Shown here: positions 1 through 64,000 of the stretch, piece after piece
Position numbering within the stretch: position 1 is the stretch's first letter
How the letters are laid out: every line of letters starts with the position of its first letter
Origin: Pavona decussata
Lineage: Eukaryota
Length of the DNA stretch: 64,000 nt
Direction of reading: 5' to 3'
Assembly (NCBI GenBank): GCA_977016875.1
Contig: CDRNST010000018.1
Coordinates: 372,001 to 436,000 of the forward strand
The notes under the pieces: generated by a model
The model's database searches: none
Seen by the model: only the letters and a program-made list of their open reading frames with translations
What the model was told of the DNA's origin: nothing
Made by a program: the position numbers and the translations under genes

Positions 1-263
1 AATTATTAAATTAATTCACTGCCGGGTGCAGCGCGTCGCTTCAGGCTAGGTCCTTGCCTTTGTACCTGAAAAAAAGGAGGTAAATGTTCGCTACATGTGC
101 CCTTAGTTTAGCTACCCTTAGTTTATTTTGTTTAATTTTTGTTTGCTCCCGCTTGTTCCTAGCCGAATTATGCAAAAATCACCATCTCTGTCTTTTGACC
201 GAAAGACACCTATCAGAGTCCCTTGCCATTGCATTTCATGCAGATTATCCTTTGTTATTTACA

Positions 264-1835
264 ATGAGCTTACACTTAAACTTTGATTTAAAATTCCAAT
301 CTCTAAACGTGAGAGGGCTGAACAAATCAATCAAAAGGCGTTGGATCTTTAGATGGTTACATAATCAGAAATACCATTTCACATTCCTGCAAGAAACGTA
401 CAGCTCGATAGAATGTGCTCGTATTTGGGAAGCTGAATGGGGTGGGAAAGTATTCTTTAGTCATGGCACAACACATAGCAAGGGCGTCATGACACTTATT
501 AATCCAACTTTACATTTCAAAGTGGAAAAAAGCATTTGTGATAAAAATGGCACATTTTTAATTCTAGATGTAGCCTTTGACGACACTCACTTCATTCTCG
601 CAAACATTTATGCCCCGAACGATGCAAAGCAGCAAATAGTGTTCTTTAAAGATCTTCAAAAGCATCTTGGCGAATTCACGCAGAAAATATGATAGTCGTT
701 GGCGATTTTAACTGTGCCCTGACGAACAGGGATAAAAAAGGTGGAAACCCAATTTCAAGAAAAGCCCTCGTAACTAAGGAAATCGAACAGCTTGCCAACC
801 TTTTAGATTTAACAGACATTTGGCGTGACCGTAACCCCGTTGAAGAGAGATTTATTTGGAGAAAGAAATCTTCCAAAATTCAGTGCCGCTTAGATTACTT
901 TCTTATTTCGAAAGCACTCATTAACGAAGCGCTTACATGTGAAATTTTGAACGCTCCCGAAACTGACCACTCTATTATCAAGTTACACCTTAAATCTGAA
1001 AGTTCAAGGCAGCCAAAAGGTCCTGGCTTTTGGAAGTTCAACAATTCCTTACTTGAGGATGAGAAATACACCAACAAACTCCGCGAAAGTATAACCCTTT
1101 TTAAAAACAAGTACTCCGATGTTGACGATTTGAGCTTGAGGTGGGACCTACTGAAAATGGAGATTCATGGTTTCACAGTGAAATATTCTAAAATCAAGGC
1201 AAAAATGAGGAAATCGGAAGAGCTTATACTTCAAAATAAAGTTAACGAACTAATACAGAAATCTGAAAGAAATCCCGGAGATAAACTTCTCTTAAACGAA
1301 CTTTATGCGACAAAATCGCGCCTACAGACAATAATGAGACAAAAGACAAAAGGAGCTATCATCAGAAGTAAGGCACTTTGGCATGAACAAGGTGAACGAA
1401 ATACAAGATACTTTTATAATCTAGAAAAGCGAAATCAAAATAGAAAAACGGTTTCTAAATTAAAAGTTGGTAGTAATAAATACACTTCTGATCAGTTCCA
1501 AATATTAGAGGAAGAAAAACGCTTTTATGAAACACTCTACAGATCTAAAAGCACTGATGTTTCTCCTGAATCCACTTTTTTCAAACCTGATAACATATCT
1601 CTGTTAAAAGAAGAGGAACAACAGCAGTGTGAAGGTCTTGTCTCAGAAAACGAATGCTTAAACGCTTTTAAAGAATTAAAAATGCCAAATCTCCTGGTAC
1701 CGATGGTTTCTCAGCAGAGTTTTATAAATTTTTTTTGGCCCGAGCTCGGTAATGAAATGGTTTCTAGTTTTAATCATGCTTTTCAGACTGGTATTCTTTC
1801 TATTAGTCAAAGACGAGGAATCATATCGTTAATTC
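264..1835 (+). mobile_element. L1-group non-LTR retrotransposon ORF2 fragment (APE endonuclease, linker, start of RT), frameshifted and 3'-truncated
   Basis: SLNVRGL, FLQET, NIYAPN, GDFN, RLDYF, TDH, WKFN and RRGIISLIP motifs across ORFs 84-692 and 689-2125. Homology breaks at ~1835 where another element begins. Confidence 0.9.
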
Positions 1836-1857
1836 CCCCCACCTTTTTATTTTTATT

Positions 1858-3916
1858 ATGGCTGTCTCGCTTGCGTCCATTAACGTCAACGGCGTGGCCG
1901 AGCACCACAAACGCAATAAGGTTTTCGAAGCGCTTCACTCGCTTCGCATCGATATTTTTGTGCTGCAAGAAACACATCTTGCTGACTTATCGCAAGGTAA
2001 GACGTGGGAAAACGAATGGAGTGGCCAGGCTGTTTGGTCTCCGGGCTCTAACCGATCTGCCGATGTGGCTGTGCTCATTCATCCGAATAGCTCTGTCACT
2101 CTGTCGGATCATAAGACCGATCTAGCGGGCAGAGTTCTCTCCGTTAAGCTAAGTCGGGATAATTTTTCCTTTCAATTACTCAACCTTTATGCCCCGAGTA
2201 ACCACGGGGACAGGAAGCATTTCTTTAGCAACCTTTGGCCGTTTACCCTAATCTCGAAACCGTTGTTGTCGGAGATTTCAATTGTGTTCTGGATATTAGG
2301 TCAGATAAGTTTGGAGGAGATGACAGCTTTGGCGACAAGGCTGTCGCAACTCTACACTTTGACTGACTCTGTAAATTTGGAGGATCTTTATCGTGTTTCT
2401 TTCCCCTCGGGGCGCTCTTATACCTGGTTTAATCGTACGCACAGTATCGGTTGCCGGTTAAATAGGTTTTCTACTCCGTGAGCCTGGAGATCTCGCATCG
2501 GCGGGTTTAACGACTATCCCTTTGCGTACTCAGATCACCATTTAATCCGTATTAATATTACACTTGGGACTTCAAACCCGAGAGGTCGCGGTAGTTAGAA
2601 GTTTAATACCCAGCTGTTTATGATTTCTGGCTTTCTTGGCGCGACGTAAAATCGGCATTCACTGACCCTCGGGTTTGGTGGGATGCCAGCAAATTACAAC
2701 TTTAAGAATTCGCTGTTTCCCACAGTGTTAACGCTGCCCTTGAGATACAACGCGAGATATTATCTTTAGAAAGCGAGTTTCGCAATATCCTGTCCCGCGG
2801 TAATCCAAATGCCCTTGCTGATCACGATCCCTTACCTGAGATTAAAACTAGCCTACAAGCGCTATCGGATCAGGCCGTTGAAGGCGCTATAATCCGTAGT
2901 AAAGAACAATGGATCGAATTGGGAGAAAAACCAACTCGAAACTAAACGACAGTCACGCAACGCAATTCAGGAATTGCGTGTGGGTGATCGGTCTGTCACA
3001 TCTGACATGGATATATTGCACGCGTGTCGCGAATTCTATAGTTCACTTTATTCGGCTGAGCCCGTTGATCTAACTAGCCAGGACTGGCTGTTAGATCAAC
3101 TGGATGCAACACTAACCGTTGACGACCAAAATAAATGCGAGGGGGTCCTCAAACTCGGCAAGTGCTATGAGGCTCTCTCTCAAATTTCGTCTGGTAAATC
3201 TCCCGGAGCCGATGGTTTTCTGGTGGAATTCTATTGGCGTTTTTGGGGTTTACTCGGTGCAGACTTGGTAGACTCACTTAATTATTCTTTCAAGCATGGA
3301 TCGCTGTCGGACTCTCAGCGCCGAGATATTATCCGGCTTCTCTATTAGAAGGATGATCCCTTGAGCCTTAAGAATTGGCGACCTATTTCCCTGCTAAATG
3401 CAGATTATAAAGTTTGTACTAAGGTGTTAGCAAATAGATTACACAAGGTCATCTCGCATGTCCTTAGCAAGGATCAAACATGTGGGGTCCCTGGCCGCTC
3501 GATTTTCGAAAACCTCATGTTAATTCGGGATACCATTTCCTACATACAACACAAGCAGCTCTCTGACGCCATCATTAGTTTGGATCAAGAGAAAGCTTTC
3601 GATCGCGTTAATCACAGCTTCTTGCAATGTGTTTTAGAGCGGTTTAATTTCGGACCTGATTTCCGGCGTTGGGTGTCTGTCGTGTATCACGGCATATCAT
3701 TTTGCGTTATCAATAATGGCCGGCTCTCACGAGCCTTTTATTTGGAACGGGGAGTCAGACAGGGTTGCCCGCTTTCCCCTCTCTTGTATTGCCTTGTGGC
3801 TGAATGCCTCGGCCAAGCTATCCGCTGTGACCCGAGCATTGAGAAAATCCTAATGCCTGGCTCGGGAAGTAAACAAAGCAAAGTGTTCCAGTACGCAGAC
3901 GACGCTACTCTTATTA
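1858..3916 (+). mobile_element. Tx1-group element ORF2 (lineage B, U2-targeting elsewhere in window), disrupted, ending just after YADD
   Basis: MAVSLASINVNG, LQETH, KSPGADG, NWRPISLLN, LDQEKAFD, GVRQGCPLSP, YADD. Homologous to 10330-11105 and 42251-43410. Confidence 0.9.
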
Positions 3917-4018
3917 GAGCTGTTGCATTTTCTCAAAAGTGTAAAAATTGGCTACTTAAAAAAAAACTAACTGATTTAATTTATCAATAGATGAAGGCAC
4001 AGTTTGCTGAGGGCCAGC

Positions 4019-4057
4019 TGTGTGAGTGTGTGTGTGTGTGGGTGGGGGGGGGGGGTG
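4019..4057. repeat. (GT)n plus poly-G microsatellite
   Basis: Direct reading. Confidence 0.85.
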
Positions 4058-4500
4058 TTTTGTACTGACACTTCCACCTGGCTGGACTTTGAGCTTTCAG
4101 TGTTAAATAACCTTGTTATTGACTGTTTCTGGGTGTTTTACTCTCTTGTTGAACCTTGTTTGAGAGTTCTGTGTTGACGTGGCACCCTGCTGGAGTGGTC
4201 CATACCACATACATGCCTGATGGGCCAATCTCCTAGCCAAGGGAGGGTGGTGGTGGTCAGAGGACCTCTGGTCGGTGTGACTAACATTGAGTCACTGTAA
4301 GCATGTTTTTTTTGGTGAATTCGTATATATGCGTTGTTTTTTTGTTTGTTTGTTTTTTTTAAGATTCAGTTGCCCAGGGGGAAGAAGATGACATACCAGA
4401 AGAAGAGTTTCTCAGAGTTCAAAACACAAGCAACCAGCTTGAAAAAACAGAAACCAATCCGTGTTCTGTAAAATATAAAAAAATTTACGTATAATATATA

Positions 4501-5365
4501 CCGTATTTACTCGTGTATAAGTCGACCTGTTGTGACCAAAAAATCAGCCCAAAAAATCGCCCTCGACTTATACATGAGTCATACAAAAAAACCCTACCAA
4601 GAAACCCAAGAAATTAGCATAACAATTACTTGAAGTCCGTTAGGAAAACCGAGTTTACAAAACCAGTTCTAATTGTGTTCGAGTATTGACAGTTTTCGGT
4701 GCATTCTTCGTCAACAAAAATGAAATATAAATAAATATTACGTGGTTGAAACACAAACCCACTGGAGAGTTTCTGCTGTGTCTTTTTATACATAGAGCAG
4801 ACATTTTTCTTAGAGCTTCGCTGCCGTTTACGGTGCTGAATGTTCGTTTTCCTCAAACGATTACAGGAGCTTAGTGACCTGGCACGGAAAGCACGTGGAG
4901 CTATCTTAGTTACCAGTACTCCTCAAATTTGTAGTTTGGTTACCAAGTTTTCGAAAATGGCGGTGTTTTCATCGAGCGATCTTCGGCTTTCCTTCGGTCT
5001 TCTTAATCTCCTTTCAAACTCAACATTGAGATAAAGGTTAGTTAAATGCAAGAAGATTTCATTTTCAATGCTATTTACTTCAAAATATCGTAAATTACTT
5101 CTCAAGTAAGTCAACATGCTCGTGTGTGCGTAAATCCGAAAATCATGATGATATAAACAAGTGCTAATAAACTTCACCGCACACGATTACATTTTGCTCT
5201 GCAGTTTTATTTATTCACCATGTTTACAGTACATTCTCAGAAATAAGAGATTAACTTTTTGGGAAACTTCTTTCGCTCTGAAATTTTCTTCTTTAGCCAG
5301 AAATGATGAAAATCCGATTTTTGACCTTGAAAATGGGGGGTCGACTTATACACGAGTAAATACGG
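4501..5365. mobile_element. MITE of Tc1/mariner-pogo type, 27-bp TIRs, TA target duplication
   Basis: CCGTATTTACTCGTGTATAAGTCGACC (4501-4527) and its exact reverse complement (5339-5365), flanked by TA at 4499-4500 and 5366-5367. No transposase inside. Confidence 0.92.
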
Positions 5366-5879
5366 TACTTATATATTTACTGTAAACACTTTTTTTCCTA
5401 CTGTTGTAGTTTCCACTCTAAGTCTTATTTAACTAGCAGAGCTCTTTTACCAGTATGATAAATTCTACTTTCCCCTATTTTATTTAACTGCACAGAGGTA
5501 GTGGCCAACACGAAAGCCTTGCTCCTTTGGCCACAACGCACTTCTTCCCTAGAACGTAAAATCACTAAATAAATTGCTTTGGAAGTTTAATTTTTTTCTT
5601 ACTATAAATTATTTTGCATTTCGTTGTAATAAGTGTGAATAAAATTGAATTGTATCAAAAACACAAGGTGCGGTATAAGTCTGGCACATCATCATAATGT
5701 TTTGGGGTTGTTTGACACAACTTCTATAAATGTCATTATATGCTAACACGTACATAATTCTCCATCAGGTACAGAGAAATTCTTCCCTCAACACAGAGAC
5801 TTGCGCAACTTGAATGGTGGAACAAGCGTAGATCATAAAGCTGTATGTAATAAAGACACTGGTGCAAAGCAGAAGTCCT

Positions 5880-6930
5880 TGCAAAAATGGAGACATGGAC
5901 TTCTCTATTTTGTTCGCGATGGTGGACATATAGAGAGCTGGAGTCCTCTTTTCGTGTGAGTGGGATAAATGTTGACGTTATATATTGTTTCACTATCAAT
6001 GGTTCATAATAATATAACCATGCTGTATGATGGCCTTTATTAAACAGTACGTGCACAATATGCGTATGATGCGGGATCACTAACTAAGAAGGTTCTAAAC
6101 CCAGTTATATGCATTACAACTATTACCAAGGTTTCCTTTGATACATTCACAAAACTCGTGTAGACTTTCAGTTTCCATTTTGGAGAGTATGACTTTAAGG
6201 CCCCCATAAATAATAGCCGTCCTCCAATTAATTAAAAGCATTGCATCGAGTCTTTATACCATGCATAACTAGTGCCTAGGGTGTTATTGTTGAAGATATC
6301 ACTGTCTCTGCTCCTGTCTTTATTCTTTAACATGTTTTAAACATGGTCTTACCAACTTGCTGCTGTACTGTCTCTATCGGTGTACAAAAGATTCTTAACT
6401 TACGAGATCTCTTTTCTTTTTTTTTTGTTTTGCTTGCTTGTTTTAGTTCAGAGTCTACAAGTCAGGTGTTTCTTCTGGCTGTGCACTACCTCTACAACAG
6501 ACTGCAGGATGTCAAAGAAAAGGATTGGGATAAGTTCATGCTGTCATACGATAACATGTGCAATTTAGGCAAGATGCATGCCGCAAAAGAAGACCTGCCA
6601 CTACCTGCTCCTTACGATAAGATGTGGCTAAAAGTAACCAAAGTTATTGATCACCTCCACCTTAGGAATCATAAAAATCCAAGTTGTCGGGAGATTTTCT
6701 CACCTAAGCCATTAATAAAAAGGTTTCCCCAGCTAAACACACCAGTGGCAGAGCAGACGTTTATGTGGTCTGGAAGGTTTAAAAAGATTCTGTGCGCGAT
6801 GCCACAATTCCATTTCCTGTTTTACTATCATAGAATGGTTGTGCGTAGAAATTGATACACATCCAAGTGCCATAAGGCCAAACGCTTCCCAGTCTTGCCA
6901 AAAGTGAGATCTCACTTTAGCACCTAAGCG
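5880..6930 (+). pseudogene. KDZ (Kyakuja-Dileera-Zisupton)-like transposase relic with a probable intron at 5956-6446
   Basis: Splicing GT(5956)..AG(6446) joins GGHIESWSPLFV to SESTSQVF in frame. It continues through YDNMCNL, DHLHLRNH..C and NTPVAEQTFMW, which resemble KDZ catalytic motifs. A stop occurs at 6853. Confidence 0.55.
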
Positions 6931-7206
6931 CAATAAAACTATTTTGGAGGCTTTATGGTGTCTCTCATCTTCAAAACTGAAACCCGGAATATCCTTCAGT
7001 GCACTTGATTTCAGTAAATCATGTTGTCGAAAATAAAACAAAGTAAAAATATAAAGCGTTATTGGTATTCTTAGTTGCTGGAATAAAAGGGATTGATTAC
7101 ACAACCATTGTTTCACTTTTGCTTAAAGTAAACCGTATCACAATAAGTGCAATGGTTTAAAAATGGCAAAATATTGGGTCAAGGTAATTTAAATCTAACG
7201 ATTTAA

Positions 7207-7592
7207 GGACGGTGCCTACTAATATCAAAGTATATTTGTGCGGTTTATGACTATGCGGGAAAAGCAGATCTTAGGAAGGCCTACTGGAATCCAAAATAAA
7301 ACTTGGGGGTAGCCACGCATTTTTCAGAGATAATTAAGCAATAATATCTCTTAAAAGCGCCAAAATATGAAGCAATGTATCGATTTTTTTCCTAAATTGA
7401 AGCTTAATTATCTCTGAAAAATGCACGGTTACCCCCAATTTTCTTTCGAGGTACCAAAAGAATTTGGTGAGTTCCGCTTTCTCTGCATAGTTTTAAACCG
7501 TGCAAAAATATTCCTGTATTACCAGGCACCATCATAGGAAACCTGAGTATTTCGAGATGAGCAGAACGCAGTAACAATAGTAGGCACCATCC
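7207..7592. mobile_element. MITE with 15-bp TIRs and TTAA target duplication (Kolobok-like GG..CC termini)
   Basis: TTAA|GGACGGTGCCTACTA ... TAGTAGGCACCATCC|TTAA. Confidence 0.85.
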
Positions 7593-7829
7593 TTAATTAA
7601 AAGATGAAGATAAATACAAAATTCAATGATTTTGACCTGGCGTTTTTTCGAGGCCGGCATTTAATCGGGGTCCGGCGTTAATTAATGAAATTTAACACTT
7701 GTTAAGGAATTGAAGGAACTGCGTACTTGAATCAGAGCGTGCTCAGAAAGATAAAATTGATTCTATTTATAATGCAGCCGGCATTGAAGTGGCTTCCTAG
7801 CCTTAAATCGATCTGCGAACTTGTTCGCC

Positions 7830-7861
7830 ATCGCTTCTCGGCCATTTGGCTAAGACCAAGT
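7830..7861 (+). ncRNA. U2: U2 snRNA 5' fragment (nt 1-32), interrupted
   Basis: ATCGCTTCTCGGCCATTTGGCTAAGACCAAGT, preceded by GAACTTGTTCGCC as in the other U2 copies. Confidence 0.9.
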
Positions 7862-8970
7862 TCAGTTCTGATTGGCAGCATAAATTCTCATGCATAATCG
7901 GTAGTTTTTAGGAAGTGATTATCTCCATATTTGGTGCGCCCCACGTGGTGCACGCAATATAACTTGGCATGTCTGCTTCTGTTTCGCAACCAGATCAAAA
8001 TGGTGTAGATTATGAAGAAAGTGTATTGTGTGAAAATCCTGCTAGCCCTCGGGTCACTGGTAACTACGCGGATGCCACCCGTGGAGAATGAACAGAGGAC
8101 ATCCCTAAATGGCTGTTGACCGCTTTTTCCATTTCTTCAGTTTTCTTCCCAAGGAAGATGTTTTCCAGGCTTTATCTGATGCTGGTATAGAAAGCCCTTG
8201 ACATCTTGTGTATTCAACGGCAGTCTTCTAATGATATTCTCCTGACCTTCCGACAAAAAAGTTTTAAGTATGATTTCCTAAAGTATAATTTCTTAAGTCT
8301 CTGTGGGTCGCTTTCGCTCTTTAAGATGTTGACCACCCGCTAACGATCTACAAGTTTTTGATGCGCCACATGAAATGGCTGACACCCGATTAACAGTTGT
8401 CCTTGGAAGTTTTGTGATGTTGTGTCTCACCGCCGTGGTATGTTTTGTTTCCCAGGCTGGGAGTGTGTCCATTATGTTAACGTCATTACTAAGTTAAGAT
8501 AAAACAGCCTATCCTGGGTTTCCTGCGTTTTGGCAAGGCCTTTGAGCATTTTTGCTACCAAGGACAACCTTGTACGTGTCGTCACTGCCACTAAATCAGC
8601 CACATCGCAAAAACCAGTCATACGGTCATCTGTAATACATTGGGGAAGAGATTCTTCCGGTAGAATTGTGTGTTTGGGCCAATCTTGGCGAACACAAATT
8701 TAATTTGTTAATATTAACGCACCCACAAATGTTACTGATTGCAAAGGGTTTCATGATACCCTACATGCATATTTTTTCTGAACCCTTTTTTAGGTCATTG
8801 GTGGTGATTTTAATTCCATAGAAAGTGAATTTGGTAAACTCAGGGGAAATTTAATACTTGTTAAGGAATTTAAGGAATTGTATACAGTTCATCGTTTAAC
8901 TGACATCTGGCACGAAGAAAAACATGGGCGTCAAACCCAGTGCAGCTGGTTTAATGTCTGCAATTTTTCC
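7862..8970 (+). mobile_element. Keno-like U2-targeting Tx1 element (lineage A), internally deleted relic of ORF1 and APE
   Basis: Starts at the U2 junction. Degenerate ORF1 similar to 26740-27650; APE remnants NINAPTN and GGDFN. Followed by U2 nt 40-49 CTGTTCTTAT at 8971-8980. Confidence 0.75.
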
Positions 8971-8980
8971 CTGTTCTTAT

Positions 8981-11440
8981 GGGACGTGTGTCGGAGAGCT
9001 CCGTGCTTTTTTCGCCACACGTACCGGTTAGTGTTCCTTTTTTGTCGGTCTATCTTGATCAGTTTTTTACTTAGCGTCCCCTCTTTGGTCTGAGGGATTT
9101 TTAGGTTTTTCTTCCGCTTCGTTTCCGAATTATTGTTGTTTTTCTGTCTTGCCACGTGTTGGGCAAGATGGCCGCCGCAGCCGCGAGGGCCCCACGCACA
9201 ACATTTCCACACCAGAAAACCGTTTGTTTAATGATTGAAGAGGGCATGGACCTGGATGCTGTGCAAATCGCCAATTCCTTGGCGGATTTTGGAGAAGACA
9301 TCATTGATGTCGTTCCGAAATTTGGTGGAAAATGTTTCGACATTACGATGCTGCGACCCGTCTAGCAACGGCGGGCTTCGACTACAAGAGTACTCTCTTG
9401 GGAGCCCGTACTATTCACGTCTCCATCTTTGTCTCGGTTGAGTTCCTGGACAGCGATGTCCTCCAATTGGATACAGTGATGAAGGCCTTTACCACATAGA
9501 GCGTGGCATACACGGCGCCGAATTTGCTGTCATGGAGCGTTACCTACCGCGTAAAATCGTGACACAGGGTTTGGAAATTTATTTTAAATACCCTGGCCAG
9601 CCCAGCGAACACATCGTTAAAGACTGCCCTAAGAAACGTCGACGACCGCCACCCGGTCTAGATTTCGTGGCCGAGACCAGGGGGATGGTCTTACGCCCCC
9701 CACACCCGCTAACCCTGAATAAGATGCCATGGAAATCCTGGCTTCGTTGACTGATTCTGCGCCATCTGCGGTGCTTTCAACCGGTTCACCTTCTCCATGC
9801 ACAGCCTCGCGCGACACCAGCTACGCCGCCACAACCCAGGAGCTTTTACCAGACTCACAAGCGAGCGATAACAACAGGAAACGTCCCCCCCCCCCCCCCG
9901 TCTCTGGCGAAGGCCGACAACTCCATGCCCACAAAGAGAGCCACCAATACCGCAGCCGTTAACAACACACGCATAGAACTTTCTACCAACACAGATCCTG
10001 AGCAATCTCCTGCCGACAACGCTTCTCTCCAAAACTTTCACCACAGCTTTAAAAAAGTCTTGCAGCCAACGCACGAAGTTGATGGGGGTCTTCACGGGCT
10101 CCCAATTCTACCACTGTCGCGGCCTTTATTTGCAACATCTCTACGGTAATTACGCGGACGCTGACACTCAGCCTCGCCAGAAAATGGGTGAACGCAAAAA
10201 CCAAGAATGGAGCGTTCTCCACTGTACTCTACCAACGGATGCTTATGCCAAACTGCTTAGACTGTGTGAAGATCTCAGGCGGGAACGACCCGCTCTATTT
10301 AACACTTAATAACTGTTCTGTCCTTGCTTATGGCGGTCTCTTTAGCATCCATTAATGTTAATGGTATAGCTGATGCCCTGAAACGAGCCAAGGTTTTTCA
10401 ATCACTATTATCTAGCGACTTCGAAATTTTCCTTTTGCAAGAAACACATCTTTCAAGCGACTCACAAGGTAAGGAGTGGGAAAGGGAATTGGGGGGGCAC
10501 CCCTGCGTGGTGCCCCAGCTCTAACAGATTGGCTGGTGTGGCGGTTCTTTTCAATCCGCGAAGTGCCGCTACACTAGTTGACCTTAAGACCGATCTCTCT
10601 AGTAGGGTGGTATCCGTCAAAGTGGAATGCGATGTAACCCTTTTTCCGTTTACCTTCCCAATAATCACTCAGATTGGAAAAAATTTTTCGATCCCTTGTG
10701 GCGCTATTGCTTTCGCAATCTTGATACCATTGTGGCCGGGGATTTAAATTGTGCCGGATGTCATGCTAGATAAATGGGGAAGTGATGACAGGTTTGGCGA
10801 CAGAGCTGTCTCGCAACTCATTTCTTTCACTAATTCTGTCCTTGGAGGATTTCTATCGCATTTCCAACCCCTCCGGGCGTTTTTTTAAGTGGTTTAACGG
10901 CCCCCACTCTGTCGGTTGCCGGCTTGATCGGTTTTACACACCACCAGCCTGGCGATCACGAGTGTTTGCCCATGCGTGTACTACCTTTGCGTACTCTGAC
11001 CACCATATAGTTAGTCTAAAATTCTCCCTCGAAAATTCTACCCAGAGAGGACGTGGCTTATGGAAACTCAACACACAGCTGTTAAAATCTGAAACCTTCT
11101 GCTTCACTGTAAACTCGTGTTTAAATTCACTTGAGGTACCGTATTATTTGCTTAATTGCTTAACATTGTAACTTGCAACGTTCCTTGACGATTGGCAGTT
11201 AAATCGAGTTATTCACTACTTCACCTTGACGATGGGATGGTAAAATCAGGTTACCTATCTATATCAACCTTGACAATGGGATGGTTAAATCGCTTTACAC
11301 GGACAGTCATTACTGTGGACAAAGTTCCAGGATTTATTGTGGACCGAGATCCGAAAATTATTAACCAAGCACTAGCTGCTTTACCACTGTTACCTGAATT
11401 TTGTGGGCATAGATCCAAGATTTACTGCGGACAAAGATCC
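8981..11440 (+). mobile_element. U2-targeting Tx1 element, lineage B; 5' end, ORF1 and APE, then a deletion into the 3' UTR
   Basis: Begins right after U2 nt 40-49. ORF1 FPHQKTV..VVPKFGGKCFDIT; ORF2 MAVSLASINVNG. 11103-11440 matches the 3' UTRs at 22990-23320 and 43780-44100. Confidence 0.85.
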
Positions 11441-13339
11441 AACCCAGCTAGCAGCTGCCTTTGATCTTGCCGCTTTTCGGAAAGTGATGATCACCCCAGT
11501 AAAGAAATCTTTCAATCATTCGAAAACCGTAACGAGCATGCGCGAAATGCGAAGGGTTCATGCTATTTTGTCTGTGGCGACTCGACGGTGGAAAATGCAT
11601 TGGTATTAAGTCATAGTTACTTTACTGTTAGCATGTTATTTTGCGGTAGTATGACGTTTGAACACTGCGATTAATCGAGACCGCTGGAATGAGGTGCCAG
11701 CTTTGTTTTAGGTTAGTAGAGTCGTCGGCAATGAAATTGCGAGCGACATGTTTTCATCGAGTTTATGTGGTGAAGAACATGATTTGTAGTGTAGCGAACG
11801 ATTATGGTTTTCGTCATCTCAGGAAGATATTGTACGTCGACAAAAAAGTAGAGTTCAATTTCAATTATTGTTCAGTTCTGAAGAAACTAGAAGCCACGCA
11901 GTGTTTCACGACTGTCATTGCAAAAAGCCCAGAATGTAAGCTTATTTCTCAAGATCGGCTTGGAACTTTAATGTAAGCTTATTAAAAGTATTTGTCCCAC
12001 ATTTTATCAACTGTTGAAAGCGTCGGTACAAATGAAACAGCATGTTTATTTTATGGAATTCTCCCTCTGTTTAAATGTTGCGTGACGACAGTTATTCCTG
12101 TAAGTTTAATTTTAAAGCACAAATTGTTTAAATGCATACACAAGCAAAACGGCTTGAGTCCTTAAGAAATTTTTAGAAAAGAAAATTTTGCAACTGGAAA
12201 GGATAGCTGATAAAGATCTCAGAAGAAGATTGCTCAACATTATTGTGAATAGAGCTACCATGTTTGTATGAGCGGTTGCAAGGGTGTTCGTCTCTTGTCT
12301 GTATGGGGAGATTAACTGACACCAGTTGGAAAAAATGTTCTAAATGGTGTCAACCCACCGACAAATTCTAACCATAATGGACATGAGGGGTGGTTCTTTA
12401 TACAGGTTTAAGTTGACCTTAACAACACTTTGTTATAAAATTATTATTATATGTCAAGGGATAGATATGATGCTCTTGGAGCTTGGATTAAGGTTTGCTT
12501 AATAATATTCAATCAAGGGAAAGAGGGGTGGTACCACATCTACCTTCCTGAGGTACATGTTCTCATTTCTTGGAAGTAGTATGGCAGTACAACAATCATC
12601 TGTTTTATATTATTTAGGAGGCAGCTTTGGAGTCACTTAAATCAGCAAATCCAGACGGGAGGTTTTGGTTAAAACTAGATGGAACTGACGTTAAAGCTTG
12701 CCTTATGGAATCAGTGAAAGGAGTATGGAACGGTGATGTGGATCTTGGGGATGAAAAACTGCAACAGTTGCGGTCGGACTATGAGAATCTGCTGAGAGTG
12801 TTCAAAGTTTGGTAAGCGAAAGCAGAGTTTAAAAGATGCCAAAAGACTACTCTCATACAATGTGGTGCGTTCATTGGAAAGGCACGGTTGTGCGAGAGAG
12901 GCTGAATATGTGGAAGTACTTGTTAAGTGGGATGAAGCTTCAGATGGGCGTGGCTTATCTCAGCTCACCAGATGCAAGTACAATTACCAGATGTTAGCAT
13001 TGATCCTTGATGAGTGGATGCCTTGGCATCGCACAAACTATGACTTCTCGACAATAGACATCAACAGATAACTGAAAAGCTTATAAATGATGTGGTAGCT
13101 TGTTATTAACTTTGCAGGGCTCCAAAAAAGTACATAGCGCACATTACATCCTCTTTATGTTCACTTGGTTAAGATTACATGTACATAACTATTTTATTTC
13201 TTAATCATTCTTAGCAAGTTATAGCTGTAGCTAATATCTTAAATTTACACAGATTCTAATGAAGTTTTTCCTTTTCTATTTTAATCTTTATTATTTAGTG
13301 GTGTACCTATAAACTAGCTTTTAGCTAAGCATACGACCA

Positions 13340-14230
13340 CATTAAAATAAAGGATTAATTGCTTGGTTGTTCATCCAAAAATGTGATTTATCTTGGAAGG
13401 TGCGGTAAATGTAATTTACAATATGTGGGTTCCACATCAAGGGAGTTCAAGATAAGATTCTGCAACCATAAATCGAATATGCTCAACAATAGAAGAACAT
13501 GTGAATTGGCGGTACATTTTAATAGTTCCCAACATGATATTTCTCAAATGAGGTTTATCATCATTGAGCAAATCATATCCTTCAAAAATCCATTACATTT
13601 AGACCAGTTCCTGATTACCAGAGAAGCCTATTGGATGAGGCAATGATTCACACTTAATCTGCATGGCCTTGACAAAAGGCGGGAATTTCGCTCCAAAAAT
13701 TGTATTAATTATAGCAACTAATTAGACCTTTTCGCATCTTCTTGCATTGAAAATGAATTGTGACTTGTCCAGCTCCTAATTTTATTAATTGTTTCAATTG
13801 TTATGTGACTTGCCGTTTGCATTCATGGGCCCTGCTGGAGGATTCTGTTATTTTCTTTTTTGGTGGGCTGTTCATGGTTCCTCAGCGGGGAATTTATTAC
13901 AGTATTGTTTAAGGGCCCCTGCTTTGGGATCATGTTACAGCCTTAATTATGATCATTCAGAGGCCTTTTGCGGGGAATGTGTTACGCTGGGCTTATTACG
14001 TAACTCTTGCCACTTGCTTTTATTCTATTGTTAGTTTGTGATTCAAACCTTTTTGTAGCGCTAATTGAGTTGGTTATATAAGAGTGTATCTTTGATACGC
14101 CCAGCCATTGTAAATAGTTTTAAGTTTTTAGTTTTTCATATTATCTGAAGACAGCTGAAAGCCGAAACATTATTAAACCAAGTCGGACCGGTAAGAAGTT
14201 TACCCCACTGTTCTTGCTCATTATTTCCTC
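13340..14230 (+). mobile_element. Penelope-like element 3' fragment (GIY-YIG endonuclease plus degenerate hammerhead in pLTR)
   Basis: CSSKNVIYL..C..C.LQYVGST..REAYW. CTGAAGA-cagctgaaagcc-GAAA at 14145-14167. Confidence 0.8.
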
Positions 14231-15027
14231 AGCATCTTATAGTAAATGGAATTGTAAATAGCTTTTTATATCGACTTCTTGTAATCCCAGTCCCTACGAA
14301 CAATTGTAATATATTATCTTACTAATTGTAAACACATTGTTTTTCATTTTATATGCTATTATGTGTCATTTAAATAAACCATCATCATCATCATCAGTAT
14401 TTGTCTATATATGTATATATATTTACATCTTTGAAGGTGTCCGTCCTGTTGCCTGGCAACAGTGCGCAAACAAAGTATGAATGACGTCAAAAAAAGGAGG
14501 CCAGACGCAATTCGTAGTTGCTATGCAACACAACCGAGGAAAACCGCTGCCTCACAATCCCCCACTCTCATGTTTATTCATTGGGTGCTGAACGTGTAAT
14601 TCATAGAGAAGTGAAAAACTGTTTAGTATTGGTGACACCCAACCAAATTGTGATGCAAATGAACCTCAGGAGCACGCACAAGGGACAAGACACATTCAGC
14701 GAGGGAGATGAAACAACGAAACTCCAGGACAAAGTGAAAGCCGACTTCCTTTTCAGCGCAAGCAGCGAAGAAAATGGAGACATCAGGAAACCACAGAGCA
14801 AAACAACGTCGCTTGGCTCAGCAAAAACAGTGCCATCAGGAGGAAACAGAAGAGCGGAAAAACCAGAGATTGCGATATCACAGGCAGTACAACCCAGGTA
14901 GGCCTGCATTAGAAACTTAAGAAGATAGGCAATTTAGGTAAGATTTAACTCGCGCTCAATTTAATAACGAAAACCCTGTTGAACGTGAGTCTTGATTGCA
15001 TCGAATTTGAAGAAATCAAGCTTATTT

Positions 15028-15182
15028 ATTAATGAGACTGAACAGGAACGAGATTTACAATTACAAACACTTCGGACAAACCAGGCACAACGACCGATTA
15101 ATGAGACTGAACAGGAACAAGATTTGCTGTTACAAACGCTTCGGACATACCAGGAACAACGACTGATTAACGAGACTGAACA
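15028..15182 (+). repeat. 69-bp tandem repeat (about 2.2 copies) encoding INETEQERDLQLQTLRTNQAQRP-like units
   Basis: Direct reading; 23-aa period in ORF 14992-15186. Confidence 0.85.
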
Positions 15183-16462
15183 ATGACCATCCACAAGTCG
15201 CAAGGAGAAACATTATTTACCGTGGTAATTGACCTAGGAAAAGTCAAAAGAGCTGCAGGATGTAGTTTCGTGCTACTCTCCAGAGTATGCTCGCTAGATA
15301 GTGTAGTTCTGCAGCCAGTTTCCTTTCAAAAGACTCCAAGTGATAGGTAACAACAAGCAATTACAACAAAGGCTACTGAACAAAGGTTACTAAAGGAGAT
15401 GTGAGTAGTTTTTTTAAGGCCATAAGGTTGATAAGACAGACAAAGAAGCATTTAGATTCATGCAGATGCGCTGAAATGTGAACCCCTCCCTTTCAATATA
15501 ATTTGCTAAGTGTTGTACACTTTGACTAAACTTACCCTTGCACTACCAACATCTGAAAGCTACTTCTAAGTTATTAATATTCATGTCATTGTTGGGTACT
15601 CCTTCGAGTTTGGTGTCATAGCAAAACACTATCCCCTCAATTTTTTTTTATTTCCTTAATTTCTATGTCCTGTCTGCTTGACAGTGGATTGAAATTATAT
15701 AGAGACTTCAAAAAAAGTGCTGCTCACTTCGAAAGGGACACTGTTGTGCAGGGTAACACTTAACCATGCCACATAGTATCTATTATTTGCCCTTCTGTTA
15801 AATGCTTACAATCTTTTAAGTGATTTCTTCTCAAATCCATAAAGATAAGTTTGTCACCATATTCTTGATTAAGCAATCAGTTGGCTATTCCCTAGAGTGA
15901 CCAATTAACAAAGGTTTGGAAGGATGACTAAGGAGATCAAGGCAATTTAAAGAACTCTCTGGTCAGTGATTTACCATTACAAATTCAAGAGGGGTTGGGG
16001 GGGGGGGGGAGGAAATATTATTTTTTTCCACAACCAGCGAGGCTGCCACATGTTTTGTGCCAACCTTGAAATGTTTTTTTTCTCCTTCCTTTGCAATGCA
16101 TGGTTCTTTTATCTACACTTTCCTTTTGCAAAATTTTTCCCCCTGTTTTTGGAGCCCCCCCTGTACCCTTCACATTTCCAATGGTGCATCCCCACTGTAC
16201 TGCTAATTACACTGTAAGACTCCCAGCTTCTGCGTTAATGACATCACACACAGTGGGTGTGGTCAAACCACTGACACAAGGGTGGGGCTATTCAAAGGGC
16301 ACACTCCTGGGGGCAAACTATCTTCTCAATCAATATCATAAAGAATGAGAATTCATATTTTCGAGCTGCCCTACCCCATTCCTTCACTCCAAATCAACTG
16401 TCCACCCAGCCCTAGCTTCGCGAGGTTCTGCCAGTCACGTATTTCTAGTTAAATAAATGATT

Positions 16463-18582
16463 AGCAAATAATCTAAAAAAAGAGCAAGGCTGATTTCACG
16501 GTTAGATAAGTATATTTTCCGATATTTCGAAAGGCACGGCCTTTCTTCTTCAGGGTACCCTGACTGATCCCAAACCCGGACGATTTTACATACTACCCAA
16601 AATACACAAACAAGGTAACCCCGGACGTCCCATTGTCTCCAGTAACTCTCACCCTACAGAACGCATCTCTCAGTTTGTAGACTATCACCTCAAACCTCTG
16701 GTACAGACTACACAATCCTTCCTTAACAAACTCCAACAACTCGGACAATTACCCAATAACGCCATTCTTGTCACTCTGGACGTTTCTTCTCTCTACACCA
16801 ACATACCTCATAACGAAGGCATCAACGCGTGTCGACACTTCCTCGAAACACGTAACCGCACCCCTTCTACCATAAGTTCCGAAACTTTATGTGACCTCAT
16901 ACGCATGATCCTTACCATGAACAATTTTACGTTCAATGACAAACACTATCTACAGACTCACGGAACTGCTATGGGAACCAGAATGGCTCCTTCTTACGCC
17001 AATTTGTTTCTCGCCAAATTTGAGACGGACGCATTACTACGTGCTCCATTTCAACCATACATATGGTGGCGCTTCATAGACGACATCTTCATGATATGGA
17101 CATACTCTCTCGACGACCTCCAAACCTTCACTACTTATCTCAATAACATTCACCCCACTATTAAATTCACATCCAATTATTCTCTCACATCTATACCCTT
17201 TCTGGACGTCAGTGTCTCTCTATAACGGCACTATCACTACCGACCTTTACACTAAGCCTACTGACAAACATCAATACTTGTTACAATCTTCATGTCATCC
17301 TAGACACACTAAGAGAGCCATTCCATTCAGCTTAGCTCTCAGACTTCGACGTATTTGGTCTTCTGACGAAACTTTTAAACTCCGAACAAATGAACTCAGA
17401 ACCTATCTCAACAAACGGGGATACAATCTTTCATTCCTCAACCAAGAAAGAGAACGGGTTAACGGCATCCCACGTTCCGACGCTATAGCTACTAAAGACA
17501 CCTCCGACACCAACCAACCTATACGAGTACCCCTTGTCGTCACATACAATCCAGCCCTTCGCTCTGTATCATCCATTATTCACAAACACTTCAACATCCT
17601 ATCTTCATCTCCCCGCTGCGCTAACGTTTTCAAAGCCACACCTCTTGTTGCCTTCCGACGGACCAACAACCTGAGTGATTTACTTGTTAGCGCCAAACTA
17701 CGTAATCCCACACAAAACAACCTACCCCATGGATCTTTTCGATGTGGGGACAACTGTTTAACTTGCAACTACATAACAGACGGACGTACCAGCTACACAT
17801 TTCATTCTACCGGCGAAACTAGACATATTACTCATCATATAGACTGTAACTCTAAAAACGTTATCTACATGGTACACTGCAACCGCTGCCACAAACAATA
17901 CATAGGAGAAACAAAACGACGACTTAAAGACCGTTTTAACGAACACCGTAGACCAGTCGACAAACAAACAAACAGTTCCAAACCCACCACAGTTTCAGAA
18001 CATTTTCTTTCTAACGACCATAACGCTTCTGACATGCTACTAATTCCCCTCGAACTCATCAAATCTAATCGTGACAGTGTACGCAAAGCTAGAGAGGCAT
18101 ACCTCATCGACAGAGGTCAAACTATTGAACCCTTAGGTCTTAATAGGAGAGATGAGACATGAACATTTTTTCCCGTCTTTCATCTTCCTAAGTTATGTAA
18201 TTAACTCATTGTTACGTATTTTGTTTTCGTCTACCACGTTGTAACGTTAGCTTATACCTATTTATCAGTTGTATTTTCAAATTTCAAATTGTAACGTTTT
18301 TGTTTATGTAACTTTAGCCTTTTTTCAGGTATCTATTGTAACTGTTTAAATTGTAAAGTATCTTGCCACAGGGTCAGTCTCAAACATACCCTGAAGAAGA
18401 AAGGCCGTGCCTTTCGAAATATCGGAAAATATACTTCCCTAACCGTGAAATCAGCCTTGCTCTTTTTTTAGATTATTTGCTTTACAATTTTTTTGCTGAT
18501 TAGATCCTTCACTACAGGATCCGGTACTTTTATTTTGTCACGGTGGTCCTTGCAAACACAGTTTATCACTGGATTTTACTGA
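16463..18582 (+). mobile_element. Penelope-like element (RT + GIY-YIG), 5'-truncated, with inverted pLTR and 13-bp TSD
   Basis: GTAMGTRMAP, FIDD, FLDV, VIY..YIGET. 16463-16557 is the reverse complement of 18387-18481. TAAATAAATGATT at 16450-16462 and 18583-18595. Confidence 0.93.
18389..18425 (+). ncRNA. Minimal hammerhead ribozyme in the pLTR (antisense copy at ~16519-16555)
   Basis: CC-CTGAAGA-a-GAAAGGC cgt GCCTTTC-GAAA-TATC-GG: conserved core, stem II and a palindromic mini stem III. Confidence 0.75.
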
Positions 18583-18595
18583 TAAATAAATGATT

Positions 18596-18770
18596 GCTTG
18601 ATTTTCCTCGCTGTGTATTTCATTTCCACGTCTAAAAGGCGCTTGAATTTCATTGAAATGAAGTTTGTGTCGTCTTCGTTATTGTTGCTTCGAATAATTT
18701 GATGTCATAGCCGAAATTTAAACATTTACGCACGCTCACGAACTCGGACCGCACATTGCGCCTGTGTCTG
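18596..18770 (+). repeat. Fragment of the U1-5S intergenic spacer
   Basis: Matches 25650-25845, 29265-29460 and 60670-60790. Confidence 0.85.
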
Positions 18771-18771
18771 A

Positions 18772-21700
18772 ATTATGATTTGTTTTTACAACAAGAAACA
18801 CATGTGTCTACTAAGAAGCTCACGGATGAAATTGCCCATTGCTGGCCTGGCCAATGTTTTTGGTCATCTGGGAGAGGCAAATCTGCTGGTGTTGCTTTAT
18901 TTGTCTCTCCCACATTTTCGGGCCATATCTCACGCTTTTTATTCAATTCTGACGGGCACGTTTTAAGGGCATTGGTGCTACTAGGGCCTATGAGTTTCAA
19001 TGTTGTGAATATCTATGCTTTAAACACTGTCTCGGAGCGTAAAACCTTTTTTGAGCGTCTACACAATTATTTTATTCCTAATGGCTCTCGTGTTATTGCT
19101 GGCGACTTTAATTGTATTGACAAAAAATTAGATCGTTATCCTGCTAGTACTTTGCTGCCCGACAAAAAGTGTCTTATTGCCTTTTTTGTTCGATTTTTGT
19201 TTAATTGGTGTTTGGCGCAAATTGAATCCGCGCAGTGTTTCTTTTACTTGGTCTTAATCTGATTACTCACTGGCTTCTCGTATTGATCGTTTTTTGGTGT
19301 CTCGTTCTTTGTTTAAATTTGTTCGTTCAAACAAGCTTTTACCATGTGTTTTTTCCAATCACGATTTTGTATTTCTCGATTTTTCTTTTGATGGTTTTTC
19401 AAATAAACGAGATGGTGTTTGGAGATTGAATACCGCTCTTTTGGCTGATCCTGAGTTTAAGCGTGAAATTTCTGCTGTTGTTGATCGCCAAAAGAGTGTT
19501 ATTCCCGACTTTGAGTCTCTGGGGGCTTGGTGGGATGATCTGAAACTTTTCATTCGTTCCGCTTGTATTAATTACTGCACCCGTAAACATCAGTCTGTAA
19601 GTCGTGAGCGGAATGTTTTAACTAAGCGTTTAATTCTTGCTAAAAGTGCTTTCCATGCTGGTGATAATTCTGTCGTTTCCGAATTGCGAGATGTTGAAAG
19701 CGCTCTTTCGTCTCTTATTTCTCATGAGGGGGAGGGAGAAAAGCCTATGCGCTATTTCTTTCACCTCGAGCAACAGCGTGCGGAGAAAAACTCGTTTGAT
19801 TTTGTTGTTGATACTGATGGTAGTGAAAAAACTTTGCAGGCTGATATTGAGCGGGTTTTTGGCGTGATCTGTATGCCAAGGATAATTCTATTGACATGCA
19901 GATCCAAACTGATTTGATTGATAGTTTAGAATTTTCTTTGAATGATATTGAGCATGCTAGTTGCGAGGGCTTATTTAGTAAGGACGAAGGGCCTTCAGAC
20001 CGGCAAATCGCCTGGCTCTGATGGCCTGCCCACTGAGTTTTATTTGTCTTTTTGGGATGACCTGGGTGACTTTCTCGTTCTGGTTCTGAACGAGAGATGT
20101 TGCGTGGGTGTTCTTACGTATAGCCAACGCGAGAGTCTCTTGCGCTTCCTGTACAAAAAGGACGATAGACGATTGCCGAAAAATTGGCGCCCTATATTAC
20201 TTTGGAATACGGATTACAAACTAGCTTCAAAGGCGATTACTGAATGTCTGAAAACGGTAATGAGTTCCATCGTTGACCGGGATCAGACGGGTGGCGTAGT
20301 GAGTCATAGTATATTTTTGAATCTGCTATTAATCTGTGATATTTTGGACATGATTGACAAAACTGATGAACCCGGTATTCTTGTCACTCTTGATCAGGAA
20401 AAAGCTTTTGATCGCGTCAATCACGAGTTTTTAATGAGGACTTTAGCTAAATTCGGTTTCGATCCTTCCTTTTGTAATTGGGTTGCTCTTTTCTAAAATG
20501 AGGTCTTTTCTTGCATAATTTGTAATGGCAATCTTTCTATGCCTGTTTTTCTCGGGAGGGGTGTTCGGCAGGGTTGTCCCCTGTCCCCCCTCCCTTTACG
20601 CATTGGTTTGGGAAGTTTTGTCAACTCAGATTTGGGGATATAAACAAATTGAAGATTTCCAGCTCCCTCGAGCCAGGGGCCTTCAATTTAAAGTTTCCCA
20701 GTACGCAGATGATGCCACGAATTTTGTAAAAAATTAGCGTTCTCTCTGTCATCTCTTGCGTCTTGTTAATGTCTACGAGAAGGGGTTGGGTGCCAAGCTC
20801 AACACTACCAAGTCCGAGGCTACGTGGCTTGGTAGGTGGCAAACTAATGGTGCTTCCCCTTTTGAGTGTTAAAAATGACAATTTTGGGGGTTTATTTTTC
20901 AAATGGTCATGTTTCTGTCGAGTCTGACAATTGGAAATCTAAGCTTGATAAGTTACAAAATGTGGTTAATCTTAAGCGCTCTCTCTCATCAATGTCTTGG
21001 GCGCTAGCCGCTTTTGGCACACTGCCAAGATCATCATTCACCCACAGTGGGTTGTTGATTCGTATAATAAGATTCTCTGGTCTTTTGTGTGGAAATGGAC
21101 AATGGAAAATGTTAGTCGTCAGCGTTGTTGCGCGCCGCTTCGTGACGGCGGCCTCAACGTTGTTGACTTTCGCGCCAAATGTGCTGCTTTGCGTTTGTCT
21201 AATTTTTCTAGTTTACGTGATGATCTTGGCAGTCAAAACTGGAATTTTCTTGCTTGTTATTTTCTCGGGAATCGTCTCCAAAAACTTGACAGGCGATTTA
21301 GTTTTCTTTCTAATTTTGTTCCTGTTTCTTTTAAACCTCACTTTTATCAGTCGTGTATTTCTGTTTTCCAGGAAAATCTTTGATAAACATGGTGCATTAC
21401 CCGACGTTTTTTCGTGTAAGAATTTTCATTTACTTTTGGTTATTTTTCCCGATGCCGCGCTTAAGTCCACTGGTTTTTGGGGATCCGTTGTCGGTTGCCC
21501 CCATCAAACGGTGGGCCTCGGTGTGGCGTAAATCTCGCTTAAAGATTATTGAGAGTAAAAAGAATGATTTTATTTGGTTGTTAATTCACTGTGCTGTTCA
21601 GGTACGATATGCTCTAAAGTCTTGGGGTTATATCGACTCAGACATATGTGCTTCTTGTTCTCGGGTTGTTTTGTTGATTGCCCTCGGGTTAGAAAGGTGT

Positions 21701-22689
21701 GAGATTTTTTCGCGCCTTTTCTTTGCCGCCTTTTGGGGTCCCCTTTATCCTTGTCCTTTTCCTCTGTGCTTTCTCCATTTTCTCCTTTACGGTCTTCTTC
21801 TTTATCTTTGTTTCATCATGTCATTGCTACCATCTTGTTTCATGTTTGGCATGCTCGTAATTCGGTGACTTTTAGGAATTCTTACCTTCCTCCGCCTGCT
21901 ATCGTGAACACAATTATTAAGGATATTCAACTTCCAATTCGCGGTGAGCCTTTTGATGATGTTAGGTATTTCTGGTCGGTTAATAGTGTTTTTTGTCAAC
22001 TTGGTGCGTCTCCCGGGGCGTCTTTCGCTTGCATTGTAATTAGTTGTTTTGTTGTAGTTTTTGAATTTTCTTGTGCGTGTTAACAATATTGTATTTACTC
22101 TGCTTGTAAATAGTTTTTCGCATCTTTGACTTTTTGTATATAGTATTTTAATTTTGTAATTGTCTTTTTGAGATATACTTTTGTACTTTACTTCTCGTAG
22201 ATTTTGTTATTTAGCTTTCTAATCTACTTCTCGTATAGAGATCATTAGCTTTTGTCATTTAGTTATGCAATCTGCATTTGCTTGGTCATTAGCATCTTTC
22301 TCGCTCTTTTTATGTGTTTTGTACTTCGCTCATTTTCGCGCCTTTTTTGCTGTATGACTGTTTTTGCGTACTTTTCTGTATATCAATTTTTTGCATATTT
22401 TTCGCACTTTTTTTTTTCCGTTTGTTTGTTTTACTGCTTGCTTAAGTTTAGTCTCCCTTGTAGCTGTTGTTTTCAATATTGTCTTTAGTTTTTTGCATAT
22501 TTTTGCGCTTTTCTTCGTTTGTTTGTTTTAATGCTTGCTTAAGCTTAGTTTGCCTTGTCACTGTTGTAATCAATATTGTAATTAGGGCTTAGTTTTCTCT
22601 TTTCTTCACCTGCATTTGATTGTAACTGTTGATCTTTTTATCAGTGGGCCCTTTGGATCACCATGTAAATAAACTTTTATAAAAAAAAA
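18772..22689 (+). mobile_element. Keno-like Tx1 element (lineage A) ORF2 and 3' UTR, disrupted, ending at the U2 target
   Basis: QETH, GDFN, KSPGSDG, LDQEKAFD, YADD and C-terminal Cys motif. AATAAA at 22668, A-tail, then TCTGTTCTT (U2 nt 39-47). Confidence 0.9.
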
Positions 22690-22698
22690 TCTGTTCTT

Positions 22699-23553
22699 CC
22701 ATTTAGCGGAAGTTCAGATGCATGTATACACTTGATCGATAAACCGGGACTCCGTTCAGATTTGCCGTTCGGATGGCCTGTTCCATCGGGCTGCATTTTA
22801 ACCAGCTTGGGCAGGTCACTTGAAGCATTTAGGCCAAACTTTTAGGTTAGGATTTGGGGGCCCTTCGTTTTTATTTTGTCGTCTTTGCCGTACATGTCTA
22901 GAGTCTTTTTTCTATAGGTCCGCCTATGGTTTTTTCTTGTTTTTAATTCACTTGTTACCTTGTTATCGCTTCACTGCTATACACATTGTAAACTCGTGTT
23001 TAAATTCACCTGAGGTACCGTGTTATTTGCTTAATTGCTTAACATTGTAACTTGCAACCTTCCTTGACGATCGGCAGTTAAATCACGTTATTCATTACTT
23101 CAACTTGACAATGAGATGGTAAAATCGGGTTACATATCTATATAAACCTTGACGATGGGATGGTAAAATCGCTTTATCCGGACAGTCATCACTGTGGACC
23201 AAGTTCCAGGTTTTATTTTGGACCAAGATCCAAAAATTATTAACCAAGCACTAGCTGCTTTACCACTGTTACCTGAATTTGTGGACATTGATCCGAAATT
23301 TGCTGTGGACAAAGAACTGACCAATTATTGTCACGCAAGAAACAATGTGGATTTGCATAACCCTTGGGGATTGCAACCATCACCTTTTACACCTTGGAAC
23401 TTTTGATAATGGACCAGACATGGCTTCGAATATTGGACACTACTTTCTACCAATGGAGACCTTTGCGTTAACCGGATACACTTATAAAAATTGTTAACTA
23501 CTTAGAAAAATATAAAATAAAGGCTACACAAAGTGGCCGAAAGAAAAAAAACA
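22699..23553 (+). mobile_element. 5'-truncated lineage B copy (3' UTR only)
   Basis: Ends AATAAAGGCTACACAAAGTGGCCG plus A-tail, as at 44320-44352. Bounded by U2-like TCTGTTCTT (22690) and AGTGTCTCTTCTT (23554-23566). Confidence 0.85.
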
Positions 23554-23566
23554 AGTGTCTCTTCTT

Positions 23567-24915
23567 CTGGTCACGCTTTTGGCAGCTCTGCCGTAAGTGT
23601 GGCAAATTTCCTTGTTCCGTAGCCTTGATCGCCTGTTTTTTGTCGTTTGGTTTTGTTTTTAGTCGCTGCTTCCGCTGGAATACTTCTCTGGCCGGCCCGG
23701 TATGTTAGCTGGATTTTGTGACTGTTTTGTATTTTCGCCACGTAAGTCCAAGATGGCCGTTCCCCACAAAAAAAACGTTCCGTTTGGTTGTTGAGGAGTC
23801 TATGGAGGTGGATGCCATGTCCATTGTAAATGCTCTACCAGATTTCAGCGCCCAAATTGTTGGTGTCGTTCCACAGTTCAGGGGAAAGTGTTTCAACATT
23901 ACCCTCCGATCAGTGGATTCGGAGACACAACTGGCCACCGCCGGTTTCGATTACCTCAACGAAGTCAAACCTTTGCGGCTCTTGGGAGCCCGGACCATCC
24001 ATGTGTCTGTATTTATTTCTGTGGAATTTCCTGACAAGGACCTGGTGTCTTTCCTAAAGCAGTATGGTCAACGGAAGACCGAAAACCTTCGCCGCTTGTA
24101 CTACAGTGACGAGGAATAAGCACATATCGAACGCGGTACTCGCGTCGCAGAATTCGTATCACTCGACCGAGATCTTCCACGTAAGCTGGTGACACAGGGT
24201 CTCGAAAAATTTTTTTAAATATTCGGGACAACCTGTGTTGTGCTACCGTTGTGGGTCCACACACCACGTTGTAAAAGATTGTCCACTAACGCTGCGCGCA
24301 GCCAAGAGAGCCACGTGGGCCGGAATCCGGGGGAGAGACAGAGGCTGCTCAGACCACCCCTTCTACCCCTGATGAAACCGCATTGGACGCAGAAACATCG
24401 CCGACCACTAAACCCAATACACCACCTACATCTTCCTATTCTCCAGATACTCAAGCAACCCAAGCAACACCATAGGCTAGCTTTGCGGAAGCAGCCCACG
24501 CTACCCAGGAGCTCTTTACTGAGCCTCCAACTGAACCCTCGCGAAAGCGTGCCCTCCTGTCCACGGCTACAGGCGACCAGCCCGTGGCGAAAAAATCCAC
24601 GCAACCTTCGCCTGCTCCACGAAGCACCGCTAAACTCACGGATTTTCGGACAGATCTCTCCGGTAGAGTGGTGACCGTTAAAATCAATCTTGAAGGCAAG
24701 ACCCCTTAAATTATTAATGTTTATGCACCGAACAACCACTCGGACCGAAAAGAAGTTTTTTGATTCCTTGTGGCGTTTTTTGTTTAGTAATATTGGGTCT
24801 ATTTTTGCAGGCGATTTTAATTGCGTGCCGGATGTCACGCTAGATGATAGAGAGGCGATGACAGGTTTGGAAACAAAGCTGTATTGCAACTTCATTCGTT
24901 TACAAACGTTTACAA
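23567..24915 (+). mobile_element. Lineage B element 5' part (ORF1 and APE remnant), truncated by a deletion into the U1 upstream region
   Basis: ORF1 homologous to 9168-9700; NVYAPNN and AGDFNCVPD remnants. Confidence 0.85.
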
Positions 24916-24967
24916 CGGATATAGAGGTAAGGCAATTTTTCCGTTGTTGAGGGGCGCAAAGCATTTC

Positions 24968-25131
24968 ATACTTACCTGACGCGGGAGGTACTGTGATAGA
25001 GGAGGCAGTCCTCTCAGGGTGAGGCCCTTTCATTGCACTTTGATTGGGTTGACCCTTACGATTACCCCACATGTGGGTAACTCGAGCGTATAATTTCTGG
25101 TAGTGGGGACCTGCGTTCACGCTAGTCCCCG
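24968..25131 (+). ncRNA. U1: U1 snRNA gene, full length (probable pseudogene; stem-loop I loop mutated, upstream truncated)
   Basis: ATACTTACCTG start, ATTGCAC loop II, Sm site AATTTCTGG, terminal GGGGAC..GTCCCC stem, 164 nt. Confidence 0.93.
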
Positions 25132-25980
25132 ATGGTTGCTAGTTAATGTTCAACTACCAAGTGTGCGATTTTGTTTTGTTATGTTTCAGATGGAGTACGA
25201 ATGGTTGCAAGAGCAGAGCAGCGAGTGATTTATAGGCGTGGACTGACTGGTGTAATTGACGAGAAAGGAAAAAGGTAGGTTTGCTTTTGTTATGCCCTTC
25301 TGTTGCTTTACTGTACCTATAATTCGACGAGACAATGGCAATTACTAACGTTTTTCAACTTACTTGTAGCGTTAAATGAATGAATTAACTGACCTGTGAG
25401 CGAGCGATTGTGGAGCTGTGTTAAATACGGGAAGGAACAAACGAACAAAACGCTGGCTACCAGAATGAAGTTCGTCTGAATCGTGAGTAGATTTCCTTGT
25501 TGCTGGATTTGTTTAGCTGAAGGAGCTTTTCAAGTGCTCGTTTCGTTGCAAAAAATTTCTGTCCCCGCGCGCTGATTTCCGGTCATTATTAATTAACGGT
25601 TAAAAAGATTGCGCTGTTCGTTGTGTTTGATTGTAGTTAAATGAATGATTGCTTAGATTTTCCTCGCCGTGTCTTTCATTTCCACGTCTATAAGGTGCTG
25701 GAATTTCATTGAAATGGAGTCTGTGTCGTCTCTGTTATTGTTGCTTCAAATAATTTGCTGTCACAAAGTGTTAATTTGATGTCATAGGCGAAATTTAACC
25801 ATTCTCGCGTGCTCACGAACTCGGACCGACATTGCGCCTGTGTTCGACCATTGAATGGGTTTGTTGCGAACTAAATGGTTCGTAGGCCTTTTATGTTTTC
25901 TCTGAACTGTTTCGAGAAGGCCGTATCGATCTTTCGCAAAAGGAAAAATCGTTGATTGCTCGCAAAAAAACGTAAAAGGA
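25132..25980. repeat. U1-5S intergenic spacer of the tandem unit
   Basis: Homologous copies at ~28900-29596 and 60307-60792. Confidence 0.85.
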
Positions 25981-26100
25981 AAGCATACAACACGGGGTAT
26001 TCCCAGGCGGTCACCCATCTAAGTACTAACCTTGCCCGACAGGGCTTAACTTCGGTGATCGGACGAGATTTGGTGTTTTCCCTGTGGTATGGTTGTAGAC
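25981..26100 (-). rRNA. 5S: 5S rRNA gene (diverged copy)
   Basis: Minus strand GTCTACAACCATACC..CGATC..GAAGTTAAGC..GTTAGTACTT..GACCGCCTGGGAATACC..GCTT, 120 nt, T-tracts downstream. Confidence 0.95.
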
Positions 26101-26581
26101 AAGAGAAAGGGGCACAAATTTACTGCTTTATTGGGAAGGTGTCACAGCCCACATCTAGCTTTTTCCCTAGAGTAGGTCGTGAAAGTGACAAAGTGATCGC
26201 ATTTCGTTCTACTAAGCAGCTAGCCCATGACAACTCGCGTGAAACGCGGAATCAGCTGCAAATCAGCAACGTAGGTTAGTGGCATACGAGTGCCTCGTTT
26301 CCGCGAAATCACTTTCTGTTCACTTTCTTGGACAAATTGTCAGCAGGTAAGGTATTAAACGTGACTATTTGTCGCTATCAATACTGCCAGTTTGCTCGTA
26401 GTTTAGCAGCGTGTCGTGTCTGTTAACTGTTGGTGGTTAAAGTACAACTTCACTAGTCAGTAGAGAGCTAACGAACGGGGGCCAGCTGTGCAACAGAAGC
26501 TAGAAATGCGACAATTTTCAGGCCACCATATCTCGAGGCTAGGGGACAAGAACCACCCTTCGTTCCACGAACTTGTTCGCT

Positions 26582-26608
26582 ATCCCTTCTTGGCCATTTG
26601 GCCAAGAT
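26582..26608 (+). ncRNA. U2: U2 snRNA 5' fragment, interrupted
   Basis: ATCCCTTCTTGGCCATTTGGCCAAGAT at the end of the 5S-U2 spacer. Confidence 0.85.
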
Positions 26609-28895
26609 TTGTGTTAGCAGTTGTGAGGCGAAGCTCTACTAGTTTTTATCCAGAAACTGTGATTTCCTGGCGGAAGCCCTGGCCATTTGGCCTCCAGTTT
26701 TTCTAATGCCTATTTTGCCTTGTTTAAACGGCAGGTACGATGCCGGAGCATTCTGTTCATGATCATGATGTTTTTGTCGCAGCCTTGCCGCAGAATGCTC
26801 CTGTGCCTATTGAAGTAGATGGTTTGTACAAAGATGTCTCTGATAATGAAAACTTCTCCGACTGCAATTCTGAATTTGTGGATGAGGCTGCGCGCTTAGA
26901 GCGCAAATATTTTGATTCCTTGCATGTGGAAAACTCTCCGGAGAATGCTGTCTATTCTGATGCCAACGCGCCGGTAGATTGAAATCATCCCAAAGGTACT
27001 TTGCTTAGCGATTGCGAGAAAGAGCATTTCCATGCACTTAATGTCACTCCGGACCATCTGTGTTCGGTGTTTTTCAAGACTAATTCTTCCATGCCGGGTT
27101 CTGAAGTGTTTAATCTGCTCAAGAACGAAGGTTTCTTGCTAGAACACATCCGCTGTCTTCAGCGAAAGCCATCCGGCGAGATCTTTCTTACATTCCACAA
27201 CGCGGAACTACGTAATCCTTTCCTGGCAAAAATGTCTCTGGTACGCCGCCAGTGAGGCCAATCGACAAATTTTGTGCCGAATACAGCGAGGCGGTCATTC
27301 ACCTTTTTAACAGTGTACGACGCGCCGTAAAAACTCGCGGATTCTGCCATTATTCATCATTTGTGGCCTTATTGTGATGTCGCTTGGCATCGGCGTGGGA
27401 CATACAGGGATGGTGCTCATCCTGGTGTTTTTAACAGTCTCCGGCATTATCAAGTTCATGTCCATCATGCGATTCCAAGCTTCCTCCATTTCAGTAAATT
27501 TTTGCTACGCTTAAATCATGACGGCCAAGTGCCCACGTGTAGAAAATGTAACCGCTCGGGGCATAAAGCGGCAGAATGCCGTAACATTGAATGTTTTAAC
27601 TGTGACGGGCTCGGCCACACTTCTCGTGTGTGCGTGGCTGATGTACTGCTGCAATAGTAAGAGTGGGCAACACCTCGCCTGCTCATGCCCCTCATCCTGG
27701 CATCGTCAAACTCGCCGACACTCAGCCCAAAGTTAATCAACTGATGACAAGAGTGCCCGTGAAGATGAACAGGGTGATGGTGAAGGCCCCACCGCCGCTA
27801 ATGCTGCTGTTTACGATGCCCTGTTCCTTTTGGTGCTAAAAACCTGTGGCCTGGAGAAAACTTCACCGTTATCTCTGCTGATGCGTCTGATCAGCCGATG
27901 CTCGAGGATACCGCTGCCGGTTCTCCCTTAGTGGTTTCTGATCCCCGAATCCTGTGGTGAGCGATCTGGAATCTACTCTGACTGGCGGATTGGCAAGCTC
28001 AGCACCGAGTACCTCTGGCTCAACCTCGCTCATATATTCGCAGGATTTTCTGCGTCCTGTTGCTGATCAACCCTCGGATTCTCCTGCTTGTTCCTGTTGC
28101 GGTATCTCTTTCTGCATCTACCCCTGAGTCCGTGCCTGTTCTGTCACCAGCGTCAAATGTTCCTAGTGTGTTGCCTTCTGAATCTCCTGTGTTGTCTGAG
28201 ATCCCTCAGTCTACAGCTTCTTGGGCTGATATTGTGGACCATATTCCTGTTCCCGATCTTTCTGTTACGGTTGAAGTGCCTGTGAGTCGTCCTGTGGTGC
28301 CTGGTGGGAAACCTCCTGCCTCCACGACCAGCTGGACGCGTTGCGAGGAGAAAACCAGCACCGATTGTCAACACAGCAGTGCCAACACGGAAACCTACTT
28401 AGCCGTCGCGTGTCGTCGTGCTGCAGTCGCAAAAATCTGTGTCTGATGACGCGGCTGTCGTGACGCCTCTTCCTGAGAGCAATGAAGATAACATGGTTGT
28501 TGAGGAAAGTTCAAGGAAGCGTAAAGACCCCCCCAGCTGAGCCTTGAAGCTCTTTACGATCAACTCTCGTGGTTTTGGTCGTAGAAAAGAGCACTTGATC
28601 TTTGATTGCACGAAACAAAATGATATTGTTTTTGTTCCAGAAACTTTGATTTCCGATCTAAGTGAAATTGCTCGCTTGTCTGCTGGATGGTCGGGGCCGA
28701 GTTTTTGGTTTCCGGCGATCGGCAGACGGGGGTGTTTCTGTTTTGATTTTCAAAAATTTGAATGGCAAAGTTTTAAATTGGCGTGAAGACTCAGCTGTAA
28801 GGGTTCTTACTCTCCTTATTGAAATAGGAAGCTGTAGGATTAATTTTGTTAATGTGTACGCGCCCACCAACTTGACAGAGTGAAAGATTTTCTTT
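26609..28895 (+). mobile_element. Keno-like Tx1 element (lineage A) 5' part: ORF1 with three zinc knuckles and start of APE
   Basis: CRKCNRSGHKAAEC, CFNCDGLGHTSRVC; TINSRG and NVYAPTN. Abuts the U2 5' fragment; truncated into spacer. Confidence 0.88.
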
Positions 28896-29596
28896 GACAA
28901 CCTACATTCTGTTGCTTTACTGTACCTATAATTTGACGACAGAACGGCAATTACTTACATTTTACAACTTACTTGCAGCGCAGCGTGAAATCAATGAATG
29001 GAGCTGTCAAGCGGGCGATCGTGGAGCTGTCTTAAATGCGGGAAGGAACAGACGAACAAAACAGTGGCTACCAGAAAGAAGTTCGTCTGAATCGTAAGTA
29101 GATTTCCTTCTTGCTGGATTTGTTTAGTTGAATCAGCTTTTCGAGTTGTCGTTTTGTTGCAAAAAATTTCTGTCTTCTGTCGCGCTGATTTCCAGCCATT
29201 ATTAAACAACCGTTGAAAAATTGCGCTGTTTGTTTGTTGTGTTTGATTGTAGTTAAATGAATGATTGCTTGATTTTCCTCGCCTTGTATTTCATTTTCAC
29301 GTCTAAACGGCCCTGGAATTTTATTGAAGTCGAGTTTGTGTCGTCACCGTTATTGTCGCTTCGAATAATTTGATGTCGCAAAGTGTTAATTTGATGTCAT
29401 AAGCGAGATTAAAACATTGTTGCGCGCTCACGAACTCGGACCGCACATTGCGCCTGTGTTTGAGCATTTGAATGGCTTTTTTGCGGACTAAATGGTTGGT
29501 AGGCCTTTTATGTGTTCCCTGAACTGTTTTAAGAAGGCCGTATCGATCTTTCGCAAAAGGAAAAATCGTTGATTGCTCGCAAAAAACGTAAAAGAA

Positions 29597-29716
29597 AAGC
29601 CTACAACACGGAGTATTCCCAGGCAGTCACCCATCCAAGAACTAACCCTGCCCGACAGGGCTTAACTTCGGTGATGGGATGAGAACCGGTGTTTTCCCTG
29701 TGGTATGGTCGTAGAC
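29597..29716 (-). rRNA. 5S: 5S rRNA gene (diverged copy)
   Basis: Second 120-nt copy; TATAAA on the minus strand about 30 nt upstream (29743-29748). Confidence 0.95.
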
Positions 29717-30192
29717 AAGAGAAAGGGGCGGAAATTTACTGCTTTATAGGGAAGGTATCACAGGACACATGTAGCTTTTACCCTAAAGTAGGTTGTGAAA
29801 GTGACAAATTGATCGCGTTTCGTTCTTTTAAGCAGCTAGCCCATGACAACTCGCATGAAAAGCGGCATCAGCTGCAAATCAGCAATGTAGGAAAGTCGCC
29901 TAGAGGGCCTCGTTTCCACGAAATCACTTTCTGTTCACTTTCTTACACAAATTGTCAGCGGGTAACTATTAAACGTGACTATTTGTCGCTTTCAATACTG
30001 CCAGTTTCCTCGTAGTTCAGCAGCGTGTTGTGTCTGTTATTTGTTGGTGGTTTAAGGACGTCACAAGCCAGTAGACAGCTAACAAATGGGAGCCAGCTGT
30101 GCAACGGAAGCTGGAAATGCGACAGTTTTCGGGCCACCATACCTGGAGGCTATGGAACAAGAACCACCCTTCGTCCTGCCAATTTGTTCGCC

Positions 30193-30225
30193 ATCACTTC
30201 TCGGCCATTTGGCTTAGATCAAGTG
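30193..30225 (+). ncRNA. U2: U2 snRNA 5' fragment (nt 1-33)
   Basis: ATCACTTCTCGGCCATTTGGCTTAGATCAAGTG. Confidence 0.92.
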
Positions 30226-33200
30226 GTTGGTGTTCTTGTTTGATTTTTGTTGAAAGGGAATCCTAAGTACCCGCCGGGGGGGGGGGGGACAGCGAAGCCT
30301 TTTCCCCCTGTTTCTTTTTGTTCTGCTTTTATAGTTTTGCAGATTAACGTTCTTGGCCTTGTGGTATGGCCAATGTGTCTACTGATCCCCAGCATAGCTG
30401 GGCTGACCGTTTTGATGACTCTATGGAGGTTGAGGTTCCGTCTTCCTACGCACAAGCAGGTGGTCGTCTTCCTACTGATAGTATTTCTTCAGATTCTTTA
30501 TTTGGTGGTCTTTTGCTTAATTATACACCCGTATGTCGGTTGCCGACAGAGACAATATTCATCCCTTTTATATGCTGTCGGAGCGGCCATGTTCTGCCCA
30601 CTTCATGTTGTCTGACAAAGAAGTACCTCTTCCCGACATGTTTGCTGACTTCAAAAGCTGCGGGATCGTCTGGCGGGTGTTCATTGTGTACAACGCAGTG
30701 CGAATGGTTTTGTCTCCGTAACGTTTTCAAATTCTGAATATCGTAACTTGTTTATTCGTAAATCGTTGTTCATTCCTTGTCATCGTAATTATCGTCGGGA
30801 TCCGTCTTCCTTGTATACTTTTGTGGCCGTTTTTGATGCTCTGTATGAACTTCACGATGAGGCTCTACATCACTGTCTCAGTAAGTATGGAACTGTTTCA
30901 AACATTAGAAGGTGTAATCTACATGGTTACGATGGTATCCAAAGTGGTACTCGCGTTGTCAAGATGGACTTGGTTGAGTCTATTCCTTCTTTTATGCGTT
31001 TTGGCTAGAAATTAGTGACAGTGAAACATGAGGGGCAGGTCCCCACATGTCGCAAATGCCATCTTCCTGATCACGTGGCTCGCTCGTGCCCGAATACTGT
31101 TTGTTTCAACTGCGACAAACTGGGCCACACGTTTCGTGACTGTCCTGAAGTAATTAAGTGCAGTATTTGTAAGGAGGACAGCCATTATGCAGTTGATTGC
31201 CGCCTTTCTTGGTGGCGCCAAATTGAAACTGCAGCCGATAATGAAGAAAACCTTTTGTTCGCTACCGCTGTCCTACAGCCTACTTTGCGACCGCCTGCTG
31301 GTGACCTTCCTTTTGATGTTTCTGATCGTGCTTCACCCTCGTCGTCTCTGCCTACAGCATCTTCTGTTCCCCCTTCATCTCCTGATGCTCCAATTGATGT
31401 TTCTGAGTCTGCCACCGCAGTTCCTGTGTCTAGTGGTATCTCCGCTTCATCTTCATCTGCGGCTAAGCCTGTTCCTGTTTCAGATGCTTCGATGGATTCT
31501 TCTGTGCCTGCCTCTGCTGTTCCTGTGCCCCAATCTGTTGATTCTGCACTGGCTCCCCCAGATGATTTCTCTGATTCTGCGCTAGCTGCCGCTGCCTCCA
31601 ATGTTTCAGTTGCTGCTCTTGCTGATCAGGTCTTATCTCCGTCTGCTTCTGATTGTGCCCACGATGGCTTGTTTCACCATCTCCCTCGCAAGCAGAGGCT
31701 CCAGTTGCTGCTTCACCTGTACTGTTTTCCTCTCCTGCTTCTTTTGCCTCACCGTCTGTTTCTTTGCCTGCTACCCACCCTGAACCGGAGATAGTTGAAC
31801 CTGCATAGAGGCCCTCCGATCGTCCCCCTGATGATCTTTTGCTTGCCCAAGCCTTGAAACACTCTAACATGCCACAAATTAAACCTAAGCCTATTGGGCG
31901 TCAGCCGGGTAAAATGGACAATTCTCATATTCCACTTACTTGTAAGTCCAGTAAGTCAAGTGTTGTGGGTCCTCTTCGGAAGGATAACAACTCTTCCTTA
32001 TGTTTAAATTACTATCAATTAACTCCCGCGGCTTTGACCGCTGCAAGGAGAATTTAGTTTTTGATTATGTCTGCTCTTCTGATGTTTATGTTTGCTTTGT
32101 TCAAGAAATTTCACTTTCTGATTCCTCTGTTCTCCGTTCTCTTGCTTCTCGATGGCAGGAGGCCCTGTTTTTGGTCCCCCTCCATTGGTCCTCAGGGGGG
32201 AACTTTAACCTTATTGTCAGAACGTTTTGATGCTAGTGTTTTGTCTTGGCGTAGAGATGCTGCGGGAAGAGTTGTTAGCCTTTTGGTGCAATATAATGCT
32301 GTTAAGATAAAATTAGTTAATTTTTATGCGCCTACGAATTTGATGGATTGGAAGGATTTCTTTGATAATTTCCATGAATTTTTTCTCTCCGCCGACGCTA
32401 GTATTCTCGGGAGTGACTTTAACGCCTATGAATCCGATCTGGATAAACATGGCGGGGTTTTGTCTCCCTCTAAGTTTCTGTCTGATTTTCGCTCTGCTCT
32501 TCGTTTCATTGATATTTTTCGTAAGCTTCACCCTCGTGCTCGGGAATACTCCTGGTTAAATTCTGATTTTTCTATCGGTAGCTGTCTAGATAAGTTTTTT
32601 ATCTCTTCGAATTTTGTCCATTTGGCTCAGTCGCGCCATATCTCGCGTTGTTGTTTTTCTGATCACGATTTTGTTCATTTGCATTTTAACTTGAATAATG
32701 ATTCCCCACGCGGACCTGGCTTATGGAAGTTTAATAACTCCTTGCTTCAACATCTTGATTTTTGTTCGATAATTTCTCATCGTATTGATGATCTTTCATT
32801 GTGTATTGATTCCTTGCCGTCCGTCAAACTCTGGTGGGATTTTTTTTAAAGCGTTCTCTGCTAGGCCGAAATTATTTCCTTTGCTGCTGGGAAGCGCAGG
32901 AATTTAAATCATAAACGTATTGTTGTTATTAATCGCTTAATTATTAGCACACAGCATCTTGTCCAGGGCGATGAATCAGTTGCTGCTGAAATTGTCGCCT
33001 TGGACTTCCAGTTAAAGTCACTTACTTTAAGGGATCTTGAGGGTGTCAAAACTCGTAGTAAAGCTCAATGGTTAGAGGAGGGCGAGAAACCTACGCGCTT
33101 TTTAAACTTGAGCGTGAGCGCATTGAGTGTAATTCTTTAGCGTCTACTTTAAATTCTGATGGTACTGAGGTTTTTTCTCGTGACGAGATTGAACATGGTC

Positions 33201-36200
33201 ACATGCTTTTTTGTGCCAGGCACCTTCTTGGTCCCTATTTCTTACAAGTAGCTTGTGAATGCTTGTGTGATGTTGGCTCCCTCAGTCAATGAGGGGTAGC
33301 GCCACGCGTCTGATCTATAAGAAATGAGGTGATAGGAGAGATTTGAAGAACTGGCAGCCCATCAGTCTTCTCAATGTCGATTATAAAGTTCTTTCTAAGG
33401 TCCTTACTACTCATTTGACTCGCGTTCTTAGTTCTGTGGTTCACCCTGATCAAACTTGTACAGTCCCTGGCCGTTCAATTCCTCCTAATGTTGTTATGTC
33501 ACGTAATATTTTGGATTATATTGAGCAGACTGATGAGGCGCCAATTCTTGTCAGCCTTGACCAAGAAAAGGCTTTTGATCGTGTTGACTGTTCCTTTCTC
33601 TCTGATCTCCTTTGTCACCTCGGCTTCGGCCCTATTTTTTTGGAAGTGGGTTTCCATCTTGTACAAAGGCACCTTTTTGCGGATTAGGGGTTTTCTCCTA
33701 CCTGGTGCTCATGGTCGCCAAGCTAAGGTGAGAATTTATGCTGATGACACCACGACCATTTTAAAAGATCTTTTCTCTTTCCGCTGTCTTTTCGATTTGA
33801 TTTCAATTTATGAACGTGGTTCTGGCGCTAAGCTAAATTAATCTAAAACAGAGGCCATGTGGTTAGGTTCTTGGCAGTCTCGCACCGATGAGCCTCTTGG
33901 GCTCACATGGGTCCGCAAAATGAAAATTTTGAGTGGTGTATTTGGCACCATGCCTGTTGAGATTGACAATTGGCAACCTAAATTAGAGAAGTTAGAGAAA
34001 GCACTTAATCTCTGGAAATCCCGTTCTTGCTCTCTTGTTGGCAAGGCCTTCATTGTTAATGTCCTTGGCCTTAGCAAACTTCTTTATCTTGGTCGACTTT
34101 TGCTTATGATTACGTGGGTGCTCGCGCATGTTAATCAGCTAATTCGGGGTTTTGTCTGGGGGTCTCGTATGGAGACTGTCAGTCGAAACACTTGCTCCTT
34201 AGATGTGAAATTAGGCGGTTTAGGTATTTCCAATCTTAAGCTTAAGTGTCAAGCCCTTTTGTTATCTTTAATTGTTACGACTATTTCTAACCCTGATGAT
34301 TCTAGTTTTTTTCTTTGCGAATATTTTATTGGCCGCCGTCTGTCATCTATGCGTGTTGAGTGGGCTGGGCTTCGCGATGTATCCTCGCCTAGTTCAGCCT
34401 CCCCTACGCCTTATTTATGCGCATCTTTTAAGTATGGTTGCTTCCCTTCCTGTCGTTCCTTTTGTATGGTCTCACTTCCTTCCTTCTAACTTTTCCCTTA
34501 CGCGTCACTGGTCTCTTGTCCGGGACAGCTTTTCTGAGAATTTTAAGAATGATCTTTTGTGGTTGATTACCTTGCGGGGGGTTAAGGTGAGAAGTTCTCT
34601 GAAAACCTGGGGCTATATTGACTCTGATATTTGCGCTTCCTCTCCCAGACGAGAGACCATTGATGACTTTTTTTTTGCATCGTCCTCGTGTTAAGAGGGT
34701 GTGGACCCACTTCCGTCCTTTCCTTTCCTTTCTTCGATTCTGCAAGCTAATTTTGCTGTCAATCTCCTTTTTGTTTTTTTCTCTCTCTGGCCCTCTCCCT
34801 CCGCTAAAAAGGCAAAACTTGCACGCCTGGTCGTGAAATCCATTCTCTATAGCATTTGGTCTTTCCGTTATAAGTCTACTTTCCATAATGGAACTGAAGA
34901 TCATCGAGCTATTATTCGTTAAGTCTCCAGCGATCTTAAGCGTTGAGTCTCTGTTGATTTTTTTCTGCTTTTCTGAATCTCGTTTTTCCATTTGTTTTTT
35001 TTTTTTGCGACTATTATTTATTTTCAAAAACCAACAATATTACAAAAAACATTGGCATGTTCCAGTTACATCAAGCAAATAATTACAGAACAGAAAATTG
35101 ATGCATACAACACAAGCCTTACAGACAAAAGAGGCGTTTACAGGACAAATAAAATAAAATAAAGTCAAAAAAAAATTATCAGTAGCTAAACAGTTTTCTA
35201 CAGCCGTTTTCTTTATATAGTTTGGTGGCAGCGGTGGATAATAACATTCACGTCAGATAATAATAAGGACCGTTTGGTAGCTACCTCAATGTGCTAGGGA
35301 ATAGGGACTAAGCTTAGAAAGGTGTGACCCTAAATTTTTTTTCTTGATTTCCAATTAATATTGAGGAAAGGGAAGAGAGGCTCCCATTTCTTTTGATTTG
35401 CTCTTGACTTATAAGACTCAATGTGAAATTTTGATTTTAGAACCAGAAGGAAGCTTTTAAAAAGTTGGATCTTATTGTTTACCCTGCAACACCATATGAA
35501 GTACCTTGCTAAAAGAAAGCACAAATTCAGTTGAAGGGCGGACACGGAGTTGTCACACCTCAGACCTAAAAAAATGGCCACATCTTTTGAATAGTTTCTT
35601 GGTATTAACTTAAACCGCTCTAGCCTTTCAACCAAATTATCCCAAAAAAGAGACCTTTGGACAGAGCCAAAATAGGTGGGCTAGGTTTTCCGAGGAGCCG
35701 CTACAGAAAGAGCAATTCTGGTCTTCTTTAATACCAATTTTGGTTAGAAAAACGTTTGTGGGTAGGATACAGTGAAGAAGCCTGTACTGGAAGTTAAAGA
35801 GTTTTGTGCTTTTGGTACACTTAGCTGCTAGCCCATAAGCGGCTTTCCAATCAGGAGTCCAATTTTCATCAGAGGGAAAACTGTTCCATTTCAGTTGGCT
35901 TTAATCCAATCCATAAGGCTTCCGTCTTAGTGTTGTTAAGTCTGAGACCAGACACACTGCCAAACTTTTCAAGTGTATCAAGAGTGGCAGATAAAGAATT
36001 TCTAGTTCCATTAAGGATAAATGTTGTGTCGTCTGCATACTGACTTACTTTAATTTCTGTATTGTTAACAGAGATTCCTTTAATATTATCGTTGGAGCTT
36101 ATTGCTTTGGCTAAGATCTCTGCCGAAAGTATGAAGAGATATGAAGAGAGAGGGCATCCTTGCCTAACCCCTCTTTGTAATTCAAAGAAACTGCTTGATC

Positions 36201-39200
36201 ACCCATTATCCAGAACACAGCTTTGAATGTTTTTGTAAAAAGTTTTAAACCAATGTATTAAAGAGGGTCTAAAACCAAAGTATTGGAGTGTGCGCTCGAT
36301 AAAAGGCCGTTCCAGCAAGTCGAAGGCCTTTTTCGAAATCTATAAAAAGTAGTAGACCTGGTATATTTTTTTCTGACGCATACTTGATAATACAATCTAT
36401 CAGCCGTATGTTTTCTCCGATGCATCTTCCTTTAAGAAAGCCAGTTTGATCGTTGTTAATAAGTCTTGGAATAACAGTCTTTATCCGGTTTGCTATGGCT
36501 TTTGCAGCTATTTTATAATCACAGTTCAGAAGAGTTAGTGGGCGCCAATTTTTTTAAAAAGTATGATTCGGAATCTTTCTTCGGTATAAGTTTAATAATA
36601 CCTCGTCTCTGTGTGATTGAGAGCATTCCTGAGTCATAGCATAGTTGAAACAACTGATTAAAAAAGGGGACAGGTCTTTCCAAAATATTTTGTAAAAATC
36701 AGCAGGGAGGCCATCCGTTCCGGGGGTTTTGTCGGGTTCCATGTTTTTTAAAGCCTCTAGACACTCTTTTTCCGTTAATAGGCCCTCACAGCTCGCTGAT
36801 TCATCGTCGTTCAGGACAGTTTCATTCTTGGGCTCGAAAAAATTGTTTTCTGGTAGTTTTTGGTTTATGCATGACGAATAAAGCTCTGAAAAGTAAGTTT
36901 CGCACTCAGTTAGGATGTCTTTATCTAAGGTGACAAATTCATGTTCACTAATTTTAAGCTGACTTATTGTGCTGAGTCTAAAATGGTTAAGGTTAAGAAA
37001 ATATTTGGTGCTTTTTTCACCCTCGTTGTACCATTTAGCTTTACACCTTAAAATTGCCCCTTGGGTGCACCATCGGATTATCTGCTCTAATTCAGTTTTG
37101 CAAGATTCAAGTTGCTCTGTTAAGTTCGTTTTCTGAGGTGCGTTGGCTGGAAGATCTTTAAGTTCTCTTTCCAGTAAGGCGATTTGCTCTACTAGTTCGA
37201 GTTCTTCATGTATGATGTTACGTTTTATGGCCGCTGCGAAGCTAAGAGATTCCTCTCGGACTTTAAGTTTAATCATGTCCCAAAGTAGGGCAGGGTTCAT
37301 CGTTTTCGTATTCTTGTTTCGTTTGTTTGATGGTCCGCTTTATCAAGTCGATGTAATCAGCGTCGACTAAGAGCGATGTGTTAAGTTTCCAGAAACCACG
37401 TCCCCTAGGGTTTGAGTGTAAGGAGATATTTATTGTAATCAAAGGAATGGTCTGTTTTATAGCCCGGAAGGATATATGCTGAACTGACAATGTCCACGAG
37501 ACTTTGACTTACAAGGAAGAAATCAAGTCTACAATGAATCTCAGGTCGTGATTGACGCCACGTATACCTTCTGCCTCCTGGATTTAAGATTCTCCAAGCG
37601 TCTACAAGGTCAAGATTTTCGCATATGTCACAGACTGTATTTTTAGCGTTCTGGTGTGTTTTTGCAAGGCCACCTTGTTTATCCCTTCTCCATATCTAGG
37701 ACAAGGTTGAAGTCCCCTCCCAGTATGATTTCGTTATTTTGAAAGTCTAAGAGGTGATCAGACAAAGCTTTAAAAAAAGTTGGATCGTCTTCATTTGGGG
37801 CATATATGTTCGCTTAAGTTATAATTTTTCCATTCAATTTAAATTCACAAATTATATAGCGGCCCGAACTATCGGTATAAGATTTCATGATTTGGATGTC
37901 AAAGTTGTTGTTGAAAAGGATACCTACACCTGCCTTGTTGCTTGAAAAAGTGCTAAAAAGGCTTTTGTAACCCCATTCAGCGGCCCAAAGGTGTGACATT
38001 TCTTCCTAACAATCCGTTTCTTGTAACAGATAAATGTCAAATTTCTTTGATCTCAGCCAATTAAAAACGTCTCTTCTTTTGGCGCTATTCCCTAGGCCCC
38101 GTACATTGAGAGAAGCTACCGTAATTACATTGTTATCAATTTTTGTATTGAGATAAAACTGTCGAAATGTAGTGATCCACTGCGTTGCTCGATTGTTTGA
38201 TGATAATAGCGTTTTGCTGTATGGCTGTAATTTCCATTGCAGTTGTAAAAATAAATTTTAAAGAGCTAGCCAGTTGGTCGTACACGGTAAAAATATGACA
38301 AATTATATAAATGGCTTGCGCTTGATGTCTCAAATATGTTTACACGGAGTCTAAATAAGAAACCAAAGGAATAACATCAAAACAAAAAACGAAGACTATG
38401 ACAACAACATTCAGAGTGCGTAAAATTAAGCTAATAAGAGTATAAGAAGTGGAAAAACAAAAACAAAAAAATATATAGAAAGTACATAAAATCCCTTAAT
38501 CGGCTTGAGTTGTAAGTGGCAAGCGGGCACTGAAAACTTGTTAGGCAGCTAGACCGCCCGCCTCAAAAAAAGAATAATTAATTTTAGAGATAACTAAAGA
38601 ACAACACAGTTACTCATCATTCTGTGGCATCCAGTGGTTTTCCGCAAGGCCAGAAGTCACCATTGATATACAGCTTATCTGGCTGGCTTCTGCTGAACGA
38701 GGCTCTCATGCCATTTCGTCGTGCCTCCTTAAATACTGCCATCTGATCCTTTCTGCGCTTGATGATTTCCCATTTGTTGGATTCTTGAAAATGTTTGTGC
38801 CATGGAGAATGGGTTTCCGCGATTTTATATCTAGTTGTATATTCAGATTCCCATTTGTTACTGTGCGCTGTTCGTGTTTAGTGTAATCAAAGGCTTTCTT
38901 TAGGGATTTTGTTTATTCTATACTTCAAAGGCTCTGTTGTTAGGGATTTTGTTTTGCATATTTACGCTTACTCCGGTGTCATTCGTCTTTCTTTGTATAC
39001 ATCTTAATGTAACTAGGCGTTTTGTTGATATTGTATTTTTCCTTTTTTTGGGTGGTTTGGGCCTGGCCGTGGCAAAGCTCCCGGGATCCTCTCCGCCTGT
39101 TTGCAAATATCCCTTAGTTAGCTTGTTAATTTATTAGTTGTTTAGGTCGTTTGATCTTTGTTTTTTCCTTTCCTTAAGTTTTGTAATTTTTCTTTTTTGG

Positions 39201-39248
39201 GGATCCTTTGCTTCCATCTTGTGAATAAACTTGTTATTTTCACCCAAA
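30226..39248 (+). mobile_element. Near-complete Keno-like Tx1 element (lineage A) with both U2 junctions, containing a nested antisense L1
   Basis: ORF1 with three CCHC knuckles (31015-31794); ORF2 from 32000 (SINSRG, LDQEKAFD, YADD); AATAAA at 39224; U2 resumes at 39249. Confidence 0.92.
34997..38769 (-). mobile_element. L1-group element, 5'-truncated in ORF1, with 9-bp TSD
   Basis: Minus-strand ORF1 tail (RRKDQMAVFKEARRNG..DKLYING) and ORF2 (SLNVRG, GDFN, KTPGTDGLP, YADD). T-tract at 34997-35006; CCATTTGTT at 34988-34996 and 38770-38778. Confidence 0.92.
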
Positions 39249-39398
39249 ATCTGTTCTTATCAGCTTAATATCTGATACGCTGCTCATTGAGCAGCTCATA
39301 TATCAAACTGATTTTTGGAACTGGGCTGTGGAAAAGAGGCTTACCTTGTCCCAGCCACGGGTTGCCTGGGTATCGCACTACCTCCAAGCGCGGCCCAC
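39249..39398 (+). ncRNA. U2: U2 snRNA 3' part (nt 38 to end)
   Basis: ATCTGTTCTTATCAGCTTAATATCTGATACG, Sm site ATTTTTG, stem-loops III and IV. Confidence 0.93.
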
Positions 39399-39534
39399 TT
39401 CCCCTCAGGGAAGAAATAATCAGCTAAAAACAATTGAAATTGAATTGAACTTTGTGTCTCTCTCTCCCCATAGGATGTATGTAGAGGCAGGACACTGACA
39501 GGACAAGTCCCGGATCTGATGGCCACTAAAAGAA

Positions 39535-39595
39535 AAACCACAAGGGATATAGGGCTAAGGCAATTTTTCCGTTGTTGAGGGGCGCAAAGCATTTT
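39535..39595 (+). promoter_or_regulatory. U1 proximal upstream region (candidate PSE near -59 to -40)
   Basis: Conserved before all three U1 5' ends (24917-24967 partial, 39535-39595, 44602-44662). CCAC..AGG(G)CT occurs at the same offset before U2. PSE identity is inferred from position only. Confidence 0.45.
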
Positions 39596-39613
39596 ATACT
39601 TACCTGACACAGG
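39596..39613 (+). ncRNA. U1: U1 snRNA 5' fragment (nt 1-18), interrupted
   Basis: ATACTTACCTGACACAGG after the U1 upstream region. Confidence 0.9.
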
Positions 39614-42250
39614 TTTTTTTCTGGCAGTGTAAGTATCCGGTGCTTTTTGAGCTGAGAAGCTTTGCATCTTTGTGGTTCTTGTGAACTGCCTCCTGCCAAG
39701 GACTTTTATGCTTGGTCTCCTTTGGCCATAACTCGGGGTAAGCCGTTTCTTTTGCGCCAGCACCTGGCGAGCCTTCTTTCCCTTGCTGGATTTTGGGCTC
39801 TGTCAAGGGTTTTTTCCTTTTTCCCGCCCCTTTATTCTGGCGGGCCTGCTTACCTGTGTGTTTGTTTGGGCCTTGATCGGGATCCCTTTTCCCGCGTGCC
39901 ACCCATTCCGTTTTTTTACCTTGTTGGGTGAGCCTTAACTTTTCTCAGCCGCCCATCCAGTTTTCGGACCCTTTGGGCCGGGCTTAACCTTGGTAGTGTG
40001 TTTATTTAATTAGTGTTAAGTGAGTTAAGTAATTTATCTTGTAGGTGTGATAAACATTTAAGGTTTGTTACACAGGAATAAATTTAATAGTTTGTAGGTG
40101 TGATAAAAATTTAAGGTTTATTGCACAGGGAATTAATTAAATTTGTAAGTGTAATTAACGATTAAGGTTAATTACACAAGGAATTAATTTTGTAATTTGT
40201 AAGTGTAATTCACAATTAAGGTTAATTACACAAGGAATTAATTTTGTAATTTGTAGGTGTAATTAACAATTAAGTTTAATTACACAAGAAATAATTATTT
40301 GTTTTAAAGATGTCTTTCAGTCTCAATGTTCAGATTGGGAGAAAGCTTAATGGCAAGACTAAGGAAGATATCCTTAAACAGCTGCTTAATTATTTCCCTT
40401 GTGATGTTGTGGTGGCCGTCCAGATCGCTTATGAGGTGATTCCGGTCACTTTTAAAGATTCGACCTCTTACAAGCCGGGTATGGAGAAGATGGTGGACGT
40501 CTTTTCGGCATGTGGTGTCCCATTATGGGTACTGGTCCATCGGTTACGATCGTGCATGTCATCGATTTTCCTTTCGAGGAACAAGATTCCTTTATTGAGG
40601 AGGCGCTTCGTCCTTATGGCACAGTTAAAACCATTAAAAAGCAAACTTTTTTGGCCGAGGACAATATTTATACTGGGACAAGGTTGGTCTCTTATCATTA
40701 ATTCTCGCCCTCCCAGAGACCTCATGATCAAAGGATTCTTATGTCGGACCTGGTATCGTGGTCAGCCCCTGGTTTGTAATTTGTGTGCTGTTGAGGGGCA
40801 CCGCTCCGCCAATTGCCCGAACAAGGACAAGTGCTGGCTCTCCAGGATCCGATCTCATCTCTCTGGAAGTGTGGCTTCTGCTGGTGGGTCCGCTGATGTG
40901 GTTCCTCCGGCTGTGTCTGATGTTTCTGCTCCTGCTGGTGGCAGTTAGCGACATGGTTGACTCTCAAATCCCCACTGTACTGTGCGGTGACTTTAATGCC
41001 GTCTTTAATTGTCCCCTTGACCGGCGGGGGTCTAATGTCTTTGATGCTTTTCGTGAGAGTTTTCGTGCCCTGGCCTCCCTCTTTAGTGACTGCTGTGTCA
41101 TTGATGTGTGGCGTCAGCTGCACCCCGGTGTTTTTGCCTCGACTTGGATGCCCCTTTTCTTGGCTTCACTGTGTTTCCTTGTGTGAGATCTTACCTTGTC
41201 CGTTTTCTGATCACTCTGCTGTGTCCCTCAAAGTCTCCATCCCTTTGCCTTTGCCTCATGGCCCAGGAAGGTGGAAGCTGAATGCTTCCATTTTAAGGGA
41301 TGTTGATTTCATCTCCTCGCTCGATCGTTTTTGGAAACCTTGGAAGTTGCGTAAGGCCACATTTTCCTCTTTGCAAGCGTCGTGGGATAGCGGAAAGGAG
41401 CACATCAAGGGCCTTGCAATTCGTTTTAGTTGTGCCAAGAACAGGGATTTCCTCTCCTCGCGCTCTCTCTTGTTCTTTGGCGTCCTATTTAAAGGGTCGT
41501 ATTGACGCTGGGTCTGTATCCCTCATGGGCGTTTATGAGAATGTTCTGCAAAAGGTAAAAGATCTTGACGTGTTTCTGCGGAAGGTGCTCGCATCCCCTC
41601 TCGTGTCCAACGGGGAGAGGAGGGTGAGATGTTTTCCAAATTCTTTTTGCGATTGGAAAAGAACCCTGGTTCCGAAGATTGGATTTCTGCGATACGCAAG
41701 TCTGATGGGTCTTTGGCCACGGACATCTCCTCTTTTTGTTCATCCTGGGTTGACTTTTATTCTTCTCTTTTCTGGGCCGAGTCTCTTGTCGTCCCGATTC
41801 AAGATCAGCTTCTTTCCAATCTGACTACTCGCCTGTCTCCGCAAGATAGTGCCAAATGTGATGGTCCTCTCTCTCTAGATGAGGTTTTCAGGACCCTGGA
41901 GGGTGTGTCAGATGACAACTCTCCAGGCTCTGATGGTCTTCCTAAAGAATTTTATCTTGCCTGTTGGCACATTGCTGGTCCGGACCTCGTTGAGGTTCTT
42001 AATGATTCCTTTGCCTCCGGGTTGCTTCCTCTCTCTCAGAGAGGTGCCCTTATTTCCCTGATTTTTAAGAAGGGTGATCGCCTTGATCATAAGAACTGAC
42101 GGCCTATTAGCCTTTTGAAGGTTGATTTTAAATTGTGCCAGAACCCTTGCTGGTCGCCTCTTAAGTGTTCTGGGCTCAGTCGTTGCCCCTGAGCAAACTT
42201 GTGGTGTTAGGGGTCGTTTTATTGGCGAGAATGTTGTTTTTCTTTGGGAC
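39614..42250 (+). mobile_element. U1-targeting Tx1 element (type I 5' end); ORF1 from 40310, deleted APE/RT fragments, 3' end lost
   Basis: CNLCAVEGHRSANC, LCGDFN, FSDH, SPGSDGLP, QTCGV. Confidence 0.88.
40039..40288 (+). repeat. Five 51-54-bp palindromic tandem repeats in the element 5' UTR
   Basis: Units start at 40039, 40092, 40143, 40197, 40251; core GTGTAATTAAC..GTTAATTACAC. Confidence 0.9.
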
Positions 42251-44352
42251 CAGGCAATGTGATTAACACGCTCCCCGTAGGCGATCTTTCTGTCACTTCG
42301 ACAAAAGATATCCTTTGCGATTGTCACACATTTTCTTCTAAATTATATTCAGCTGAACCTGTTGACCTTCCCAGCCAAGATTGGCTTTAAGCTAACCTTT
42401 ACCGGTCGCTGACATCTGAAGATCAGCAGAAATGCGAAGGCCTTCCAACACTCTCGGAGTGTTATGAGGCTTTGGGCCAAATATCATCTGGCAAATCGCG
42501 AGGTGCCGATGGACTTCCGGTGGGATTTTATCGTCGTTTCTGGGGTTTGCTTGGCCAAGATTTAGTTGACATACTAAATTACTCTTTTACTCAAGGGGGA
42601 CTCTCTGACTAACAACGTCTCGGCATCATTCGTCTTCTATTTAAGGATGATGATCACTTGACGCTCAAAAACTGGCGTCCTATCTCTCTGCTTAACACGG
42701 ATTATAAAATATGCACAAAGGTTCTCGCTAATCGGTTATGCAAGGTTATTTCCCTTATCCTCTGCCAGGATTAAACTTGCGGGGTCCCTGACCGCAGTTT
42801 TTTTGAAAACTTGTTCCTTATTCAGGACACGATTGACAACGTCAATCACAAAGAGCTCTCGGCGGCTCTTATCAGCTTAGACCAAGAAAAAGCTTTTGAC
42901 AGGGTTAACCATGGCTTCCTTCGGTGGGTTTTAGAACATTTTAATTTCGGTCCTCACTTCAGGCGGTGGGTTATGATTGCATACACCAATATTAAATTGT
43001 GCGTTACTAATAATGGTTAGCTTTTGTGTCCTATCTCCCGGAGCATTGTGTCCATCAAGGTTGCCCGCTTAGCCCATTGTTGTATTGCCTAGTGATCGAG
43101 CCACTAGGGCAGGCTATACGTTGTGACTCGAGTACTGAGGGAATTTCAATCCCTGGCGCCAGCGGCAAACAGAGCAAAGTGTCTCAGTATGCCAATGATA
43201 CCACTCTAATATTAGCTAACAAGTTTACCATTACTAAAGCTTTAACCACTATTAACATTTTTGAAAAAGCCACTGGTTCTCGCCTCAATACACAGAAGAC
43301 TGAGGGCTTCTGGATAGATTCTAGCAAGGGCAGACCACCTGGCCCGGTGGACATCACTTGGGTTACCGACAAGCTTAAAATCCTTGGCGTGTATTTTGGC
43401 GTGAACTAGTGAACTTGATCGATCAACCGAGGCTCCGTTCGGATTCGCCGTTCGTATGGCCTGTTCCCTTGCGCTGGTTTTTAATCGGATTGGGCAGGTC
43501 ACTTGAAGTGTCTAGACCAAATTTATCCCCTTTTGTTTTTTTTTTCTTTTCGTTTTTGCTTTTTTGTTTGGCCCATTTTTCTTGGGAATTCCCTTGATGG
43601 GTTAATACAATTGAACAGCAGGGGGGGAGGGTTTAGGTTAGGATTTGGAGACCCTTAGTTTTTTATTTTGTCGCCTTTGCCGTACACGTCTAGAGTCTCT
43701 TTTTTCCATAGGTCCGCCTATGGCTTTTTTGTAGTCAATTCACTTCTTCCACCTTGTTATTAGCTTAACTGCATAACATTGTAAACTCCTGTTAACCATT
43801 ACTGGAGGAACCGTGTTATTGCTTAACTGCTTGGCATTGTACACTTGTAACCCACCTTGAGGATTGGCGGTCAAATCGCGTTATTCACCTACCTTAATGA
43901 TCGGAGGTCAAATCGCGTTAACTATTTATTTCACCTTGACAATGGGATAGTCAAATCGCGTTACCTTACAAGTTACTACTGTGGACCAAGTTCCCAGAAT
44001 TATTGTGGACATAGCTTCGAAACTGATTAACCAAGCACCAGTGCTGATTTACGACTGTTTCCCAAGAGAATTCTGTAGACAAAGCTCCGAGATTTTGCTG
44101 TGCACACACCTCCGAAATATTACTGTCACGGAAGAAACACTGCGCTGAATTTGCATAACCCTTGGGAATTGCGATCATGAGCATTGACACCTTTGGAACT
44201 TTTGAAATGGACTGGGCAGGGATTTAGAACATTGGACAATGCTTTTATACCGATGGAGACACTTGCTTTGTTAAATGGATAGACCCAGAAAAATTGCAAA
44301 ACTACCTAGAAAAATATAAAATAAAGGCTACACAAAGTGGCCGTAAAAAAAA
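42251..44352 (+). mobile_element. Lineage B element 3' half (RT and 3' UTR), ending at the U2 target
   Basis: RT homologous to 2974-3916; AATAAA at 44320; A-tail then GTACCTGTTCTT. Confidence 0.9.
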
Positions 44353-44504
44353 GTACCTGTTCTTATTACCTTAATATCTGATACGCTGCTCATTGAGCAG
44401 CTCATATATTAAACTGATTTTTGGAACTGGGCTGTGGAAAAGAGGCTTGCCTCTTCCCAGCCACGGGTTGCTAAGATATAGCACTACCTCCGAGCACAGC
44501 CCAC
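44353..44504 (+). ncRNA. U2: U2 snRNA 3' part (nt ~36 to end), diverged
   Basis: Colinear with 39249-39398; Sm site intact. Confidence 0.92.
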
Positions 44505-44662
44505 TTAATTGAACTTTGTGTGTCTCTCTCCCCATACGATGTATGTAGAGGCAGGACAGTAGTGACAGGACAAGTCCCGGATCTGATGGCCACTTAAAGT
44601 AAAACCACAAGGAATATAGGGGTAAGGCAATTTTTCCATTGTTGAGGGGCGCAAGGCATTTC

Positions 44663-44680
44663 ATAATTACCTGACGCGGG
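44663..44680 (+). ncRNA. U1: U1 snRNA 5' fragment (nt 1-18), left end of the split gene
   Basis: ATAATTACCTGACGCGGG after the U1 upstream region. Confidence 0.88.
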
Positions 44681-47600
44681 TTGCTTGGCCGAAGGCCCTA
44701 TCCTTTTGCGGAGAGGTTTTGGTTGAGCTTCCTTGGTAAGGATCGCCTCCACATGCTCCTTAGGCGTGTTTTGGTGGATCTTCATTGGCTGGTCACCCAT
44801 CCATTTTGTGGACCTGCGGATCAGTTCCTAACTTGCGTAAGTTTCCTTTGCTCACTGGGAGTGGCTCTCCCATCCCTTTTTGGGCCCCGCCCGTCAGGGC
44901 TTAACTTTTTTTTTCTTCCTTTTTTTCTTTCTTGTGTGTAGCTAGTCTACTCATTCTCGTACAGTTGTTGGGGTTTCCCTACGGTGTTTATCGTTTTGAT
45001 ATTGCCAAGGCTGTTTATGATCAGTTTTCTTCTGCGCATTCAGTGCAGTCAATTCAGGTTCTCCTGGGTGGCGTTTGTAAAGTTATGTTCGAGTCCCCGG
45101 AGTCTAAAAATTCTTTACTTGCTCATCCCACGTGTGTCATTAATGGTTTTGAGTGTCAAGTTTTAAACCATGCTCAGCGTTCTATCCAGGTTCAGGTCAA
45201 TCATTTCCCTGCTGAGGATGATGTTGCGCCCATGTTGGCTATTATGCGCTCCTATGGTGAAGTTGTGGATTATCGGTTCCAGGTTTGGCCGGGTATTCCT
45301 AGTGTGAATACTGGCACTTGGCCCTTCTGAGATAAAGCTCCAGCGTGACATCCCAGTTCTTTGCTGTGTGGGAAGTATCATCTTAAGACCTGGTATTGGG
45401 GTCAGCGCCTTGAGTGTAATATTCGTCAGGCAATCACAAAGCGGCTGATTGCGAGCTTGGTGGCAAATGTCGTCATATGAAGTCTGATGGCCATTTTGCA
45501 CCTGATTGTCCCATTCCTTGGGGTCATGTGGGTGCCCCCCCTGCCCCTGCTTCTGCTCTTGCCCTTGACCCTATTCTGGCTCCTGCTTCAGCCTCTGCCG
45601 CGGCTTCTGTTTCTGGTGCTGGCGCCCCTGAACCTACTCTGGTCATGGATTCCTCTGACACTTGTGACAATTAACTTAATGAGCTGGACAGTCAGGCTTC
45701 CCTCTCGCATGCTCCCTCTGCCGTTGATGAGGTTGATGTGGCGGACAGCGACATTCTTCTGGTTGCTGATTTACTTGCTTCCAATGATTGGGATATTACT
45801 GATAATGATAATACTGATAATGAAATGGAAAGGCTAACCAGTACTAACGTAGTTATTAGTGATGAAGTTACTGATAATGTAGTTTGTAATACCAATGATC
45901 GCGATAGGGTCTCTGGTGTTACTTGTAGCGATATAAGTAGTGATAAAAGTAGTGATAAGAATATCGGTGAAGTTACTGATAATGTAGTTTGTGATAGCGA
46001 TAGGGTCTCGAGTAATAGTTGTAGTGATAAAAGTAGTGCATTGCATGTCCGAAACTAGTTCTGTTACCCCTAACAACGTCGTGGGTGTATTGGAGGTTGG
46101 TCAAAATCCTGATGTGGACATGGATCCTCTGTCTGTTAAGCGTGCGGCCCCAGATGATTCATCTGAGCCCGACAGCGTGGATAGTGCTCCTATGGGTCCG
46201 CCCCCCCCCCCCCCCGAGTGTGTGTCCAAAGCTAGGAAGTCGAGACCGGTTGTTGTTGCCCCCCCTGCCAGGCGTGATCAGAGTCGTTCCTCTGTTGGCA
46301 GGACTCCTGCTCCTGGAAGGCATTCTTTTCCTCAGCAGTCAGTCTTCGCTCTTGAAGTCTACTCCCCAGAAGCGGTGATGGCGCCTGTGTCTGCTCTTTT
46401 TCTTCTTTGCCTGATGGCCTTGTCGGTCCTTTCTATTAATTGTAATGGTCTTCGTGACCCTCAGAAAAGATCTGGTTTCTTGCAGTGGTTGCGTGGTCTT
46501 CCGTGTACTGTTGATGTGGCTTGTGTTCAGGTGGCGCATTGTGTTTCGTCTGCGGAATATGAGTCTTGGTTTCGTTCATCTGGCCTGTCTTCTGTTGTGT
46601 CCCCTGGTTCAAATAAGTCCTGTGGTGGTGTTGTCCTTTTTCGTCCTGCGTTGTCTTTTGTTGAGTCATGGTCTGACTCTGATGGTCGTTTTTTGCAGTG
46701 TGAGTTTCAGTTCCGTGACAAATTGTTTCGTGTTGTTTCTCTGTATGCCCCAAATTGTAACCCTGCAAGACATCAGTTCTTTGAACTTGTCTCGTCCTTT
46801 GTCGATTCTTTTATTTCTACGGTTCTCTGTATACCATCTTTGATCGTGCGCTGGACCGTTAGAGCTCTGTTGTCTCCGACTATTCTCGTGATAGCTCGGC
46901 TGCGCTTGTTCAGCTCTTTGAGGAGTGTTGTGTCATTGATGTCTGGCGCTACCTGCAACCCTCCTCCTCTTGTTTTACGTGGTTCAGGCCTGATGGCTCT
47001 CTGTCGTCACGTATTGATCTAATCGGTTGTCCTTTTGTGTGGGTGTCCTCTGTTTCGTCTTGCGATATTGTTCCTTGTCCTTTTTCGGATCATTGTGCCG
47101 TTTTGTTTTGTGTCCATTCCCGATGTCGTTTCCCTTGGCCCTGGTTTGTGGAAGCTTAATGTTTCCATTCTTGAGGAGGAGGTCTTTGTTGGTCTTTTCA
47201 CCAATTTTTGGAAGGACTGGCAACGTCAAAGCACCGGTTTCCCTCTTTGGCAAAATGGTGGGAGGCTGGTAAGTCTGGTATCAAGGGGCTTTCCATTCGT
47301 TTTTGCTCCTTGCGGTCGTCGGCTTTCTCTGTCAAGAGAGATATTCTTTCCAAGTTGGCTTCGCATCTCAAGGAGAAGGTTGATCCTGGTTTTTTGTCTT
47401 TGTTCTGGACTTACCAGTCTGTCTCGTGTCAGCTGGCTGACCTTTACAAGGAGATTGCTTGGGGTGTGCAGGTGCGCGCCCGCGCACGTTGTCCCGTTTT
47501 TCTACTCTTTGCCCTGCTCTTCTCTGTCGTCATGTTCTTTTTGGTTTTTCTATGCTGAGCTTTGTGTTGCACTCTGCATTTTTGTTTATCTGTTAAATTT

Positions 47601-48372
47601 GCTTAAGTACTTTACTTGGCGTGCCCGAAACGATTTTCGTTTCCGTGGTGTTCGCCATGGTGCGGTCATTGTTATTGAGAATACCAAAGCGAGAGCTAAA
47701 TTCAACCTCCCGTTGTTTTTCAAGCGTTTTCGTTCTTCTCGCCGTCGTCACTTTTATCGCCAGTGGGGAGCCTGCAGTATTGTCGGTTCTGTTGATGGTG
47801 TGTTAAGTCTGGCCCTTTGGTCCCCCTTTTTTCTGCCCTGAGTGAGTGTGTCTTGTCCTGGTCGCCTTAGTTGGTTGTACTGGGCTTGCCCGAGTGTGTG
47901 TGTCTTTTGGATGTCCTTTAGACGGTCGCCTTAATTGATTGTACTGTCCTTGAGTGGGTGTGTATCTTGGATTTGTCATTTAGATGGTCGCCTTTGTTGG
48001 TTGTACTGTCGGACGGTCGCCTTAATTGGTTGGACTGTCTTTTGAGTGGGTGTGTTTTTTGGTCGTGTCGCTTGAGCATGTTTTTGGATGGTCGTCTTTG
48101 TTGGTGGTACTGTCTTTGCTTGAGTGGGTGTGTTTGTTTCTTGTGCCTCCCGCGTTTTAATTTTGTTCTTTTGTCCTGTCTTGTCCTGTTTTTGTTTGTC
48201 TTGTATTGTGTTTGTAGGGAGCGGGGTTCCATCCCCCGGTGACGTTTGACGTGCTGGTGCAACTCCCGTTTAAGGTGAACCCATTGTTGTGTGATGGGCT
48301 AAGTCGTATTTGTCTGGCAGGGATTGCACTCACCCTACCGGGGGCCTGGCCATTCACCTTAAACACGAAAAA
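44681..48372 (+). mobile_element. U1-targeting Tx1 element 1 (type II 5' end); ORF1, APE from 46414, RT deleted at ~47490, 3' UTR intact
   Basis: MALSVLSINCNGLRD, SLYAPN, GLWKLN; short A-tail followed by U1 target duplication. Confidence 0.9.
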
Positions 48373-48388
48373 CCTTACCTGATGCAGG

Positions 48389-51300
48389 TTTTTCCTGTTA
48401 GGGTAAGTATCCGGACCGTTTAAAGTCGAGAGACTTGGTCCCTGCTGTTTGACTTTCGGTGGATTTTCCCTTGTGGTAGGATTTTTGCTGTTTTGCCGAT
48501 CAGGTTATTTGGCGCGCCATGTGCTCCTCGGGCCTTCCTTCTCTTGGTAGATTGTGGGCCTTGTGGGGGTGTTACTGCGCTGTTTTGTTTTTTTTCTAGC
48601 GTCCTTCCCTTTTGGGTTGGGGGCTATTGTTATTTGGTGCCTAGTGTGCTTCCCGGGCCTTCTTTTCCTTGCTGAATTCCAGCCCTTGTGGAGGTGTTCC
48701 TGCACTGTTTGTGGTCAAGTGTACCACATTTACTATAAACTGTAGGTGGTTTAAGAACCACCAGCGTGAAAACGTATGTGGTGGTCACGGTTCCCCCATT
48801 ATTACTAGTAAGTGGTCAAGGTACCACAAGTGTAAGGTTAAGCTATAATATTTAAAGGAATATTTAATTAATGGAAAGTTAAAGGATATAACTATGTCCA
48901 ACCAAAAAACTGGTGTTCTCCAGCAAAAATTTTCCCTCCTCTGCTACTAAGGAGGATATTGCTAAAAAATTCCACATGGAATTTCAGGGGCGATTTGAAA
49001 TTTTTGCAATCCAGGTTAAGCCTGGTAATGTGATTGCGGTGACGTCTAGGTCTGCTGAGGCTAAAAAAGCGTTGACTAAAAATCAGTATATGGATGTTGA
49101 TGGCATTGTTTGCCCCGTTCTAAATTATGTACCTTCCACTACTCTGGTAATGGTTCATTACTTCCCGATTGAGGCTGATGGTAAACCCCTCTACAACCAG
49201 TTAAGTCAGTATGGTCAAGTTGTTGGGTCTCGATTTCAAGTTTGGATTCACCTGGGTGAGATATCTACTGGAACTCAGCTCTACAATATGCATTTGAACT
49301 GCGATGTCCCTCGTTCCCCCACGGTCAAGGGTCACTGTGTTAAAACTTGGTACAAGGGGCAGCACCTTACGTGTGATATTTGCGGTGGGTGCCATAAGGC
49401 CGCCCAGTGTGATCTGCGTGGCAAGTGTCGTCGCTGTAAATCTGAAGGCCATTTTGCTAAGGATTGTCCTACCTCGTGGGGCAAAAGTGCTCCTGCCCCA
49501 GCGCCTACTACAACTGGGTCCGATCCTACCCCAGCGGAAGCCGCAGGCCAAAGTGAGGAGACTTCTCAGCCTCCGGTTGTTGCTGTGGATAGTGCGAGTG
49601 TTGTTGAAGATGGTGCCAATCAGCCTACCGGTGCTGTGGATAGTGCGGCTGGTGCCAGCCAGTATATGAATTGTGCGGTTGATAGCGAAGATGGTGCTAG
49701 TCAGTCCATTCTTGCTGGTGTTGAAGTGCCAGCTGTTCAGCTTGTCGATAATAGTGGTGATGTGGGTGTTTTGAGTGGTAGTGGTCAGTCTGTTGACCTA
49801 CGGGATAACCAATTGGATAAATTACCATCTGCGGATGTCGTAGTTTCTGATGTTCCAGTCGTTACTGTTTTGAGTGAAGGAGACAGTTTGGCAAATGTTG
49901 ATTTGGGCGATGTTTTGAATTCAGGTAAGTCCCTTGGTCATCTCTCCGTTTCCCAGCGCGGTGGTGTTGTCTCTTTGTCCTTTAAGAAGAGTGACCGCCT
50001 TGACCCCCGTAATTGGCGTCCAATCAACCTGCTTAATGTGGATTACAAGATTGCGTCTCGTGCTATCGCAGCCCGCCTCCTTCGTGTCATCCATCTGGTA
50101 GTTGCTAAGGATCAGACGCGCAGTGTTCCCGGTCGCTTTATTGGGGAGAATGTTGCCTTCCTGAGGGATGTCGTTGACTTCTGCTCACTCTCTGGCTCTC
50201 CGGTGACGATCCTCTTGTTGGACCAGGAGAAGGCTTTCGATAGGGTTGACAGGGGCTTTTTGTGTAATACCCTCGAGGTCATGGGGTTTGGTCCATCCTT
50301 CGTTGACTGGGTGTTGCTCTTTTCTTCTAATGTTGAGAGCTCGGTTAATGTGAACAGTTATCTCTGGGATTTTTTCTCCTTGTCTTGTGGGGTGCGGCAA
50401 GGCTGTCCGTTATCCCCCCTTCTCTATTTTCTTTGGCGCGGAGGTGATAGCCTGTAACATCCATGTTAATCCATCTATTCGTGGTCTGTCCCTACCTGGC
50501 TTCGATTCCCCCCTGCCATGTATCTCGCAGTATGTGGATGATACCACTCTGGTTGTCACCAGTGATCCGGCTATTACAGAAGTTTCCGAAGTCTACCATG
50601 TTTTTGAGAGTGGTTCCAGTGCAAAGCTGAACCTCTCCAAGAGTGAAGGCCTCTGGCTGGGGTCATGGAATGGTCGTGTGGATGCCCCGGTTGACATCTC
50701 CTGGACCTCCGTGAAGATAAAAGTCCTTGGTGTGTTTATTGGTCCCAATGACTTGGAGGAAGCAAATTGGCATTCATGTATCACTGCCGTCAAGAATGTT
50801 TTAAGCTCTTGGCGTCAGCGCTCGCTTTCTCTCTGTGGGAAGGCTTTGGTCATCAATGCCCTTGCCCTAGCCCGCATTTGGTATGTGGCCTCCTTAATCC
50901 ATGTTCCCTCCACTGTCATTAAAGAGATCAACTCTTTGGCCTTCAAATTTTTCTAGAGGGGCAAGGGGGATCTTGTTCCTCGTCATGTTGTTGTTCAGCC
51001 CTTCTCCCAGGGTGGCCACTCAGTTGTTGATTTTTTGTGTAAGTGTAGGGCTTTCCATGTTCAGTGCGTCTGTCGGTTGTCCGTGTCCCCTTCCTCGTGG
51101 GTATCATTCCTGACTTATTGGTCTTTTGTGTTTTCCTATCCATTCTTTTTTGATGTTAGCTCCATGCCCCCCTTTTACCGTTCTCTGTTTAAGGCTTGGG
51201 GCGCTTGTGATGGTTCCAAAACGGCCTCATCTCTCGGCATCGGAGTAGGTATTGACTGTTGCCCAGTTGAGTCCATCACCACCAAATCGGCTTATCTTTA

Positions 51301-52257
51301 CCAGGTGTTAGATACTGCCCGTCCCGCACATTGTTAAGTCAAGTTCTTTCCTACTTTTGGTCTTCTGTATTGGCCTGCTACCTGGAGGCAGTTGTTTTTC
51401 TTTCCCCTTGATCGCTCTGTTATTGATCTGAATTGGAAGCTGGCCCACAGGGTTTTGTACACGGCTCAGCGTCTTGCCTCCTTTGGTTATGACCTCTCTA
51501 CTGTGTTTTTGTACTCACCCTGTGGAGTCCTCTGAGCACCTGTTTTTTTGTTGCCCCTTTGCGGACAGTGTGTTGTCATGGGTGCAATCGTTGATGTTCT
51601 CCGCCTCTCCCCTCTGTCCCAATTTGCTCCTTCGTCACCTCCTGTTTGGCTTCTCAGAGGATGAGCTTCTTTGTCTCCCACGTTTCTTTGTCTATCTTCT
51701 TGGCGTCTGCAAGTTCTTCATTTGCTGTGCCCGTAATGATTTTTGGTTTCGTGATGTTCGCCCTTCAGCTATTGATGTCATTGAGAGTGTCAAGGCCCGG
51801 GTCCATTTTTACTTGCCTTTGTTCTTTTGGTGGGTTTCAGTCCAGTCGCCGCCAGTGGTTTTTTGTTCGTCATTGGGGTGCCCATGGGGTCGTGGCCTCT
51901 ATTGTGGATTCCCGTTTGGTTGTTCACCTCTAGTTCCCGGCCCTTTCTGTTGTGTCTCTGCTTGCCAGAGCGAGTGTGTCGTCCTGCTAAGCTTCCGTTT
52001 TTGAGTGAGTGTGTCTGTGTTTTGCCTCCCGCGTTTTTAACTTGTTTTATTGTCCTGGCTTGTCTTGTTTGTGTTTGTCCTGTAGCAATGTTTGTAGGGA
52101 GCGGGGTTCTATCCCCCGGTGACGTTTGACATGCTGGTGCACCTCCCGTTTAAGATGAACCCCTCGTTCGTCTGTTTGTTGGGATGAGTCTGTCTGTCTG
52201 GGGGCCATTGCACTCACCCTACTGGGGCGCCAGCCATTTGCCTTAACCATGAAAAAA
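48389..52257 (+). mobile_element. U1-targeting Tx1 element 2 (type I 5' end); ORF1 joined to RT by deletion of APE
   Basis: CDICGGCHKAAQC, CRRCKSEGHFAKDC, NWRPINLLN, LDQEKAFD, YVDD. Flanked by CTTACCTGATGCAGG (48374-48388) and CTTACCTGACGC (52258-52269). Confidence 0.92.
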
Positions 52258-55200
52258 CTTACCTGACGCTCTTGTCTGGCCGGAGGCCCTACTCTTTTGT
52301 GGAGAGGTCATTAGCCATTTAGCTTGGGTAGTGGATCGCTTCCTCGTACTTTTTGGGCGTGGGATTTGTTGCTTATTGGCTGGTCATCCTCCAGTATGGA
52401 GACCTTGGGATTTAACCTTAATGTTTGGATCTTCATTTTGGTGAGCGGTTTTTCTTTCTTTTTCTCATCTTTTTTTTCTCTGGGGGTTGTTGCCTTTCGG
52501 TTTGGCGTTTATCACTATGCCGCGTGGCGCCTTTAACCGGACGGTGACGCTCAAACTTGAGTGATTCCTGTCATCAGTTTCTCGTGCTGATACTGTTAAG
52601 GCCATCAAAGATCATTTTGTTGGATATACTATTTTGTCTGTTCAATTCACCCCTGGTAATCGTGCTCAGGTTACTTTTGAACGTGCTGAGCAGAAGGAGT
52701 TTATTGAAACCCTTGAATCCGTGTCTCTTGGTGACATTGAATGTAGGGTCGTTGGTGGGGGGCCTCGCCCGCAATTTGGGCATGTTTTCCAGTATCCCTT
52801 TGAGGCGGATGATAATCTTCTTATGAGGAATTTTAAGAAGTTTAAGGATGTGCTGGGTCTCAGTCATCAGCATTATCCGGATCATAATTAAATTTGCACT
52901 GGTGTCTGTTTATTGCATATTGTTCGTTCAGCTCCCATTCCTCGTAATGCAGATGTTGGGGGCTGGGCTGTTAATGTTTGGCACAAAGGCATGTCCCCTG
53001 AGTGCTATATCTGTGGGCAGGGTCATGTTGCTAAGGATTGCCCTTTCCGCAGCAAGTGTCGGCTGTGTCGTCAACCTGGGCATATTAGTCGTAACTGTAG
53101 GAATGTGCCGTCTGCTTGGGATTCGTCAGAGCCTGGTGTTGATCCATAAGTGTATATGGATCCTACCCCGGCTGAGGCGGCTGCATCTGCTTCTGGTTCT
53201 CTTGGTGTGGCGTCTTTTTCTTCTTCTGCCATCGTGCATCCTACCAATGCTGTTTCTTTCCACTCAGATGGATGTCAATTGTCCTGTGGATGTGGTCTCC
53301 GCCCCTACTGATGCCGCTGCACCCTCCACTGGCTCTCCTGAGGCTGCGTTGTTTTCTTCGTCTGAAAGTGTTTCTGTTGATTTGAGGGACAATGAGTTGT
53401 CCCCTGATCTGTTTTCGCATGATGACCTTCCCGTTGGTGAAGGCACTACCGTCTTGTCTGGCTCTGATAAATTGGCAGGGTGTGTCAGCTTCACTGTCAA
53501 TGAGTTTGGCAGTGAGGCTAGTCCCTCTGTTTTAAATTCTGCATGTAATTCAATTATTGATGTTACTTCCGCTATAAGCAGCGGAGTGACTTATTCTTGT
53601 TCTGTTTCCTCCGCTAAGAAGAGTGGTGGTATTAATACTAAAGTTTGTAATGCTGTTACTGATAATTCCAATGTAAGCAGCGGACGAATTAATGCTAGTG
53701 ATAAACTTAATGATAATCCCACTGAAAGCAGTGGGGGGGGGGGGGGTTAAACCTAGTTCTGTTAATTCCGCTAAAAAGAGCGGTGGTGTTATTTCTAAGG
53801 ATGATAATAACTTAACTAGTAATCCCGCTGTAAGCAGCGGAGGGTCTAATCGTAGTGATAACTTTACTGATAATCCCGCGGTAAGCAGCGGCGTTTGCTA
53901 TGACAATACTGTACTTTCACCTGCCCCTTCCTCGGTCCTGTCCCAGTCTATCTTGCCTGTTGTCCCCCCTTTGCCTTCCTCTGAGGACTTTCCTGTGCCA
54001 CGTGGTCGTGCTCCCCGGCGTACTTCTAAGCCTACTCATCCTGATCATAGTCGTTCTCGCTCCTGGTCTGGCGCGTCAGGTCGGTCTGAGAAGCGCCCTG
54101 CTGCCTCTCATAAGATGCCTGCTTATGTCAAGTCTGTTCCTTCATGCCCTTAATTTGCTTCCTTTATGGCAGTCTTTTTCTTTTTGATGGCTCTGTCCAT
54201 AGTCTCGCTCAACTGTGACGGGATTTGTGACAATACTAAGCGTGCTGGTCTTGTGCAGTGGTTACGTTCTTTGGCTGTGGTTGCTATTGTTATTTGTCTT
54301 CAGGAGACACATTTTTCCTCAGTTAGTGAGTGTTCGTCTTGGTTTGCTTCCTCTGGTTTGTCATGTGTGTTGTCTCCTGGTTCTACCAGGTCTTGTGGTT
54401 GTGTGATTTTGTACCGTCCTTGTTTGTCTCTTGTTCAGTCACGATGTGATTCTGACGTTCGCTTTTCTTCAGTGTGAGGTTCTCCTTCGTGGTCATTCAT
54501 GTTGCCTGTCTTTATGCACCAAATCGTAATTCTGCACCAGATGAATTCTTTAATGATATCTCTTCTATTGTTGACCCTACTGTGCAGACCGTTCTCTGCG
54601 GCGACTTTAACACTGTTTTTGATCGGTCGCTTGACTTGTTTGATTCAGTGGTGGGTGATCAATCACGCAAGAGTTCTGTTGCTCTTGGCCAACTTTTTGA
54701 CTCCTGTTGTGTCCTTGACATCTGAAGGTATCTTCACCTATCGTCCTCTGGCTTTACCTGGTCCAGGTGGGATGGCTCATTGTCTTCTCGTATTGATCTT
54801 GTTGGTTGTCCTTATTCTTGGGTTGCGTCTGTGTCGTCTTGTGAGATATTTTCTTGTCCTTTTTCTGATCATTGTGCTGTCCAATTTTGCGTTTCTGTCC
54901 CTGATGTTGTTCCACTTGGTCCGGGTTTATGGAAACAGAACACCTCTAACCTTGAGGACTACGCTTACATTGAGTCTGTATCTTCCTTCTGGCTTTCCTG
55001 GAAGTGCCGCCAGTTGGATTTCCCTTCCTTGGCCGGGTGGTGGGAGGAGGGGAAGAGTCGTATCAAGGGCCTCACTATCTGTTATTGTGTTTCCCGTGCT
55101 CAGTTGTGCTTGCAGTCTCGTGATCTCCTTGTTCCTCTAGTTGATCAACTCAGTCCCGTGTGGACAGTGGTGTTGTTTCTTGCATTGGGCCATACCGGTC

Positions 55201-57042
55201 TGCCTTAGCTCAGCTTGCCAAGTATGATCTAGATGCTGTGGGGGTGCGCAGGTTCTTTCTCGGGTAAGATAGGTTGAGGAAGGTGAGTCTTGGCTTACTT
55301 CTTTCGCCTTGAGAAGTGGGCTGCTGATCGTTGGATCTCTGCTTTGAGAGAAGATGATGGTTCTGTTATTTCTAATCCTGATCAATTATGTCGTTCTTTC
55401 TCTGGTTTCTATTCTTCGTTGTTTACCTGGTGTCCCACTGATCCTGTTGCTTGTGATCTTCTTTTGGATAATTTGTCCTCTGTCCTCCCTTCTGACCAGC
55501 CTAAGGTCTGTGATGGCCCGCTTTCCCTTGGTGAATGTTATTCTGCCCTTTGTGGGATGGCTAAGCGTAAAGCCCCTGGGCTGGATGGCCTCCCATTGGA
55601 GTTCTATGTCAAATTCTGGAGTGTCCTTGGTTCTGATCTTGTTTCTGTTTTGAATTCGTGCTATGATTCTGGTCGTTTGTCTTTCTCTCAACATAGGGGT
55701 GTTATTGCTCTTTCTTTTAAGAGGGGTGATCGCCTTGATCCTCGTAACTGGAGGCCGATCACCCTTCTTAACGTTGATTATAAACTTACATCGCGTGTAA
55801 TTGCTGGTCGACTGCTCAAAGTCATTCATCTTGTTGTCGCTGTAGACCAGAAGTGTGGTGTTCCTGGATGCTACATTGGTGACAATGTGGCTTTTTTGCG
55901 GGACGTTGTTGATTATGCTACCTTGTCCAACGTTCCTGTTGCTGTTCCTACTCTTCACCAGGAAAAGGCCTTTGACCGTGTTGATTAGGATGTTATGCGG
56001 GCAACCTTGCTCAAGATCGGTTTTGGCCCTTCCTTTCTTTGGTGGGTTGACCTGTTTTACTGCGGAGTTTAAAGTTGTGTTAATGTTAATGGTTACCTTT
56101 CCTCGTTTTTTCTTTGTCTCGTGGTGTGCTTCAAGGTTGTCCTCTTTCTCCTTTGCTGGATGTTCTTGAGTCTTAAGTCCTGGAGGCCAATATTCATGTC
56201 AATCCCCGGGTCAAGGGTCTTTGTCTTCCTGGTCTTTCTGAGCCACTTTCTCCTATATCCCAATACACTGATGCCACCTCTCTATTTCTCACGTCTGATG
56301 ACTCTATATTGGCCACCTTTGAGGTTTATGCTGTTTTTGAGAGAGGTTCTGGGTCCAAGCTCAATCAGGCTAAATCTAAGGGCTTGTGGCTTGGTCCCTG
56401 GTCTGGTCGTGTTGATCCACCGGTTGCGCTTGATTGGTCTTCCACTAAAGTGAAGATCCTTGGTGTTTTCGTTGGTCCTGGGTGACCTTGAGCAAAATAA
56501 CTAGCCGCCGCGCATTTCCACTGTTGATGTTAGGTATAGGAACTATAAGTACGCGCCTCTCAAGGGACTGGACACGAGATGTGTCGTCAAGATGACAAGT
56601 GACGTAAGGAGAAGCCATGTGCGTGCTCGAGAAGCAAAATAGACTCGCGTTGTGAAAATAAGTTGTGAAACCGTAATTTAATATCGTAAATACTCTTGGA
56701 AAACACCAAGCAGTGTGGATTTTCTTGTGTAACATTCTGGGGGCCTGTCCGGGAGATTTTTCTCGAAGAAACTTGATGGAAATGTACCCGTTTTGACGAT
56801 CGATTGCTTACTGTGTGCGAGGACTCGCGTTTGTCGCCGCCATTACGCATTCACTTTGGATTTCAATGGACAACGATTTATTAACAGGATTTAACTGGTT
56901 GTAGTTGAAGCGGACATTTGGTGTGGACAGTTTGGCAAAAGATAGTGGAGCCTGAATTTGAGGCCAGGGAAGGTAGGAACATTGTTTTATTGGACTTTGT
57001 GCATGTGGAAATCTGTTCGTGTTGTTTACAAGTAAAATTGAA

Positions 57043-58378
57043 ATGGCGGAGGAACAACTGATTCTTCTGGATCGCAAAATTTTGTCGCTGGACCTGAGTG
57101 CGTTTTGTGAATTTGCTCTTCATGCTAAAGTTGAAAAGTCGGCAGTAGAAGGCAAGGGGAAATTAAGTGTTATTCGGTCTATCAGACGAAATATTGAGGA
57201 TTCATTCGAGAAGTTGTCTGGCGTTGATCAAATTGAATTTGTTAAGGGGTTAATTGCACAGTTGGGTCCTGAAGAAGCTCAAAAAAGAATTGGGTGATTT
57301 AGAGTCTAAGCAGCAATTAGTCGAGGAACAATTGGCCAAAATGCAGAAAGAAAAGTTTCCTGCCTCAGTGAAAGACGAAGACACGATCAAGTTTCCTGCC
57401 AAGGGGGTTGAGCAAAGCATATTCCGCAGGGATTTCAAAATACAAGGAGTGGTGGGTGACCCTGGTCAGAAAGATAAACTGGGTTATCAAGCTCTAATAT
57501 CCCAAATAGAATCAGGGCTTGCCAAGGGGTACTCAGACAAAGAAGTAGTTAGTGCCGTTGTTCATGCTGTGCAGCCAGGCCTGCAACTAAGAAGCTACCT
57601 AGAGAACATGACTGACCTGACCCTACCCAGGCTGCGTAAAATTCTTCGCTTCCATTTTCATGAGAAAAATGCCACAGAACTTTACCAGCTTCGAACAAAC
57701 ATTGCCCAACAACCCAATGAAGACCCTCAGTCATTTCTGATGAGAGCACTCACTATTAGGCAAGAGGTAATTAGTGCTTCAAAAGAGTCCGATAGTGGGG
57801 TTAAGTACGATGCCTCCTCGGTGCAAAGTTTGTTCCTGCATGCCTTGGAAACCGGTCTTGCTGACGAAACCATTCGTGCAAAGATAAGACCACTCACTCA
57901 GAACCCAAAAGTCGCAGATGAAGACCGCATTGGAGCAATGAGCCTAGCTATATCTGCAGAAGCTGAGCGAAGTAATAAGTTCAGTTTTACCAGCAAGGGA
58001 AAGTCTGCAAAGGTTCTCACCGTTGAAGGTGCAGTGGAAGCAAACACGAAGAAGGAGTCGCAGAAGGACTCACAGGTCCTAGCAACACTAAAAGCTGTAC
58101 AAGCGGAGCTGGCCACAGTGAAATCAGAAGTTAAAACTCTTCATGACGTAGCAAATAACCAGAAGGCAGACACCATGGCACCTGGTCCTACTGGGAGGGG
58201 AGCGAGGGCTGGAGCAAGACCACCTGGTTGCCAAGAGTGTAGAATGAATAGGAAAGGTGACCGATGTCCACATTGCTGTCTCTGTGGAGGCTTGAACCAT
58301 ATTGCCCGCTACTGTCAAACCAGGCTCAGAAGCTATCCGGGAAACGCATCCAGGCTACCCCCGCGGGACAGGGAGTAG
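57043..58378 (+). pseudogene. gag: gag-like ORF with C-terminal CCHC knuckle (one frameshift near 57285)
   Basis: MAEEQL start; QQPNEDPQSFLMR major-homology-like motif; CCLCGGLNHIARYC. Confidence 0.8.
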
Positions 58379-58380
58379 CC
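58339..58380 (+). promoter_or_regulatory. -1 programmed ribosomal frameshift signal
   Basis: In-phase G_GGA_AAC (58339-58345), 7-nt spacer, hairpin GGCTAC-CCC..GGG-A-GTAGCC (58353-58380). Confidence 0.85.
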
Positions 58381-58407
58381 TTGCCAGAGAAAGAGAAGTC
58401 CCACCAG

Positions 58408-58530
58408 TGTAGTGGTTGCCTGGAGTTTGATTGCCGTAAACAGTTGCTACAGTGTTCAGCCTGCCAGTCTGTTCGATATTGTTCTGAGCATTGTCAAAAG
58501 GTTCATTGGCCAAAACATAAAGTGTTATGC
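58408..58530 (+). CDS. MYND-type zinc finger in the -1 (pol) frame
   Basis: CSGC-x11-CSAC-x5-CSEHCQKVHWPKHKVLC matches the zf-MYND pattern CxxC..CxxC..YCS..CQ..HW..HK..C. Confidence 0.88.
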
Positions 58531-60144
58531 AAAGCAATCAAAGAGTTCTCTGAGAGAGAATCGTCTAAAGAAAAGTAGTTAGGAGATGCACAAGATAGAG
58601 ATGGTATGTGGTCTGTAAGGAGCTGGGCCTGATCAACCCACTCCAGGATTTAAGAAGCAAGGAATCATAAACAAAAAAGGCCACTTTCGTAAAGTTTTGT
58701 TCTGTATTGCATGCCAAATGGGAGAGAGGGGAGAGTGTTAGGTATAGGAACCATAAGTACGCGCCTCTCAAGGGACTGGACACGAGATGTGTCATCAAGA
58801 CGACAAGTGACGTAAGGAGAAGCCATGTGCGTGCTCGAGAAGCAAAAAAGACTCGCGTTGTGAAAATGAGTTGTGAAACTGTATTTTAATATCGTAAATA
58901 CTCTTGGAAAACACCAAACAGTGTGGATTTTCTTGTGTAACATTGAGAACACTCTTGCTGCTTGGAAGGGCCGTTCCTTATCGTAGAGGGGTAGAGCCCT
59001 TATGATCAATGCCCAAATCTCTTGTTCACATGCGCTCTTGGGTTTTGTCTGAACTGTGCAATTTTGGTACGAAGTTCCATCCGCTGCAAGATGAAGCCAC
59101 TTTCGTGGATGAGCAAATAAAGGTCGAAGTACTTCGGTATAAGTTGTATATTTTCTCTTGTCACATTAATGTGAACCTAGCTCAATTATATCATCTTGCA
59201 GGCTAACTGATGAACAAAATAATGTTTTACGCATTACTGAAAAAGGCCACAACAAGGTCAGCTGGCTGGTAAAGAACTGCACTTAGCCAGAAGGGGGTGT
59301 GTGTGGTTTGTTACGTGCCAAACGCTTCCCGTGGATTTCCCCAGCTGGGAACATTTTAGTACTCGTGCCTCAGTTTGACCGTGAGTTTCTTCCAACATTC
59401 CAGGGACACGGCTCAGACGGCGGCAAAAAAGGCACCCGATTTGAAATGAAGTTTGTTTTCAACTAAGGCCGGTGTCTCAATAAATGAACTCCTCTGTAAA
59501 TGAGCTACCCAGGAGGGACCGCACATCATTCTCCTTGCCATATGGTAAGGCAGGTAGGCGAGAGCTTAAGTTTCAAGCAAATTTTAGCGAGGTTTTTGAA
59601 GTGCTGTCCTTAAATGACCGGCCAAATTTCATTGAAATTCAACTTGTAGTTTCCTACCTTTCCATTAACATAATACAGTGATGTACGTGGACCAGCTGCC
59701 GAGAGATAAACCGCTCAAAACAGCGTTTGGAAGCACTGAAGAGCATTGAAAACACAACAAAACACACCGGGTAAGCCTTTTCAGACTTAAGTATATTTTT
59801 GTTGGGTTTTTTAGGGAAAATTGTTGTCTAAATTTCGATTTAATTTTAACTCCATACAAACTCTTAAATCACGCTTGCATGGTAACCTGTGTCACATACG
59901 CTTTGGTGACCTGTGGTAGCACTGGAGTGCTTGAGTGAGTGTGTTTTTGCTTTTTAACTTGTTCTATTGTCCTGTCTTGTCCTGTTTTTGATTGTTATGT
60001 ATTGTGTTTGTTGGGAGCGGGGTTCCATCCCCCAATGAGGTTTGACGTGCTGGTGCCCCTCCCGTTTAAGGTGATGTTTGTATTTGTCTGGTGGCCATTG
60101 CACTTTTCCACTGGGGGGCCAGCAATTCACCTTTATAACAAAAA

Positions 60145-60306
60145 ACTTACCTGACGCAGGAGGTACTGTGATCAAGGAGGCAGTCCTCTCAAGGTGGTGC
60201 CCTTTCATTGCACTTCGATTGGGTTGACCCTTGTGATTACCCCAAATGTGGGTAACTCGAGCTTATAATTTCTGGTAGTGGGGACCTGCGTTCGCCCTAG
60301 TCTCCG
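60145..60306 (+). ncRNA. U1: U1 snRNA nt 3 to end, right end of the split gene
   Basis: ACTTACCTGACGCAGGAGGTACTGTGATCAAGGAG..CATTGCAC..AATTTCTGG; followed by the same downstream flank as 25132. Confidence 0.93.
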
Positions 60307-60869
60307 ATCATTGCTGGTTAATGTTCAACTAACACGCGTGCGTGTTTCAACTTACTTGCAGCGGAGCGTGAAATGAATGAAATGAATGAACTGAGCTGTC
60401 GAGTGGGCGATCGTGGAGCTGTGTTAAATACGAGAAGGAACAAACAAACAAAACGCTGGCTACCAGAAAGAAGTTCGTCTGAATCGTGACATTTCCTCGT
60501 TGCCGGATTTGTTTGGTTGAATCAGCTTTTCAAGTTTTCCTTTTGTTGCAAAAAATTTGTCTCTGCGCATTGATTTCGGGCCGTTATGAAATAACTATTG
60601 GAAAGATTGCGCTTTTCGTTGTGTTTGATTGTAAATAATAAAAATAAATAAATAAATAAATGAATGATTGATTGATTTTCCTCGCTGTGTATTTCATTTT
60701 CACGTCTAAAAGGCGCTGGAGTTTCATTGAAGTCGAGTTTATGTCGTGTCTATTATGGTTGCTTTAAATAATTTGATGTCACAAAGTGTTAAGGTGGCCG
60801 AATACAGTTTTCTAGTGTACAGATGTTAGAAGACGTCATTTGGAAACTAATGGCCTTAGCTCCCACGAG

Positions 60870-60942
60870 TCTCCTGTAGCTCAGTGGTAGAGCATCCGAA
60901 CTAGTAATCGGAAGGTCTTAGGTTCGACTCCTGATAGGAGCA
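60870..60942 (+). tRNA. tRNA-Thr(AGT)-like sequence, probably a tRNA-derived repeat or pseudogene
   Basis: A box TAGCTCAGTGG, B box GGTTCGACTCC, loop CT-AGT-AA; extra base in the anticodon stem and imperfect T and acceptor stems. Confidence 0.6.
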
Positions 60943-61008
60943 CTCGGATTTCTTTTTTCCGAGTATGCCTGCGTCACTTTCTAGAATAATCATCATTCTT
61001 GTCATGAT

Positions 61009-64000
61009 TGTTATGTAATTATCCAGTTGTCAAAGGTAGTCCATTTAATTATCCAATCAATCATACCATTATATCAGGTTACAGCTTTGTACTTTAAAGA
61101 TTAAGACACGATAGAATAAATTCATTCTTCTGTCCAAACTTGTTGTCCGATCTTAACATGGTGTCAGACCTGGGATCTCTCTAAAATGGATAAATTAGAC
61201 CCTCCTGATCCACTCTCCTTCGAAGGAAATGTACGAGAAAACTGGAGAAGGTGGAAACAAGAATTTAGTTGTACCTAGTAGCAACTGAGAGTGATGGAAA
61301 ATCCGACAAGATCAAGTCATCTATTCTACTCACTTGTATTGGGAAAAGGGCGCGTGAAATTTACAACACCTTCACTTTCCCGAGTGACGAGGACAAGATG
61401 AAAGTCAGCTCGATCCTAAGCAAATTCACAGCATACTGCAATCCTCGAAAGAACACAACCTTTCTACGTTATCAGTTCTTTTCCTACAACCAACAGGATG
61501 GACAGCCTTTTGATGATTTTGTTACCGAACTAAAAAAACGTGCTGAGGAATGTGCGTTTGCCAGTCTGAAAGACTCTCTGATTACTGACAGGATCGTGTG
61601 CGGAACGACTGACAACAAACTTCGTGAGCATTACCTACGAGAAACAGATCTCAAGTTGGAGAAGGCCATTCTACTTGGTCGCGCTGCTGAGGAATCGAGA
61701 AAACATGCTTTAGAGCTTAAACATGCATCGAAACCCACTCCAGTCAACATGGTCGGCCAAGGGGCGATACCCAAGACAATCAAAGGCGCGACATCAGAGT
61801 ACTTTGCTAACTGCAAATTTTGTGGTCGTGGACATAATCGTGGAAAGTGCCCAGCATATGGAAAGACATGCAACGAGTGTGGTGCTGCCAATCATTTCGC
61901 ACAATGCTGCCCTAACAAACCCCGTAGATTTAATCCGCAACAAGCACGCAACAGGCCGATTCGTGAAGTCAATCGCCAGCCTGACATCACAGAGGATGAA
62001 TGGGAGAATTTTGTCGGTGCGATAACTGTCGAAAGCCTAACGGAAGAGAAAGATGTCAACGAAACGACTCTACACTCAAACAATCCGGAGGATGAGGAAC
62101 TCGAATGGTCTGTCGTTTTGGAATCCAATGGAACTAACATTAACTATAAGCTTGACACTGGCAGTCAAGTTAATGTTCTTCCGAAAAAGGAATGCACTAA
62201 ACTCCCCCACAAGCCTAAGCTGCATCCAGCAAAAGTGAAGCTCACCGCTTACAATGGCACTGACATACCAGTCGTCGGCAAGTGCATCGTTACTCTGAAG
62301 AACGGACATCAAGAATACAAAGTTCTCTTCATTGTGGCAGAAATGAATTCTGTGCCACTCCTAGGACTGAACACTTTCAAGAAACTCTGCCTCATTAACC
62401 GTGTAATGACTGTAGATTGTGAGAACTCTAATTTAATTAATGAGTATAGTGATTGCTTTGGTGAAATAGGTAGCTTATCTAAAGTTCACCACCTAACCAT
62501 AAATGGGAATTTCTCCCCTGTTATACAAGCGCCTAGGAAAGTTCCCTTTGCCTTGCGTGAGAAATTGAAAGATGAGCTTGACCGCATGGTGCACCTGGGC
62601 ATCATAGATAAGATCGACGGGCCTACTGATTGGGTTTCTAATCTCGTGATCGTTGAGAAACCTAATGGAAAATTGCGTGTATGCCTAGACCCTCGCGATC
62701 TCAATCAAGCGATAAAGAGGCAACATTATCAGCTGCCCACTGCCGAAGATATTCTTTCTCAAATGGCCGGTGCGAAGTATTTCTCAAAATGGGACGCGTC
62801 TTCGGGCTACTGGCAACTAAAGCTTGACAAAGAAAGTTCAAAACTGCTCGTATTTCACACACCATTTGGTCGGTATAAGTTTAAGCGCCTTCCGTTTGGC
62901 GTTAATTGCGCATCGGAAATCTTTCAAGCCGAAGTGACGGAAATCTTAGACGGATTAGAGGGATGTGCAAATGCACAAGATGACATCGTTATCTGGGGCG
63001 ACACGAAAGACATCCATGATCGGCGGCTCAAGAATGTTCTCTCAAGGATTCGCTCTTCCGGTCTCAAATTGAATAGATCGAAGTGTATCTTTGGATCTAG
63101 CCAAATAACGTATCTCGGTCAACTCTTGACCTCCGATGGCGTAAAAGCCGATCCACGGAAAGTATCAGCGATTCTCAACATGCCTGCTACGGAGAACAAG
63201 TCCGACCTTCAGAGATTTCTCGGCATGGTCACATACCTCGGAAAATTCGTGCCGAATCTTTCAGAAGTTTCTGCTCCGCTCAGAGTATTGTTGGAAAAAG
63301 ACACTGCGTGGTCTTTTGATACTCCCCAACAACAGGCATTCCAAGAATTGAAGTTGATGATAACCAACACCCCGGTCCTCAAGTAATTCGACCCGAAACT
63401 GCCAATCAAGGTATCATCTGACGCAAGCAAAAGTGGTCTCGGTGCCACTCTAGAACAAAAACATAGTGACTGCTGGTATCCAGTAGCATTTGCAAGTCGA
63501 TCAATGACCTCATTCGAAACCAACTATGCCCAAATTGAAAAAGAGATTCTCAGTATTGTTTTTGCCTGGGAGCGTTTCAATGATTTTCTCTACGGTCAGC
63601 GTTTCCTAGTCGAAAACGACCACAAGCCCTTGAAAGACATCTTTCAAAAACCAGTGCTCAAATCTCCTCCTCGAATTCAACGCTTCTTACTTCGCTTACA
63701 GAAGTACCAGTTCACGATGAATTACACTCCCGGAAAGGACATGGTGGTCGCAGACACGCTAAGTCGCGCATATCTCAGCAACACATCAACACCTGAAATT
63801 GACAACTCTGACATGACAGGCTATGTTCATTTCGTAATATCGAATCTTCCCATTAGTGATGACAAGCTTCGCGAGTTTCAGCGCGAAACCTCACGCGATC
63901 CAGCTTTACAGAAACTCCGCGAGTATACAGAAAACGGATGGCCCCAGGAGAAGACGTTGACTCTCTAGTACAACCATTCTACAAACACCGTGACGAAATC
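61009..64000 (+). mobile_element. Ty3/Gypsy LTR retrotransposon (single gag-pol frame, Mag-like), running off the window
   Basis: 5' LTR ~61009-61158 (TGTTA..TAACA; start uncertain), tRNA-Leu-like PBS TGGTGTCAGACCTGGGAT (61159-61176), two Cys/His knuckles, LDTGS protease, RT and RNase H. Confidence 0.93.
61186..63968 (+). pseudogene. gag-pol (Gag, PR, RT, RNase H) with a frameshift near 61265 and a stop at 63384-63386
   Basis: MDKLDPPDPLSFEGN start; LRVCLDPRDLN, RLPFG, AQDD, DASKSGLGA, NYAQIEKE, DHKPL, ADTLSR. Confidence 0.9.

Follow-up and report, generated by a model that had tools for sequence, protein, structure and literature searches.

Two diverged clades of U2-specific APE-type retrotransposons occupy sites one GTA unit apart and appear stacked in a decayed snRNA array of Pavona decussata

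How do retrotransposons come to lie head to tail in a multicopy gene array, with only a few nucleotides of U2 snRNA gene between the poly(A) tail of one and the 5' end of the next? The question is raised by a 64-kb stretch of the Pavona decussata genome (hereafter the window), which contains no N and belongs to the dead part of a decayed U2-U1-5S tandem snRNA/5S array. Two lineages, A and B, have inserted here, and all of their copies lie in sense orientation, bordered by U2 pieces of matching strand. Judging from the sequence, the array was probably colonised by two deeply diverged, site-specific clades of APE-type (L1/Tx1-like) elements, both inserting in sense into the GTAGTA of U2 (nt 33-38) with an offset of one GTA, and the U2 copies left by B were probably hit again.

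Junctions were numbered against an intact U2 copy of the same genome (L001:1501-1692) and compared across 72 loci of P. decussata and nine loci from other assemblies. The array shows higher-order duplication, with five identical copies of a short B element and at least six identical copies of an A family (fam4) spaced 13-27 kb apart. Because segmental duplication accounts for many of the copies in the young array, independent events are few: approximately 9 A and 12 B 3' junctions, about 21 in total. A35 or A38 is indistinguishable from a poly(A) tail, and each inferred nick is thus placed only to within 1 nt. The targets of P0016 and P0104 were left unassigned, their contigs having no flank or no DNA. 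Site specificity of B is strict, as all 31 matches to its ORF1 in the whole 602-Mb genome lie in the array region of contig C18.

In lineage A, the poly(A) tail is followed by (A38)T39CTGTTC, and the 5' flank stops at U2 nt 27-33, a target loss of 4-10 bp. All features described below lie on the forward strand of the window. The 5' junctions follow U2 nt 1-32 (7830-7861, found by blastn against the intact U2), nt 1-27 (26582-26608) and nt 1-33 (30193-30225). The first leads into a fam4-like fragment (7862-8970; tblastn, tblastx) that has ORF1 and APE pieces and lacks a 3' end and poly(A); its segment 8632-8958 shares 65% identity with the fam4 ORF2 APE domain in tblastn. The second leads into the 5' part of a P0148-like element of the A superclade (A5, 26609-28906), and the third into a P0170-like element (A2, 30226-39248) that retains both ends and carries a nested minus-strand RT element from about 35020. 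At the 3' end of A2, AAAA is followed by TCTGTTC (39249/50), opening a U2 piece of nt 38/39-192 (39249-39403); U2 nt 34-37 are missing around this copy. The other 3' junction belongs to A1 (18772-22689), a 5'-truncated, P0212/P0028-like element of the A superclade with 82% amino acid identity to P0212, which retains APE, RT and a C-terminal domain. Its poly(A) tail (22681-22689) gives (A)9 followed by TCTGTTCTT at 22690. Elsewhere, nt-38 3' junctions occur at L043/L044, L046-L051, L052, L053, L076 and L077:410. A preliminary description of this DNA had listed the same five A junctions and the loss of nt 34-37, and both hold.

In lineage B, the poly(A) tail is followed by A35GTATCTG, exactly one GTA unit (three bases) upstream of the A register, and the 5' flanks in the window stop at U2 nt 47-49, which corresponds to a duplication of 13-15 bp. 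One 3' junction, at 44352, reads (A)8 followed by AGTACCTG and opens U2 nt 35-189 (44352-44506). It closes a fragment (42256-44351) composed of ORF2 aa 366-748 (42256-43403), a 3' region resembling that of the short B element, and poly(A), with a U1-type element joined upstream; 39616-44351 was consequently rejected as a single B element, being a U1-type/B chimera. The other 3' junction, at 23554-23566, reads AGTGTCTCTTCTT and matches U2 nt 35-47 at 11 of 13 positions. The 5' junctions fall after nt 49 at 8980 and after nt 47 at both 22698 and 23566. Directly 3' of the first lies an internally deleted B element (8981-11440) with a 5' hairpin, ORF1 pieces, an APE domain (10387-11117; 86% identity to the intact B ORF2) and a 3' region like that of the short element (11105-11437). 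The short element itself, B-short (22699-23553), is non-coding and non-autonomous, with the fixed 5' end CCATTTAGCGG and a tail ending in GGCTACACAAAGTGGCCG(A)n. The element B' (23567-24915) is the 5' part of a full-length B element, comprising the 5' hairpin, an ORF1 remnant and APE to about aa 153. A further B-lineage element, Element X, occupies 1858-5660; a U2 flank was sought at its 3' end and none was recognisable.

Clean copies display the B pattern in full. At L033-L037, in the same genome, a 1021-bp insert stands between U2 nt 1-47 and nt 35-192, with 100% identity to U2; this insert is homologous to B-short, as is L039, and the 5' start seen after 22698 also lies directly 3' of nt 47 in these five copies. 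At L073, from another assembly, a full-length element of 5133 bp, homologous to the 5' end of B' from 23567, has the same U2 1-47 and 35-192 flanks. Clean copies with the A or the B pattern are also present in seven other public assemblies. Additional nt-35 3' junctions were found at L041 (the intact B), L045, L039 (two junctions), L074, L077, L078 and L079. The preliminary description had placed the B junctions at these same positions within one base, and its duplication of 12-14 bp is counted here as 13-15 bp. In B and its wider relatives the 5' junction is family-specific (nt 36, 41, 43, 47 or 49), giving duplications of 2-15 bp, while the 3' start is invariant.

These junctions suggest a mechanism based on standard target-primed reverse transcription. 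On the bottom strand, the A endonuclease would nick after the second GTA and the B endonuclease after the first, and the freed 3' end would prime on the poly(A) tail. As the 5' end of B lies downstream of its own nick, the target would be duplicated, either through a staggered top-strand cut or through a U2 leader on a transcript begun at the U2 promoter. A B insertion would thus leave an upstream U2 nt 1-47 with both nick sites, open to a second hit by B or A. Dead U2 copies would be hit repeatedly and elements would pile up head to tail because the upstream-register lineage duplicates its target; such stacks would be spaced by U2 pieces of 9-13 nt. An A insertion, by deleting nt 34-37, would end the series.

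The registers could also originate in the template RNA. Both lineages would then nick the same bond, and the apparent 3-nt offset and duplication would be copied from B transcripts that extend into the flanking U2 (nt 35 onward) or have the U2 promoter as their start (nt 1-47). Templates of the read-through kind are established for R1Bm, an inherited leader would produce the combination of family-specific 5' junctions with an invariant 3' start, and the conserved hairpin with which B elements begin, exactly at the 5' junction, suggests an RNA-level role for that junction. However, a leader could account for the 5' side and not for the fixed 3' offset, and even so a nick at nt 34/35 would have been required for the initial B insertion. 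Furthermore, every B 3' flank counted, across eight families in this genome and six other assemblies, is preceded by a plain poly(A) whose length varies, the signature of tail priming. Two separate nick positions are therefore preferred, and the template-RNA explanation is considered improbable.

The pieces of U2 between stacked elements are too short to be convincing by similarity alone. Across the window, the U2 9-mer occurs twice against 1.2 expected, and the 13-mer with up to two mismatches occurs six times against 2.3 expected, neither being beyond chance. One such 13-mer, at 36106-36118, was rejected as a junction, lying inside the nested minus-strand RT element. Likewise, the ten bases at 8971-8980, identical to U2 nt 40-49 at 10 of 10 positions, are at chance level alone, and their position directly 5' of a B start is the argument. 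What gives the pieces significance is their placement, exactly where the poly(A) of one element meets the canonical 5' end of the next. By hand arithmetic, 11 of 13 matches at such a pre-set position have a probability of about 1e-5, and 23554-23566, which might have proved unrelated to U2, is accordingly accepted as nt 35-47. An alternative reading of 23552-23566 is U2 nt 28-34 joined to nt 40-47; the nt 35-47 reading is preferred because all other counted B 3' junctions begin at nt 35. A short-read contig bridges this piece without a single difference across 23513-23739, although its source may be the very sample that was assembled; no short-read contig covers 22666-22726, which includes the junction at 22681-22698.

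In the window, the stack reads A1, U2 nt 39-47 (22690-22698), B-short, U2 nt 35-47 (23554-23566), B'. The first piece is the remainder of the upstream copy of the B-short target duplication after the insertion of A1, and the second is the target copy common to B-short on its 3' side and B' on its 5' side. The succession of A1, exactly nt 39-47 and the canonical 5' end of B-short can only have arisen by insertion of A1 into the nt 1-47 copy that B-short had left behind. Because the nt 35-47 piece retains G36 and T37, which would have been lost had A inserted earlier, the order at 22690-23566, as the sequence is read here, must have begun with B', followed by B-short and finally by A1. The claim that the duplication made by B supplies fresh target for A is thereby supported as a mechanism, with one clean and one ambiguous case. 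The ambiguous case is 7862-11440. The preliminary description had seen the order A, U2 piece, B twice; it is clean at 18772-24915 and only partial at 7862-11440, where the A fragment has neither a 3' end nor poly(A) and a deletion between neighbouring array units explains the arrangement equally well. The duplicated copy was reused by B at least as often as by A, both at 23554-23566 and at about position 317900 of contig C18, where a long B element, U2 nt 35-46, B-short and U2 nt 35-192 follow one another. With one clean and one ambiguous A case, nothing shows a preference for duplicated copies as targets.

Stacks of this kind might instead derive from array units bearing one element apiece that were brought together by unequal crossing-over, gene conversion or deletion. 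The array does contain clear higher-order segmental duplications, and rearrangement in the window is obvious: the chimera at about 42250, some 0.8 kb lost upstream of A1, and the A fragment at 7862-8970 with its missing 3' end. Yet recombination would need exchange within 9-13 bp of shared U2 on three separate occasions, and the flanking elements retain complete poly(A) tails and canonical 5' ends. The pieces between elements also match exactly what insertion predicts, nt 39-47 after A and nt 35-47 after B. Serial insertion remains the preferred account, and recombination is an unlikely one.

Phylogenetic analysis indicates that the two registers belong to different lineages. ORF2 identity between the intact B copy and A-type ORF2s is approximately 38%, and A (111 rows) and B-type (27 rows) sequences form separate, well-supported clades in three trees (FastTree, IQ-TREE PMSF and LG+G4), with support of 100 for the A superclade and 96-99 for the nt-35 clade. 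At every junction with an assignable coding flank, the 3' register tracks the clade without exception; being a trait of whole clades, it counts as one change on the tree. That A and B are one family with sloppy, continuous junctions, sampled through a few degenerate copies, might be suspected from the window alone, with its two A and two B 3' junctions, one of them degenerate, but is already refuted by the divergence of ORF2, by the agreement of register with clade, and by some 21 independent 3' junctions, every one of them at nt 35 or nt 38 and none between.

The earlier proposal that B is a separate family is therefore borne out, although separate does not mean of independent origin. A and B could nonetheless be sisters, an arrangement not rejected by the AU test (p = 0.43; 35 rows, LG+G4). 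Deep topology varies, the U1 clade standing beside A in FastTree and the nt-35 clade beside A in PMSF, with a polytomy under LG+G4; since the three trees differ, no claim is made for one or two origins of U2 targeting. Whether specificity had switched once or several times thus received a partial answer: A and B are separate clades, and target switches do occur within this group, as the trees place the U5-targeting pair P0014/P0015 within the nt-35 U2 clade (AU p = 0.001).

Both lineages share one protein architecture. Pfam domains Exo_endo_phos, RVT_1 and zf-RVT were found in the intact B ORF2 (L065:1-3438) and in the fam4 A ORF2 (L066:1-3426), and the ORF1s of both lineages carry a zf-CCHC knuckle; among solved structures, the human L1 ORF2p endonuclease is closest. 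The DNA-reading hairpin loop of APE had been suggested for comparison. It is of equal length in nearly all sequences compared and holds no register signature: its sequence is clade-specific and not common to the nt-35 lineages. In A it reads FN(A/S)D(K/F)SIG in two sub-lineages and is SNxDxSxA-like in the A1-type group; B has FNGPHSVG, the P0022 group an NxRDFS(I/Q)R-like loop and P0027 SN-GRVH.

More broadly, there is an even chance that the nt-35/36 elements represent an undescribed, old U2-specific clade of Tx1-like LINEs, present in at least six further assemblies beside a Keno-type nt-38/39 clade, the two splitting GTAGTA by one GTA unit, with a U5-specific lineage derived from the former. 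Its duplication would keep dead U2 copies open to itself and to Keno-type elements, and a Keno-type insertion would close the site. Site-specific LINEs are under study as gene-insertion tools, and what determines the exact nick position of an APE is poorly understood. Here two related clades target one shared 13-bp segment of an invariant gene, with inferred cuts three bases apart and single-base precision across species, and loop sequence alone has no power to explain the register. If the proposal is true, both clades would form a natural matched pair for finding the determinants of single-nucleotide nick specificity. An ecological rule would also follow: later arrivals find a safe place to land after a target-duplicating insertion and not after a target-deleting one, and trains of elements would form in decayed snRNA arrays because duplicating insertions leave re-usable target.

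Among known systems, the closest is Keno, a group of U2 snRNA gene-specific non-LTR retrotransposons of the Tx1 clade (Kojima & Fujiwara 2004, as cited in PMC4640811 and PMC4494074), with reports from cnidarians. A and B share with Keno an APE-type endonuclease, RT, a C-terminal zinc-binding region and sense insertion in U2 genes. According to PMC4640811, the 3' flank of Keno and Utopia begins at U2 nt 39. Lineage A has this published flank, a likeness of site; B and its relatives differ, with a 3' flank from nt 35/36 and a duplication of 2-15 bp. The statement that Keno inserts near this U2 position consequently stands for A and not for B, and no description of a U2 site at nt 35/36 was found in the literature searched. 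Utopia shares the target gene and, with lineage A, the nt-39 3' flank (PMC4640811). Its families have specific 5' junctions, ranging from a deletion to a 20-bp duplication, with occasional tandem U2 insertion and several families in one U2 array (PMC4640811), and all three traits recur in the elements described here. Unlike these elements, with their N-terminal APE, Utopia carries a C-terminal PD-(D/E)xK endonuclease and no APE; Pfam gave no match to a restriction-like endonuclease in the intact B and fam4 A ORF2s. U5 is listed among the snRNA targets of Tx1 families (Fig. 3 of PMC4494074). The other snRNA-targeting Tx1 families (U5) and the U1-specific elements of the window have the same protein architecture, the same arrays and single-nucleotide 3' precision, and differ in their target genes. 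The R1/R2-type elements of rDNA belong to different clades and use a different target, R2 also with a different endonuclease, but they offer the same overall picture: several lineages share a multicopy gene, their sites fixed and close together, each lineage with its own target deletion or duplication.

The presence of two insertion registers in U2 snRNA is confirmed. Lineages A and B, both U2-targeting LINEs of the L1/Tx1 type, join U2 at different positions, and all the junctions listed in the preliminary description were found in place. Numbered on the reference U2 (L001:1501-1692, GTAGTA at nt 33-38), the A-type 5' junctions close U2 1-32 at 7861, U2 1-27 at 26608 and U2 1-33 at 30225, and the A-type 3' junctions read (A)9 followed by TCTGTTCTT at 22690 and AAAA followed by TCTGTTC at 39249/50. 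The A copy described as having both ends and lacking nt 34-37 is indeed present (A2, 30226-39248). B-type 3' junctions lie at 44352, where (A)8 is followed by AGTACCTG, and at 23554-23566 (AGTGTCTCTTCTT), with 5' junctions after nt 49 (8980) and nt 47 (22698 and 23566).

Loci from this genome and other public assemblies displayed the same positions. In L033-L037, a 1021-bp B-short lies between U2 1-47 and U2 35-192, both 100% identical to the reference; these loci represent one insertion event, copied five times through segmental duplication. The intact B copy (L041) and L045 read (A)n followed by AGTATCTG. Among database relatives, P0001 (L073; 71% to B) places 5133 bp between U2 1-47 and 35-192, P0003 (L077) lies between U2 1-41 and 35-192, P0027 (L079) lies between U2 1-36 and 35-192, and P0007 (L074; 54%) and P0022 (L078; 38%) join nt 35, the next U2 at L078 being broken after nt 43. 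A-type 3' junctions read (A)n followed by ATCTGTTC at L043/L044 (P0138-like), L046-L051 (fam4, an A family with intact copies), L052 (P0148-like), L053, L076 (P0124) and L077:410, with 5' junctions at nt 28 and nt 33 in L053 and at nt 27 in L076. Overall, the ~21 independent 3' junctions (~9 A and ~12 B) fall solely at nt 38 or nt 35 and track the clade, since the coding flanks belonged to the expected one every time, with no exception.

Phylogenetic analysis with FastTree of 195 ORF2 sequences, each of at least 1000 aa, recovered an A superclade of 111 rows (support 100; including A1, A2, fam4 and P0124), an nt-35 clade of 27 rows (support 99; including B, P0007, the P0022 group and P0027) and a third clade of 8 rows with the window's U1-specific elements. 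Under an IQ-TREE site-mixture model (53 rows), the A and nt-35 clades were kept (100 and 96) and placed as neighbours (96); with LG+G4 (35 rows), deep nodes were left without resolution. The proposal that B is a separate family stands insofar as B belongs to a distinct clade (99; 96), but an AU test did not reject a single group with A (p = 0.43), so U2 targeting is compatible with one or two origins. The APE β-hairpin loops did not emerge as the register determinant: their length is equal in nearly all compared sequences, their sequence is clade-specific and not common to the three nt-35 lineages, and no simple register signature was found among the sequences compared.

P0014 and P0015 are nested within the nt-35 clade. 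The 3' flank of P0015, (A)n followed by GATTTCCGTGG (L075:2690-2720 and 7750-7780), is presumably U5 snRNA; Rfam detected U5 next to L081, an unrelated U5-specific element. Excluding P0014/P0015 from the clade was rejected (p = 0.001), for a group named post hoc in which 3 of 9 rows lack a verified target. U5 is hit at two registers by two unrelated Tx1-like lineages, P0015 and P0052, the latter with a ~13-bp duplication (CCTTTTACTAAAG; L081:1380-1410 and 6570-6600).

Window copies retain APE, RT and zf-RVT pieces (Pfam), and intact relatives from the young part of the array exhibit the full architecture. The fam4 ORF2 exceeds 1142 aa (L066:1-3426) and that of B exceeds 1146 aa (L065:1-3438); B ORF1 has 424 aa (C18:141909-143150, on the contig carrying the window), the ORF1s bear a CCHC knuckle, and among solved structures the human L1 ORF2p endonuclease is the nearest. 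A1 (18772-22689) grouped with P0212/P0028, A2 and A5 (26609-28906) with P0170/P0148, and the A fragment at 7862-8970 resembles fam4, with 65% aa identity over APE. The pieces at 8981-11440, 23567-24915 and 42256-43403, together with element X (1858-3933), grouped with intact B. B-short (22699-23553) is non-coding and non-autonomous, and its 5' end (CCATTTAGCGG) is identical across copies of merely 68-87% identity. All 31 whole-genome matches to B-lineage ORF1 lie on C18 (141909-467633), where one B copy alone (141909-147040) retains both ORFs intact. A 1335-bp A-type element (L053:174-1508; C18:240584-241918), flanked by U2 1-28 and 38-192, contains solely an intact 397-aa ORF1 with a CCHC knuckle and may be a non-autonomous ORF1-only derivative.

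The interpretation of B as a separate family whose duplication supplies fresh target for A is supported, with limits. When B inserts, the U2 1-47 copy left upstream of it retains both nick sites. The order A, short U2 piece, B had been reported twice. The arrangement at 7862-11440 fits, but its fam4-like piece ends within the APE domain without poly(A), and a deletion between adjacent array units would explain it equally well. The other holds: A1, nt 39-47, B-short, nt 35-47 and then B' (23567-24915). As bare patterns its U2 pieces are not significant (9-mer, 2 occurrences vs 1.2 expected; 13-mer with ≤2 mismatches, 6 vs 2.3); their evidential weight is their position, each lying exactly between poly(A) and the next element's canonical first bases. 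MAFFT offered nt 28-34 plus 40-47 for 23552-23566, but nt 35-47 was kept for 23554-23566 because the other counted B 3' junctions start at nt 35. A public-run contig spans 23513-23739 with zero differences; none covers 22666-22726. The nt 35-47 piece keeps G36 and T37, so no A was yet present when B-short inserted into the U2 copy upstream of B'. The nt 39-47 piece shows that A1 afterwards inserted into the U2 copy left upstream by B-short, which gives the order B', B-short, A1. At C18:~317900 another stack, independent of this one, runs B-long (A)n, AGTATCTGTTCT, B-short, (A)n AGGAACTGTTC. The model predicts a duplicating (B) element as the downstream member, and this is what the clean stacks show, though in small numbers.

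The two fixed 3' registers are offset by one GTA unit; A loses 4-10 bp of target and B duplicates 2-15 bp, a length that is family-specific. In the standard model of target-primed reverse transcription, the bottom strand is nicked and primes synthesis on poly(A). The A nick would lie at nt 37/38 or 38/39 and the B nick at 34/35 or 35/36, both T^AC if the ambiguous A is U2's. The upstream nt 35-47 copy could derive from a staggered cut in the top strand, or it could be copied from a U2 leader carried by a transcript initiated at the U2 promoter. Consistent with the leader are 5' positions that differ by family and a hairpin conserved exactly where B begins. This hairpin opens directly past the U2 junction, where U2 stem-loop IIa would begin (L073:2579-2625, dG -23.5, z -5.4; window 23567-23612, dG -20.1, z -4.2; weaker at 8981-9035 and L077:2502-2550, z ~-2.4). 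Between the first two, stem sequences differ and pairing is kept.

The window (C18:372001-436000) is a decayed portion of a U2-U1-5S tandem array, as read from intact tandem U2 genes (period ~1.99 kb) elsewhere on C18 and on four other contigs of the 602-Mb assembly, and from the unit order U2, U1, 5S (minus strand) in related assemblies. At gathering score, Rfam matched two U1, two 5S, one tRNA and U2 as 3' parts only; three U2 5' parts came from weaker matches. The young array (G000:C18:280-158563; loci L001-L016, L033-L037, L046-L051, L065-L072) consists of 13-27 kb higher-order units. In each of them the same set recurs: a fam4 insertion, intact U2 units, a B-short insertion and, ~400 nt past U2, ORF1-bearing elements. 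Many copies are therefore segmental duplicates and not separate insertions.

Other elements accompany these insertions. The window opens within another LINE (1-1855; APE ~378-1000, RT start ~1721-1834), broken off where ORF2 residue 1 of element X (1858-5660) begins; no recognisable U2 flank was found at the 3' end of X (~5655). A GIY-YIG nuclease-domain ORF between the two stacks (17212-18162; Pfam E = 5e-6) may be a Penelope-like remnant. A2 hosts in its 3' part a minus-strand RT-bearing element (35020-38500; YADD near 36030). The stretch 39616-44351 is a chimera. Its first part is a U1-type element that starts after a U1 5' remnant and extends to ~42250; beyond it come aa 366-748 of B ORF2 (42256-43403) and then a 3' end resembling that of B-short, which abuts U2 nt 35. 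The RT N-terminus occurs twice (41755-42138, 42331-42714).

The searched literature yielded no account of U2 insertion at a second register. Targets of the Tx1 clade include U2, U5 and 5S, and its member Keno has been reported in cnidarians (PMC4494074). U2 downstream of Utopia starts at nt 39, and the 3' flank of Keno is identical (PMC4640811), in agreement with the earlier statement that Keno inserts near this position; by this published flank, lineage A behaves like Keno.

Follow-up and report, generated by a model that had tools for sequence, protein, structure and literature searches.

R2 elements are reported to carry a 5′ HDV-like ribozyme in which sequence from the element's own 5′ terminus pairs with the co-transcribed upstream target, forming stem P1. 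R2 ribozymes cut up to 36 nt upstream in the 28S rRNA, and the 28S tag that is kept has been postulated to lead to uniform junctions (Eickbush et al. 2013, PMC3774820). Stable 5′ folds also raise R2-mediated insertion (Palm et al. 2024, PMC11331408). The only transposons listed as targeting snRNA genes are Keno and Utopia (both U2), Dada-U1 and Dada-U6 (PMC4640811). A leader antisense to the flank of the target is mentioned neither in that work nor in PMC4494074. Here we describe such a leader at the 5′ junction of a U1-specific Tx1-clade element in the genome of the coral Pavona decussata. The window is the whole stretch of 64,000 nt that was analysed (contig CDRNST010000018.1, positions 372,001 to 436,000). 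We infer from the sequence, with evenly balanced confidence, that the leader is co-transcribed with the adjoining snRNA fragment and serves to close it by base pairing. The features of the window are collected in the table.

Features of the window that bear on the antisense-U1 leaders. Positions are those of the window.
Feature	Position	Strand	Remarks
Proximal U1 promoter region before element 1	39541..39595	+	near-identical to the region upstream of intact U1 genes; native 1979-bp U1-5S-U2 unit
U1 nt 1–18, 5′ flank of element 1	39596..39613	+	ATACTTACCTGACACAGG; two CpG-type changes from native ACGCGGG
T7 run	39614..39620	+	opening bases of element 1, forming the predicted hairpin loop
Imperfect antisense of U1 nt 1–18	39621..39636	+	CTGGCAGTGTAAGTAT
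Second leader hairpin (SL2) of element 1, predicted	39639..39668	+	GGTGC...AGCT gaga AGCT...GCATC; from MFE fold and alignment
Element 1 (el-1), degenerate and 3′-truncated, assigned to the Tx1 clade	39614..43400	+	tblastn with L065 ORF1/ORF2; RVT_1 at 43026–43409
U1 nt 1–18 behind a genuine promoter	44663..44680	+	5′ flank of type II element IIa (44681–48373)
GGTAAGGAT in the IIa leader, at +55	44735..44743	+	predicted pairing with U1 nt 4–9, probability about 0.7; alone weak, p 0.12
3′ UTR of element IIa (shared, with terminal A-run)	48120..48373	+	homologous to 52001–52255, 59931–60142 and the 3′ ends of young copies abutting U1 nt 4
Duplicated U1 nt 4–18 (target-site duplication copy) before element 2	48374..48388	+	
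Element 2 leader	48389..48410	+	T5 loop 48389–48393; antisense U1 CCTGTTAGGGTAAGTAT 48394–48410
SL2 of element 2, predicted	48413..48441	+	GGACC...AGTC gaga GACT.GGTCC
Element 2 (el-2), assigned to the Tx1 clade	48389..52257	+	ORF1 (CCHC knuckle) fused with the RT region by an internal deletion
U1 nt 4–15, element IIb and remaining U1 body	52258..60306	+	IIb 52270–60142 with nested LTR element; U1 body 60143–60306

The native U1 gene of the Pavona decussata genome reads ATACTTACCTGACGCGGG. U1-specific elements are inserted after U1 nt 18 and are accompanied by a 15-bp duplication of nt 4–18. In young copies the order is promoter and U1 nt 1–18, element, A-run and U1 nt 4–164. In the window, 5′ junctions fall at U1 nt 15–18 and 3′ junctions at nt 4, and the young copies and five further coral contigs show the same. 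The 5′ junction is uniformly at nt 18 in el-1, el-2, el-3 (a group of seven copies described below), IIa, IIc, IId and lineages G, H and D. The same insertion point and duplication are thus found across independent copies and lineages, and the elements are site-specific, target-gene-restricted retrotransposons. It follows from this geometry that the host U1 promoter and U1 nt 1–18 stay immediately 5′ of the element.

On the evidence of domains and named homologues, the elements are Tx1-clade non-LTR (LINE) retrotransposons. ORF2 of the close relatives L065, L069 and L070 contains Exo_endo_phos, RVT_1 and zf-RVT domains, and fragments with the same domains occur in the window. ORF1 carries zf-CCHC, and its top named matches are 'Transposon TX1 uncharacterized 149 kDa protein' from Stylophora pistillata. 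Statements on clades refer to an ORF1 tree of coral sequences only. In el-2, Pfam zf-CCHC and RVT_1 are found within 48913–50457, with 67–88% amino-acid identity to ORF1 and ORF2 of L065, a close relative of el-2; the proteins of el-1 are only 34–50% identical to those of L065. On its 3′ side el-1 gives way to a U2-specific element's 3′ end, followed at about 44340 by U2 from nt ~30 onward (U2 match at 44316–44509). A DNA search of the same genome with the el-1 leader returned the self-match alone, and the search for close relatives of el-1 gave none above about 40% ORF1 identity; of the sequences found, L199 and L207 have no U1 junction and L205 and L206 are 5′-truncated at U1 nt 10.

Both leader sequences were recovered as given in a preliminary description of this DNA, at 39596–39636 and 48374–48410. 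In el-1, GTAAGTAT at 39629–39636 is complementary to U1 nt 1–8, a contiguous anti-U1 run of 8 (p 0.003); the corresponding run in el-2 is 10 nt long (p 0.003). The fold-back hairpin proposed for both elements was reproduced by structure prediction, with −14.7 kcal/mol for el-1 (z −4.29) and −15.8 kcal/mol for el-2 (z −4.62), and in each case 0 of 200 shuffles folded as well. The strong helix is confined to the GTAAGTAT side, the loop-proximal half consisting of 4–5 predicted pairs including G-U. When the native U1 flank is attached, U1 nt 1–9 are predicted to pair with the leader with P of about 0.7–1.0 in el-1, el-2 and el-3. Hairpin z scores are −4.3, −4.6 and −2.8 (the first two for el-1 and el-2).

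Rfam gives a weak match to U1 at 39596–39648. The preliminary description had held that pairing is largely kept through the middle bases that differ between the two elements. This part did not stand: the flank variants ACACAGG and ATGCAGG correspond to CG>CA/TG decay of disabled U1 copies, and this CpG decay is thus no co-evolution of the flank with the element. Nor is element 2 preceded by a U1 promoter; in front of it stand another element's 3′ UTR with its A-run and the duplicated U1 nt 4–18. The segment 48120–48373 was considered as a second type of U1 promoter and rejected, as it is the 3′ UTR shared by the elements. Neither element 2 nor other elements within insertion trains lie next to a promoter, which counts against the explanation favoured below.

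The antisense-U1 leader is found in el-1, in el-2 and in the el-3 group, which fall into three ORF1 clades in this genome, and it is consequently not a copy-specific fold-back artefact. Pattern searches of the genome found type I 5′ ends at el-1, el-2 and the seven el-3 copies, other matches being at control level. All seven el-3 copies have an intact ORF1, and their spacing suggests that they are segmental duplicates rather than separate insertions. The el-3 element joins an el-2-like leader (first ~169 nt) to a IIc-type body, i.e. the leader has been swapped. A further el-2-like copy, L192, is 5′-truncated, and L193 and L196–L198 show no junction. Both el-1 and el-2 have exactly the 12-mer GTAAGTATCCGG, despite the location of their ORF1s in different clades. 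In el-3 the core reads GGCTAGTAT, with loss of the GT and two core mismatches and with the flanking complementarity kept. Since el-3 is the youngest type I sublineage, these mismatches indicate that the module is not indispensable. The consensus donor that had been noted at the leader end is thus present in el-1 and el-2 and lacks its GT in the young el-3. As to whether only the donor 8-mer is conserved, the invariant part shared by el-1 and el-2 is the 12-mer core, but el-3 and lineage G lose the GT and keep the complementarity on either side.

Downstream of the first hairpin, SL2 shows double changes that preserve pairing by eye in 3–4 sequences of el-1, el-2 and el-3: GGACC/GGTCC versus GGTGC/GCATC versus AGACC/GGTCT, and AGTC/GACT versus AGCT/AGCT. 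The SL2 pairs were read from the sequences and MFE folds, MAFFT shifting the SL2 3′ strand by one column between el-1 and el-2. The first hairpin cannot covary, as its 5′ strand is the invariant U1. Judged from these comparisons, type I leaders represent a heritable module in which a U-run is followed by imperfect antisense to U1 nt 1–18, with the core GTAAGTATCC, and by a second hairpin.

Other coral lineages that target U1 lack the local hairpin, and many have an anti-U1(1–9) run further downstream. Such runs occur within the first 110 nt in el-1, el-2, E1–3 and H (p 0.003–0.047), and Fisher's combination over 10 lineages, which share ancestry, gives 7e-5. In 14 of 14 U1 lineages, the leader gains more stability from its native flank than from scrambled ones. 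Lineage G, from another coral, has a similar but weaker anti-U1 segment at +20, alone not significant; it carries GGATAGTAT, in which the GT is lost and the flanking complementarity kept. Lineages E, H and D have their antisense 60–100 nt inside the element, and in the type II, F and IIb leaders complementarity is weak or absent; the weaker motif GGTAAGGAT that the preliminary description had pointed out in the IIa leader is present. Runs resembling a 5′ splice site (GGTGAGTGT, GGTAAGT, GGTAAGG) recur at variable distance in the E, H, D and II leaders. Consensus-like donors are found in el-1, el-2, H and E, and the GT is not conserved across the family (el-3, G). A metagenome pattern scan returned chance matches only; its sole look-alike, L072, was rejected, as it codes for an ATPase of bacterial or phage origin and lacks any Rfam match.

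An equivalent arrangement was found in elements of the U2 gene. In the same genome, the U2 elements K1 and K3 contain the antisense of U2 nt 25–33 and 36–42, with duplex z scores of −4.2 and −5.0 and flank-gain z scores of −7.3 and −5.4. K3 shows a change that preserves a wobble pair. K2 has only a 7-mer, the anti-U2 25–31 motif being kept. This analogue does not resemble a branch site, and the position of its internal loop is U34/A35 within the GUAGUA recognition sequence. U1 leaders gave no cross-signal with the U2 flank, nor did U2 leaders with the U1 flank. A general logic in which the leader closes the co-transcribed snRNA fragment is plausible from the U2 analogue.

Several other identities of the leader were considered. 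In Rfam no ribozyme reached the gathering threshold anywhere in the window, none appeared at E<=5 within 39500–40100 and 48300–48920, and no Rfam family was matched in the leaders, whose predicted fold consists of two simple hairpins. A microRNA precursor was rejected, the only match, mir-2778, scoring 21.4 bits (E 0.15) where the gathering score is 86. The U-run has no A before it and no G after it, and an Sm-site reading was rejected; readings as a Pol III terminator or as an initiator were likewise discarded. In the Logan contigs of four runs, none of them recorded as RNA and with almost no RNA coverage, X1, X6 and X17 yielded low-depth scraps, of which none bridges 39596–39640; one X6 contig leads from the promoter into native U1.

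In the explanation that we favour, RNA initiated at the U1 start site would carry U1 nt 1–18, and this co-transcribed fragment would pair with the leader module to give a closed 5′-terminal hairpin of −13 to −16 kcal/mol. Since U2-gene elements have an equivalent antisense, the general device would be a target-complementary leader by which the snRNA fragment of a read-in transcript is zipped up. The hairpin could provide a compact, nuclease-resistant 5′ module. Moreover, the target-derived tag would stay on the template, and its cDNA copy could anneal to the upstream target, giving the uniform nt 18 junction. The complementarity exceeds the duplicated region (U1 nt 1–3, U2 nt 25–33) and covers nucleotides that would be present in a co-transcript and not in a single-stranded target overhang. 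Masking of the U1 5′-splice-site-recognition and U2 branch-point-recognition sequences would follow, whether as the selected effect or not; to see the purpose of the leader in hiding a sequence able to pair with host donors, as first proposed, would not be the most economical reading. Against the favoured explanation stand the weak or absent complementarity of the type II, F and IIb leaders, the mere 7-mer of K2, the core mismatches of el-3 and the finding that no contig of the four runs bridges 39596–39640. In addition, snRNA-type promoters are poor at producing long transcripts, and a cap-proximal hairpin is expected to hinder cap-dependent translation.

The antisense-U1 core could instead act in trans as a 5′ splice site or U1 snRNP site, either as the donor of a leader intron or as protection from early termination and polyadenylation. 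GTAAGTAT with its preceding G is indeed a perfect extended donor, and the variable distance of the splice-site-like runs in the E, H, D and II leaders suits a site used in trans as well as a helix formed in cis. We nevertheless regard this as improbable. The el-3 and G cores are without GT and retain the complementarity around it, the U2 analogue does not look like a branch site, and in a co-transcript the U1 tag in cis would sequester the site. The donor joint 39628/39629 also appears in no contig of the four runs, which is weak evidence given their almost absent RNA coverage. As every complement of U1 nt 1–9 looks like a donor, the resemblance needs no explanation of its own and would be a by-product in the favoured reading. 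Another possibility, which the preliminary description gave as an alternative, is that the leader works at the DNA level while the element integrates. The RNA would pair through its 5′ end with the single-stranded top strand of U1 nt 4–18 and its 5′ end be tethered near the free 3′ OH, and a polymerase jump from RNA to DNA would yield a precise junction with no co-transcription. This would account for the uniform nt 18 junctions of el-1, el-2, el-3, IIa, IIc, IId, G, H and D, would serve promoterless elements inside trains, and agrees with the geometry of flank, short U loop and antisense, which is that of a nicked hairpin. However, the complementarity leaves the duplicated single-stranded region, at U1 nt 1–3 and especially at U2 nt 25–33 (K2 keeps only anti-U2 25–31), the antisense of E, H and D is too far inside to juxtapose the ends, and APE-type elements have no known biochemical precedent for such a step, which makes this route an unlikely one.

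It is also conceivable that the inverted piece of U1 is a non-functional scar, a palindromic junction left by a single aberrant integration or repair event, then inherited and slowly decayed. The restriction of the local hairpin to few lineages, the poor complementarity of its loop-proximal half, the decay of the core in el-3 and the success of many U1-targeting lineages (II, F) without a hairpin are all in line with such an origin. An independent parallel in U2 elements, including the wobble-preserving change of K3, is hard to reconcile with it, as are the 12-mer kept across ORF1 clades whose leaders are otherwise dissimilar, the transfer of the leader module to a different body in a recombinant that then spread, and its linkage to a covarying SL2; we thus give the scar little credence. 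A more far-reaching proposal is that the leader is an evolvable 'anti-flank' guide (to U1 nt 1–18 or U2 nt 25–42) that, in addition to closing the co-transcript, takes part in target choice or 5′ joining, pairing with the nascent snRNA or the unwound target at the snRNA locus. This would make it an RNA-guided component of an APE-type LINE, re-programmed upon target switch and exchanged as a module, and we put it forward as speculative and rather doubtful.

If the favoured reading of a leader that closes the read-in snRNA fragment is correct, it would provide sequence-level evidence that APE-type, target-specific LINEs of snRNA genes live on read-in from the host promoter, as R2 does in rDNA, and would describe a ribozyme-free way to build a structured 5′ module from the co-transcribed target. 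The rule that the leader is complementary to the upstream flank bears on the engineering of 5′ modules of site-specific retrotransposons for gene insertion. A side question is whether a parasite of spliceosomal-RNA genes must neutralise the snRNA fragment that it transcribes, through masking of U1 and U2 recognition. The elements share with Keno and other target-specific Tx1 elements (Kojima & Fujiwara 2004; PMC4494074, PMC4640811) an ORF2 with APE, RT and zf-RVT, a CCHC ORF1, strict insertion in a multicopy small-RNA gene, a short duplication and head-to-tail trains. The targets of the latter are U2, U5, 5S or repeats, whereas the present elements occupy the U1 gene after nt 18. U1 genes are thereby added to the targets of Tx1 elements, and the lineages that use them are diverse in corals; in PMC4640811 only the DNA transposon Dada-U1 hits U1, and there is no U1-targeting retrotransposon.

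Like a spliceosomal 5′ splice site, GGGTAAGTAT and GTGTAAGTAT fit the consensus of an extended donor, and both show complementarity to U1 nt 1–9. Unlike a splice site, the leader has complementarity that runs on to U1 nt 15–18, the GT is lost in el-3 and G, and the U2 elements follow the same logic with a sequence that is not a splice signal. SINEU (Kojima 2015, PMC4494074) is likewise a Tx1-dependent mobile RNA with snRNA-derived sequence at its 5′ end. Its snRNA part is in sense and makes up most of the element, whereas in the present elements a short antisense piece is what is inherited, the sense copy being part of the target. Finally, R2 resembles the proposed model in its read-in transcription from a host gene. 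The R2 ribozyme is a double pseudoknot and its endonuclease is restriction-like, whereas the U1 leader is predicted to form a simple U-loop hairpin without ribozyme match, in elements of the APE type. The 5′ end of the RNA would come from Pol II initiation at U1 +1, so that, unlike in R2, no cleavage would be needed.

The window (C18:372001-436000 of a 602-Mb genome) is a segment of a eukaryotic snRNA/5S gene array. Outside it, clean tandem arrays are built from a 1979-bp unit of U1(+), 5S(-), U2(+) and a 195-nt spacer. Within it, a train of elements runs from a promoter and U1(1-18) through the type II element IIa (44681-48373), U1(4-18), el-2 (48389-52257), U1(4-15) and the type II element IIb (52270-60142) to the U1 body. 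Element 1 (39614 onward) has a genuine promoter upstream; it is truncated on its 3′ side and followed by the 3′-terminal part of a U2-specific element. The 250-nt block 5′ of element 2 (48120-48373) is not a promoter: it recurs at 52001-52255 and 59931-60142 and is the 3′ UTR common to these elements. The intact-looking U1 at 24968 has only ~55 nt of native upstream sequence, with an APE-coding fragment of another LINE beyond (24500-24967), and may thus lack the distal promoter element. An LTR-type element is nested in IIb (56528-58944), where 209-bp direct repeats, 96% identical, surround ~2 kb that include a MYND-finger ORF (58264-58578). At L195:670 (C18:242269) a U1 gene is broken after nt 10 by a different insertion (CTTACCT followed by TAATAGTG...).

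Young copies near the start of C18 read promoter, U1 nt 1-18, element, short A-run and U1 nt 4 to end. This junction layout places the insertion after U1 nt 18 and shows nt 4-18 to be duplicated (15-bp target-site duplication); the host U1 promoter stays immediately upstream of the element. The ORFs are Tx1-type (ORF1 with CCHC; ORF2 with APE, RT and zf-RVT); among named homologues, Stylophora 'Transposon TX1' proteins match best, and relatives occur on contigs of coral metagenomes and of Desmophyllum. The genome probably belongs to a scleractinian coral. The 3′ UTRs of all U1-targeting elements hold GCATTGCAC in a predicted loop context, a heptamer identical to the U1 stem-loop II loop. In the el-1 clade, tandem repeats of 30-100 nt lie in long 5′ UTRs between the leader hairpins and ORF1 (window 40020-40300; L200:1500-2500).

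Positions of U1-related leader features and snRNA-array genes (window coordinates unless marked; + values count from the element start)
Feature	Position	Sequence	p against shuffles
Element 1, U1 nt 1-18	39596-39613		
Element 1, T-run	39614-39620	T7	
Element 1, antisense	39621-39636	CTGGCAGTGTAAGTAT	
Element 2, U1 nt 4-18	48374-48388		
Element 2, T-run	48389-48393	T5	
Element 2, antisense	48394-48410	CCTGTTAGGGTAAGTAT	
el-1 anti-U1 run			0.003
el-2 anti-U1 run			0.003
E1-E3 anti-U1 runs	+62 to +65	GGTGAGTGT	0.003-0.02
H anti-U1 run	+79	GTAAGTAT	0.047
Desmophyllum anti-U1 run	+93	GGTAAGT	
IIa and IId anti-U1 run	+55	GGTAAG	
Anti-U1 runs of all lineages other than el-1, el-2, E1-E3 and H			weak
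3′ UTR heptamer	48313-48345, 52190-52230, 60090-60120; L033:2100-2140	GCATTGCAC	
U1 genes (Rfam)	24968 and 60143		
U2 3′ parts (Rfam)	39226 and 44316		
5S genes (n=2) and one tRNA (Rfam)	window		

Both antisense-U1 sequences of the preliminary description are found as written, and GGTAAGGAT does lie at 44735-44743. The predicted RNA folds reach -14.7 kcal/mol (z -4.3) for element 1 and -15.8 kcal/mol (z -4.6) for element 2, and no dinucleotide shuffle (0/200) folds as well as either stretch. Because of its G-U pairs, the fold can form only on the sense strand. With the native flank in place, the predicted probability of pairing between U1 nt 1-9 and the leader is 0.7-1.0 in el-1, el-2 and el-3. 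Native U1 reads ATACTTACCTGACGCGGG; the window flanks ACACAGG and ATGCAGG result from CpG-type decay of dead copies. The differing middle bases, previously taken for retained pairing, are therefore not covariation.

The antisense leader does hold as a family feature: in this genome three lineages, el-1, el-2 and el-3, have a type I 5′ end. The 12-mer GTAAGTATCCGG is the same in el-1 and el-2, elements placed in separate well-supported clades of the ORF1 tree; el-1 proteins share only 34-50% identity with the proteins of L065, which is closely related to el-2. In el-3 an el-2-like stretch of ~169 nt at the start gives way to sequence resembling the type II element IIc, with which its ORF1 groups (support 100/99). 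By sequence, el-3 is thus recombinant, and the type I leader travels as a module. Its seven near-identical copies (C18:8-105 kb), probably segmental duplicates in part, are each 2.09 kb and ORF1-only, with an intact frame of 500-512 aa. A second hairpin, SL2, follows directly, and both of its helices, as read by eye from 3-4 sequences, appear to be kept via double substitutions in el-2, el-1 and el-3, respectively (outer helix GGACC/GGTCC, GGTGC/GCATC, AGACC/GGTCT; other helix AGTC/GACT, AGCT/AGCT, AGTT/GACT). The shared 12-mer, the ORF1 divergence, the module transfer, the SL2 substitutions and the sense-strand specificity of the fold argue for a leader inherited under constraint. The el-3 (L033:59-2148) and IIc (L033:4146-6217) elements, both ~2.1 kb, ORF1-only with ORF1 intact, multiplied in the array and possibly non-autonomous, are essentially distinguished by their first 110-170 nt and so represent a leader swap made by nature.

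All 5′ ends retrieved from coral assemblies and metagenomes beyond this genome have their junction at U1 nt 15-18, and the T-loop hairpin is absent from all of them. Lineage G carries the el-3-like GGGATAGTATC at +20, and several other lineages have an anti-U1 (nt 1-9) run deeper in the leader. Fisher combination of the per-lineage shuffle tests over 10 lineages gives 7e-5, a value that overstates the evidence, as the lineages are only partly independent. By MFE and partition-function folding, pairing of the deeper runs with U1 nt 1-9 is predicted to close a domain of 40-90 nt, and the native flank stabilises the leader beyond scrambled flanks in 14/14 U1 leaders tested (z -0.4 to -4.1). E-lineage leaders (L067:3670, L070:167, L071:463) hold sense U1 nt 11-17 (GACGCGG) exactly 10 nt past the junction at nt 15, which suggests filler that is inherited at the junction or an earlier register of it.

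The U2-gene-specific elements of the same genome served as a control. They insert after U2 nt 47 with a 12-13-bp duplication and a poly-A tail (L033:7820-8887 = C18:16119-17186; L201-L204). Lineages K1 and K3, joined to U2 nt 47, carry CAGATAC/CAGATGC ... CACTTGATC ~14-37 nt into the element, a motif pair antisense to U2 nt 36-42 and 25-33 within the first 40 nt. Their duplex z values are -4.2 and -5.0, with flank-gain z of -7.3 and -5.4, respectively. In the predicted fold U2 nt 25-42 are zipped up while the native U2 stem-loop I stays intact; an A>G change in K3 preserves pairing as a wobble. Lineage K2 opens with a long hairpin of its own and retains only CTTGATC (~+57). Matches between U1 leaders and the U2 flank, or between K leaders and U1, are absent. 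Given this parallel without cross-signal, the antisense-of-flank leader is a target-specific and general phenomenon.

Three other readings of the leader retain appreciable weight. The antisense core may be a U1 site in trans or a splice donor. However, the el-3 core, GGCTAGTAT, lacks GT and has two mismatches, yet its hairpin still folds at -13.0 kcal/mol (z -2.8), which argues against an essential splice-donor sequence. The U2 parallel further argues that the donor-like look is simply that of any complement of U1 nt 1-9; in the U2 version an internal loop falls on U34/A35 of GUAGUA, so that it does not resemble a branch site. The leader may also be an RNA-DNA tether at integration, or an inherited scar. 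The sequencing runs are assembled contigs, of which the putative RNA runs gave only scraps (depth 2-30), none across 39596-39640, and no donor joint was seen in these sparse contigs. One contig of run X6 (record 22), guessed to be RNA, covers 39525-39608, comprising 70 nt from upstream of U1 followed by native U1; it stems either from carried-over DNA or from transcription reading through the array.

Co-transcription, splicing and leader function are what we infer. For both targets the complementarity extends beyond the 5′ limit of the duplication (U1 nt 1-3; U2 nt 25-33), into sequence that is double-stranded at the target but present on an RNA starting at snRNA +1. For this reason RNA-RNA pairing in cis, between leader and snRNA flank on a promoter-driven co-transcript, seems the most economical reading. 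Such cis pairing would yield a closed 5′ module, stabilising the template 5′ end while keeping the U1 tag, whose cDNA copy could in turn pair with the target upstream. As an automatic consequence, the U1 recognition sequence, as the preliminary description proposed, and that of U2 would be masked; this masking may or may not be what is selected for.

Two R2-like benefits are plausible by analogy. R2 self-cleaves up to 36 nt upstream in 28S, leaving at the RNA 5′ end a target tag postulated to give uniform junctions (PMC3774820), and R2-based insertion is more efficient with stable 5′ folds (PMC11331408). Unlike R2, the U1 elements carry no known ribozyme in the window or in the element 1 and element 2 leaders (Rfam). 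Neither U1-targeting Tx1 elements nor an antisense-of-flank leader were found described in the literature searched, Repbase being outside the search. That literature gives Keno and Utopia (U2), Dada-U1 and Dada-U6 as snRNA-gene-targeting transposons (PMC4640811), and U2, U5, 5S, satellites and transposons as Tx1 targets (PMC4494074); beside these, the elements here are target-specific Tx1 LINEs whose leader logic we rate as previously undescribed.

Follow-up and report, generated by a model that had tools for sequence, protein, structure and literature searches.

The U1 snRNA gene described here is split by a train of retrotransposons, which raises the question whether these elements seek out U1 and, if so, how they reach it repeatedly. 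Sequence comparisons lead us to a positive answer, held with a probability of roughly 80%: the elements would form a family of L1/Tx1-group LINEs of the APE type, with the U1 snRNA gene as their home target. Coordinates refer to the window, the whole 64,000-nt stretch analysed; all its features listed below lie on the + strand. L numbers denote other sampled loci.

As a reference for the target site, ATA|CTTACCTGACGCGGG, we used the unoccupied U1 gene of the window (24968-25131; sequence read, full-length Rfam U1 match of 140.4 bits). The split gene starts with promoter-proximal spacer followed by U1 nt 1-18 (44510-44680 and, within it, 44663-44680; reading and alignment), which directly read contains a single mismatch, C4 to A. 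Between the first two elements of the train, E1 and E2, an A-run is followed by U1 nt 4-18 (CTTACCTGATGCAGG, 48374-48388), and between E2 and E3 another A-run is followed by U1 nt 4-15 (CTTACCTGACGC, 52258-52269), both read directly. E3 ends in an A-run (60140-60145), after which U1 runs from nt 4 to its 3' end (60146-60306; Rfam U1 131 bits at 60143-60306) with several CpG-type changes. Reading and alignment also revealed a U2-U1 spacer with U1 promoter-proximal region (39404-39613) ending in U1 nt 1-18 (39596-39613), directly followed by the 5' junction of a fourth element, E0, at 39613/39614. In occupied copies, about 75 bp upstream of U1 nt 1-18 align with upstream DNA of intact U1 genes in the window and in another assembly. 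E0 and E1 lie directly behind this conserved promoter-proximal DNA, in agreement with the initial annotation, which had placed the first element under the U1 promoter. Direct reading and Rfam likewise confirmed all U1/element junction coordinates given there, the splitting of one U1 gene by three sense-oriented elements and the fourth insertion with the same 5' junction. The gene indeed resumes after E3, only at nt 4 (60146) and not at nt 3 as had been proposed; the latter position arose because the A at 60145 may belong either to the A-run or to U1.

The motif CTTACCTGAYGC, allowing at most one mismatch, occurs six times on the + strand of the window versus 0.42 expected, a number reached in 0 of 100 shuffles. 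The window contains no N, and the same 12-21 kb of the locus are 100% identical in two separate ENA assemblies, which argues against mis-assembly.

None of the four window copies is complete. E0 (39614-42300; 5' junction read, tblastx, tblastn) retains a type-A 5'UTR along with pieces of ORF1, APE and RT. Truncated 3' at about 42260-42355, it is joined to a 5'-truncated second LINE, which sequence comparison assigns to the U2-targeting, Keno-like type (42301-44352); the terminal A-run of this LINE adjoins U2 from about nt 36 (44353-44509), and over its 3' end it shares 77-83% identity with 22730-23511. E1 (44681-48373) carries a type-B 5'UTR, ORF1 (~44974-45863), APE (~46378-47489), the ORF2 C-terminus (~47501-47793) and 3'UTR hairpins (48213-48372), its RT being deleted (ORF2 aa ~376-1077, about 700 aa) according to tblastn against the intact relative L003. 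In E2 (48389-52257; type-A 5'UTR; Pfam, translation, tblastn), ORF1 (48904-49911) passes directly into RT at 49885, without the C-terminus of ORF1 and the APE-bearing aa 1-494 of ORF2, both of which are deleted; its frameshifted RT and C-terminus (49885-51930) are 80-88% identical to L003 ORF2 (tblastn). E3 is both frameshifted and interrupted. Its 5' part (52270-56527; Pfam, tblastn) comprises a type-B 5'UTR, ORF1, APE (Pfam Exo_endo_phos at 54166-54477) and RT to ORF2 aa ~797, with several frameshifts, and its 3' part (58943-60145) the remaining ORF2, the 3'UTR hairpins (60009-60145) and the A-run. Nested between them is a 2.4-kb LTR element (56528-58942) with 207-bp TG..CA LTRs (56528-56734 and 58736-58942, 96% identical), a purine tract 5' of the 3' LTR and a 4-bp target-site duplication (TSD), TTGA (56524-56527 / 58943-58946); its 374-aa ORF gave no Pfam match. 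The locus is thus a decayed graveyard of four broken copies in a split U1 with CpG-type mutations. The coding DNA of E1, E2 and E3 is only 64-69% identical, whereas their last ~130-260 bp reach 80-90%, and the three are therefore separate insertions and not duplicates. With 5'UTR type A shared by E0 and E2 and type B by E1 and E3, the earlier description of divergent copies with two distinct 5'UTR types is correct.

As had been suspected, the elements belong to the APE-type LINEs of the L1/Tx1 group. Pfam detects zf-CCHC and RVT_1 in E2 and Exo_endo_phos in E3; within the window, APE is present in E1 and E3, RT in E2 and E3. An intact relative in L005 encodes a 437-aa ORF1 (CCHC) and a 1172-aa ORF2 (P0121) with Exo_endo_phos (6-230), RVT_1 (517-765) and zf-RVT (1005-1054), that is, the N-terminal APE, central RT and C-terminal Cys/His motif of the L1/Tx1 group. 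P0121 residues 3-866 align with human LINE-1 ORF2p (E = 1.7e-80), while its alignment with R2 (about 1e-17) is confined to the RT. The Tx1-type CCHC knuckle (zf-CCHC) occurs in ORF1 of E2, L003, L005 and L006. The closest named proteins are Stylophora sequences called 'Transposon TX1 uncharacterized 149 kDa protein' (66-69% identical to E2 RT), a label given by the protein's source, and by these names the family is a candidate member of the Tx1 clade within the group. Keno identity was rejected: the elements flank U1 rather than U2 resuming at nt 39, and separate Keno-like elements occupy U2.

In two other assemblies, intact relatives are found at this U1 position as well. In L005, a regular 2-kb U1-5S-U2 array, an intact element extends from U1 nt 18 (8120) to an A-run|CTTACC junction (13953/13954); a further copy terminates at 2099/2100. 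In L028, U1 nt 18 is followed by a 1-kb derivative, U1 nt 4-18 and a full element. Such stacking, proposed earlier for the window, proved common at other loci. Derivatives without ORF2 were found in two classes. Those of ~2 kb (L014-L017, L021, L023, L024) have ORF1 only and keep 5'UTR and 3'UTR; those of ~1 kb match neither ORF1 nor ORF2.

How specific is this association? The initial annotation had proposed to collect genomic copies by their 3'UTR core and tabulate their flanks, regarding a majority of non-U1 flanks as contrary evidence. Such an unbiased scan resolved the flanks of 17 independent insertions, of which 10 were at U1. Adding the window, L005, L006 and L007, and thereby relatives found via protein look-ups, gives 15 of 24. 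All 15 are in sense orientation at U1 nt 3/4, as claimed before, with the A-run directly against CTTACC; a whole U1 body follows in four, and in most others 10-15 nt of U1 separate the copy from a further element. The nine insertions elsewhere make up about 40% of flank-resolved copies sampled, in loci that include short-read metagenome contigs, so that array copies may be over- or under-represented. One relative (P0124) resides in a 5S array, and another, from Stylophora, was located ~140 bp upstream of a tRNA gene. In a tree of the last ~900 nt, non-U1 copies interleave with U1 copies, requiring 6-7 changes of state. Off-target copies are mostly 5'-truncated, while full-length copies are the rule at U1. 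A family is target-specific in Kojima's sense when one sequence occurs in >20% of flanks (PMC4494074); both counts, with fixed position and orientation, exceed this, while strict site specificity of the R2 or R1 type does not apply, given the non-U1 insertions among the U1 copies. Since these are frequent and interleaved on the tree, U1 targeting is a strong preference and not a strict specificity, and the earlier term 'U1-specific' holds for the majority of insertions only. The nick sites at the three off-targets defined by TSDs (GATA|CATC, CTTA|CATC, AATA|CCTC) have only (A/T)TA|C in common with U1, and the endonuclease itself seems to prefer a short motif, ATA|C or TTA|C.

The element RNA may be recognised at its 3' end. 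Two 3'UTR hairpins are conserved and covary, with compensatory changes in 11 of 24 predicted pairs. The ATTGCACT loop shows no variation over 22 aligned copies and reads ATTGCAC in L027 and L028, identical to the loop of U1 stem-loop II. Through these hairpins the RT probably recognises its RNA, and they would also serve to mobilise the ~2-kb and 1-kb ORF2-less derivatives in trans.

At the 5' end, two full-length copies outside U1 begin with U1 nt 1-13 or 4-18. L023, with a 15-bp TSD, starts with G + ATACTTACCTGAC, and L021, with a 37-bp TSD, with ATTACCTGACGTGGG; in the 5S array (L006 and L029), the 5' junction CCTG + ACGC bears partial likeness to this leader. Since the same U1 segment is found on full-length non-U1 copies, it travels with the RNA. 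This suggests that the element RNA starts at U1 +1, and the U1 promoter appears to drive transcription of the family. Because off-target copies keep this segment, the U1 pieces between stacked copies may also represent leader rather than TSD, and the 12-15-bp duplication postulated by the initial annotation is not demonstrable. U1 segments at unrelated loci, which had been named as evidence against U1 targeting, thus do occur in part (L021, L023), and U1 targeting nevertheless stands.

Alternatively, a template switch to U1 snRNA could have supplied the leader, an origin that Kojima proposed for the U1/U2 heads of SINEU (PMC4494074). Extended to the whole association, this would make the U1 pieces mere heads of elements not aimed at U1, and the leaders of L021 and L023 would be expected. 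We consider it improbable. The 3' flanks run on into complete U1 bodies (window 60146; L005 2100 and 13954; L019), for which reason transcription from U1 +1 is preferred over an absence of U1 targeting; moreover, the 15 of 24 A-run|CTTACC junctions place U1 far above chance in a small sample, and the DNA on the 5' side is conserved U1 promoter sequence. Stacked U1 pieces begin at nt 4 and not nt 1, fitting a nick at 3/4 and not a jump onto a full leader, and the leader always ends at nt 13-18, as in U1-resident copies. Still less credible is an origin of the train from one U1+element unit through tandem duplication or unequal crossing-over, or from faulty assembly. The region is an array of repeats, and two 5S-resident copies in L029, 7174 bp apart with the same mutated flank, do resemble array duplication; in the train, however, E1-E3 differ in coding sequence, 5'UTR type and internal deletions, the locus is identical in both assemblies, and comparable stacks from different families exist in L013, L015-L017, L019, L024, L025 and L028.

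A restriction-like endonuclease (RLE; Utopia/R2/NeSL type) is suggested by the longest ORF of E2 (514 aa), which leads from zf-CCHC straight into RVT_1 with no Exo_endo_phos. The chance of this is practically nil: E2 has lost the APE part of ORF2 by internal deletion relative to intact L003, APE is present in E1, E3, L003, L005, L006 and L028, and the C-terminal domain is zf-RVT and not a PD-(D/E)xK RLE, so that APE-bearing intact relatives and zf-RVT rule this identity out. The most serious competitor, unlikely but well ahead of the others, concerns the choice of site, which might depend mainly on pairing of the target with either end of the RNA (U1 leader at the 5' end, U1 read-through at the 3' end) or on RNP tethering to active snRNA loci, the APE cutting only ATA|C-like sites. 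The short motif common to U1 and off-targets, the contrast between full-length U1 copies and 5'-truncated off-target ones and the U1 stem-loop II loop in the 3'UTR all agree with it. Nevertheless, only three off-target sites are defined by TSDs, no copy outside U1 ends in a U1 tail from read-through, and every U1 insertion is nicked at the same nucleotide, which by itself fits a sequence-reading APE (Tx1L, R1).

For a U1-targeting LINE family, we propose the following cycle. The endonuclease would nick the bottom strand at the position facing U1 nt 3/4 (ATA|CTTACC in the top strand), where a short A-run at the RNA 3' end would prime reverse transcription; such priming would give each U1 copy the sense-oriented end observed, an A-run plus CTTACC. 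A full-length copy would then lie behind the U1 promoter and U1 nt 1-(13 to 18) and be transcribed from U1 +1, its RNA thereby acquiring the leader that off-target copies keep. At the next U1, the cDNA complement of the leader could pair with the upstream target end, yielding precise 5' junctions and full-length insertions. A retained or regenerated CTTACC piece would be hit again, piling up copies head-to-tail as in the stacks of several loci.

Tx1 targets in Figure 3 of PMC4494074 are U2, U5, 5S, satellites, microsatellites and transposons; U1 is absent. In the literature searched, U1 is not reported as a target of Tx1-like LINEs, and judged against this literature the family, which Repbase or Dfam may already list, represents site-specific Tx1-like LINEs with a new target. 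Keno (Tx1 clade; U2 genes of fish, frogs, lancelet and Hydra) is likewise an APE-type LINE with ORF1 and ORF2; within tandem snRNA arrays it inserts in sense into a Pol II snRNA gene, always at the same nucleotide close to the 5' end. Its site is U2 nt 38/39 (PMC4640811), unlike U1 nt 3/4 with a sizeable off-target fraction; Keno-like copies sit in the same arrays at U2 nt ~30-39, and their RT is about 45% identical to that of the U1 family. Mutsu (5S rRNA), Dewa (tRNA spacer), a U5-targeting Tx1 family and Tx1L (Tx1D transposon) belong to the same Tx1-like group, each directed at a multicopy sequence (PMC4494074) but none at U1; the relatives in the 5S array and upstream of a tRNA gene parallel Mutsu and Dewa.

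The sole U1-gene-specific mobile element named in the literature searched is zebrafish Dada-U1 (PMC3706591, PMC4640811). Its subterminal repeats contain ATTGCAC, the motif shared by U1 and our 3'UTR loop, but it is a DNA transposon with DDE transposase and a 6-bp TSD, inserts at GCGAAT elsewhere in U1, and its mechanism is unrelated. The proposed cycle resembles that of R2/R1 (28S rDNA), which are promoterless and co-transcribed with their host gene; that RNA ends derived from the target sharpen the junctions is an idea cited in PMC4494074. The U1 family, in contrast, would borrow a Pol II snRNA promoter and begin its RNA exactly at gene +1, and R2 differs by its RLE and self-cleaving ribozyme. 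SINEU, crocodilian SINEs mobilised by Tx1-Mar, also carry U1 sequence at the 5' end, but with heads ascribed to template switching and a Mariner transposon as target, whereas the leader here is tied to U1 residence. Finally, the ~2-kb derivatives recall HAL1, the ORF1-only 'half-L1', in having an ORF1-like ORF without ORF2; their LINE lineage is another one, however, and unlike HAL1 they retain U1 preference and stacking.

Rfam searches identified two U1 genes in the window (24968-25131, intact, and 60143-60306), two U2 genes, both damaged at their 5' ends (39226-39403 and 44316-44509), two minus-strand 5S genes and a single tRNA (60870-60943, 49.6 bits), which lies 560 bp downstream of the split U1 and whose anticodon could not be assigned by ARAGORN. 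The window is a decayed part of a linked U1-5S-U2 array, the regular 2-kb form of which is found in a related assembly (contig L005, ERZ26692694). The number of N runs is zero, and the DNA gives no sign of a human origin. The window's own protein (P0001) is encoded on contigs of the ENA metagenome assemblies ERZ25073751 and ERZ25073805; these contigs match the window at 100% identity over 21.5 and 12.1 kb. The nearest named proteins come from the coral Stylophora pistillata, which points to a coral-like host.

Upon direct reading, all junctions listed by the initial annotation were found to be present. U1 nt 1-18 (44663-44680) are followed by the first of three stacked LINE copies, E1 (44681-48373), then by U1 nt 4-18 (48374-48388), E2 (48389-52257), U1 nt 4-15 (52258-52269) and E3 (52270-60145), after which U1 is resumed from nt 4 (60146 onward). 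The fourth copy, E0, likewise follows U1 nt 1-18, its 5' junction lying at 39613/39614. With at most one mismatch, a U1 12-mer occurs six times in the window, always on the plus strand, against 0.42 occurrences expected, and for both occupied U1 copies some 75 bp of upstream DNA can be aligned with the upstream sequence of intact U1 genes from the window and L005. The copies had been described as divergent, with two 5'UTR types, and rightly so. Coding DNA identity among E1, E2 and E3 is 64-69%, rising to 80-90% in the terminal ~130-260 bp; one 5'UTR type is common to E0 and E2, the other to E1 and E3. Given the low coding identity and the two 5'UTR types, the stacked copies are independent insertions of different subfamilies.

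Of the conserved upstream block, the intact U1 gene at 24968 retains only ~55 bp, and it may therefore lack a full promoter. The 5' part of a LINE (23557-24905, endonuclease (APE) motif near 24700) breaks off about 60 bp upstream of it.

Broken ORFs of the elements were searched piecewise. Pfam detected a CCHC knuckle and RT in E2 and APE in E3. The closest intact relative of E2 resides on a 5.2-kb contig, L003, which ends inside both UTRs of the element and encodes an ORF1 of 482 aa and an ORF2 of 1185 aa, the latter 80-88% identical to E2. Measured against L003, the window copies are all incomplete. E2 has lost the C-terminus of ORF1 and aa 1-494 of ORF2, so that its long ORF passes from ORF1 directly into RT; E1 lacks ORF2 aa ~376-1077; E0 ends at about aa 626, adjoining a different 5'-truncated LINE that stops at U2. 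E3 is colinear to aa ~797, yet frameshifted, and is interrupted by an LTR element (56528-58942) with 207-bp TG..CA LTRs (96% identical), a purine tract and a TTGA duplication; its 374-aa ORF (57254-58378) has no Pfam match. The APE-less ORF of E2 suggested a LINE with a restriction-like endonuclease, a possibility ruled out by the presence of APE in intact relatives.

The intact ORF2 of L005 (P0121) contains Exo_endo_phos, RVT_1 and zf-RVT domains (Pfam), and its residues 3-866 align with human LINE-1 ORF2p (E = 1.7e-80); the alignment with R2 is far poorer. By these domains and this alignment, the elements are assigned to the L1/Tx1 group. Membership in the Tx1 clade proper is putative, indicated indirectly by the source names of the Stylophora relatives. 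Between 46000 and 56000, T greatly exceeds A on the LINE coding strand (AT skew -0.26 to -0.45), the opposite of L1-type elements, in which the sense strand is usually A-rich.

In the clean array of L005, an element with intact ORF1 and ORF2 is located between U1 nt 18 and A-run/CTTACC... (the slash marks the junction), followed by a whole U1, and a second copy has the same ending. The order in L028 (ERZ25067879) is U1 nt 1-18, a 1-kb derivative, U1 nt 4-18 and a full-length element with the type-B 5'UTR. JGI metagenome contigs were then scanned without bias, the query being a 21-nt 3'UTR core devoid of flank information. This yielded 19 loci and, together with the earlier loci, 28 copies. With one locus from four samples merged and one flankless copy excluded, 24 insertions were counted, 15 of which have A-run/CTTACC at the 3' junction (10/17 in the scan alone). 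All U1 insertions are in sense orientation. Four run on into U1 bodies. In most of the remaining ones, U1 breaks off after 10-15 nt and the 5'UTR of a further copy follows; stacks are therefore the rule.

The other nine insertions lie in a 5S array, in microsatellite/TE context and in assorted unique sequences, and off-target copies are mostly 5'-truncated or very short. A tree of the last ~900 nt interleaves U1 and non-U1 copies (e.g. L008 and L021 with L013, L023 with L016), leaving distinct U1 and non-U1 sublineages unsupported; L006 with L007 and L009 with L018 may be non-U1 branches. U1 is therefore a strongly preferred, non-exclusive home site: of the U1-specific family originally proposed, the targeting of U1 stands and strict specificity does not.

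Tx1-like elements with other 5'UTRs follow U1 nt 4-15/18 at L013 601-4031 and L025 3343-7172. Their APE is only ~29-37% identical to that of the L005 element, and the U1 site may be used by more distant lineages too.

Target-site duplications (TSDs) define three off-target nick sites, GATA/CATC, CTTA/CATC and AATA/CCTC, the U1 site being CATA/CTTA. These three sites suggest that the intrinsic nick preference may be short, the remaining specificity coming from elsewhere. The top-strand cleavage position at off-target sites varies (+15, +37, about -6).

Two full-length off-target copies bear U1 sequence at their 5' ends. In L023, a 15-bp TSD is followed by an extra G and U1 nt 1-13, and in L021 a 37-bp TSD is followed by U1 nt 4-18. 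In the 5S-resident copies, 5S ...CCTG is joined to ACGC, the next four U1 nucleotides, a junction that looks like the remnant of such a U1 leader. Reading the U1 pieces between elements as a 12-15 bp duplication is consequently not possible, and the duplication claimed at U1 is not demonstrable. The initial annotation had held that U1 segments on elements at unrelated loci would speak against its reading; such segments do occur, but targeting of U1 remains proven by the 3' flanks.

The simplest reading of the leader is that donor copies would be transcribed by the U1 promoter from U1 +1. An extra G at the 5' end is expected from reverse transcription of the cap. Alternatively, the leader could arise by template switching onto U1 snRNA, as has already been proposed for SINEU heads (PMC4494074), although this does not account for the constant end of the leader at nt 13-18. 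Judged from sequence, the case for snRNA-promoter hitch-hiking by these elements is credible.

Smaller units also exist. The JGI clade characterised by type-B 5'UTRs is made up of ~2-kb units with an ORF1 match and no ORF2 match, and a ~1-kb unit (L028 3933-4956) contains a small ORF in which neither an ORF1 nor an ORF2 match was detected. Non-autonomous derivatives are found on the JGI contigs L014-L017, L019, L021, L023 and L024. The ~2-kb units, with an ORF1-like ORF and without ORF2, resemble HAL1. Both size classes form tandem stacks and have the leader, the 3'UTR hairpins and the U1 site in common; because of the common hairpins and site, they are probably mobilised in trans.

The last ~150 nt can be aligned across 22 copies, and RNAalifold predicts two 3'UTR hairpins, with compensatory changes in 11/24 predicted pairs (e.g. 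UA:11/CG:11 and CG:9/UA:9). The predicted first hairpin contains a T-arm-like GGGGTTCGATCCCC; the second displays invariant ATTGCACT, and is doubled in some families. Every 3'UTR has the invariant loop ATTGCAC(T) on its covarying stem, located at 48323-48330, 52207-52214 and 60097-60104 in the window and at 13148 and 13193 in the Stylophora contig L027 (LSMT01000110.1). ATTGCAC is identical to the loop of U1 stem-loop II (25032-25038), the U1A-binding motif, and also to the subterminal repeat reported for Dada-U1. The Rfam U1 model gave no match to the 3'UTR of E1 or to L017 at E <= 10, and in local alignments of eight 3'UTRs with U1 only an 8-11 nt CATTGCACT(TC) match was found, with scores not above those of shuffles (z -0.1 to 2.8). 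The idea of the 3'UTR as a captured piece of U1 is thus unsupported, the loop motif alone being in common.

In type-A 5'UTRs, GGTAAGTAT matches the consensus 5' splice site and is exactly complementary to U1 nt 1-9. This motif, (G)GTAAGTAT, lies at 39629-39637 and 48403-48411 in the window and at 8132-8140 in L005; 5'-splice-site-like motifs also occur at L013 ~613-620 and L028 ~3971-3977. Motif and leader are predicted to form a hairpin (-15 to -16 kcal/mol, z about -2.4, three divergent copies). Type-B 5'UTRs have GGTAAG or GGTGAG ~68 nt in, and no significant leader hairpin was obtained for them (z about -0.9).

We regard these features of both UTRs as leads, not findings. It appears rather unlikely that element RNA mimics U1 biology at both ends, as a U1-promoter RNA with its leader, the type-A GGUAAGUAU folding onto that leader, and a 3'UTR U1A-motif loop AUUGCAC on a covarying stem. 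If functional, the features could recruit U1 snRNP or U1A, which might shield a 5-6 kb snRNA-promoter transcript from early termination or, alternatively, return the RNP to U1 loci. Such tethering, if true, would provide the specificity missing from the short ATA/C nick preference.

PMC4640811 (2015) names Keno and Utopia (U2), Dada-U1 and Dada-U6 as the sole elements targeting snRNA genes; Tx1 targets listed in Figure 3 of PMC4494074 are U2, U5, 5S, satellites, microsatellites and transposons. In the Kojima 2015 papers together, the mobile elements reported from snRNA genes are limited to Keno and Utopia (U2), a U5-targeting Tx1 family, Dada-U1 and Dada-U6. No LINE in U1 genes was reported in the full-text literature searched. 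The target, U1, is new, the kind of element known; the family may already be catalogued in Repbase Reports or Dfam.

Site-specific LINEs serve as models for the choice of safe harbours by retrotransposons and as starting points for targeted gene insertion. The list of targets is extended by a U1-aimed family that has intact copies in coral-associated assemblies of the present day, and its cut site falls within the nine U1 nucleotides that read 5' splice sites. Leader-bearing off-target copies, one with a cap-like extra G, argue from sequence alone that a Pol II snRNA promoter can sustain a LINE, and a leader starting at U1 +1 is also relevant to the origin of U1 heads in SINEU-type retroposons. 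As the same families produce full-length copies at U1 and mostly truncated ones elsewhere, they provide a system for separating endonuclease specificity from RNA-guided joining.

A close relative inhabits a 5S rRNA array near the 5S 3' end (L006 7680-13880; L029 809-6680 and 7983-13850). Its ORF2 is ~67% identical to that of the L005 element, and its target shows a ~6-bp deletion. In all three copies of this relative (protein P0124), the junction and the mutated 5S flank are identical, and the three may represent a single event amplified with the array rather than 5S specificity. The Stylophora relative (L027 13148-13411; RT 66% identical to E2, two ATTGCAC hairpins) ends in a non-U1 flank, ~140 bp upstream of a tRNA gene; two further tRNAs are close by, and it may belong to a branch associated with tRNA clusters.

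U2 genes of the same arrays hold other LINEs (window 39226-39403, 44316-44509 and 23500-23560; L005 19562-19600; L028 11794-11830). One of them stops at U2 nt ~38/39, the Keno/Utopia site, its 3' end having no long A-run (39250), and in another family the terminal A-run adjoins U2 nt ~36 (44353). The segment 23545-23556, composed of an A-run and CAAGTGT, precedes the apparent 5' end of another element, so that U2, too, may contain stacks. Other mobile elements of the window (17212-18162; 61269-63386; 84-3990) comprise an ORF with a GIY-YIG domain, perhaps Penelope-like, an LTR retrotransposon pol ORF of 705 aa with aspartyl protease and RT and, at the left end, another LINE with APE and RT.

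Follow-up and report, generated by a model that had tools for sequence, protein, structure and literature searches.

A U1-type AUUGCAC module in the 3′ tails of coral Tx1-type LINEs inserted in U1 snRNA genes: a candidate site for host U1A/SNF

One clade of Tx1-type LINEs, whose insertion point in coral U1 snRNA genes is position 2/3, is predicted to present a single-stranded AUUGCAC directly after a G-paired C in the 3′-terminal domain of its RNA. The module comes in two forms, an internal loop and a 10-nt hairpin loop, and both would offer the same determinants to the first RNA recognition motif (RRM1) of the host protein U1A/U2B″/SNF. From sequence comparison we put the probability that the module is a site for this host protein, recruited by the element RNA through a mimic of the U1 loop, at about 55%. 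More tentatively still, the bound protein may aid the nuclear persistence or handling, within the element's particle, of a transcript that has no canonical poly(A) signal; guidance to U1 genes and a block of poly(A) polymerase are not part of the role proposed here.

A coral snRNA array and its U1-inserted LINEs

The window, i.e. the whole stretch of DNA analysed (64 kb), contains two U1, two U2 and two 5S genes according to Rfam, and among named proteins its elements come closest to Tx1 elements from Stylophora pistillata, a stony coral; the window therefore reads as a coral snRNA/5S array full of Tx1-type LINEs. U1, U2 and 5S genes occur together in the arrays that host these elements. The features of the Tx1 clade are present, namely an apurinic-type endonuclease, a reverse transcriptase (RT) and a zf-RVT domain in ORF2 and a CCHC motif in ORF1, and the assignment to Tx1 rests on these domains together with the nearest named relatives. 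One U1 gene is uninserted (24968..25131, + strand); its stem-loop II has a 10-nt loop closed by a C-G pair, with the heptamer ATTGCAC at 25032-25038. U1 5′ stubs lie at 39599, 44666, 48374, 52258 and 60146.

Three of the LINEs, here called A, B and C, stand in tandem on the + strand, with U1 stubs of 12-18 bp between them and the rest of the U1 gene after C. Upstream of A lies a stub of about U1 nt 1-18 (44663..44680, +), homologous to the start of the uninserted gene at 24968. Element A (44681..48373, +) is followed by a stub resembling a target-site duplication, CTTACCTGATGCAGG (48374..48388, +), then by element B (48389..52257, +), a second stub (52258..52269, +), element C (52270..60145, +) and the remainder of the target gene from U1 nt 3 (60146..60306, +), whose stem-loop II heptamer is at 60207-60213. 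At the end of each element, a run of five or six A residues abuts CTTACCTG, the U1 sequence starting at position 3. The insertion point is the same in all U1-flanked copies, with the A run joined to U1 nt 3 and a U1 stub of 12-18 bp duplicated on both sides as a target-site duplication.

All three are decayed copies of the Tx1 type. The broken coding remnant of A (ORF1 and ORF2, 45037..48009, +, outer bounds of the protein matches) retains little of ORF1, with at least one frameshift and two stops, and an ORF2 with at least two frameshifts, one stop and large internal losses. The broken ORF1-ORF2 remnant of B (48913..51827, +) has at least two frameshifts and two stops in ORF2; its ORF1 part continues into the RT part of ORF2, so that one internal deletion took out the endonuclease region. 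Decay has gone furthest in the ORF2 of C (coding remnant with ORF1 at 52715..56482, +, likewise broken), with at least five frameshifts, about ten stops and a displaced last third, and its ORF1 holds three stops. Element C is also interrupted by a nested insertion flanked by 209-bp direct repeats that are 96% identical (56528..58944, +), where the AT skew changes; a 374-aa ORF inside this insertion (57254-58378) gave no match in Pfam. Only the last ~250 nt of DNA can be aligned among all three elements, and the conserved 3′ UTRs lie at 48120..48373 (A), 52001..52257 (B) and 59931..60145 (C), all on the + strand.

Several further features of the window were recorded. The sense strand of the elements is strongly T-rich at 46000-56000 (AT skew to -0.45), the opposite of the A-rich mammalian L1. 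The stretch at 39615-44357 has a U1 stub (39599) and a U1-type 5′ end, but a U2 junction (44357) and a U2-type tail at its other end; it is either a chimera or a deletion product between two adjoining insertions. Just 3′ of the U1 gene that follows C lies a tRNA-like gene (60870-60943) that scores 49.6 bits against Rfam tRNA but is given no amino acid by ARAGORN, and further downstream a 705-aa ORF with aspartic protease and RT domains (61269-63386) that is probably an LTR retrotransposon.

Conservation and fold of the heptamer module

The original prediction, made on the window, held that the 3′ UTRs of A, B and C share a U1A-type ATTGCAC stem-loop shortly before their A tails. Its reading of the letters is accurate: the heptamer lies at 48323-48329, 52207-52213 and 60097-60103, always on the + strand, the quoted strings agree base for base, each copy stands 49-51 nt upstream of a U1 junction, stem-loop II of either U1 body contains the heptamer as well (at 25032 and 60207), and the tails of U2-targeting elements have none. 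The last observation is a weak control, because the U2-targeting elements are a distant lineage with no more than 21-26% identity at the ORF2 C-terminus. In the window the heptamer occurs 14 times where 9.7 are expected, and the three 3′ UTRs are homologous (83% column identity; 173 of 300 columns invariant); invariance within the window is thus not beyond chance, and an invariant block of 8-9 nt is unremarkable.

Conservation was therefore followed in about 31 distinct tails of related Tx1-type LINEs from coral contigs, many of them collected via the U1 junction alone; 30 were aligned. An intact relative, L003, encodes an ORF1 of 482 aa and an ORF2 of 1185 aa with endonuclease, RT and zf-RVT domains; its own tail is missing from the counts because its contig breaks within the 3′ UTR. 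With L003 as query, 120 near-full-length ORF2 relatives were found at 54-73% identity. Ten of these were inspected: seven reside in U1 genes, and all ten tails have the C, the heptamer and the closing G. A search by junction used the A run plus U1 nt 3-14 as pattern, with the heptamer left out of the query, and returned 18 coral-type junctions among 120 loci, with an exact heptamer at 15 and a one-base variant at the other three; most of the 120 loci lay in contigs of microbes or phages, some of them gut-metagenomic, where the 17-mer matches by chance, and were left out. Finally, a covariance model (R1), i.e. a search profile of the 65-nt non-coding segment, matched nothing but the three tails in the 64-kb window, and gave 37 matches in the coral loci, 30 of them distinct.

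Of the 30 distinct tails, 27 have an exact heptamer and 29 the C before it, which makes this the most conserved block apart from the A run. Position 7 of the heptamer is C in every one of the 30, i.e. of the U1 type and not of the U2 type. Wherever ORF2 is uninterrupted, both the C and the heptamer are exact; the three heptamer variants and the window copy without the preceding C are decayed copies. The module is constant over ORF2 identities of 38-72% (38-57% within the hairpin lineage described below), and also between the internal-loop and hairpin lineages, whose ORF2s share 52-56% identity in their last 270 residues. Because the carriers all fall in one clade, the association between the U1 target and the U1-type loop rests on a single evolutionary origin.

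Two observations were made at other U1 loci. An insertion in L067 (- strand, junction at oriented position 91) occupies the same U1 position and ends in a C-rich stretch and 22 A residues, with no module in the 91 nt available upstream; it may be another kind of retrocopy that exploits the same nick. A U1 gene variant at about 5288 in L033 (-) and about 4815 in L105 (+) has the stem-loop II heptamer directly joined to the stem-loop III region, which amounts to an internal deletion.

The fold shared by the lineage of the window elements (15 tails) differs from the apical hairpins originally drawn around the heptamer, which are possible pairings in three decayed copies and not a conserved structure: across the 15 tails they are 62.7% paired, and 449 of 500 shuffles score equally well, so the apical hairpin was rejected as a conserved fold. 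Instead, an outer stem forms between the eight bases that precede the heptamer and a strand 12-14 nt beyond it; enclosed are the heptamer, 0-3 more bases and a hairpin of 3-4 bp, which often has a GCAA, GAAA or UUCG loop. Pairing in the outer stem reaches 95%, against 27-56% in slid controls, with compensatory changes at seven of its eight pairs. The heptamer thus occupies the 5′ side of an asymmetric internal loop that a mini-hairpin caps, with the heptamer and 0-3 nt facing 0-1 nt.

In a sister lineage (eight aligned tails) the module is a plain hairpin whose loop is closed by C-G; the stem is 89% paired, with compensatory changes at four of seven pairs. The loop measures 10 nt in seven of the eight aligned tails and 11 in the other, and is also 10 nt in L130 and L139. 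Over both lineages the closing C-G pair is found in 27 of 30 tails and never covaries, in an alignment that was fitted to the model and so leans towards it; the pair is missing from L123, has been lost from copy A of the window and is shifted in copy B. Since the stems include G-U pairs, the structure belongs to the sense RNA strand. The alignment of tails beyond the window, one of the checks originally proposed, thus found heptamer and closing pair fixed and stems covarying with ORF2 identities down to ~40-55%. The claim that the heptamer is looped out is likewise supported: it falls outside the helices supported by covariation and is predicted to be unpaired in most unconstrained folds. As to U1 mimicry, what survives is the placing of the heptamer in the context of a U1A RRM1 site, single-stranded and with the preceding C paired to G; the stems as drawn do not.

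In the window the covariance model scores 73.3 bits for A (48307..48372, +), 66.2 bits for B (52191..52256, +) and 69.9 bits for C (60081..60145, +). The module of A has its heptamer at 48323-48329, the outer stem at 48315-48322/48344-48352 and the inner hairpin at 48333-48342, with a G in place of the C at 48322, where the closing pair is lost. Around the heptamer of B (52207-52213) the outer stem is imperfect (52199-52206/52228-52236) and the inner hairpin lies at 52217-52226; in C (heptamer 60097-60103) the outer stem is at 60089-60096/60117-60125 and a weak inner hairpin at 60106-60115.

The module is itself enclosed by a long-range helix between a segment ~80-100 nt upstream and the bases just before the A run, for which RNAalifold gives nine pairs on the 15 tails, several of them compensatory. 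Its strands lie at 48270-48279/48353-48362 in A (48270..48362, +), 52150-52159/52237-52246 in B and 60066-60074/60127-60135 in C, and the tail of L006 adopts the enclosing fold unaided as its minimum-energy structure (z -3.09).

Further upstream, ~105-175 nt before the A run and in both tail types, stands a T-arm-like hairpin with a 5-bp stem and a 7-nt loop (48222..48238, 52102-52118 and 60018-60034, +; also L004 6805-6821), which has a box-B-like GGTTCGATTCC in intact copies. An Rfam scan of one intact 3′ UTR at a permissive threshold gave no U1-like match, and only a weak match of the T-arm to the tRNA-like mascRNA (E 1.6). The proximal 3′ UTR of both tail types holds two to seven spaced copies of a GGTCGCCTT..TTGG motif, as at L004 6544-6715 (in 51-nt tandem units), L130 5592-5875, in L035, L128 and L131, and in the window at about 47860-48030.

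At the other end of the elements, one class has a splice-donor-like GGTAAGT in the 5′ UTR, 20-45 nt after the U1 stub. This sequence is predicted to pair with the U1 5′ arm (ACTTACC) that insertion leaves upstream, with z -2.1 to -3.1 in three of four cases; the leader hairpins lie at 39596-39650 and 48372-48425 in the window, at L006 6924-6995 and at L067 2040-2100 (-). Elements A and C have a different 5′ end, with a GGCC-GAA-GGCC-like hairpin.

What may read the loop

The positions that follow the heptamer are not read by U1A, and in the tails they vary freely or have a hairpin in their place. What U1A does contact is AUUGCAC and the closing C-G pair, and it binds both the hairpin of U1 stem-loop II and an internal-loop site in its own pre-mRNA (PMC2203988). 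Since the conserved determinants of the module are those that U1A contacts, a site for host U1A/SNF is the best reading of it. The host coral U1 keeps the canonical stem-loop II loop, and its AUUGCAC in a 10-nt loop closed by C-G has the geometry of the hairpin-type tails. The stems of the tails are unrelated to it in sequence, however, the context is a LINE 3′ UTR, and the window lineage has a mini-hairpin in place of three spacer bases. With the heptamer fixed in local alignment, the similarity of most tails to coral U1 ends at the C, the heptamer and 1-3 further bases, beyond which it is at shuffle level, so that only the recognition determinant is held in common; a recent capture of a U1 fragment was rejected on the same alignments. 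The internal-loop tails resemble the site in the U1A pre-mRNA 3′ UTR (PIE), where the heptamer likewise forms one strand of an asymmetric internal loop beside a C-G pair. Unlike PIE, which has two boxes, the tails have one; their upper helix is a capped hairpin of 3-4 bp, and no canonical poly(A) signal lies downstream.

Retroelement RNAs that use a host RNP protein are familiar from Alu, which retains a domain of 7SL that binds SRP9/14. Alu, however, is a non-autonomous derivative of a whole 7SL domain, whereas the coral element is an autonomous LINE with a minimal recognition determinant. Keno and other target-specific LINEs of the Tx1 clade resemble the coral elements in their ORF2 domains (endonuclease, RT, zf-RVT), in the CCHC motif of ORF1 and in their site-specific targeting of a multicopy small-RNA gene, but their listed targets do not include U1 (PMC4494074). 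The tails of stringent-type LINEs such as UnaL2 and ZfL2 also have a conserved stem-loop near the 3′ end in which the loop sequence matters (PMC4176376); their loops are lineage-specific and read by ORF2p, whereas the coral loop has the sequence of a host protein's site and is constant over deep divergence.

These LINE tails suggest the main rival as reader of the coral loop, the element's own protein. An ORF2p-type recognition of the stem-loop near the 3′ end would then start reverse transcription, and the identity with the U1 loop would be an old capture from the target transcript or a coincidence. We regard this as a real possibility, if a doubtful one. The module does sit inside a covarying terminal domain directly before the A run, ORF2p does recognise the loop of the tail hairpin specifically in ZfL2 and UnaL2 (PMC4176376), and a sub-lineage at non-U1 sites retains the module. 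On the other hand, the fixed positions are exactly those that U1A reads and the free ones those that it ignores, and the same heptamer with the same closing pair appears on two different scaffolds. The loop also stays constant over ORF2 divergence to ~40-55% identity, where co-evolving pairs of protein and loop drift, and even related LINEs differ from each other in the loops that their ORF2p reads (PMC4176376). As for ORF1p, a CCHC knuckle is all that it shows, and its sequence matches none of the solved U1A-type RRMs; a U1A-like RRM in ORF1 was rejected after Pfam gave the knuckle only and a search of solved structures gave nucleocapsid knuckles and no U1A, and a single-sequence structure prediction of ORF1p was unusable (mean pLDDT 40.6). 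Several findings were counted against the host-protein reading: the single clade to which all carriers belong, the retention of the module at non-U1 sites, the internal-loop type with its 0-3 extra bases and inserted hairpin, the embedding of the module in a larger covarying 3′ domain of the kind recognised by a LINE's own RT, the module-less L067 insertion at the same U1 site, and L123 without the closing pair. Both host U1A/SNF and the element's own protein may bind.

Recognition of the motif as DNA, as a copy of the U1-gene motif, is far less probable than either protein-RNA reading. It has a precedent in the Dada-U1 DNA transposons, U1-specific mobile elements with the ATTGCAC of their target, whose sub-terminal ATTGCAC/GTGCAAT repeats copy the U1-gene motif and were proposed to serve transposase recognition (PMC3706591), and the heptamer lies 61 bp downstream of the insertion point in U1 and 49-51 bp upstream of it in the element. 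But the Dada-U1 copies are inverted and read as DNA, whereas the coral tails hold a single sense-strand RNA structure: their flanks covary as an RNA helix with G-U pairs that would mismatch on the other strand, the heptamer was found as a 3′ copy with no inverted partner near the 5′ ends, and elements have inserted into stubs without the U1 body and its heptamer. Least credible of all is a neutral relic or chance resemblance. Within the window taken alone, invariance is as expected of homologous tails that are 83% identical; the wider sample speaks against it, with an exact heptamer in 27 of 30 distinct tails over deep divergence, compensatory changes in the stems, an invariant closing pair and ORF2 identities that exclude near-identical recent copies among the external loci. 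A fixed 7-mer equal to the protein-binding loop of the target RNA would be expected by chance about once in 16,000.

Possible roles of a bound protein and implications

The original prediction had suggested 3′-end control or trafficking to U1 loci as the purpose of U1A recruitment. Either purpose, a block of poly(A) polymerase by bound U1A/SNF like that on the U1A pre-mRNA or transport of the particle to U1 loci, now appears unlikely, even though some observations lean that way. Most U1-type tails have no AATAAA and end in a short templated A run, whereas the U2-targeting tails, which are without the module and very unlike one another, each have an AATAAA 20-30 nt before the A run (38960..39244, +; 44070-44357; 23260-23548; L006 740-1010). 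A transcript reading through into the U1 body would acquire a second site ~110 nt downstream, and the joint arrays of U1, U2 and 5S genes would suit homing. PIE-type inhibition of poly(A) polymerase, however, needs two closely spaced U1A molecules, and a search for two heptamer boxes upstream of a poly(A) signal found one module per tail, with most tails lacking AATAAA, so that 3′-end control of the PIE kind loses its footing. Homing is weakened by the tandem arrays, which represent insertion into bare U1 stubs of 12-18 bp, by the U2-targeting elements that live in the same arrays without the module, and by the sub-lineage at non-U1 sites.

This sub-lineage comprises copies with an uninterrupted ORF2, an intact module and non-U1 flanks (modules at L127 5810-5875, L137 6108-6173 and L138 6363-6428). 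The P0124/P0199 family (L127, L137) has a common non-U1 flank near 5S genes, and P0125 (L138) is 5′-truncated within other repeats; both are nested among U1-targeters and are 73-75% identical to P0123. The module is therefore not tied to residence in U1. The proposed check for the motif in relatives with other targets thus had a divided outcome: it is absent from the U2-targeting elements, and its retention at non-U1 sites goes part of the way against the link with U1 targeting as first put. Inhibition of poly(A) polymerase and homing to U1 loci are both unsupported. Sites for U1A in a 3′ UTR can raise transcript levels (PMC9136276), and our best guess is that binding plays a role in the nuclear persistence or handling of the element RNA.

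A more far-reaching version would make host U1A/SNF an obligatory cofactor, with the mimic putting the particle on the maturation route of the U1 snRNP to nuclear sites of U1 arrays. Target choice would then lie partly at the level of RNA or RNP and not with the endonuclease alone, and the leader hairpin of some 5′ UTRs would belong to this disguise; we consider this improbable.

It is established that a LINE's tail is read by its reverse transcriptase and that SINEs copy host RNAs. The literature searched describes neither a U1A-type site in a retrotransposon nor an autonomous LINE that resides in the gene of an RNA and carries just the minimal determinant by which a protein recognises that RNA. 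The closest case is that of Dada-U1, in which a DNA transposon bears this heptamer and it is read as DNA (PMC3706591). The targets listed for the Tx1 clade are U2, U5, 5S, satellites, microsatellites and transposons (PMC4494074), to which U1 genes are now added.

In the coral elements such a determinant has persisted on two different scaffolds while the proteins diverged deeply. Should the host protein bind it, the module would be a clean natural example of mimicry by a retrotransposon RNA and a natural test of what a U1A/SNF site requires, and it would offer a clue to the way in which transcripts without a poly(A) signal are handled by site-specific LINEs of snRNA arrays.

Follow-up and report, generated by a model that had tools for sequence, protein, structure and literature searches.

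An Internally Deleted LTR Retrotransposon in the Coral Pavona decussata and a Ty3/Gypsy Family Whose Pol Begins with a MYND Zinc Finger

Introduction

Does the short LTR element at positions 56528-58943 of the window (the whole 64,000-nucleotide stretch of Pavona decussata DNA analysed here) encode a Gag protein joined to a MYND zinc finger by design, or is it what has been left of a larger element? The initial annotation had described a 2.4-kb element in which a -1 frameshift at the end of gag leads into a MYND finger, and had left two readings side by side: a parent element whose Pol begins with MYND, or a propagating non-autonomous Gag-MYND element. Accessory domains such as the chromodomain and dUTPase are informative on target choice and on host-factor handling by retroelements, and MYND in such a position would add to them. 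Here, we compare the window copy with its relatives in the same genome and in metagenome loci. Our findings support, with a probability of about 0.88, a model where the locus holds one defunct copy, internally deleted, of a coral Ty3/Gypsy LTR retrotransposon present at low copy number; in the intact family Pol begins with MYND and would be reached by -1 frameshifting at a heptamer followed by a predicted pseudoknot.

Results

The window copy is composed of the following features (window coordinates):

56524-56527, unstranded: 5' target-site duplication TTGA, read directly; repeated immediately downstream of the 3' LTR.
56528-56734, plus strand: 5' LTR of 207 bp with TG...CA ends; direct repeat, 96% identical to the 3' LTR.
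56738-56755, plus strand: primer binding site (PBS) of 18 nt, beginning with TGG and identical across all copies.
57043-57269, plus strand: 5' part of gag, from the ATG to the junction of a 62-bp deletion; from the list of open reading frames and alignment to a full-length copy.
57270-58378, plus strand: 3' part of gag, in a different frame from the 5' part; closed by TAG 58376-58378; from the same alignment.
58274-58315, plus strand: CCHC zinc knuckle at the nucleocapsid end of Gag, C-x2-C-x4-H-x4-C in translation.
58339-58345, plus strand: slippery heptamer G_GGA_AAC in the gag zero frame, read directly.
58352-58381, plus strand: predicted pseudoknot stem 1, arms 58352-58358 and 58375-58381, from covariation; the 3' arm contains the gag stop codon.
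58365-58402, plus strand: predicted pseudoknot stem 2, GGGAC 58365-58369 (in the loop of stem 1) with GTCCC 58398-58402, from covariation.
58408-58531, plus strand: MYND zinc finger, C4-C2HC, in the -1 (pol) frame; PF01753, full profile.
58576-58578, plus strand: premature TAG in the pol frame, private to the window copy; base-by-base alignment to a full-length copy.
58597-58601, plus strand: junction of a 4,697-bp internal deletion with AGAG microhomology; alignment to a full-length copy.
58720-58735, plus strand: polypurine tract (PPT) adjoining the 3' LTR, read directly.
58736-58943, plus strand: 3' LTR of 208 bp with TG..CA ends; direct repeat of the 5' LTR.
58944-58947, unstranded: 3' target-site duplication TTGA, read directly.

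All that had been annotated is found in place: the LTRs (8 mismatches between the pair), the duplication, the PBS and PPT, the in-phase heptamer at the end of gag and the MYND finger. The PBS can pair with the terminal 18 nt (including CCA) of a tRNA-type gene end, which is preceded by the T-loop consensus GGTTCRAC and occurs seven times in the genome; by analogy, this end suggests tRNA-Pro as the putative primer. The finger is intact, with its eight zinc ligands at the usual spacing, and the profile search gives 40.1 bits against a cutoff of 22.7 (E 3.7e-10) over positions 1-39 of 39. The -1 frame does stop at 58576-58578, and no protease (PR), reverse transcriptase (RT) or integrase (IN) lies between this TAG and the PPT. 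The "downstream hairpin" was half of the matter: a stem stands there, but it is stem 1 of a predicted pseudoknot, both stems of which are backed by covariation (see below).

Alignment to a full-length copy locates the damage. Gag is split over two frames, 57043-57297 and 57254-58378, with a deletion of 62 bp at 57269/57270 that shifts the frame. Downstream of the finger, a GGG>TAG change private to this copy creates the stop; the full-length copy has GGG (Gly) there and runs on into the protease, and in other copies too the pol frame is open across this position. A deletion of 4,697 bp removed PR, RT, RNase H and IN, and upstream of the PPT 7 nt stand in for 37 nt. Because of the 4.7-kb deletion, the stop after the finger and the frame-breaking deletion in gag, the window copy encodes nothing usable.

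The genome search recovered the partners that the annotation had called for. The family has 13 copies, the window copy and 12 others, the full-length ones being about 7.2 kb long; LTRs are 95-98% identical between the 5' LTR of the window copy and the other 12, 4-bp target duplications flank all ten other copies with both ends read, and no solo LTRs were found in the genome search for the family. A 5'-truncated relative without the gag/pol junction (L044, contig C241) has an LTR 82% identical.

With autonomous partners in the genome, and with LTRs, PBS, PPT and duplication all usable in the window copy, a non-autonomous 2.4-kb Gag-MYND family copied in trans by full-length elements might be envisaged. 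Such a family should be visible as further 2.4-kb copies with the same deletion, yet the junction, used as a query against the 602 Mb genome, has the window copy as its single match, and end-to-end matching of the internal region is likewise limited to one copy. In the window copy the gag frame is broken by a private deletion and the stop is private as well, and no other LTR pair in the family has diverged as far (8 sites vs 0-1 in most other copies). We therefore give the idea of a propagating non-autonomous element next to no credence. Since no other copy shares the junction, the stop is private and gag is broken, the "Gag-MYND fusion" is a decay product and not a designed protein; the 2.4-kb arrangement is an accident of one copy.

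What the intact family encodes is the other arrangement proposed at the outset, a Pol that begins with MYND. Full-length copies carry a single gag of 465 aa, counted from the first Met, with one CCHC knuckle, and a pol that is -1 to gag; both frames are open in five copies, in which Pol is a single -1 frame of 1623 aa in the order MYND-PR-RT-RNaseH-IN. On full-length Pol, Pfam places MYND at 50-90 (34.3 bits, cutoff 22.7), PR at 138-238, RVT_1 at 510-667, RNase H at 759-891, the H2C2 zinc domain of IN at 1041-1094 and rve at 1111-1208. LTRs with target duplication, PBS with PPT, and the order PR-RT-RNaseH-IN, the last taken from the full-length copies, place the family in Ty3/Gypsy. Diverged MYND-PR families, at 40-49% identity, are also present in the same genome.

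Among solved sequences, the best matches of the finger are the MYND fingers of SMYD2/3, ETO and DEAF1 (E 1e-6 to 1e-3). This kinship with cellular fingers would suit recent capture of a host exon by one family, the finger being a passenger without a role for the element; the wider comparison makes that reading very improbable. Dozens of Pol lineages, only 37-55% identical to the family Pol, have the finger at an equivalent position, and in 41 out of 99 homologous Pol proteins the finger lies 49-62 aa ahead of the DTG/DSG motif. Its eight ligands are unchanged in two sets of diverged relatives, 15 and 16 in number, at mean column identities of 48% and 38%, respectively. The dN/dS of the finger is 0.14 and 0.24, similar to the protease region (0.13 and 0.11), and one lineage carries the finger in duplicate. 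In the main clade of the Pol tree (FastTree, no outgroup), 59 rows carry MYND out of 62 whose state is known; a single gain with later losses is one history that might account for this. MYND-bearing homologues come from coral and marine assemblies, the only species-named source being Oculina patagonica; one such Pol sits in a "Gammaproteobacteria MAG" record, which we judge to be a mis-binned contig. Judged from these sequences, the MYND finger marks a large and diverse Ty3/Gypsy clade. The literature searched with the word MYND held no description of MYND at the start of a retroelement Pol, returning unrelated mentions only.

How would Pol be expressed? Junction DNA of relatives was taken from metagenome loci, among which a gag frame was found for 23 relatives; in all 23 gag has the CCHC knuckle and pol is -1 relative to gag, and in 22 of these diverged relatives an in-phase GGGAAAC, GTTAAAC, AAAAAAC or GGGAAAG stands at the same place. 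For eukaryotic ribosomes, G_GGA_AAC ranks with the most shift-prone heptamers (PMC5009743). The minimum-free-energy fold of the 102 nt past the heptamer is no better than shuffles (z -1.14), computed with a program that cannot model pseudoknots; the plain fold being uninformative, covariation was needed for the structure. In 16 diverged elements, all seven pairs of stem 1 show changes on both sides, and 92.9% of cells are paired vs 18-55% when the partner is slid, a value reached by none of 500 shuffles. Stem 2 has an exact downstream complement in 15 of the 16 elements (shuffles: mean 2.1, maximum 7 in 2000), and its arms fall into four co-varying classes. The spacer between heptamer and pseudoknot is 6 nt. 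From site and structure together we infer a -1 frameshift signal consisting of an in-phase heptamer and an H-type pseudoknot.

An in-frame ATG at 58264, upstream of the finger in the pol frame, could instead allow Pol to be made by internal initiation, or pol might be translated from a spliced mRNA, in either case without frameshifting. We regard these routes as improbable: heptamer, 6-nt spacer and co-varying pseudoknot are kept in relatives where the gag/pol overlap is as short as 22-49 nt, often without an ATG, and the pol-frame residues right after the slip site, G-K and then a codon beginning with C, are conserved across relatives. Under -1 frameshifting, ribosomes would slip on G_GGA_AAC to reach Pol, a slip that the pseudoknot 6 nt downstream would stimulate; because Pol would be reached in this manner, the finger would be present only in the Gag-Pol fusion, between nucleocapsid and protease.

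This placement allows a role in cis, in the transframe region, with the finger serving in protease dimerisation or activation, or in the packing of Gag and Gag-Pol, and not in host docking. It would be restricted to the minority Gag-Pol product, it shares its position with the transframe peptides by which retroviruses delay protease activation, and about 30 aa separate it from the protease fold downstream. In the AlphaFold model, MYND (pLDDT 81-92) and a confident, retropepsin-like PR are separate modules joined by a low-confidence linker (pLDDT <50) of about 15-20 aa, which is probably flexible; their separation speaks against the role in cis, as does the search for an internal ligand, in which neither Gag nor Pol yielded a conserved PxLxP motif. 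MYND-less sister lineages, moreover, keep the frameshift cassette and the protease with only a short linker between them. We hold this role in cis, in Gag-Pol assembly or protease control, to be possible, if rather doubtful.

Discussion

The window copy itself is ordinary debris, and the interest lies in the family behind it: across a whole, diverse Ty3/Gypsy clade, a protein-docking finger of cellular type has become fixed where Pol begins, under selection similar to that on the protease. What the finger does may be suggested by the kind of domain that it is. We would see in it a docking module for a partner protein, a host one most likely; docking of a host protein is a plausible function, to be held tentatively. 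A far broader proposal, which we consider speculative and on balance unlikely, would make MYND the clade-defining host-tethering module of Ty3/Gypsy elements of cnidarians and other marine invertebrates, a functional counterpart of the chromodomain in the transframe region, by which particles or pre-integration complexes would dock onto a co-repressor or chaperone of the host and so affect integration site or escape from silencing; the PEG10-like pseudoknot would represent an ancient cassette, common to these elements and the lineage behind mammalian PEG10.

As an accessory domain, MYND at the transframe position gives a new case that can readily be tested. The heptamer-pseudoknot cassette, with its natural compensatory variants, offers a comparative set for -1 frameshifting and is relevant to where the PEG10 signal came from. 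There is also a risk for annotation, where MYND-bearing Pol genes may be mistaken for host MYND proteins or for bacterial proteins.

Comparison with Known Systems

With Ty3/Gypsy elements (Metaviridae) the family shares short TG..CA LTRs, a 4-bp duplication, a tRNA-type PBS, a PPT, a CCHC Gag and a PR-RT-RNaseH-IN Pol with H2C2 zinc domain and rve core; it differs by a complete MYND finger between the frameshift site and the protease. Among relatives without MYND, the nearest are fish "Gypsy retrotransposon integrase-like" proteins, which have Gag-Pol in a single frame. The finger has the same C4-C2HC ligand spacing as cellular MYND domains (SMYD2/3, ETO/CBFA2T1, DEAF1, ZMYND10) and matches them significantly in sequence, yet in the element it is a stand-alone module within a retroelement polyprotein. 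Binding of proline-rich, PxLxP-type peptides of partner proteins, a property of MYND fingers, would be a putative one here.

The frameshift cassette recalls that of PEG10/Edr (Rfam RF01090), a domesticated Ty3/Gypsy gene whose signal is described as a heptamer with an H-type pseudoknot (PMC13622457, PMC5009743). Both have GGGAAAC, a similar spacer, and stem 1 followed by a purine-rich loop; like the coral element, the RF01090 consensus has a loop with GGGAC and, further downstream, GUCCC, and on our own reading of that consensus these two would form stem 2 in PEG10. The likeness is a resemblance and not membership: the match of the window cassette to RF01090 scores 21.4 bits, below the gathering score of 45, and a search of one relative (L048) with the same model gave no match.

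A parallel for the finger itself is found in chromoviruses, where a small cellular-type docking domain is likewise fixed in Pol across a clade, and where the chromodomain is known to steer integration. The chromodomain lies at the C-terminus of integrase; MYND is at the opposite end of Pol, ahead of the protease, and would probably be cut away from integrase.

Results

The initial annotation had described the LTR element as a "Gag-MYND finger fusion" reached by a -1 frameshift, and this observation is confirmed by the following features.

56528-56734, plus: 5' LTR, direct repeat with TG..CA ends
56738-56755, plus: primer-binding site (PBS), 18 nt, TGG start, three bases past the 5' LTR
58339-58345, plus: heptamer G_GGA_AAC, in gag phase
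58352-58358 with 58375-58381: predicted pseudoknot stem 1, 7 bp, 6 nt past the heptamer
58365-58369 (GGGAC, in the stem 1 loop) with 58398-58402 (GTCCC): predicted pseudoknot stem 2
58376-58378, plus: gag terminator TAG
58408-58531, plus: complete MYND finger, -1 frame
58576-58578, plus: stop of the -1 frame in the window copy
58720-58735, plus: polypurine tract (PPT), purine run adjoining the 3' LTR
58736-58943, plus: 3' LTR, direct repeat with TG..CA ends
both flanks of the LTR pair: target duplication TTGA, read directly

The LTRs (207 and 208 bp, 96% identity), PBS, PPT and target duplication all lie where they had been placed, the heptamer is in phase at the end of gag, and the finger in the -1 frame matches PF01753 over the entire profile (E 3.7e-10, 40.1 bits vs. 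a cutoff of 22.7; Pfam). Protease, reverse transcriptase (RT) and integrase, already reported missing, were not found on reading the sequence of the window copy, whose gag is broken over two frames in the ORF list (57043-57297 and 57254-58378), a break that the initial annotation had missed. The claimed "downstream hairpin" stands as a stem; as a structure, it is stem 1 of the predicted pseudoknot.

When the 602-Mb genome was searched with the internal region of this copy, 12 other copies were found, their matches broken at common points, with ~60 bp more in gag and ~4.7 kb more past 58603. Eleven were extracted end to end, nine of which measure 7.16-7.20 kb with 4-bp target duplications. Five copies have a gag frame of 487 codons and, downstream and at -1 to it, a second frame of 1623 codons. 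The family gag (465 aa from the first Met) bears one CCHC knuckle, and Pol comprises, according to Pfam, MYND (50-90), aspartic protease (138-238, DTGA), RVT_1 (510-667), RNase H (759-891), integrase H2C2 (1041-1094) and rve (1111-1208), with ~375 aa past rve lacking a Pfam match. From this domain order, the family is therefore a Ty3/Gypsy element with Pol beginning at the finger, one of the two origins foreseen for the fusion. The other, a propagating non-autonomous Gag-MYND family, was to be recognized by further copies sharing the same deletion, and was rejected: a 121-bp probe spanning the large deletion matched end to end in the window only, the other copies giving two halves 4.7 kb apart, and the reading therefore fails. 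The LTR probe recovered 13 copies plus one diverged relative in this genome, and no solo LTRs. In the same genome, further Gypsy families carry MYND-protease with 40-49% identity to this one, and the frames of some are open over 1557 codons (contigs C233, C101, C6, C72, C43, C60, C78, C87 and others of G000, the own genome).

Base-by-base comparison with a full-length copy mapped four private lesions in the window copy: a frame-shifting gag deletion of 62 bp (57269/57270); a GGG>TAG change (58576-58578), at a point where the aligned full-length copy continues in the pol frame into protease; a deletion of 4,697 bp (58600/58601) showing AGAG microhomology; and a 37 to 7 bp replacement directly before the PPT. 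The stop terminating the "fusion" is one of these private changes. Given that its LTRs differ at eight sites, vs. 0-1 in most others, the window copy is the oldest examined; it is debris. It sits inside the RT region of a LINE-type non-LTR retrotransposon, with the RT reading resuming across the insertion (55290-56527 and 58948-59010) and a weak RVT_1 match in the upstream ORF (55290-55985). At 60870-60943 ARAGORN called an atypical tRNA-like gene (two-base anticodon), probably a pseudo-tRNA or other small-RNA fragment.

The frameshift cassette was compared across 80 related metagenome loci, 25 of them with an intact MYND-Pol frame. Where an upstream gag frame was also present, pol lies at -1 to gag in 23/23, with overlaps down to 10-49 nt. 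In nearly all, an in-phase shifty heptamer occurs 60-69 nt ahead of the finger's first cysteine codon; in locus L093, which has an extra finger, the distance is 255 nt. Most heptamers are GGGAAAC, the remainder being GTTAAAC (three), AAAAAAC (two) and GGGAAAG (one); G_GGA_AAC is among the shiftiest known (PMC5009743). All seven pairs of stem 1 show changes on both sides, with 92.9% of cells paired, a value attained by 0/500 shuffles; sliding the partner by 1-3 columns gives 18-55%. For stem 2, 15 of 16 elements contain, downstream, the exact complement of their loop word (shuffle mean 2.1, maximum 7 in 2000), and the arms fall into four co-varying classes (GGGAC/GTCCC, GGGC/GCCC, GAGG/CCTC and GGGG/CCCC). 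By this covariation, the two stems are predicted to form a pseudoknot of the H type, with the standard spacing to the heptamer. We infer that Pol is reached by -1 frameshifting; the finger would be made by shifted ribosomes only.

Of 99 Pol-length proteins recovered by a word-based search with Pol residues 1-260, 41 have the finger (29 complete, 12 cut at the gene-model start), invariably 49-62 residues ahead of DTG/DSG (41/41) and at identities to the query as low as 37-55%. The only named finger-bearing records are from Oculina patagonica, a stony coral, and a contig mis-binned in a "Gammaproteobacteria" MAG; RUA05110.1 (protein match P0136) is a MYND-Pol retrotransposon protein filed as a "Gammaproteobacteria bacterium" MAG, and P0187, a fish Gypsy Pol, is publicly misnamed "nuclear receptor co-repressor 2". 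All eight zinc ligands are invariant both in 15 aligned full Pol proteins (mean column identity 48%) and in 16 DNA-translated N-terminal regions (38%). In the two pairs with unsaturated dS (Nei-Gojobori), dN/dS is 0.14 and 0.24 for the finger and 0.13 and 0.11 for the adjacent protease region. L093 (3375-4274) holds two tandem fingers between frameshift site and protease. The finger is a real, selected feature shared across the clade.

In a quick, unrooted FastTree of 147 Pol sequences, N-terminus left out, 59 of the 62 main-clade rows of known state carry MYND. Some "MYND-less" rows are decayed fingers, one with a stop inside and others with the first half only; in metagenome loci L080, L081 and L089 only the first C-x2-C...C-x2-C half precedes the protease, and the finger appears to be decaying while Pol stays open. 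True MYND-less sister lineages retain the frameshift cassette, with a short linker alone to the protease, and a fish-type lineage has Gag-Pol in one frame. On this quick, unrooted tree, the simplest reading would be that the finger was gained once, early on, in the transframe linker and was later lost in some lineages.

Discussion

What does the finger do? The first 240 residues past the slip site were modelled with AlphaFold (16-row alignment). The model has a disordered transframe start (1-19), a finger built with confidence (pLDDT 81-92), a linker of low confidence (77-91) and a confident protease domain, best matched by retroviral and DDI1 retropepsins. In this model the finger forms a module of its own, which would lie between nucleocapsid and protease in the Gag-Pol fusion. 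Its closest sequence matches are the MYND fingers of SMYD2/3, ETO and DEAF1. Cellular MYND fingers bind PxLxP-type motifs, and no conserved PxLxP was found in Gag or Pol of the element; if this finger binds PxLxP, the ligand is more likely a host protein. Docking to a host protein is our tentative proposal (probability about 0.4). An action in cis, in protease control or particle assembly, is somewhat less likely. The post-integrase tail could be a second docking element. In the Pol of locus L037 and relatives (alignment A1), this tail shows a short basic motif, R-P-x-R-x-R-x-x-P-x-x-F/L-T-Y-x-x-x-G-x-P, kept in most MYND-bearing lineages and followed by a proline/aromatic-rich end.

Except for the finger, all features of the family are standard for Ty3/Gypsy. 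Variation by accessory Pol domains is known, with the chromodomain as the classic case. No description of an LTR-retrotransposon polyprotein with a MYND finger was found in the full-text papers searched; at the family level the feature is real, selected and apparently undescribed. As for the frameshift signal, the region's sole Rfam match is RF01090 (Edr/PEG10), sub-threshold at 21.4 bits vs. 45 and spanning 58339-58404, exactly from heptamer to stem 2; one relative examined gave no RF01090 match. The window cassette shares with the RF01090 consensus its heptamer, GGGAAAC, and the words GGGAC...GUCCC, and the PEG10 signal combines GGGAAAC with a compact H-type pseudoknot (PMC13622457). We treat the Edr/PEG10 signal as the nearest known analogue and do not claim membership; from the shared words, a deep link between the two is possible.
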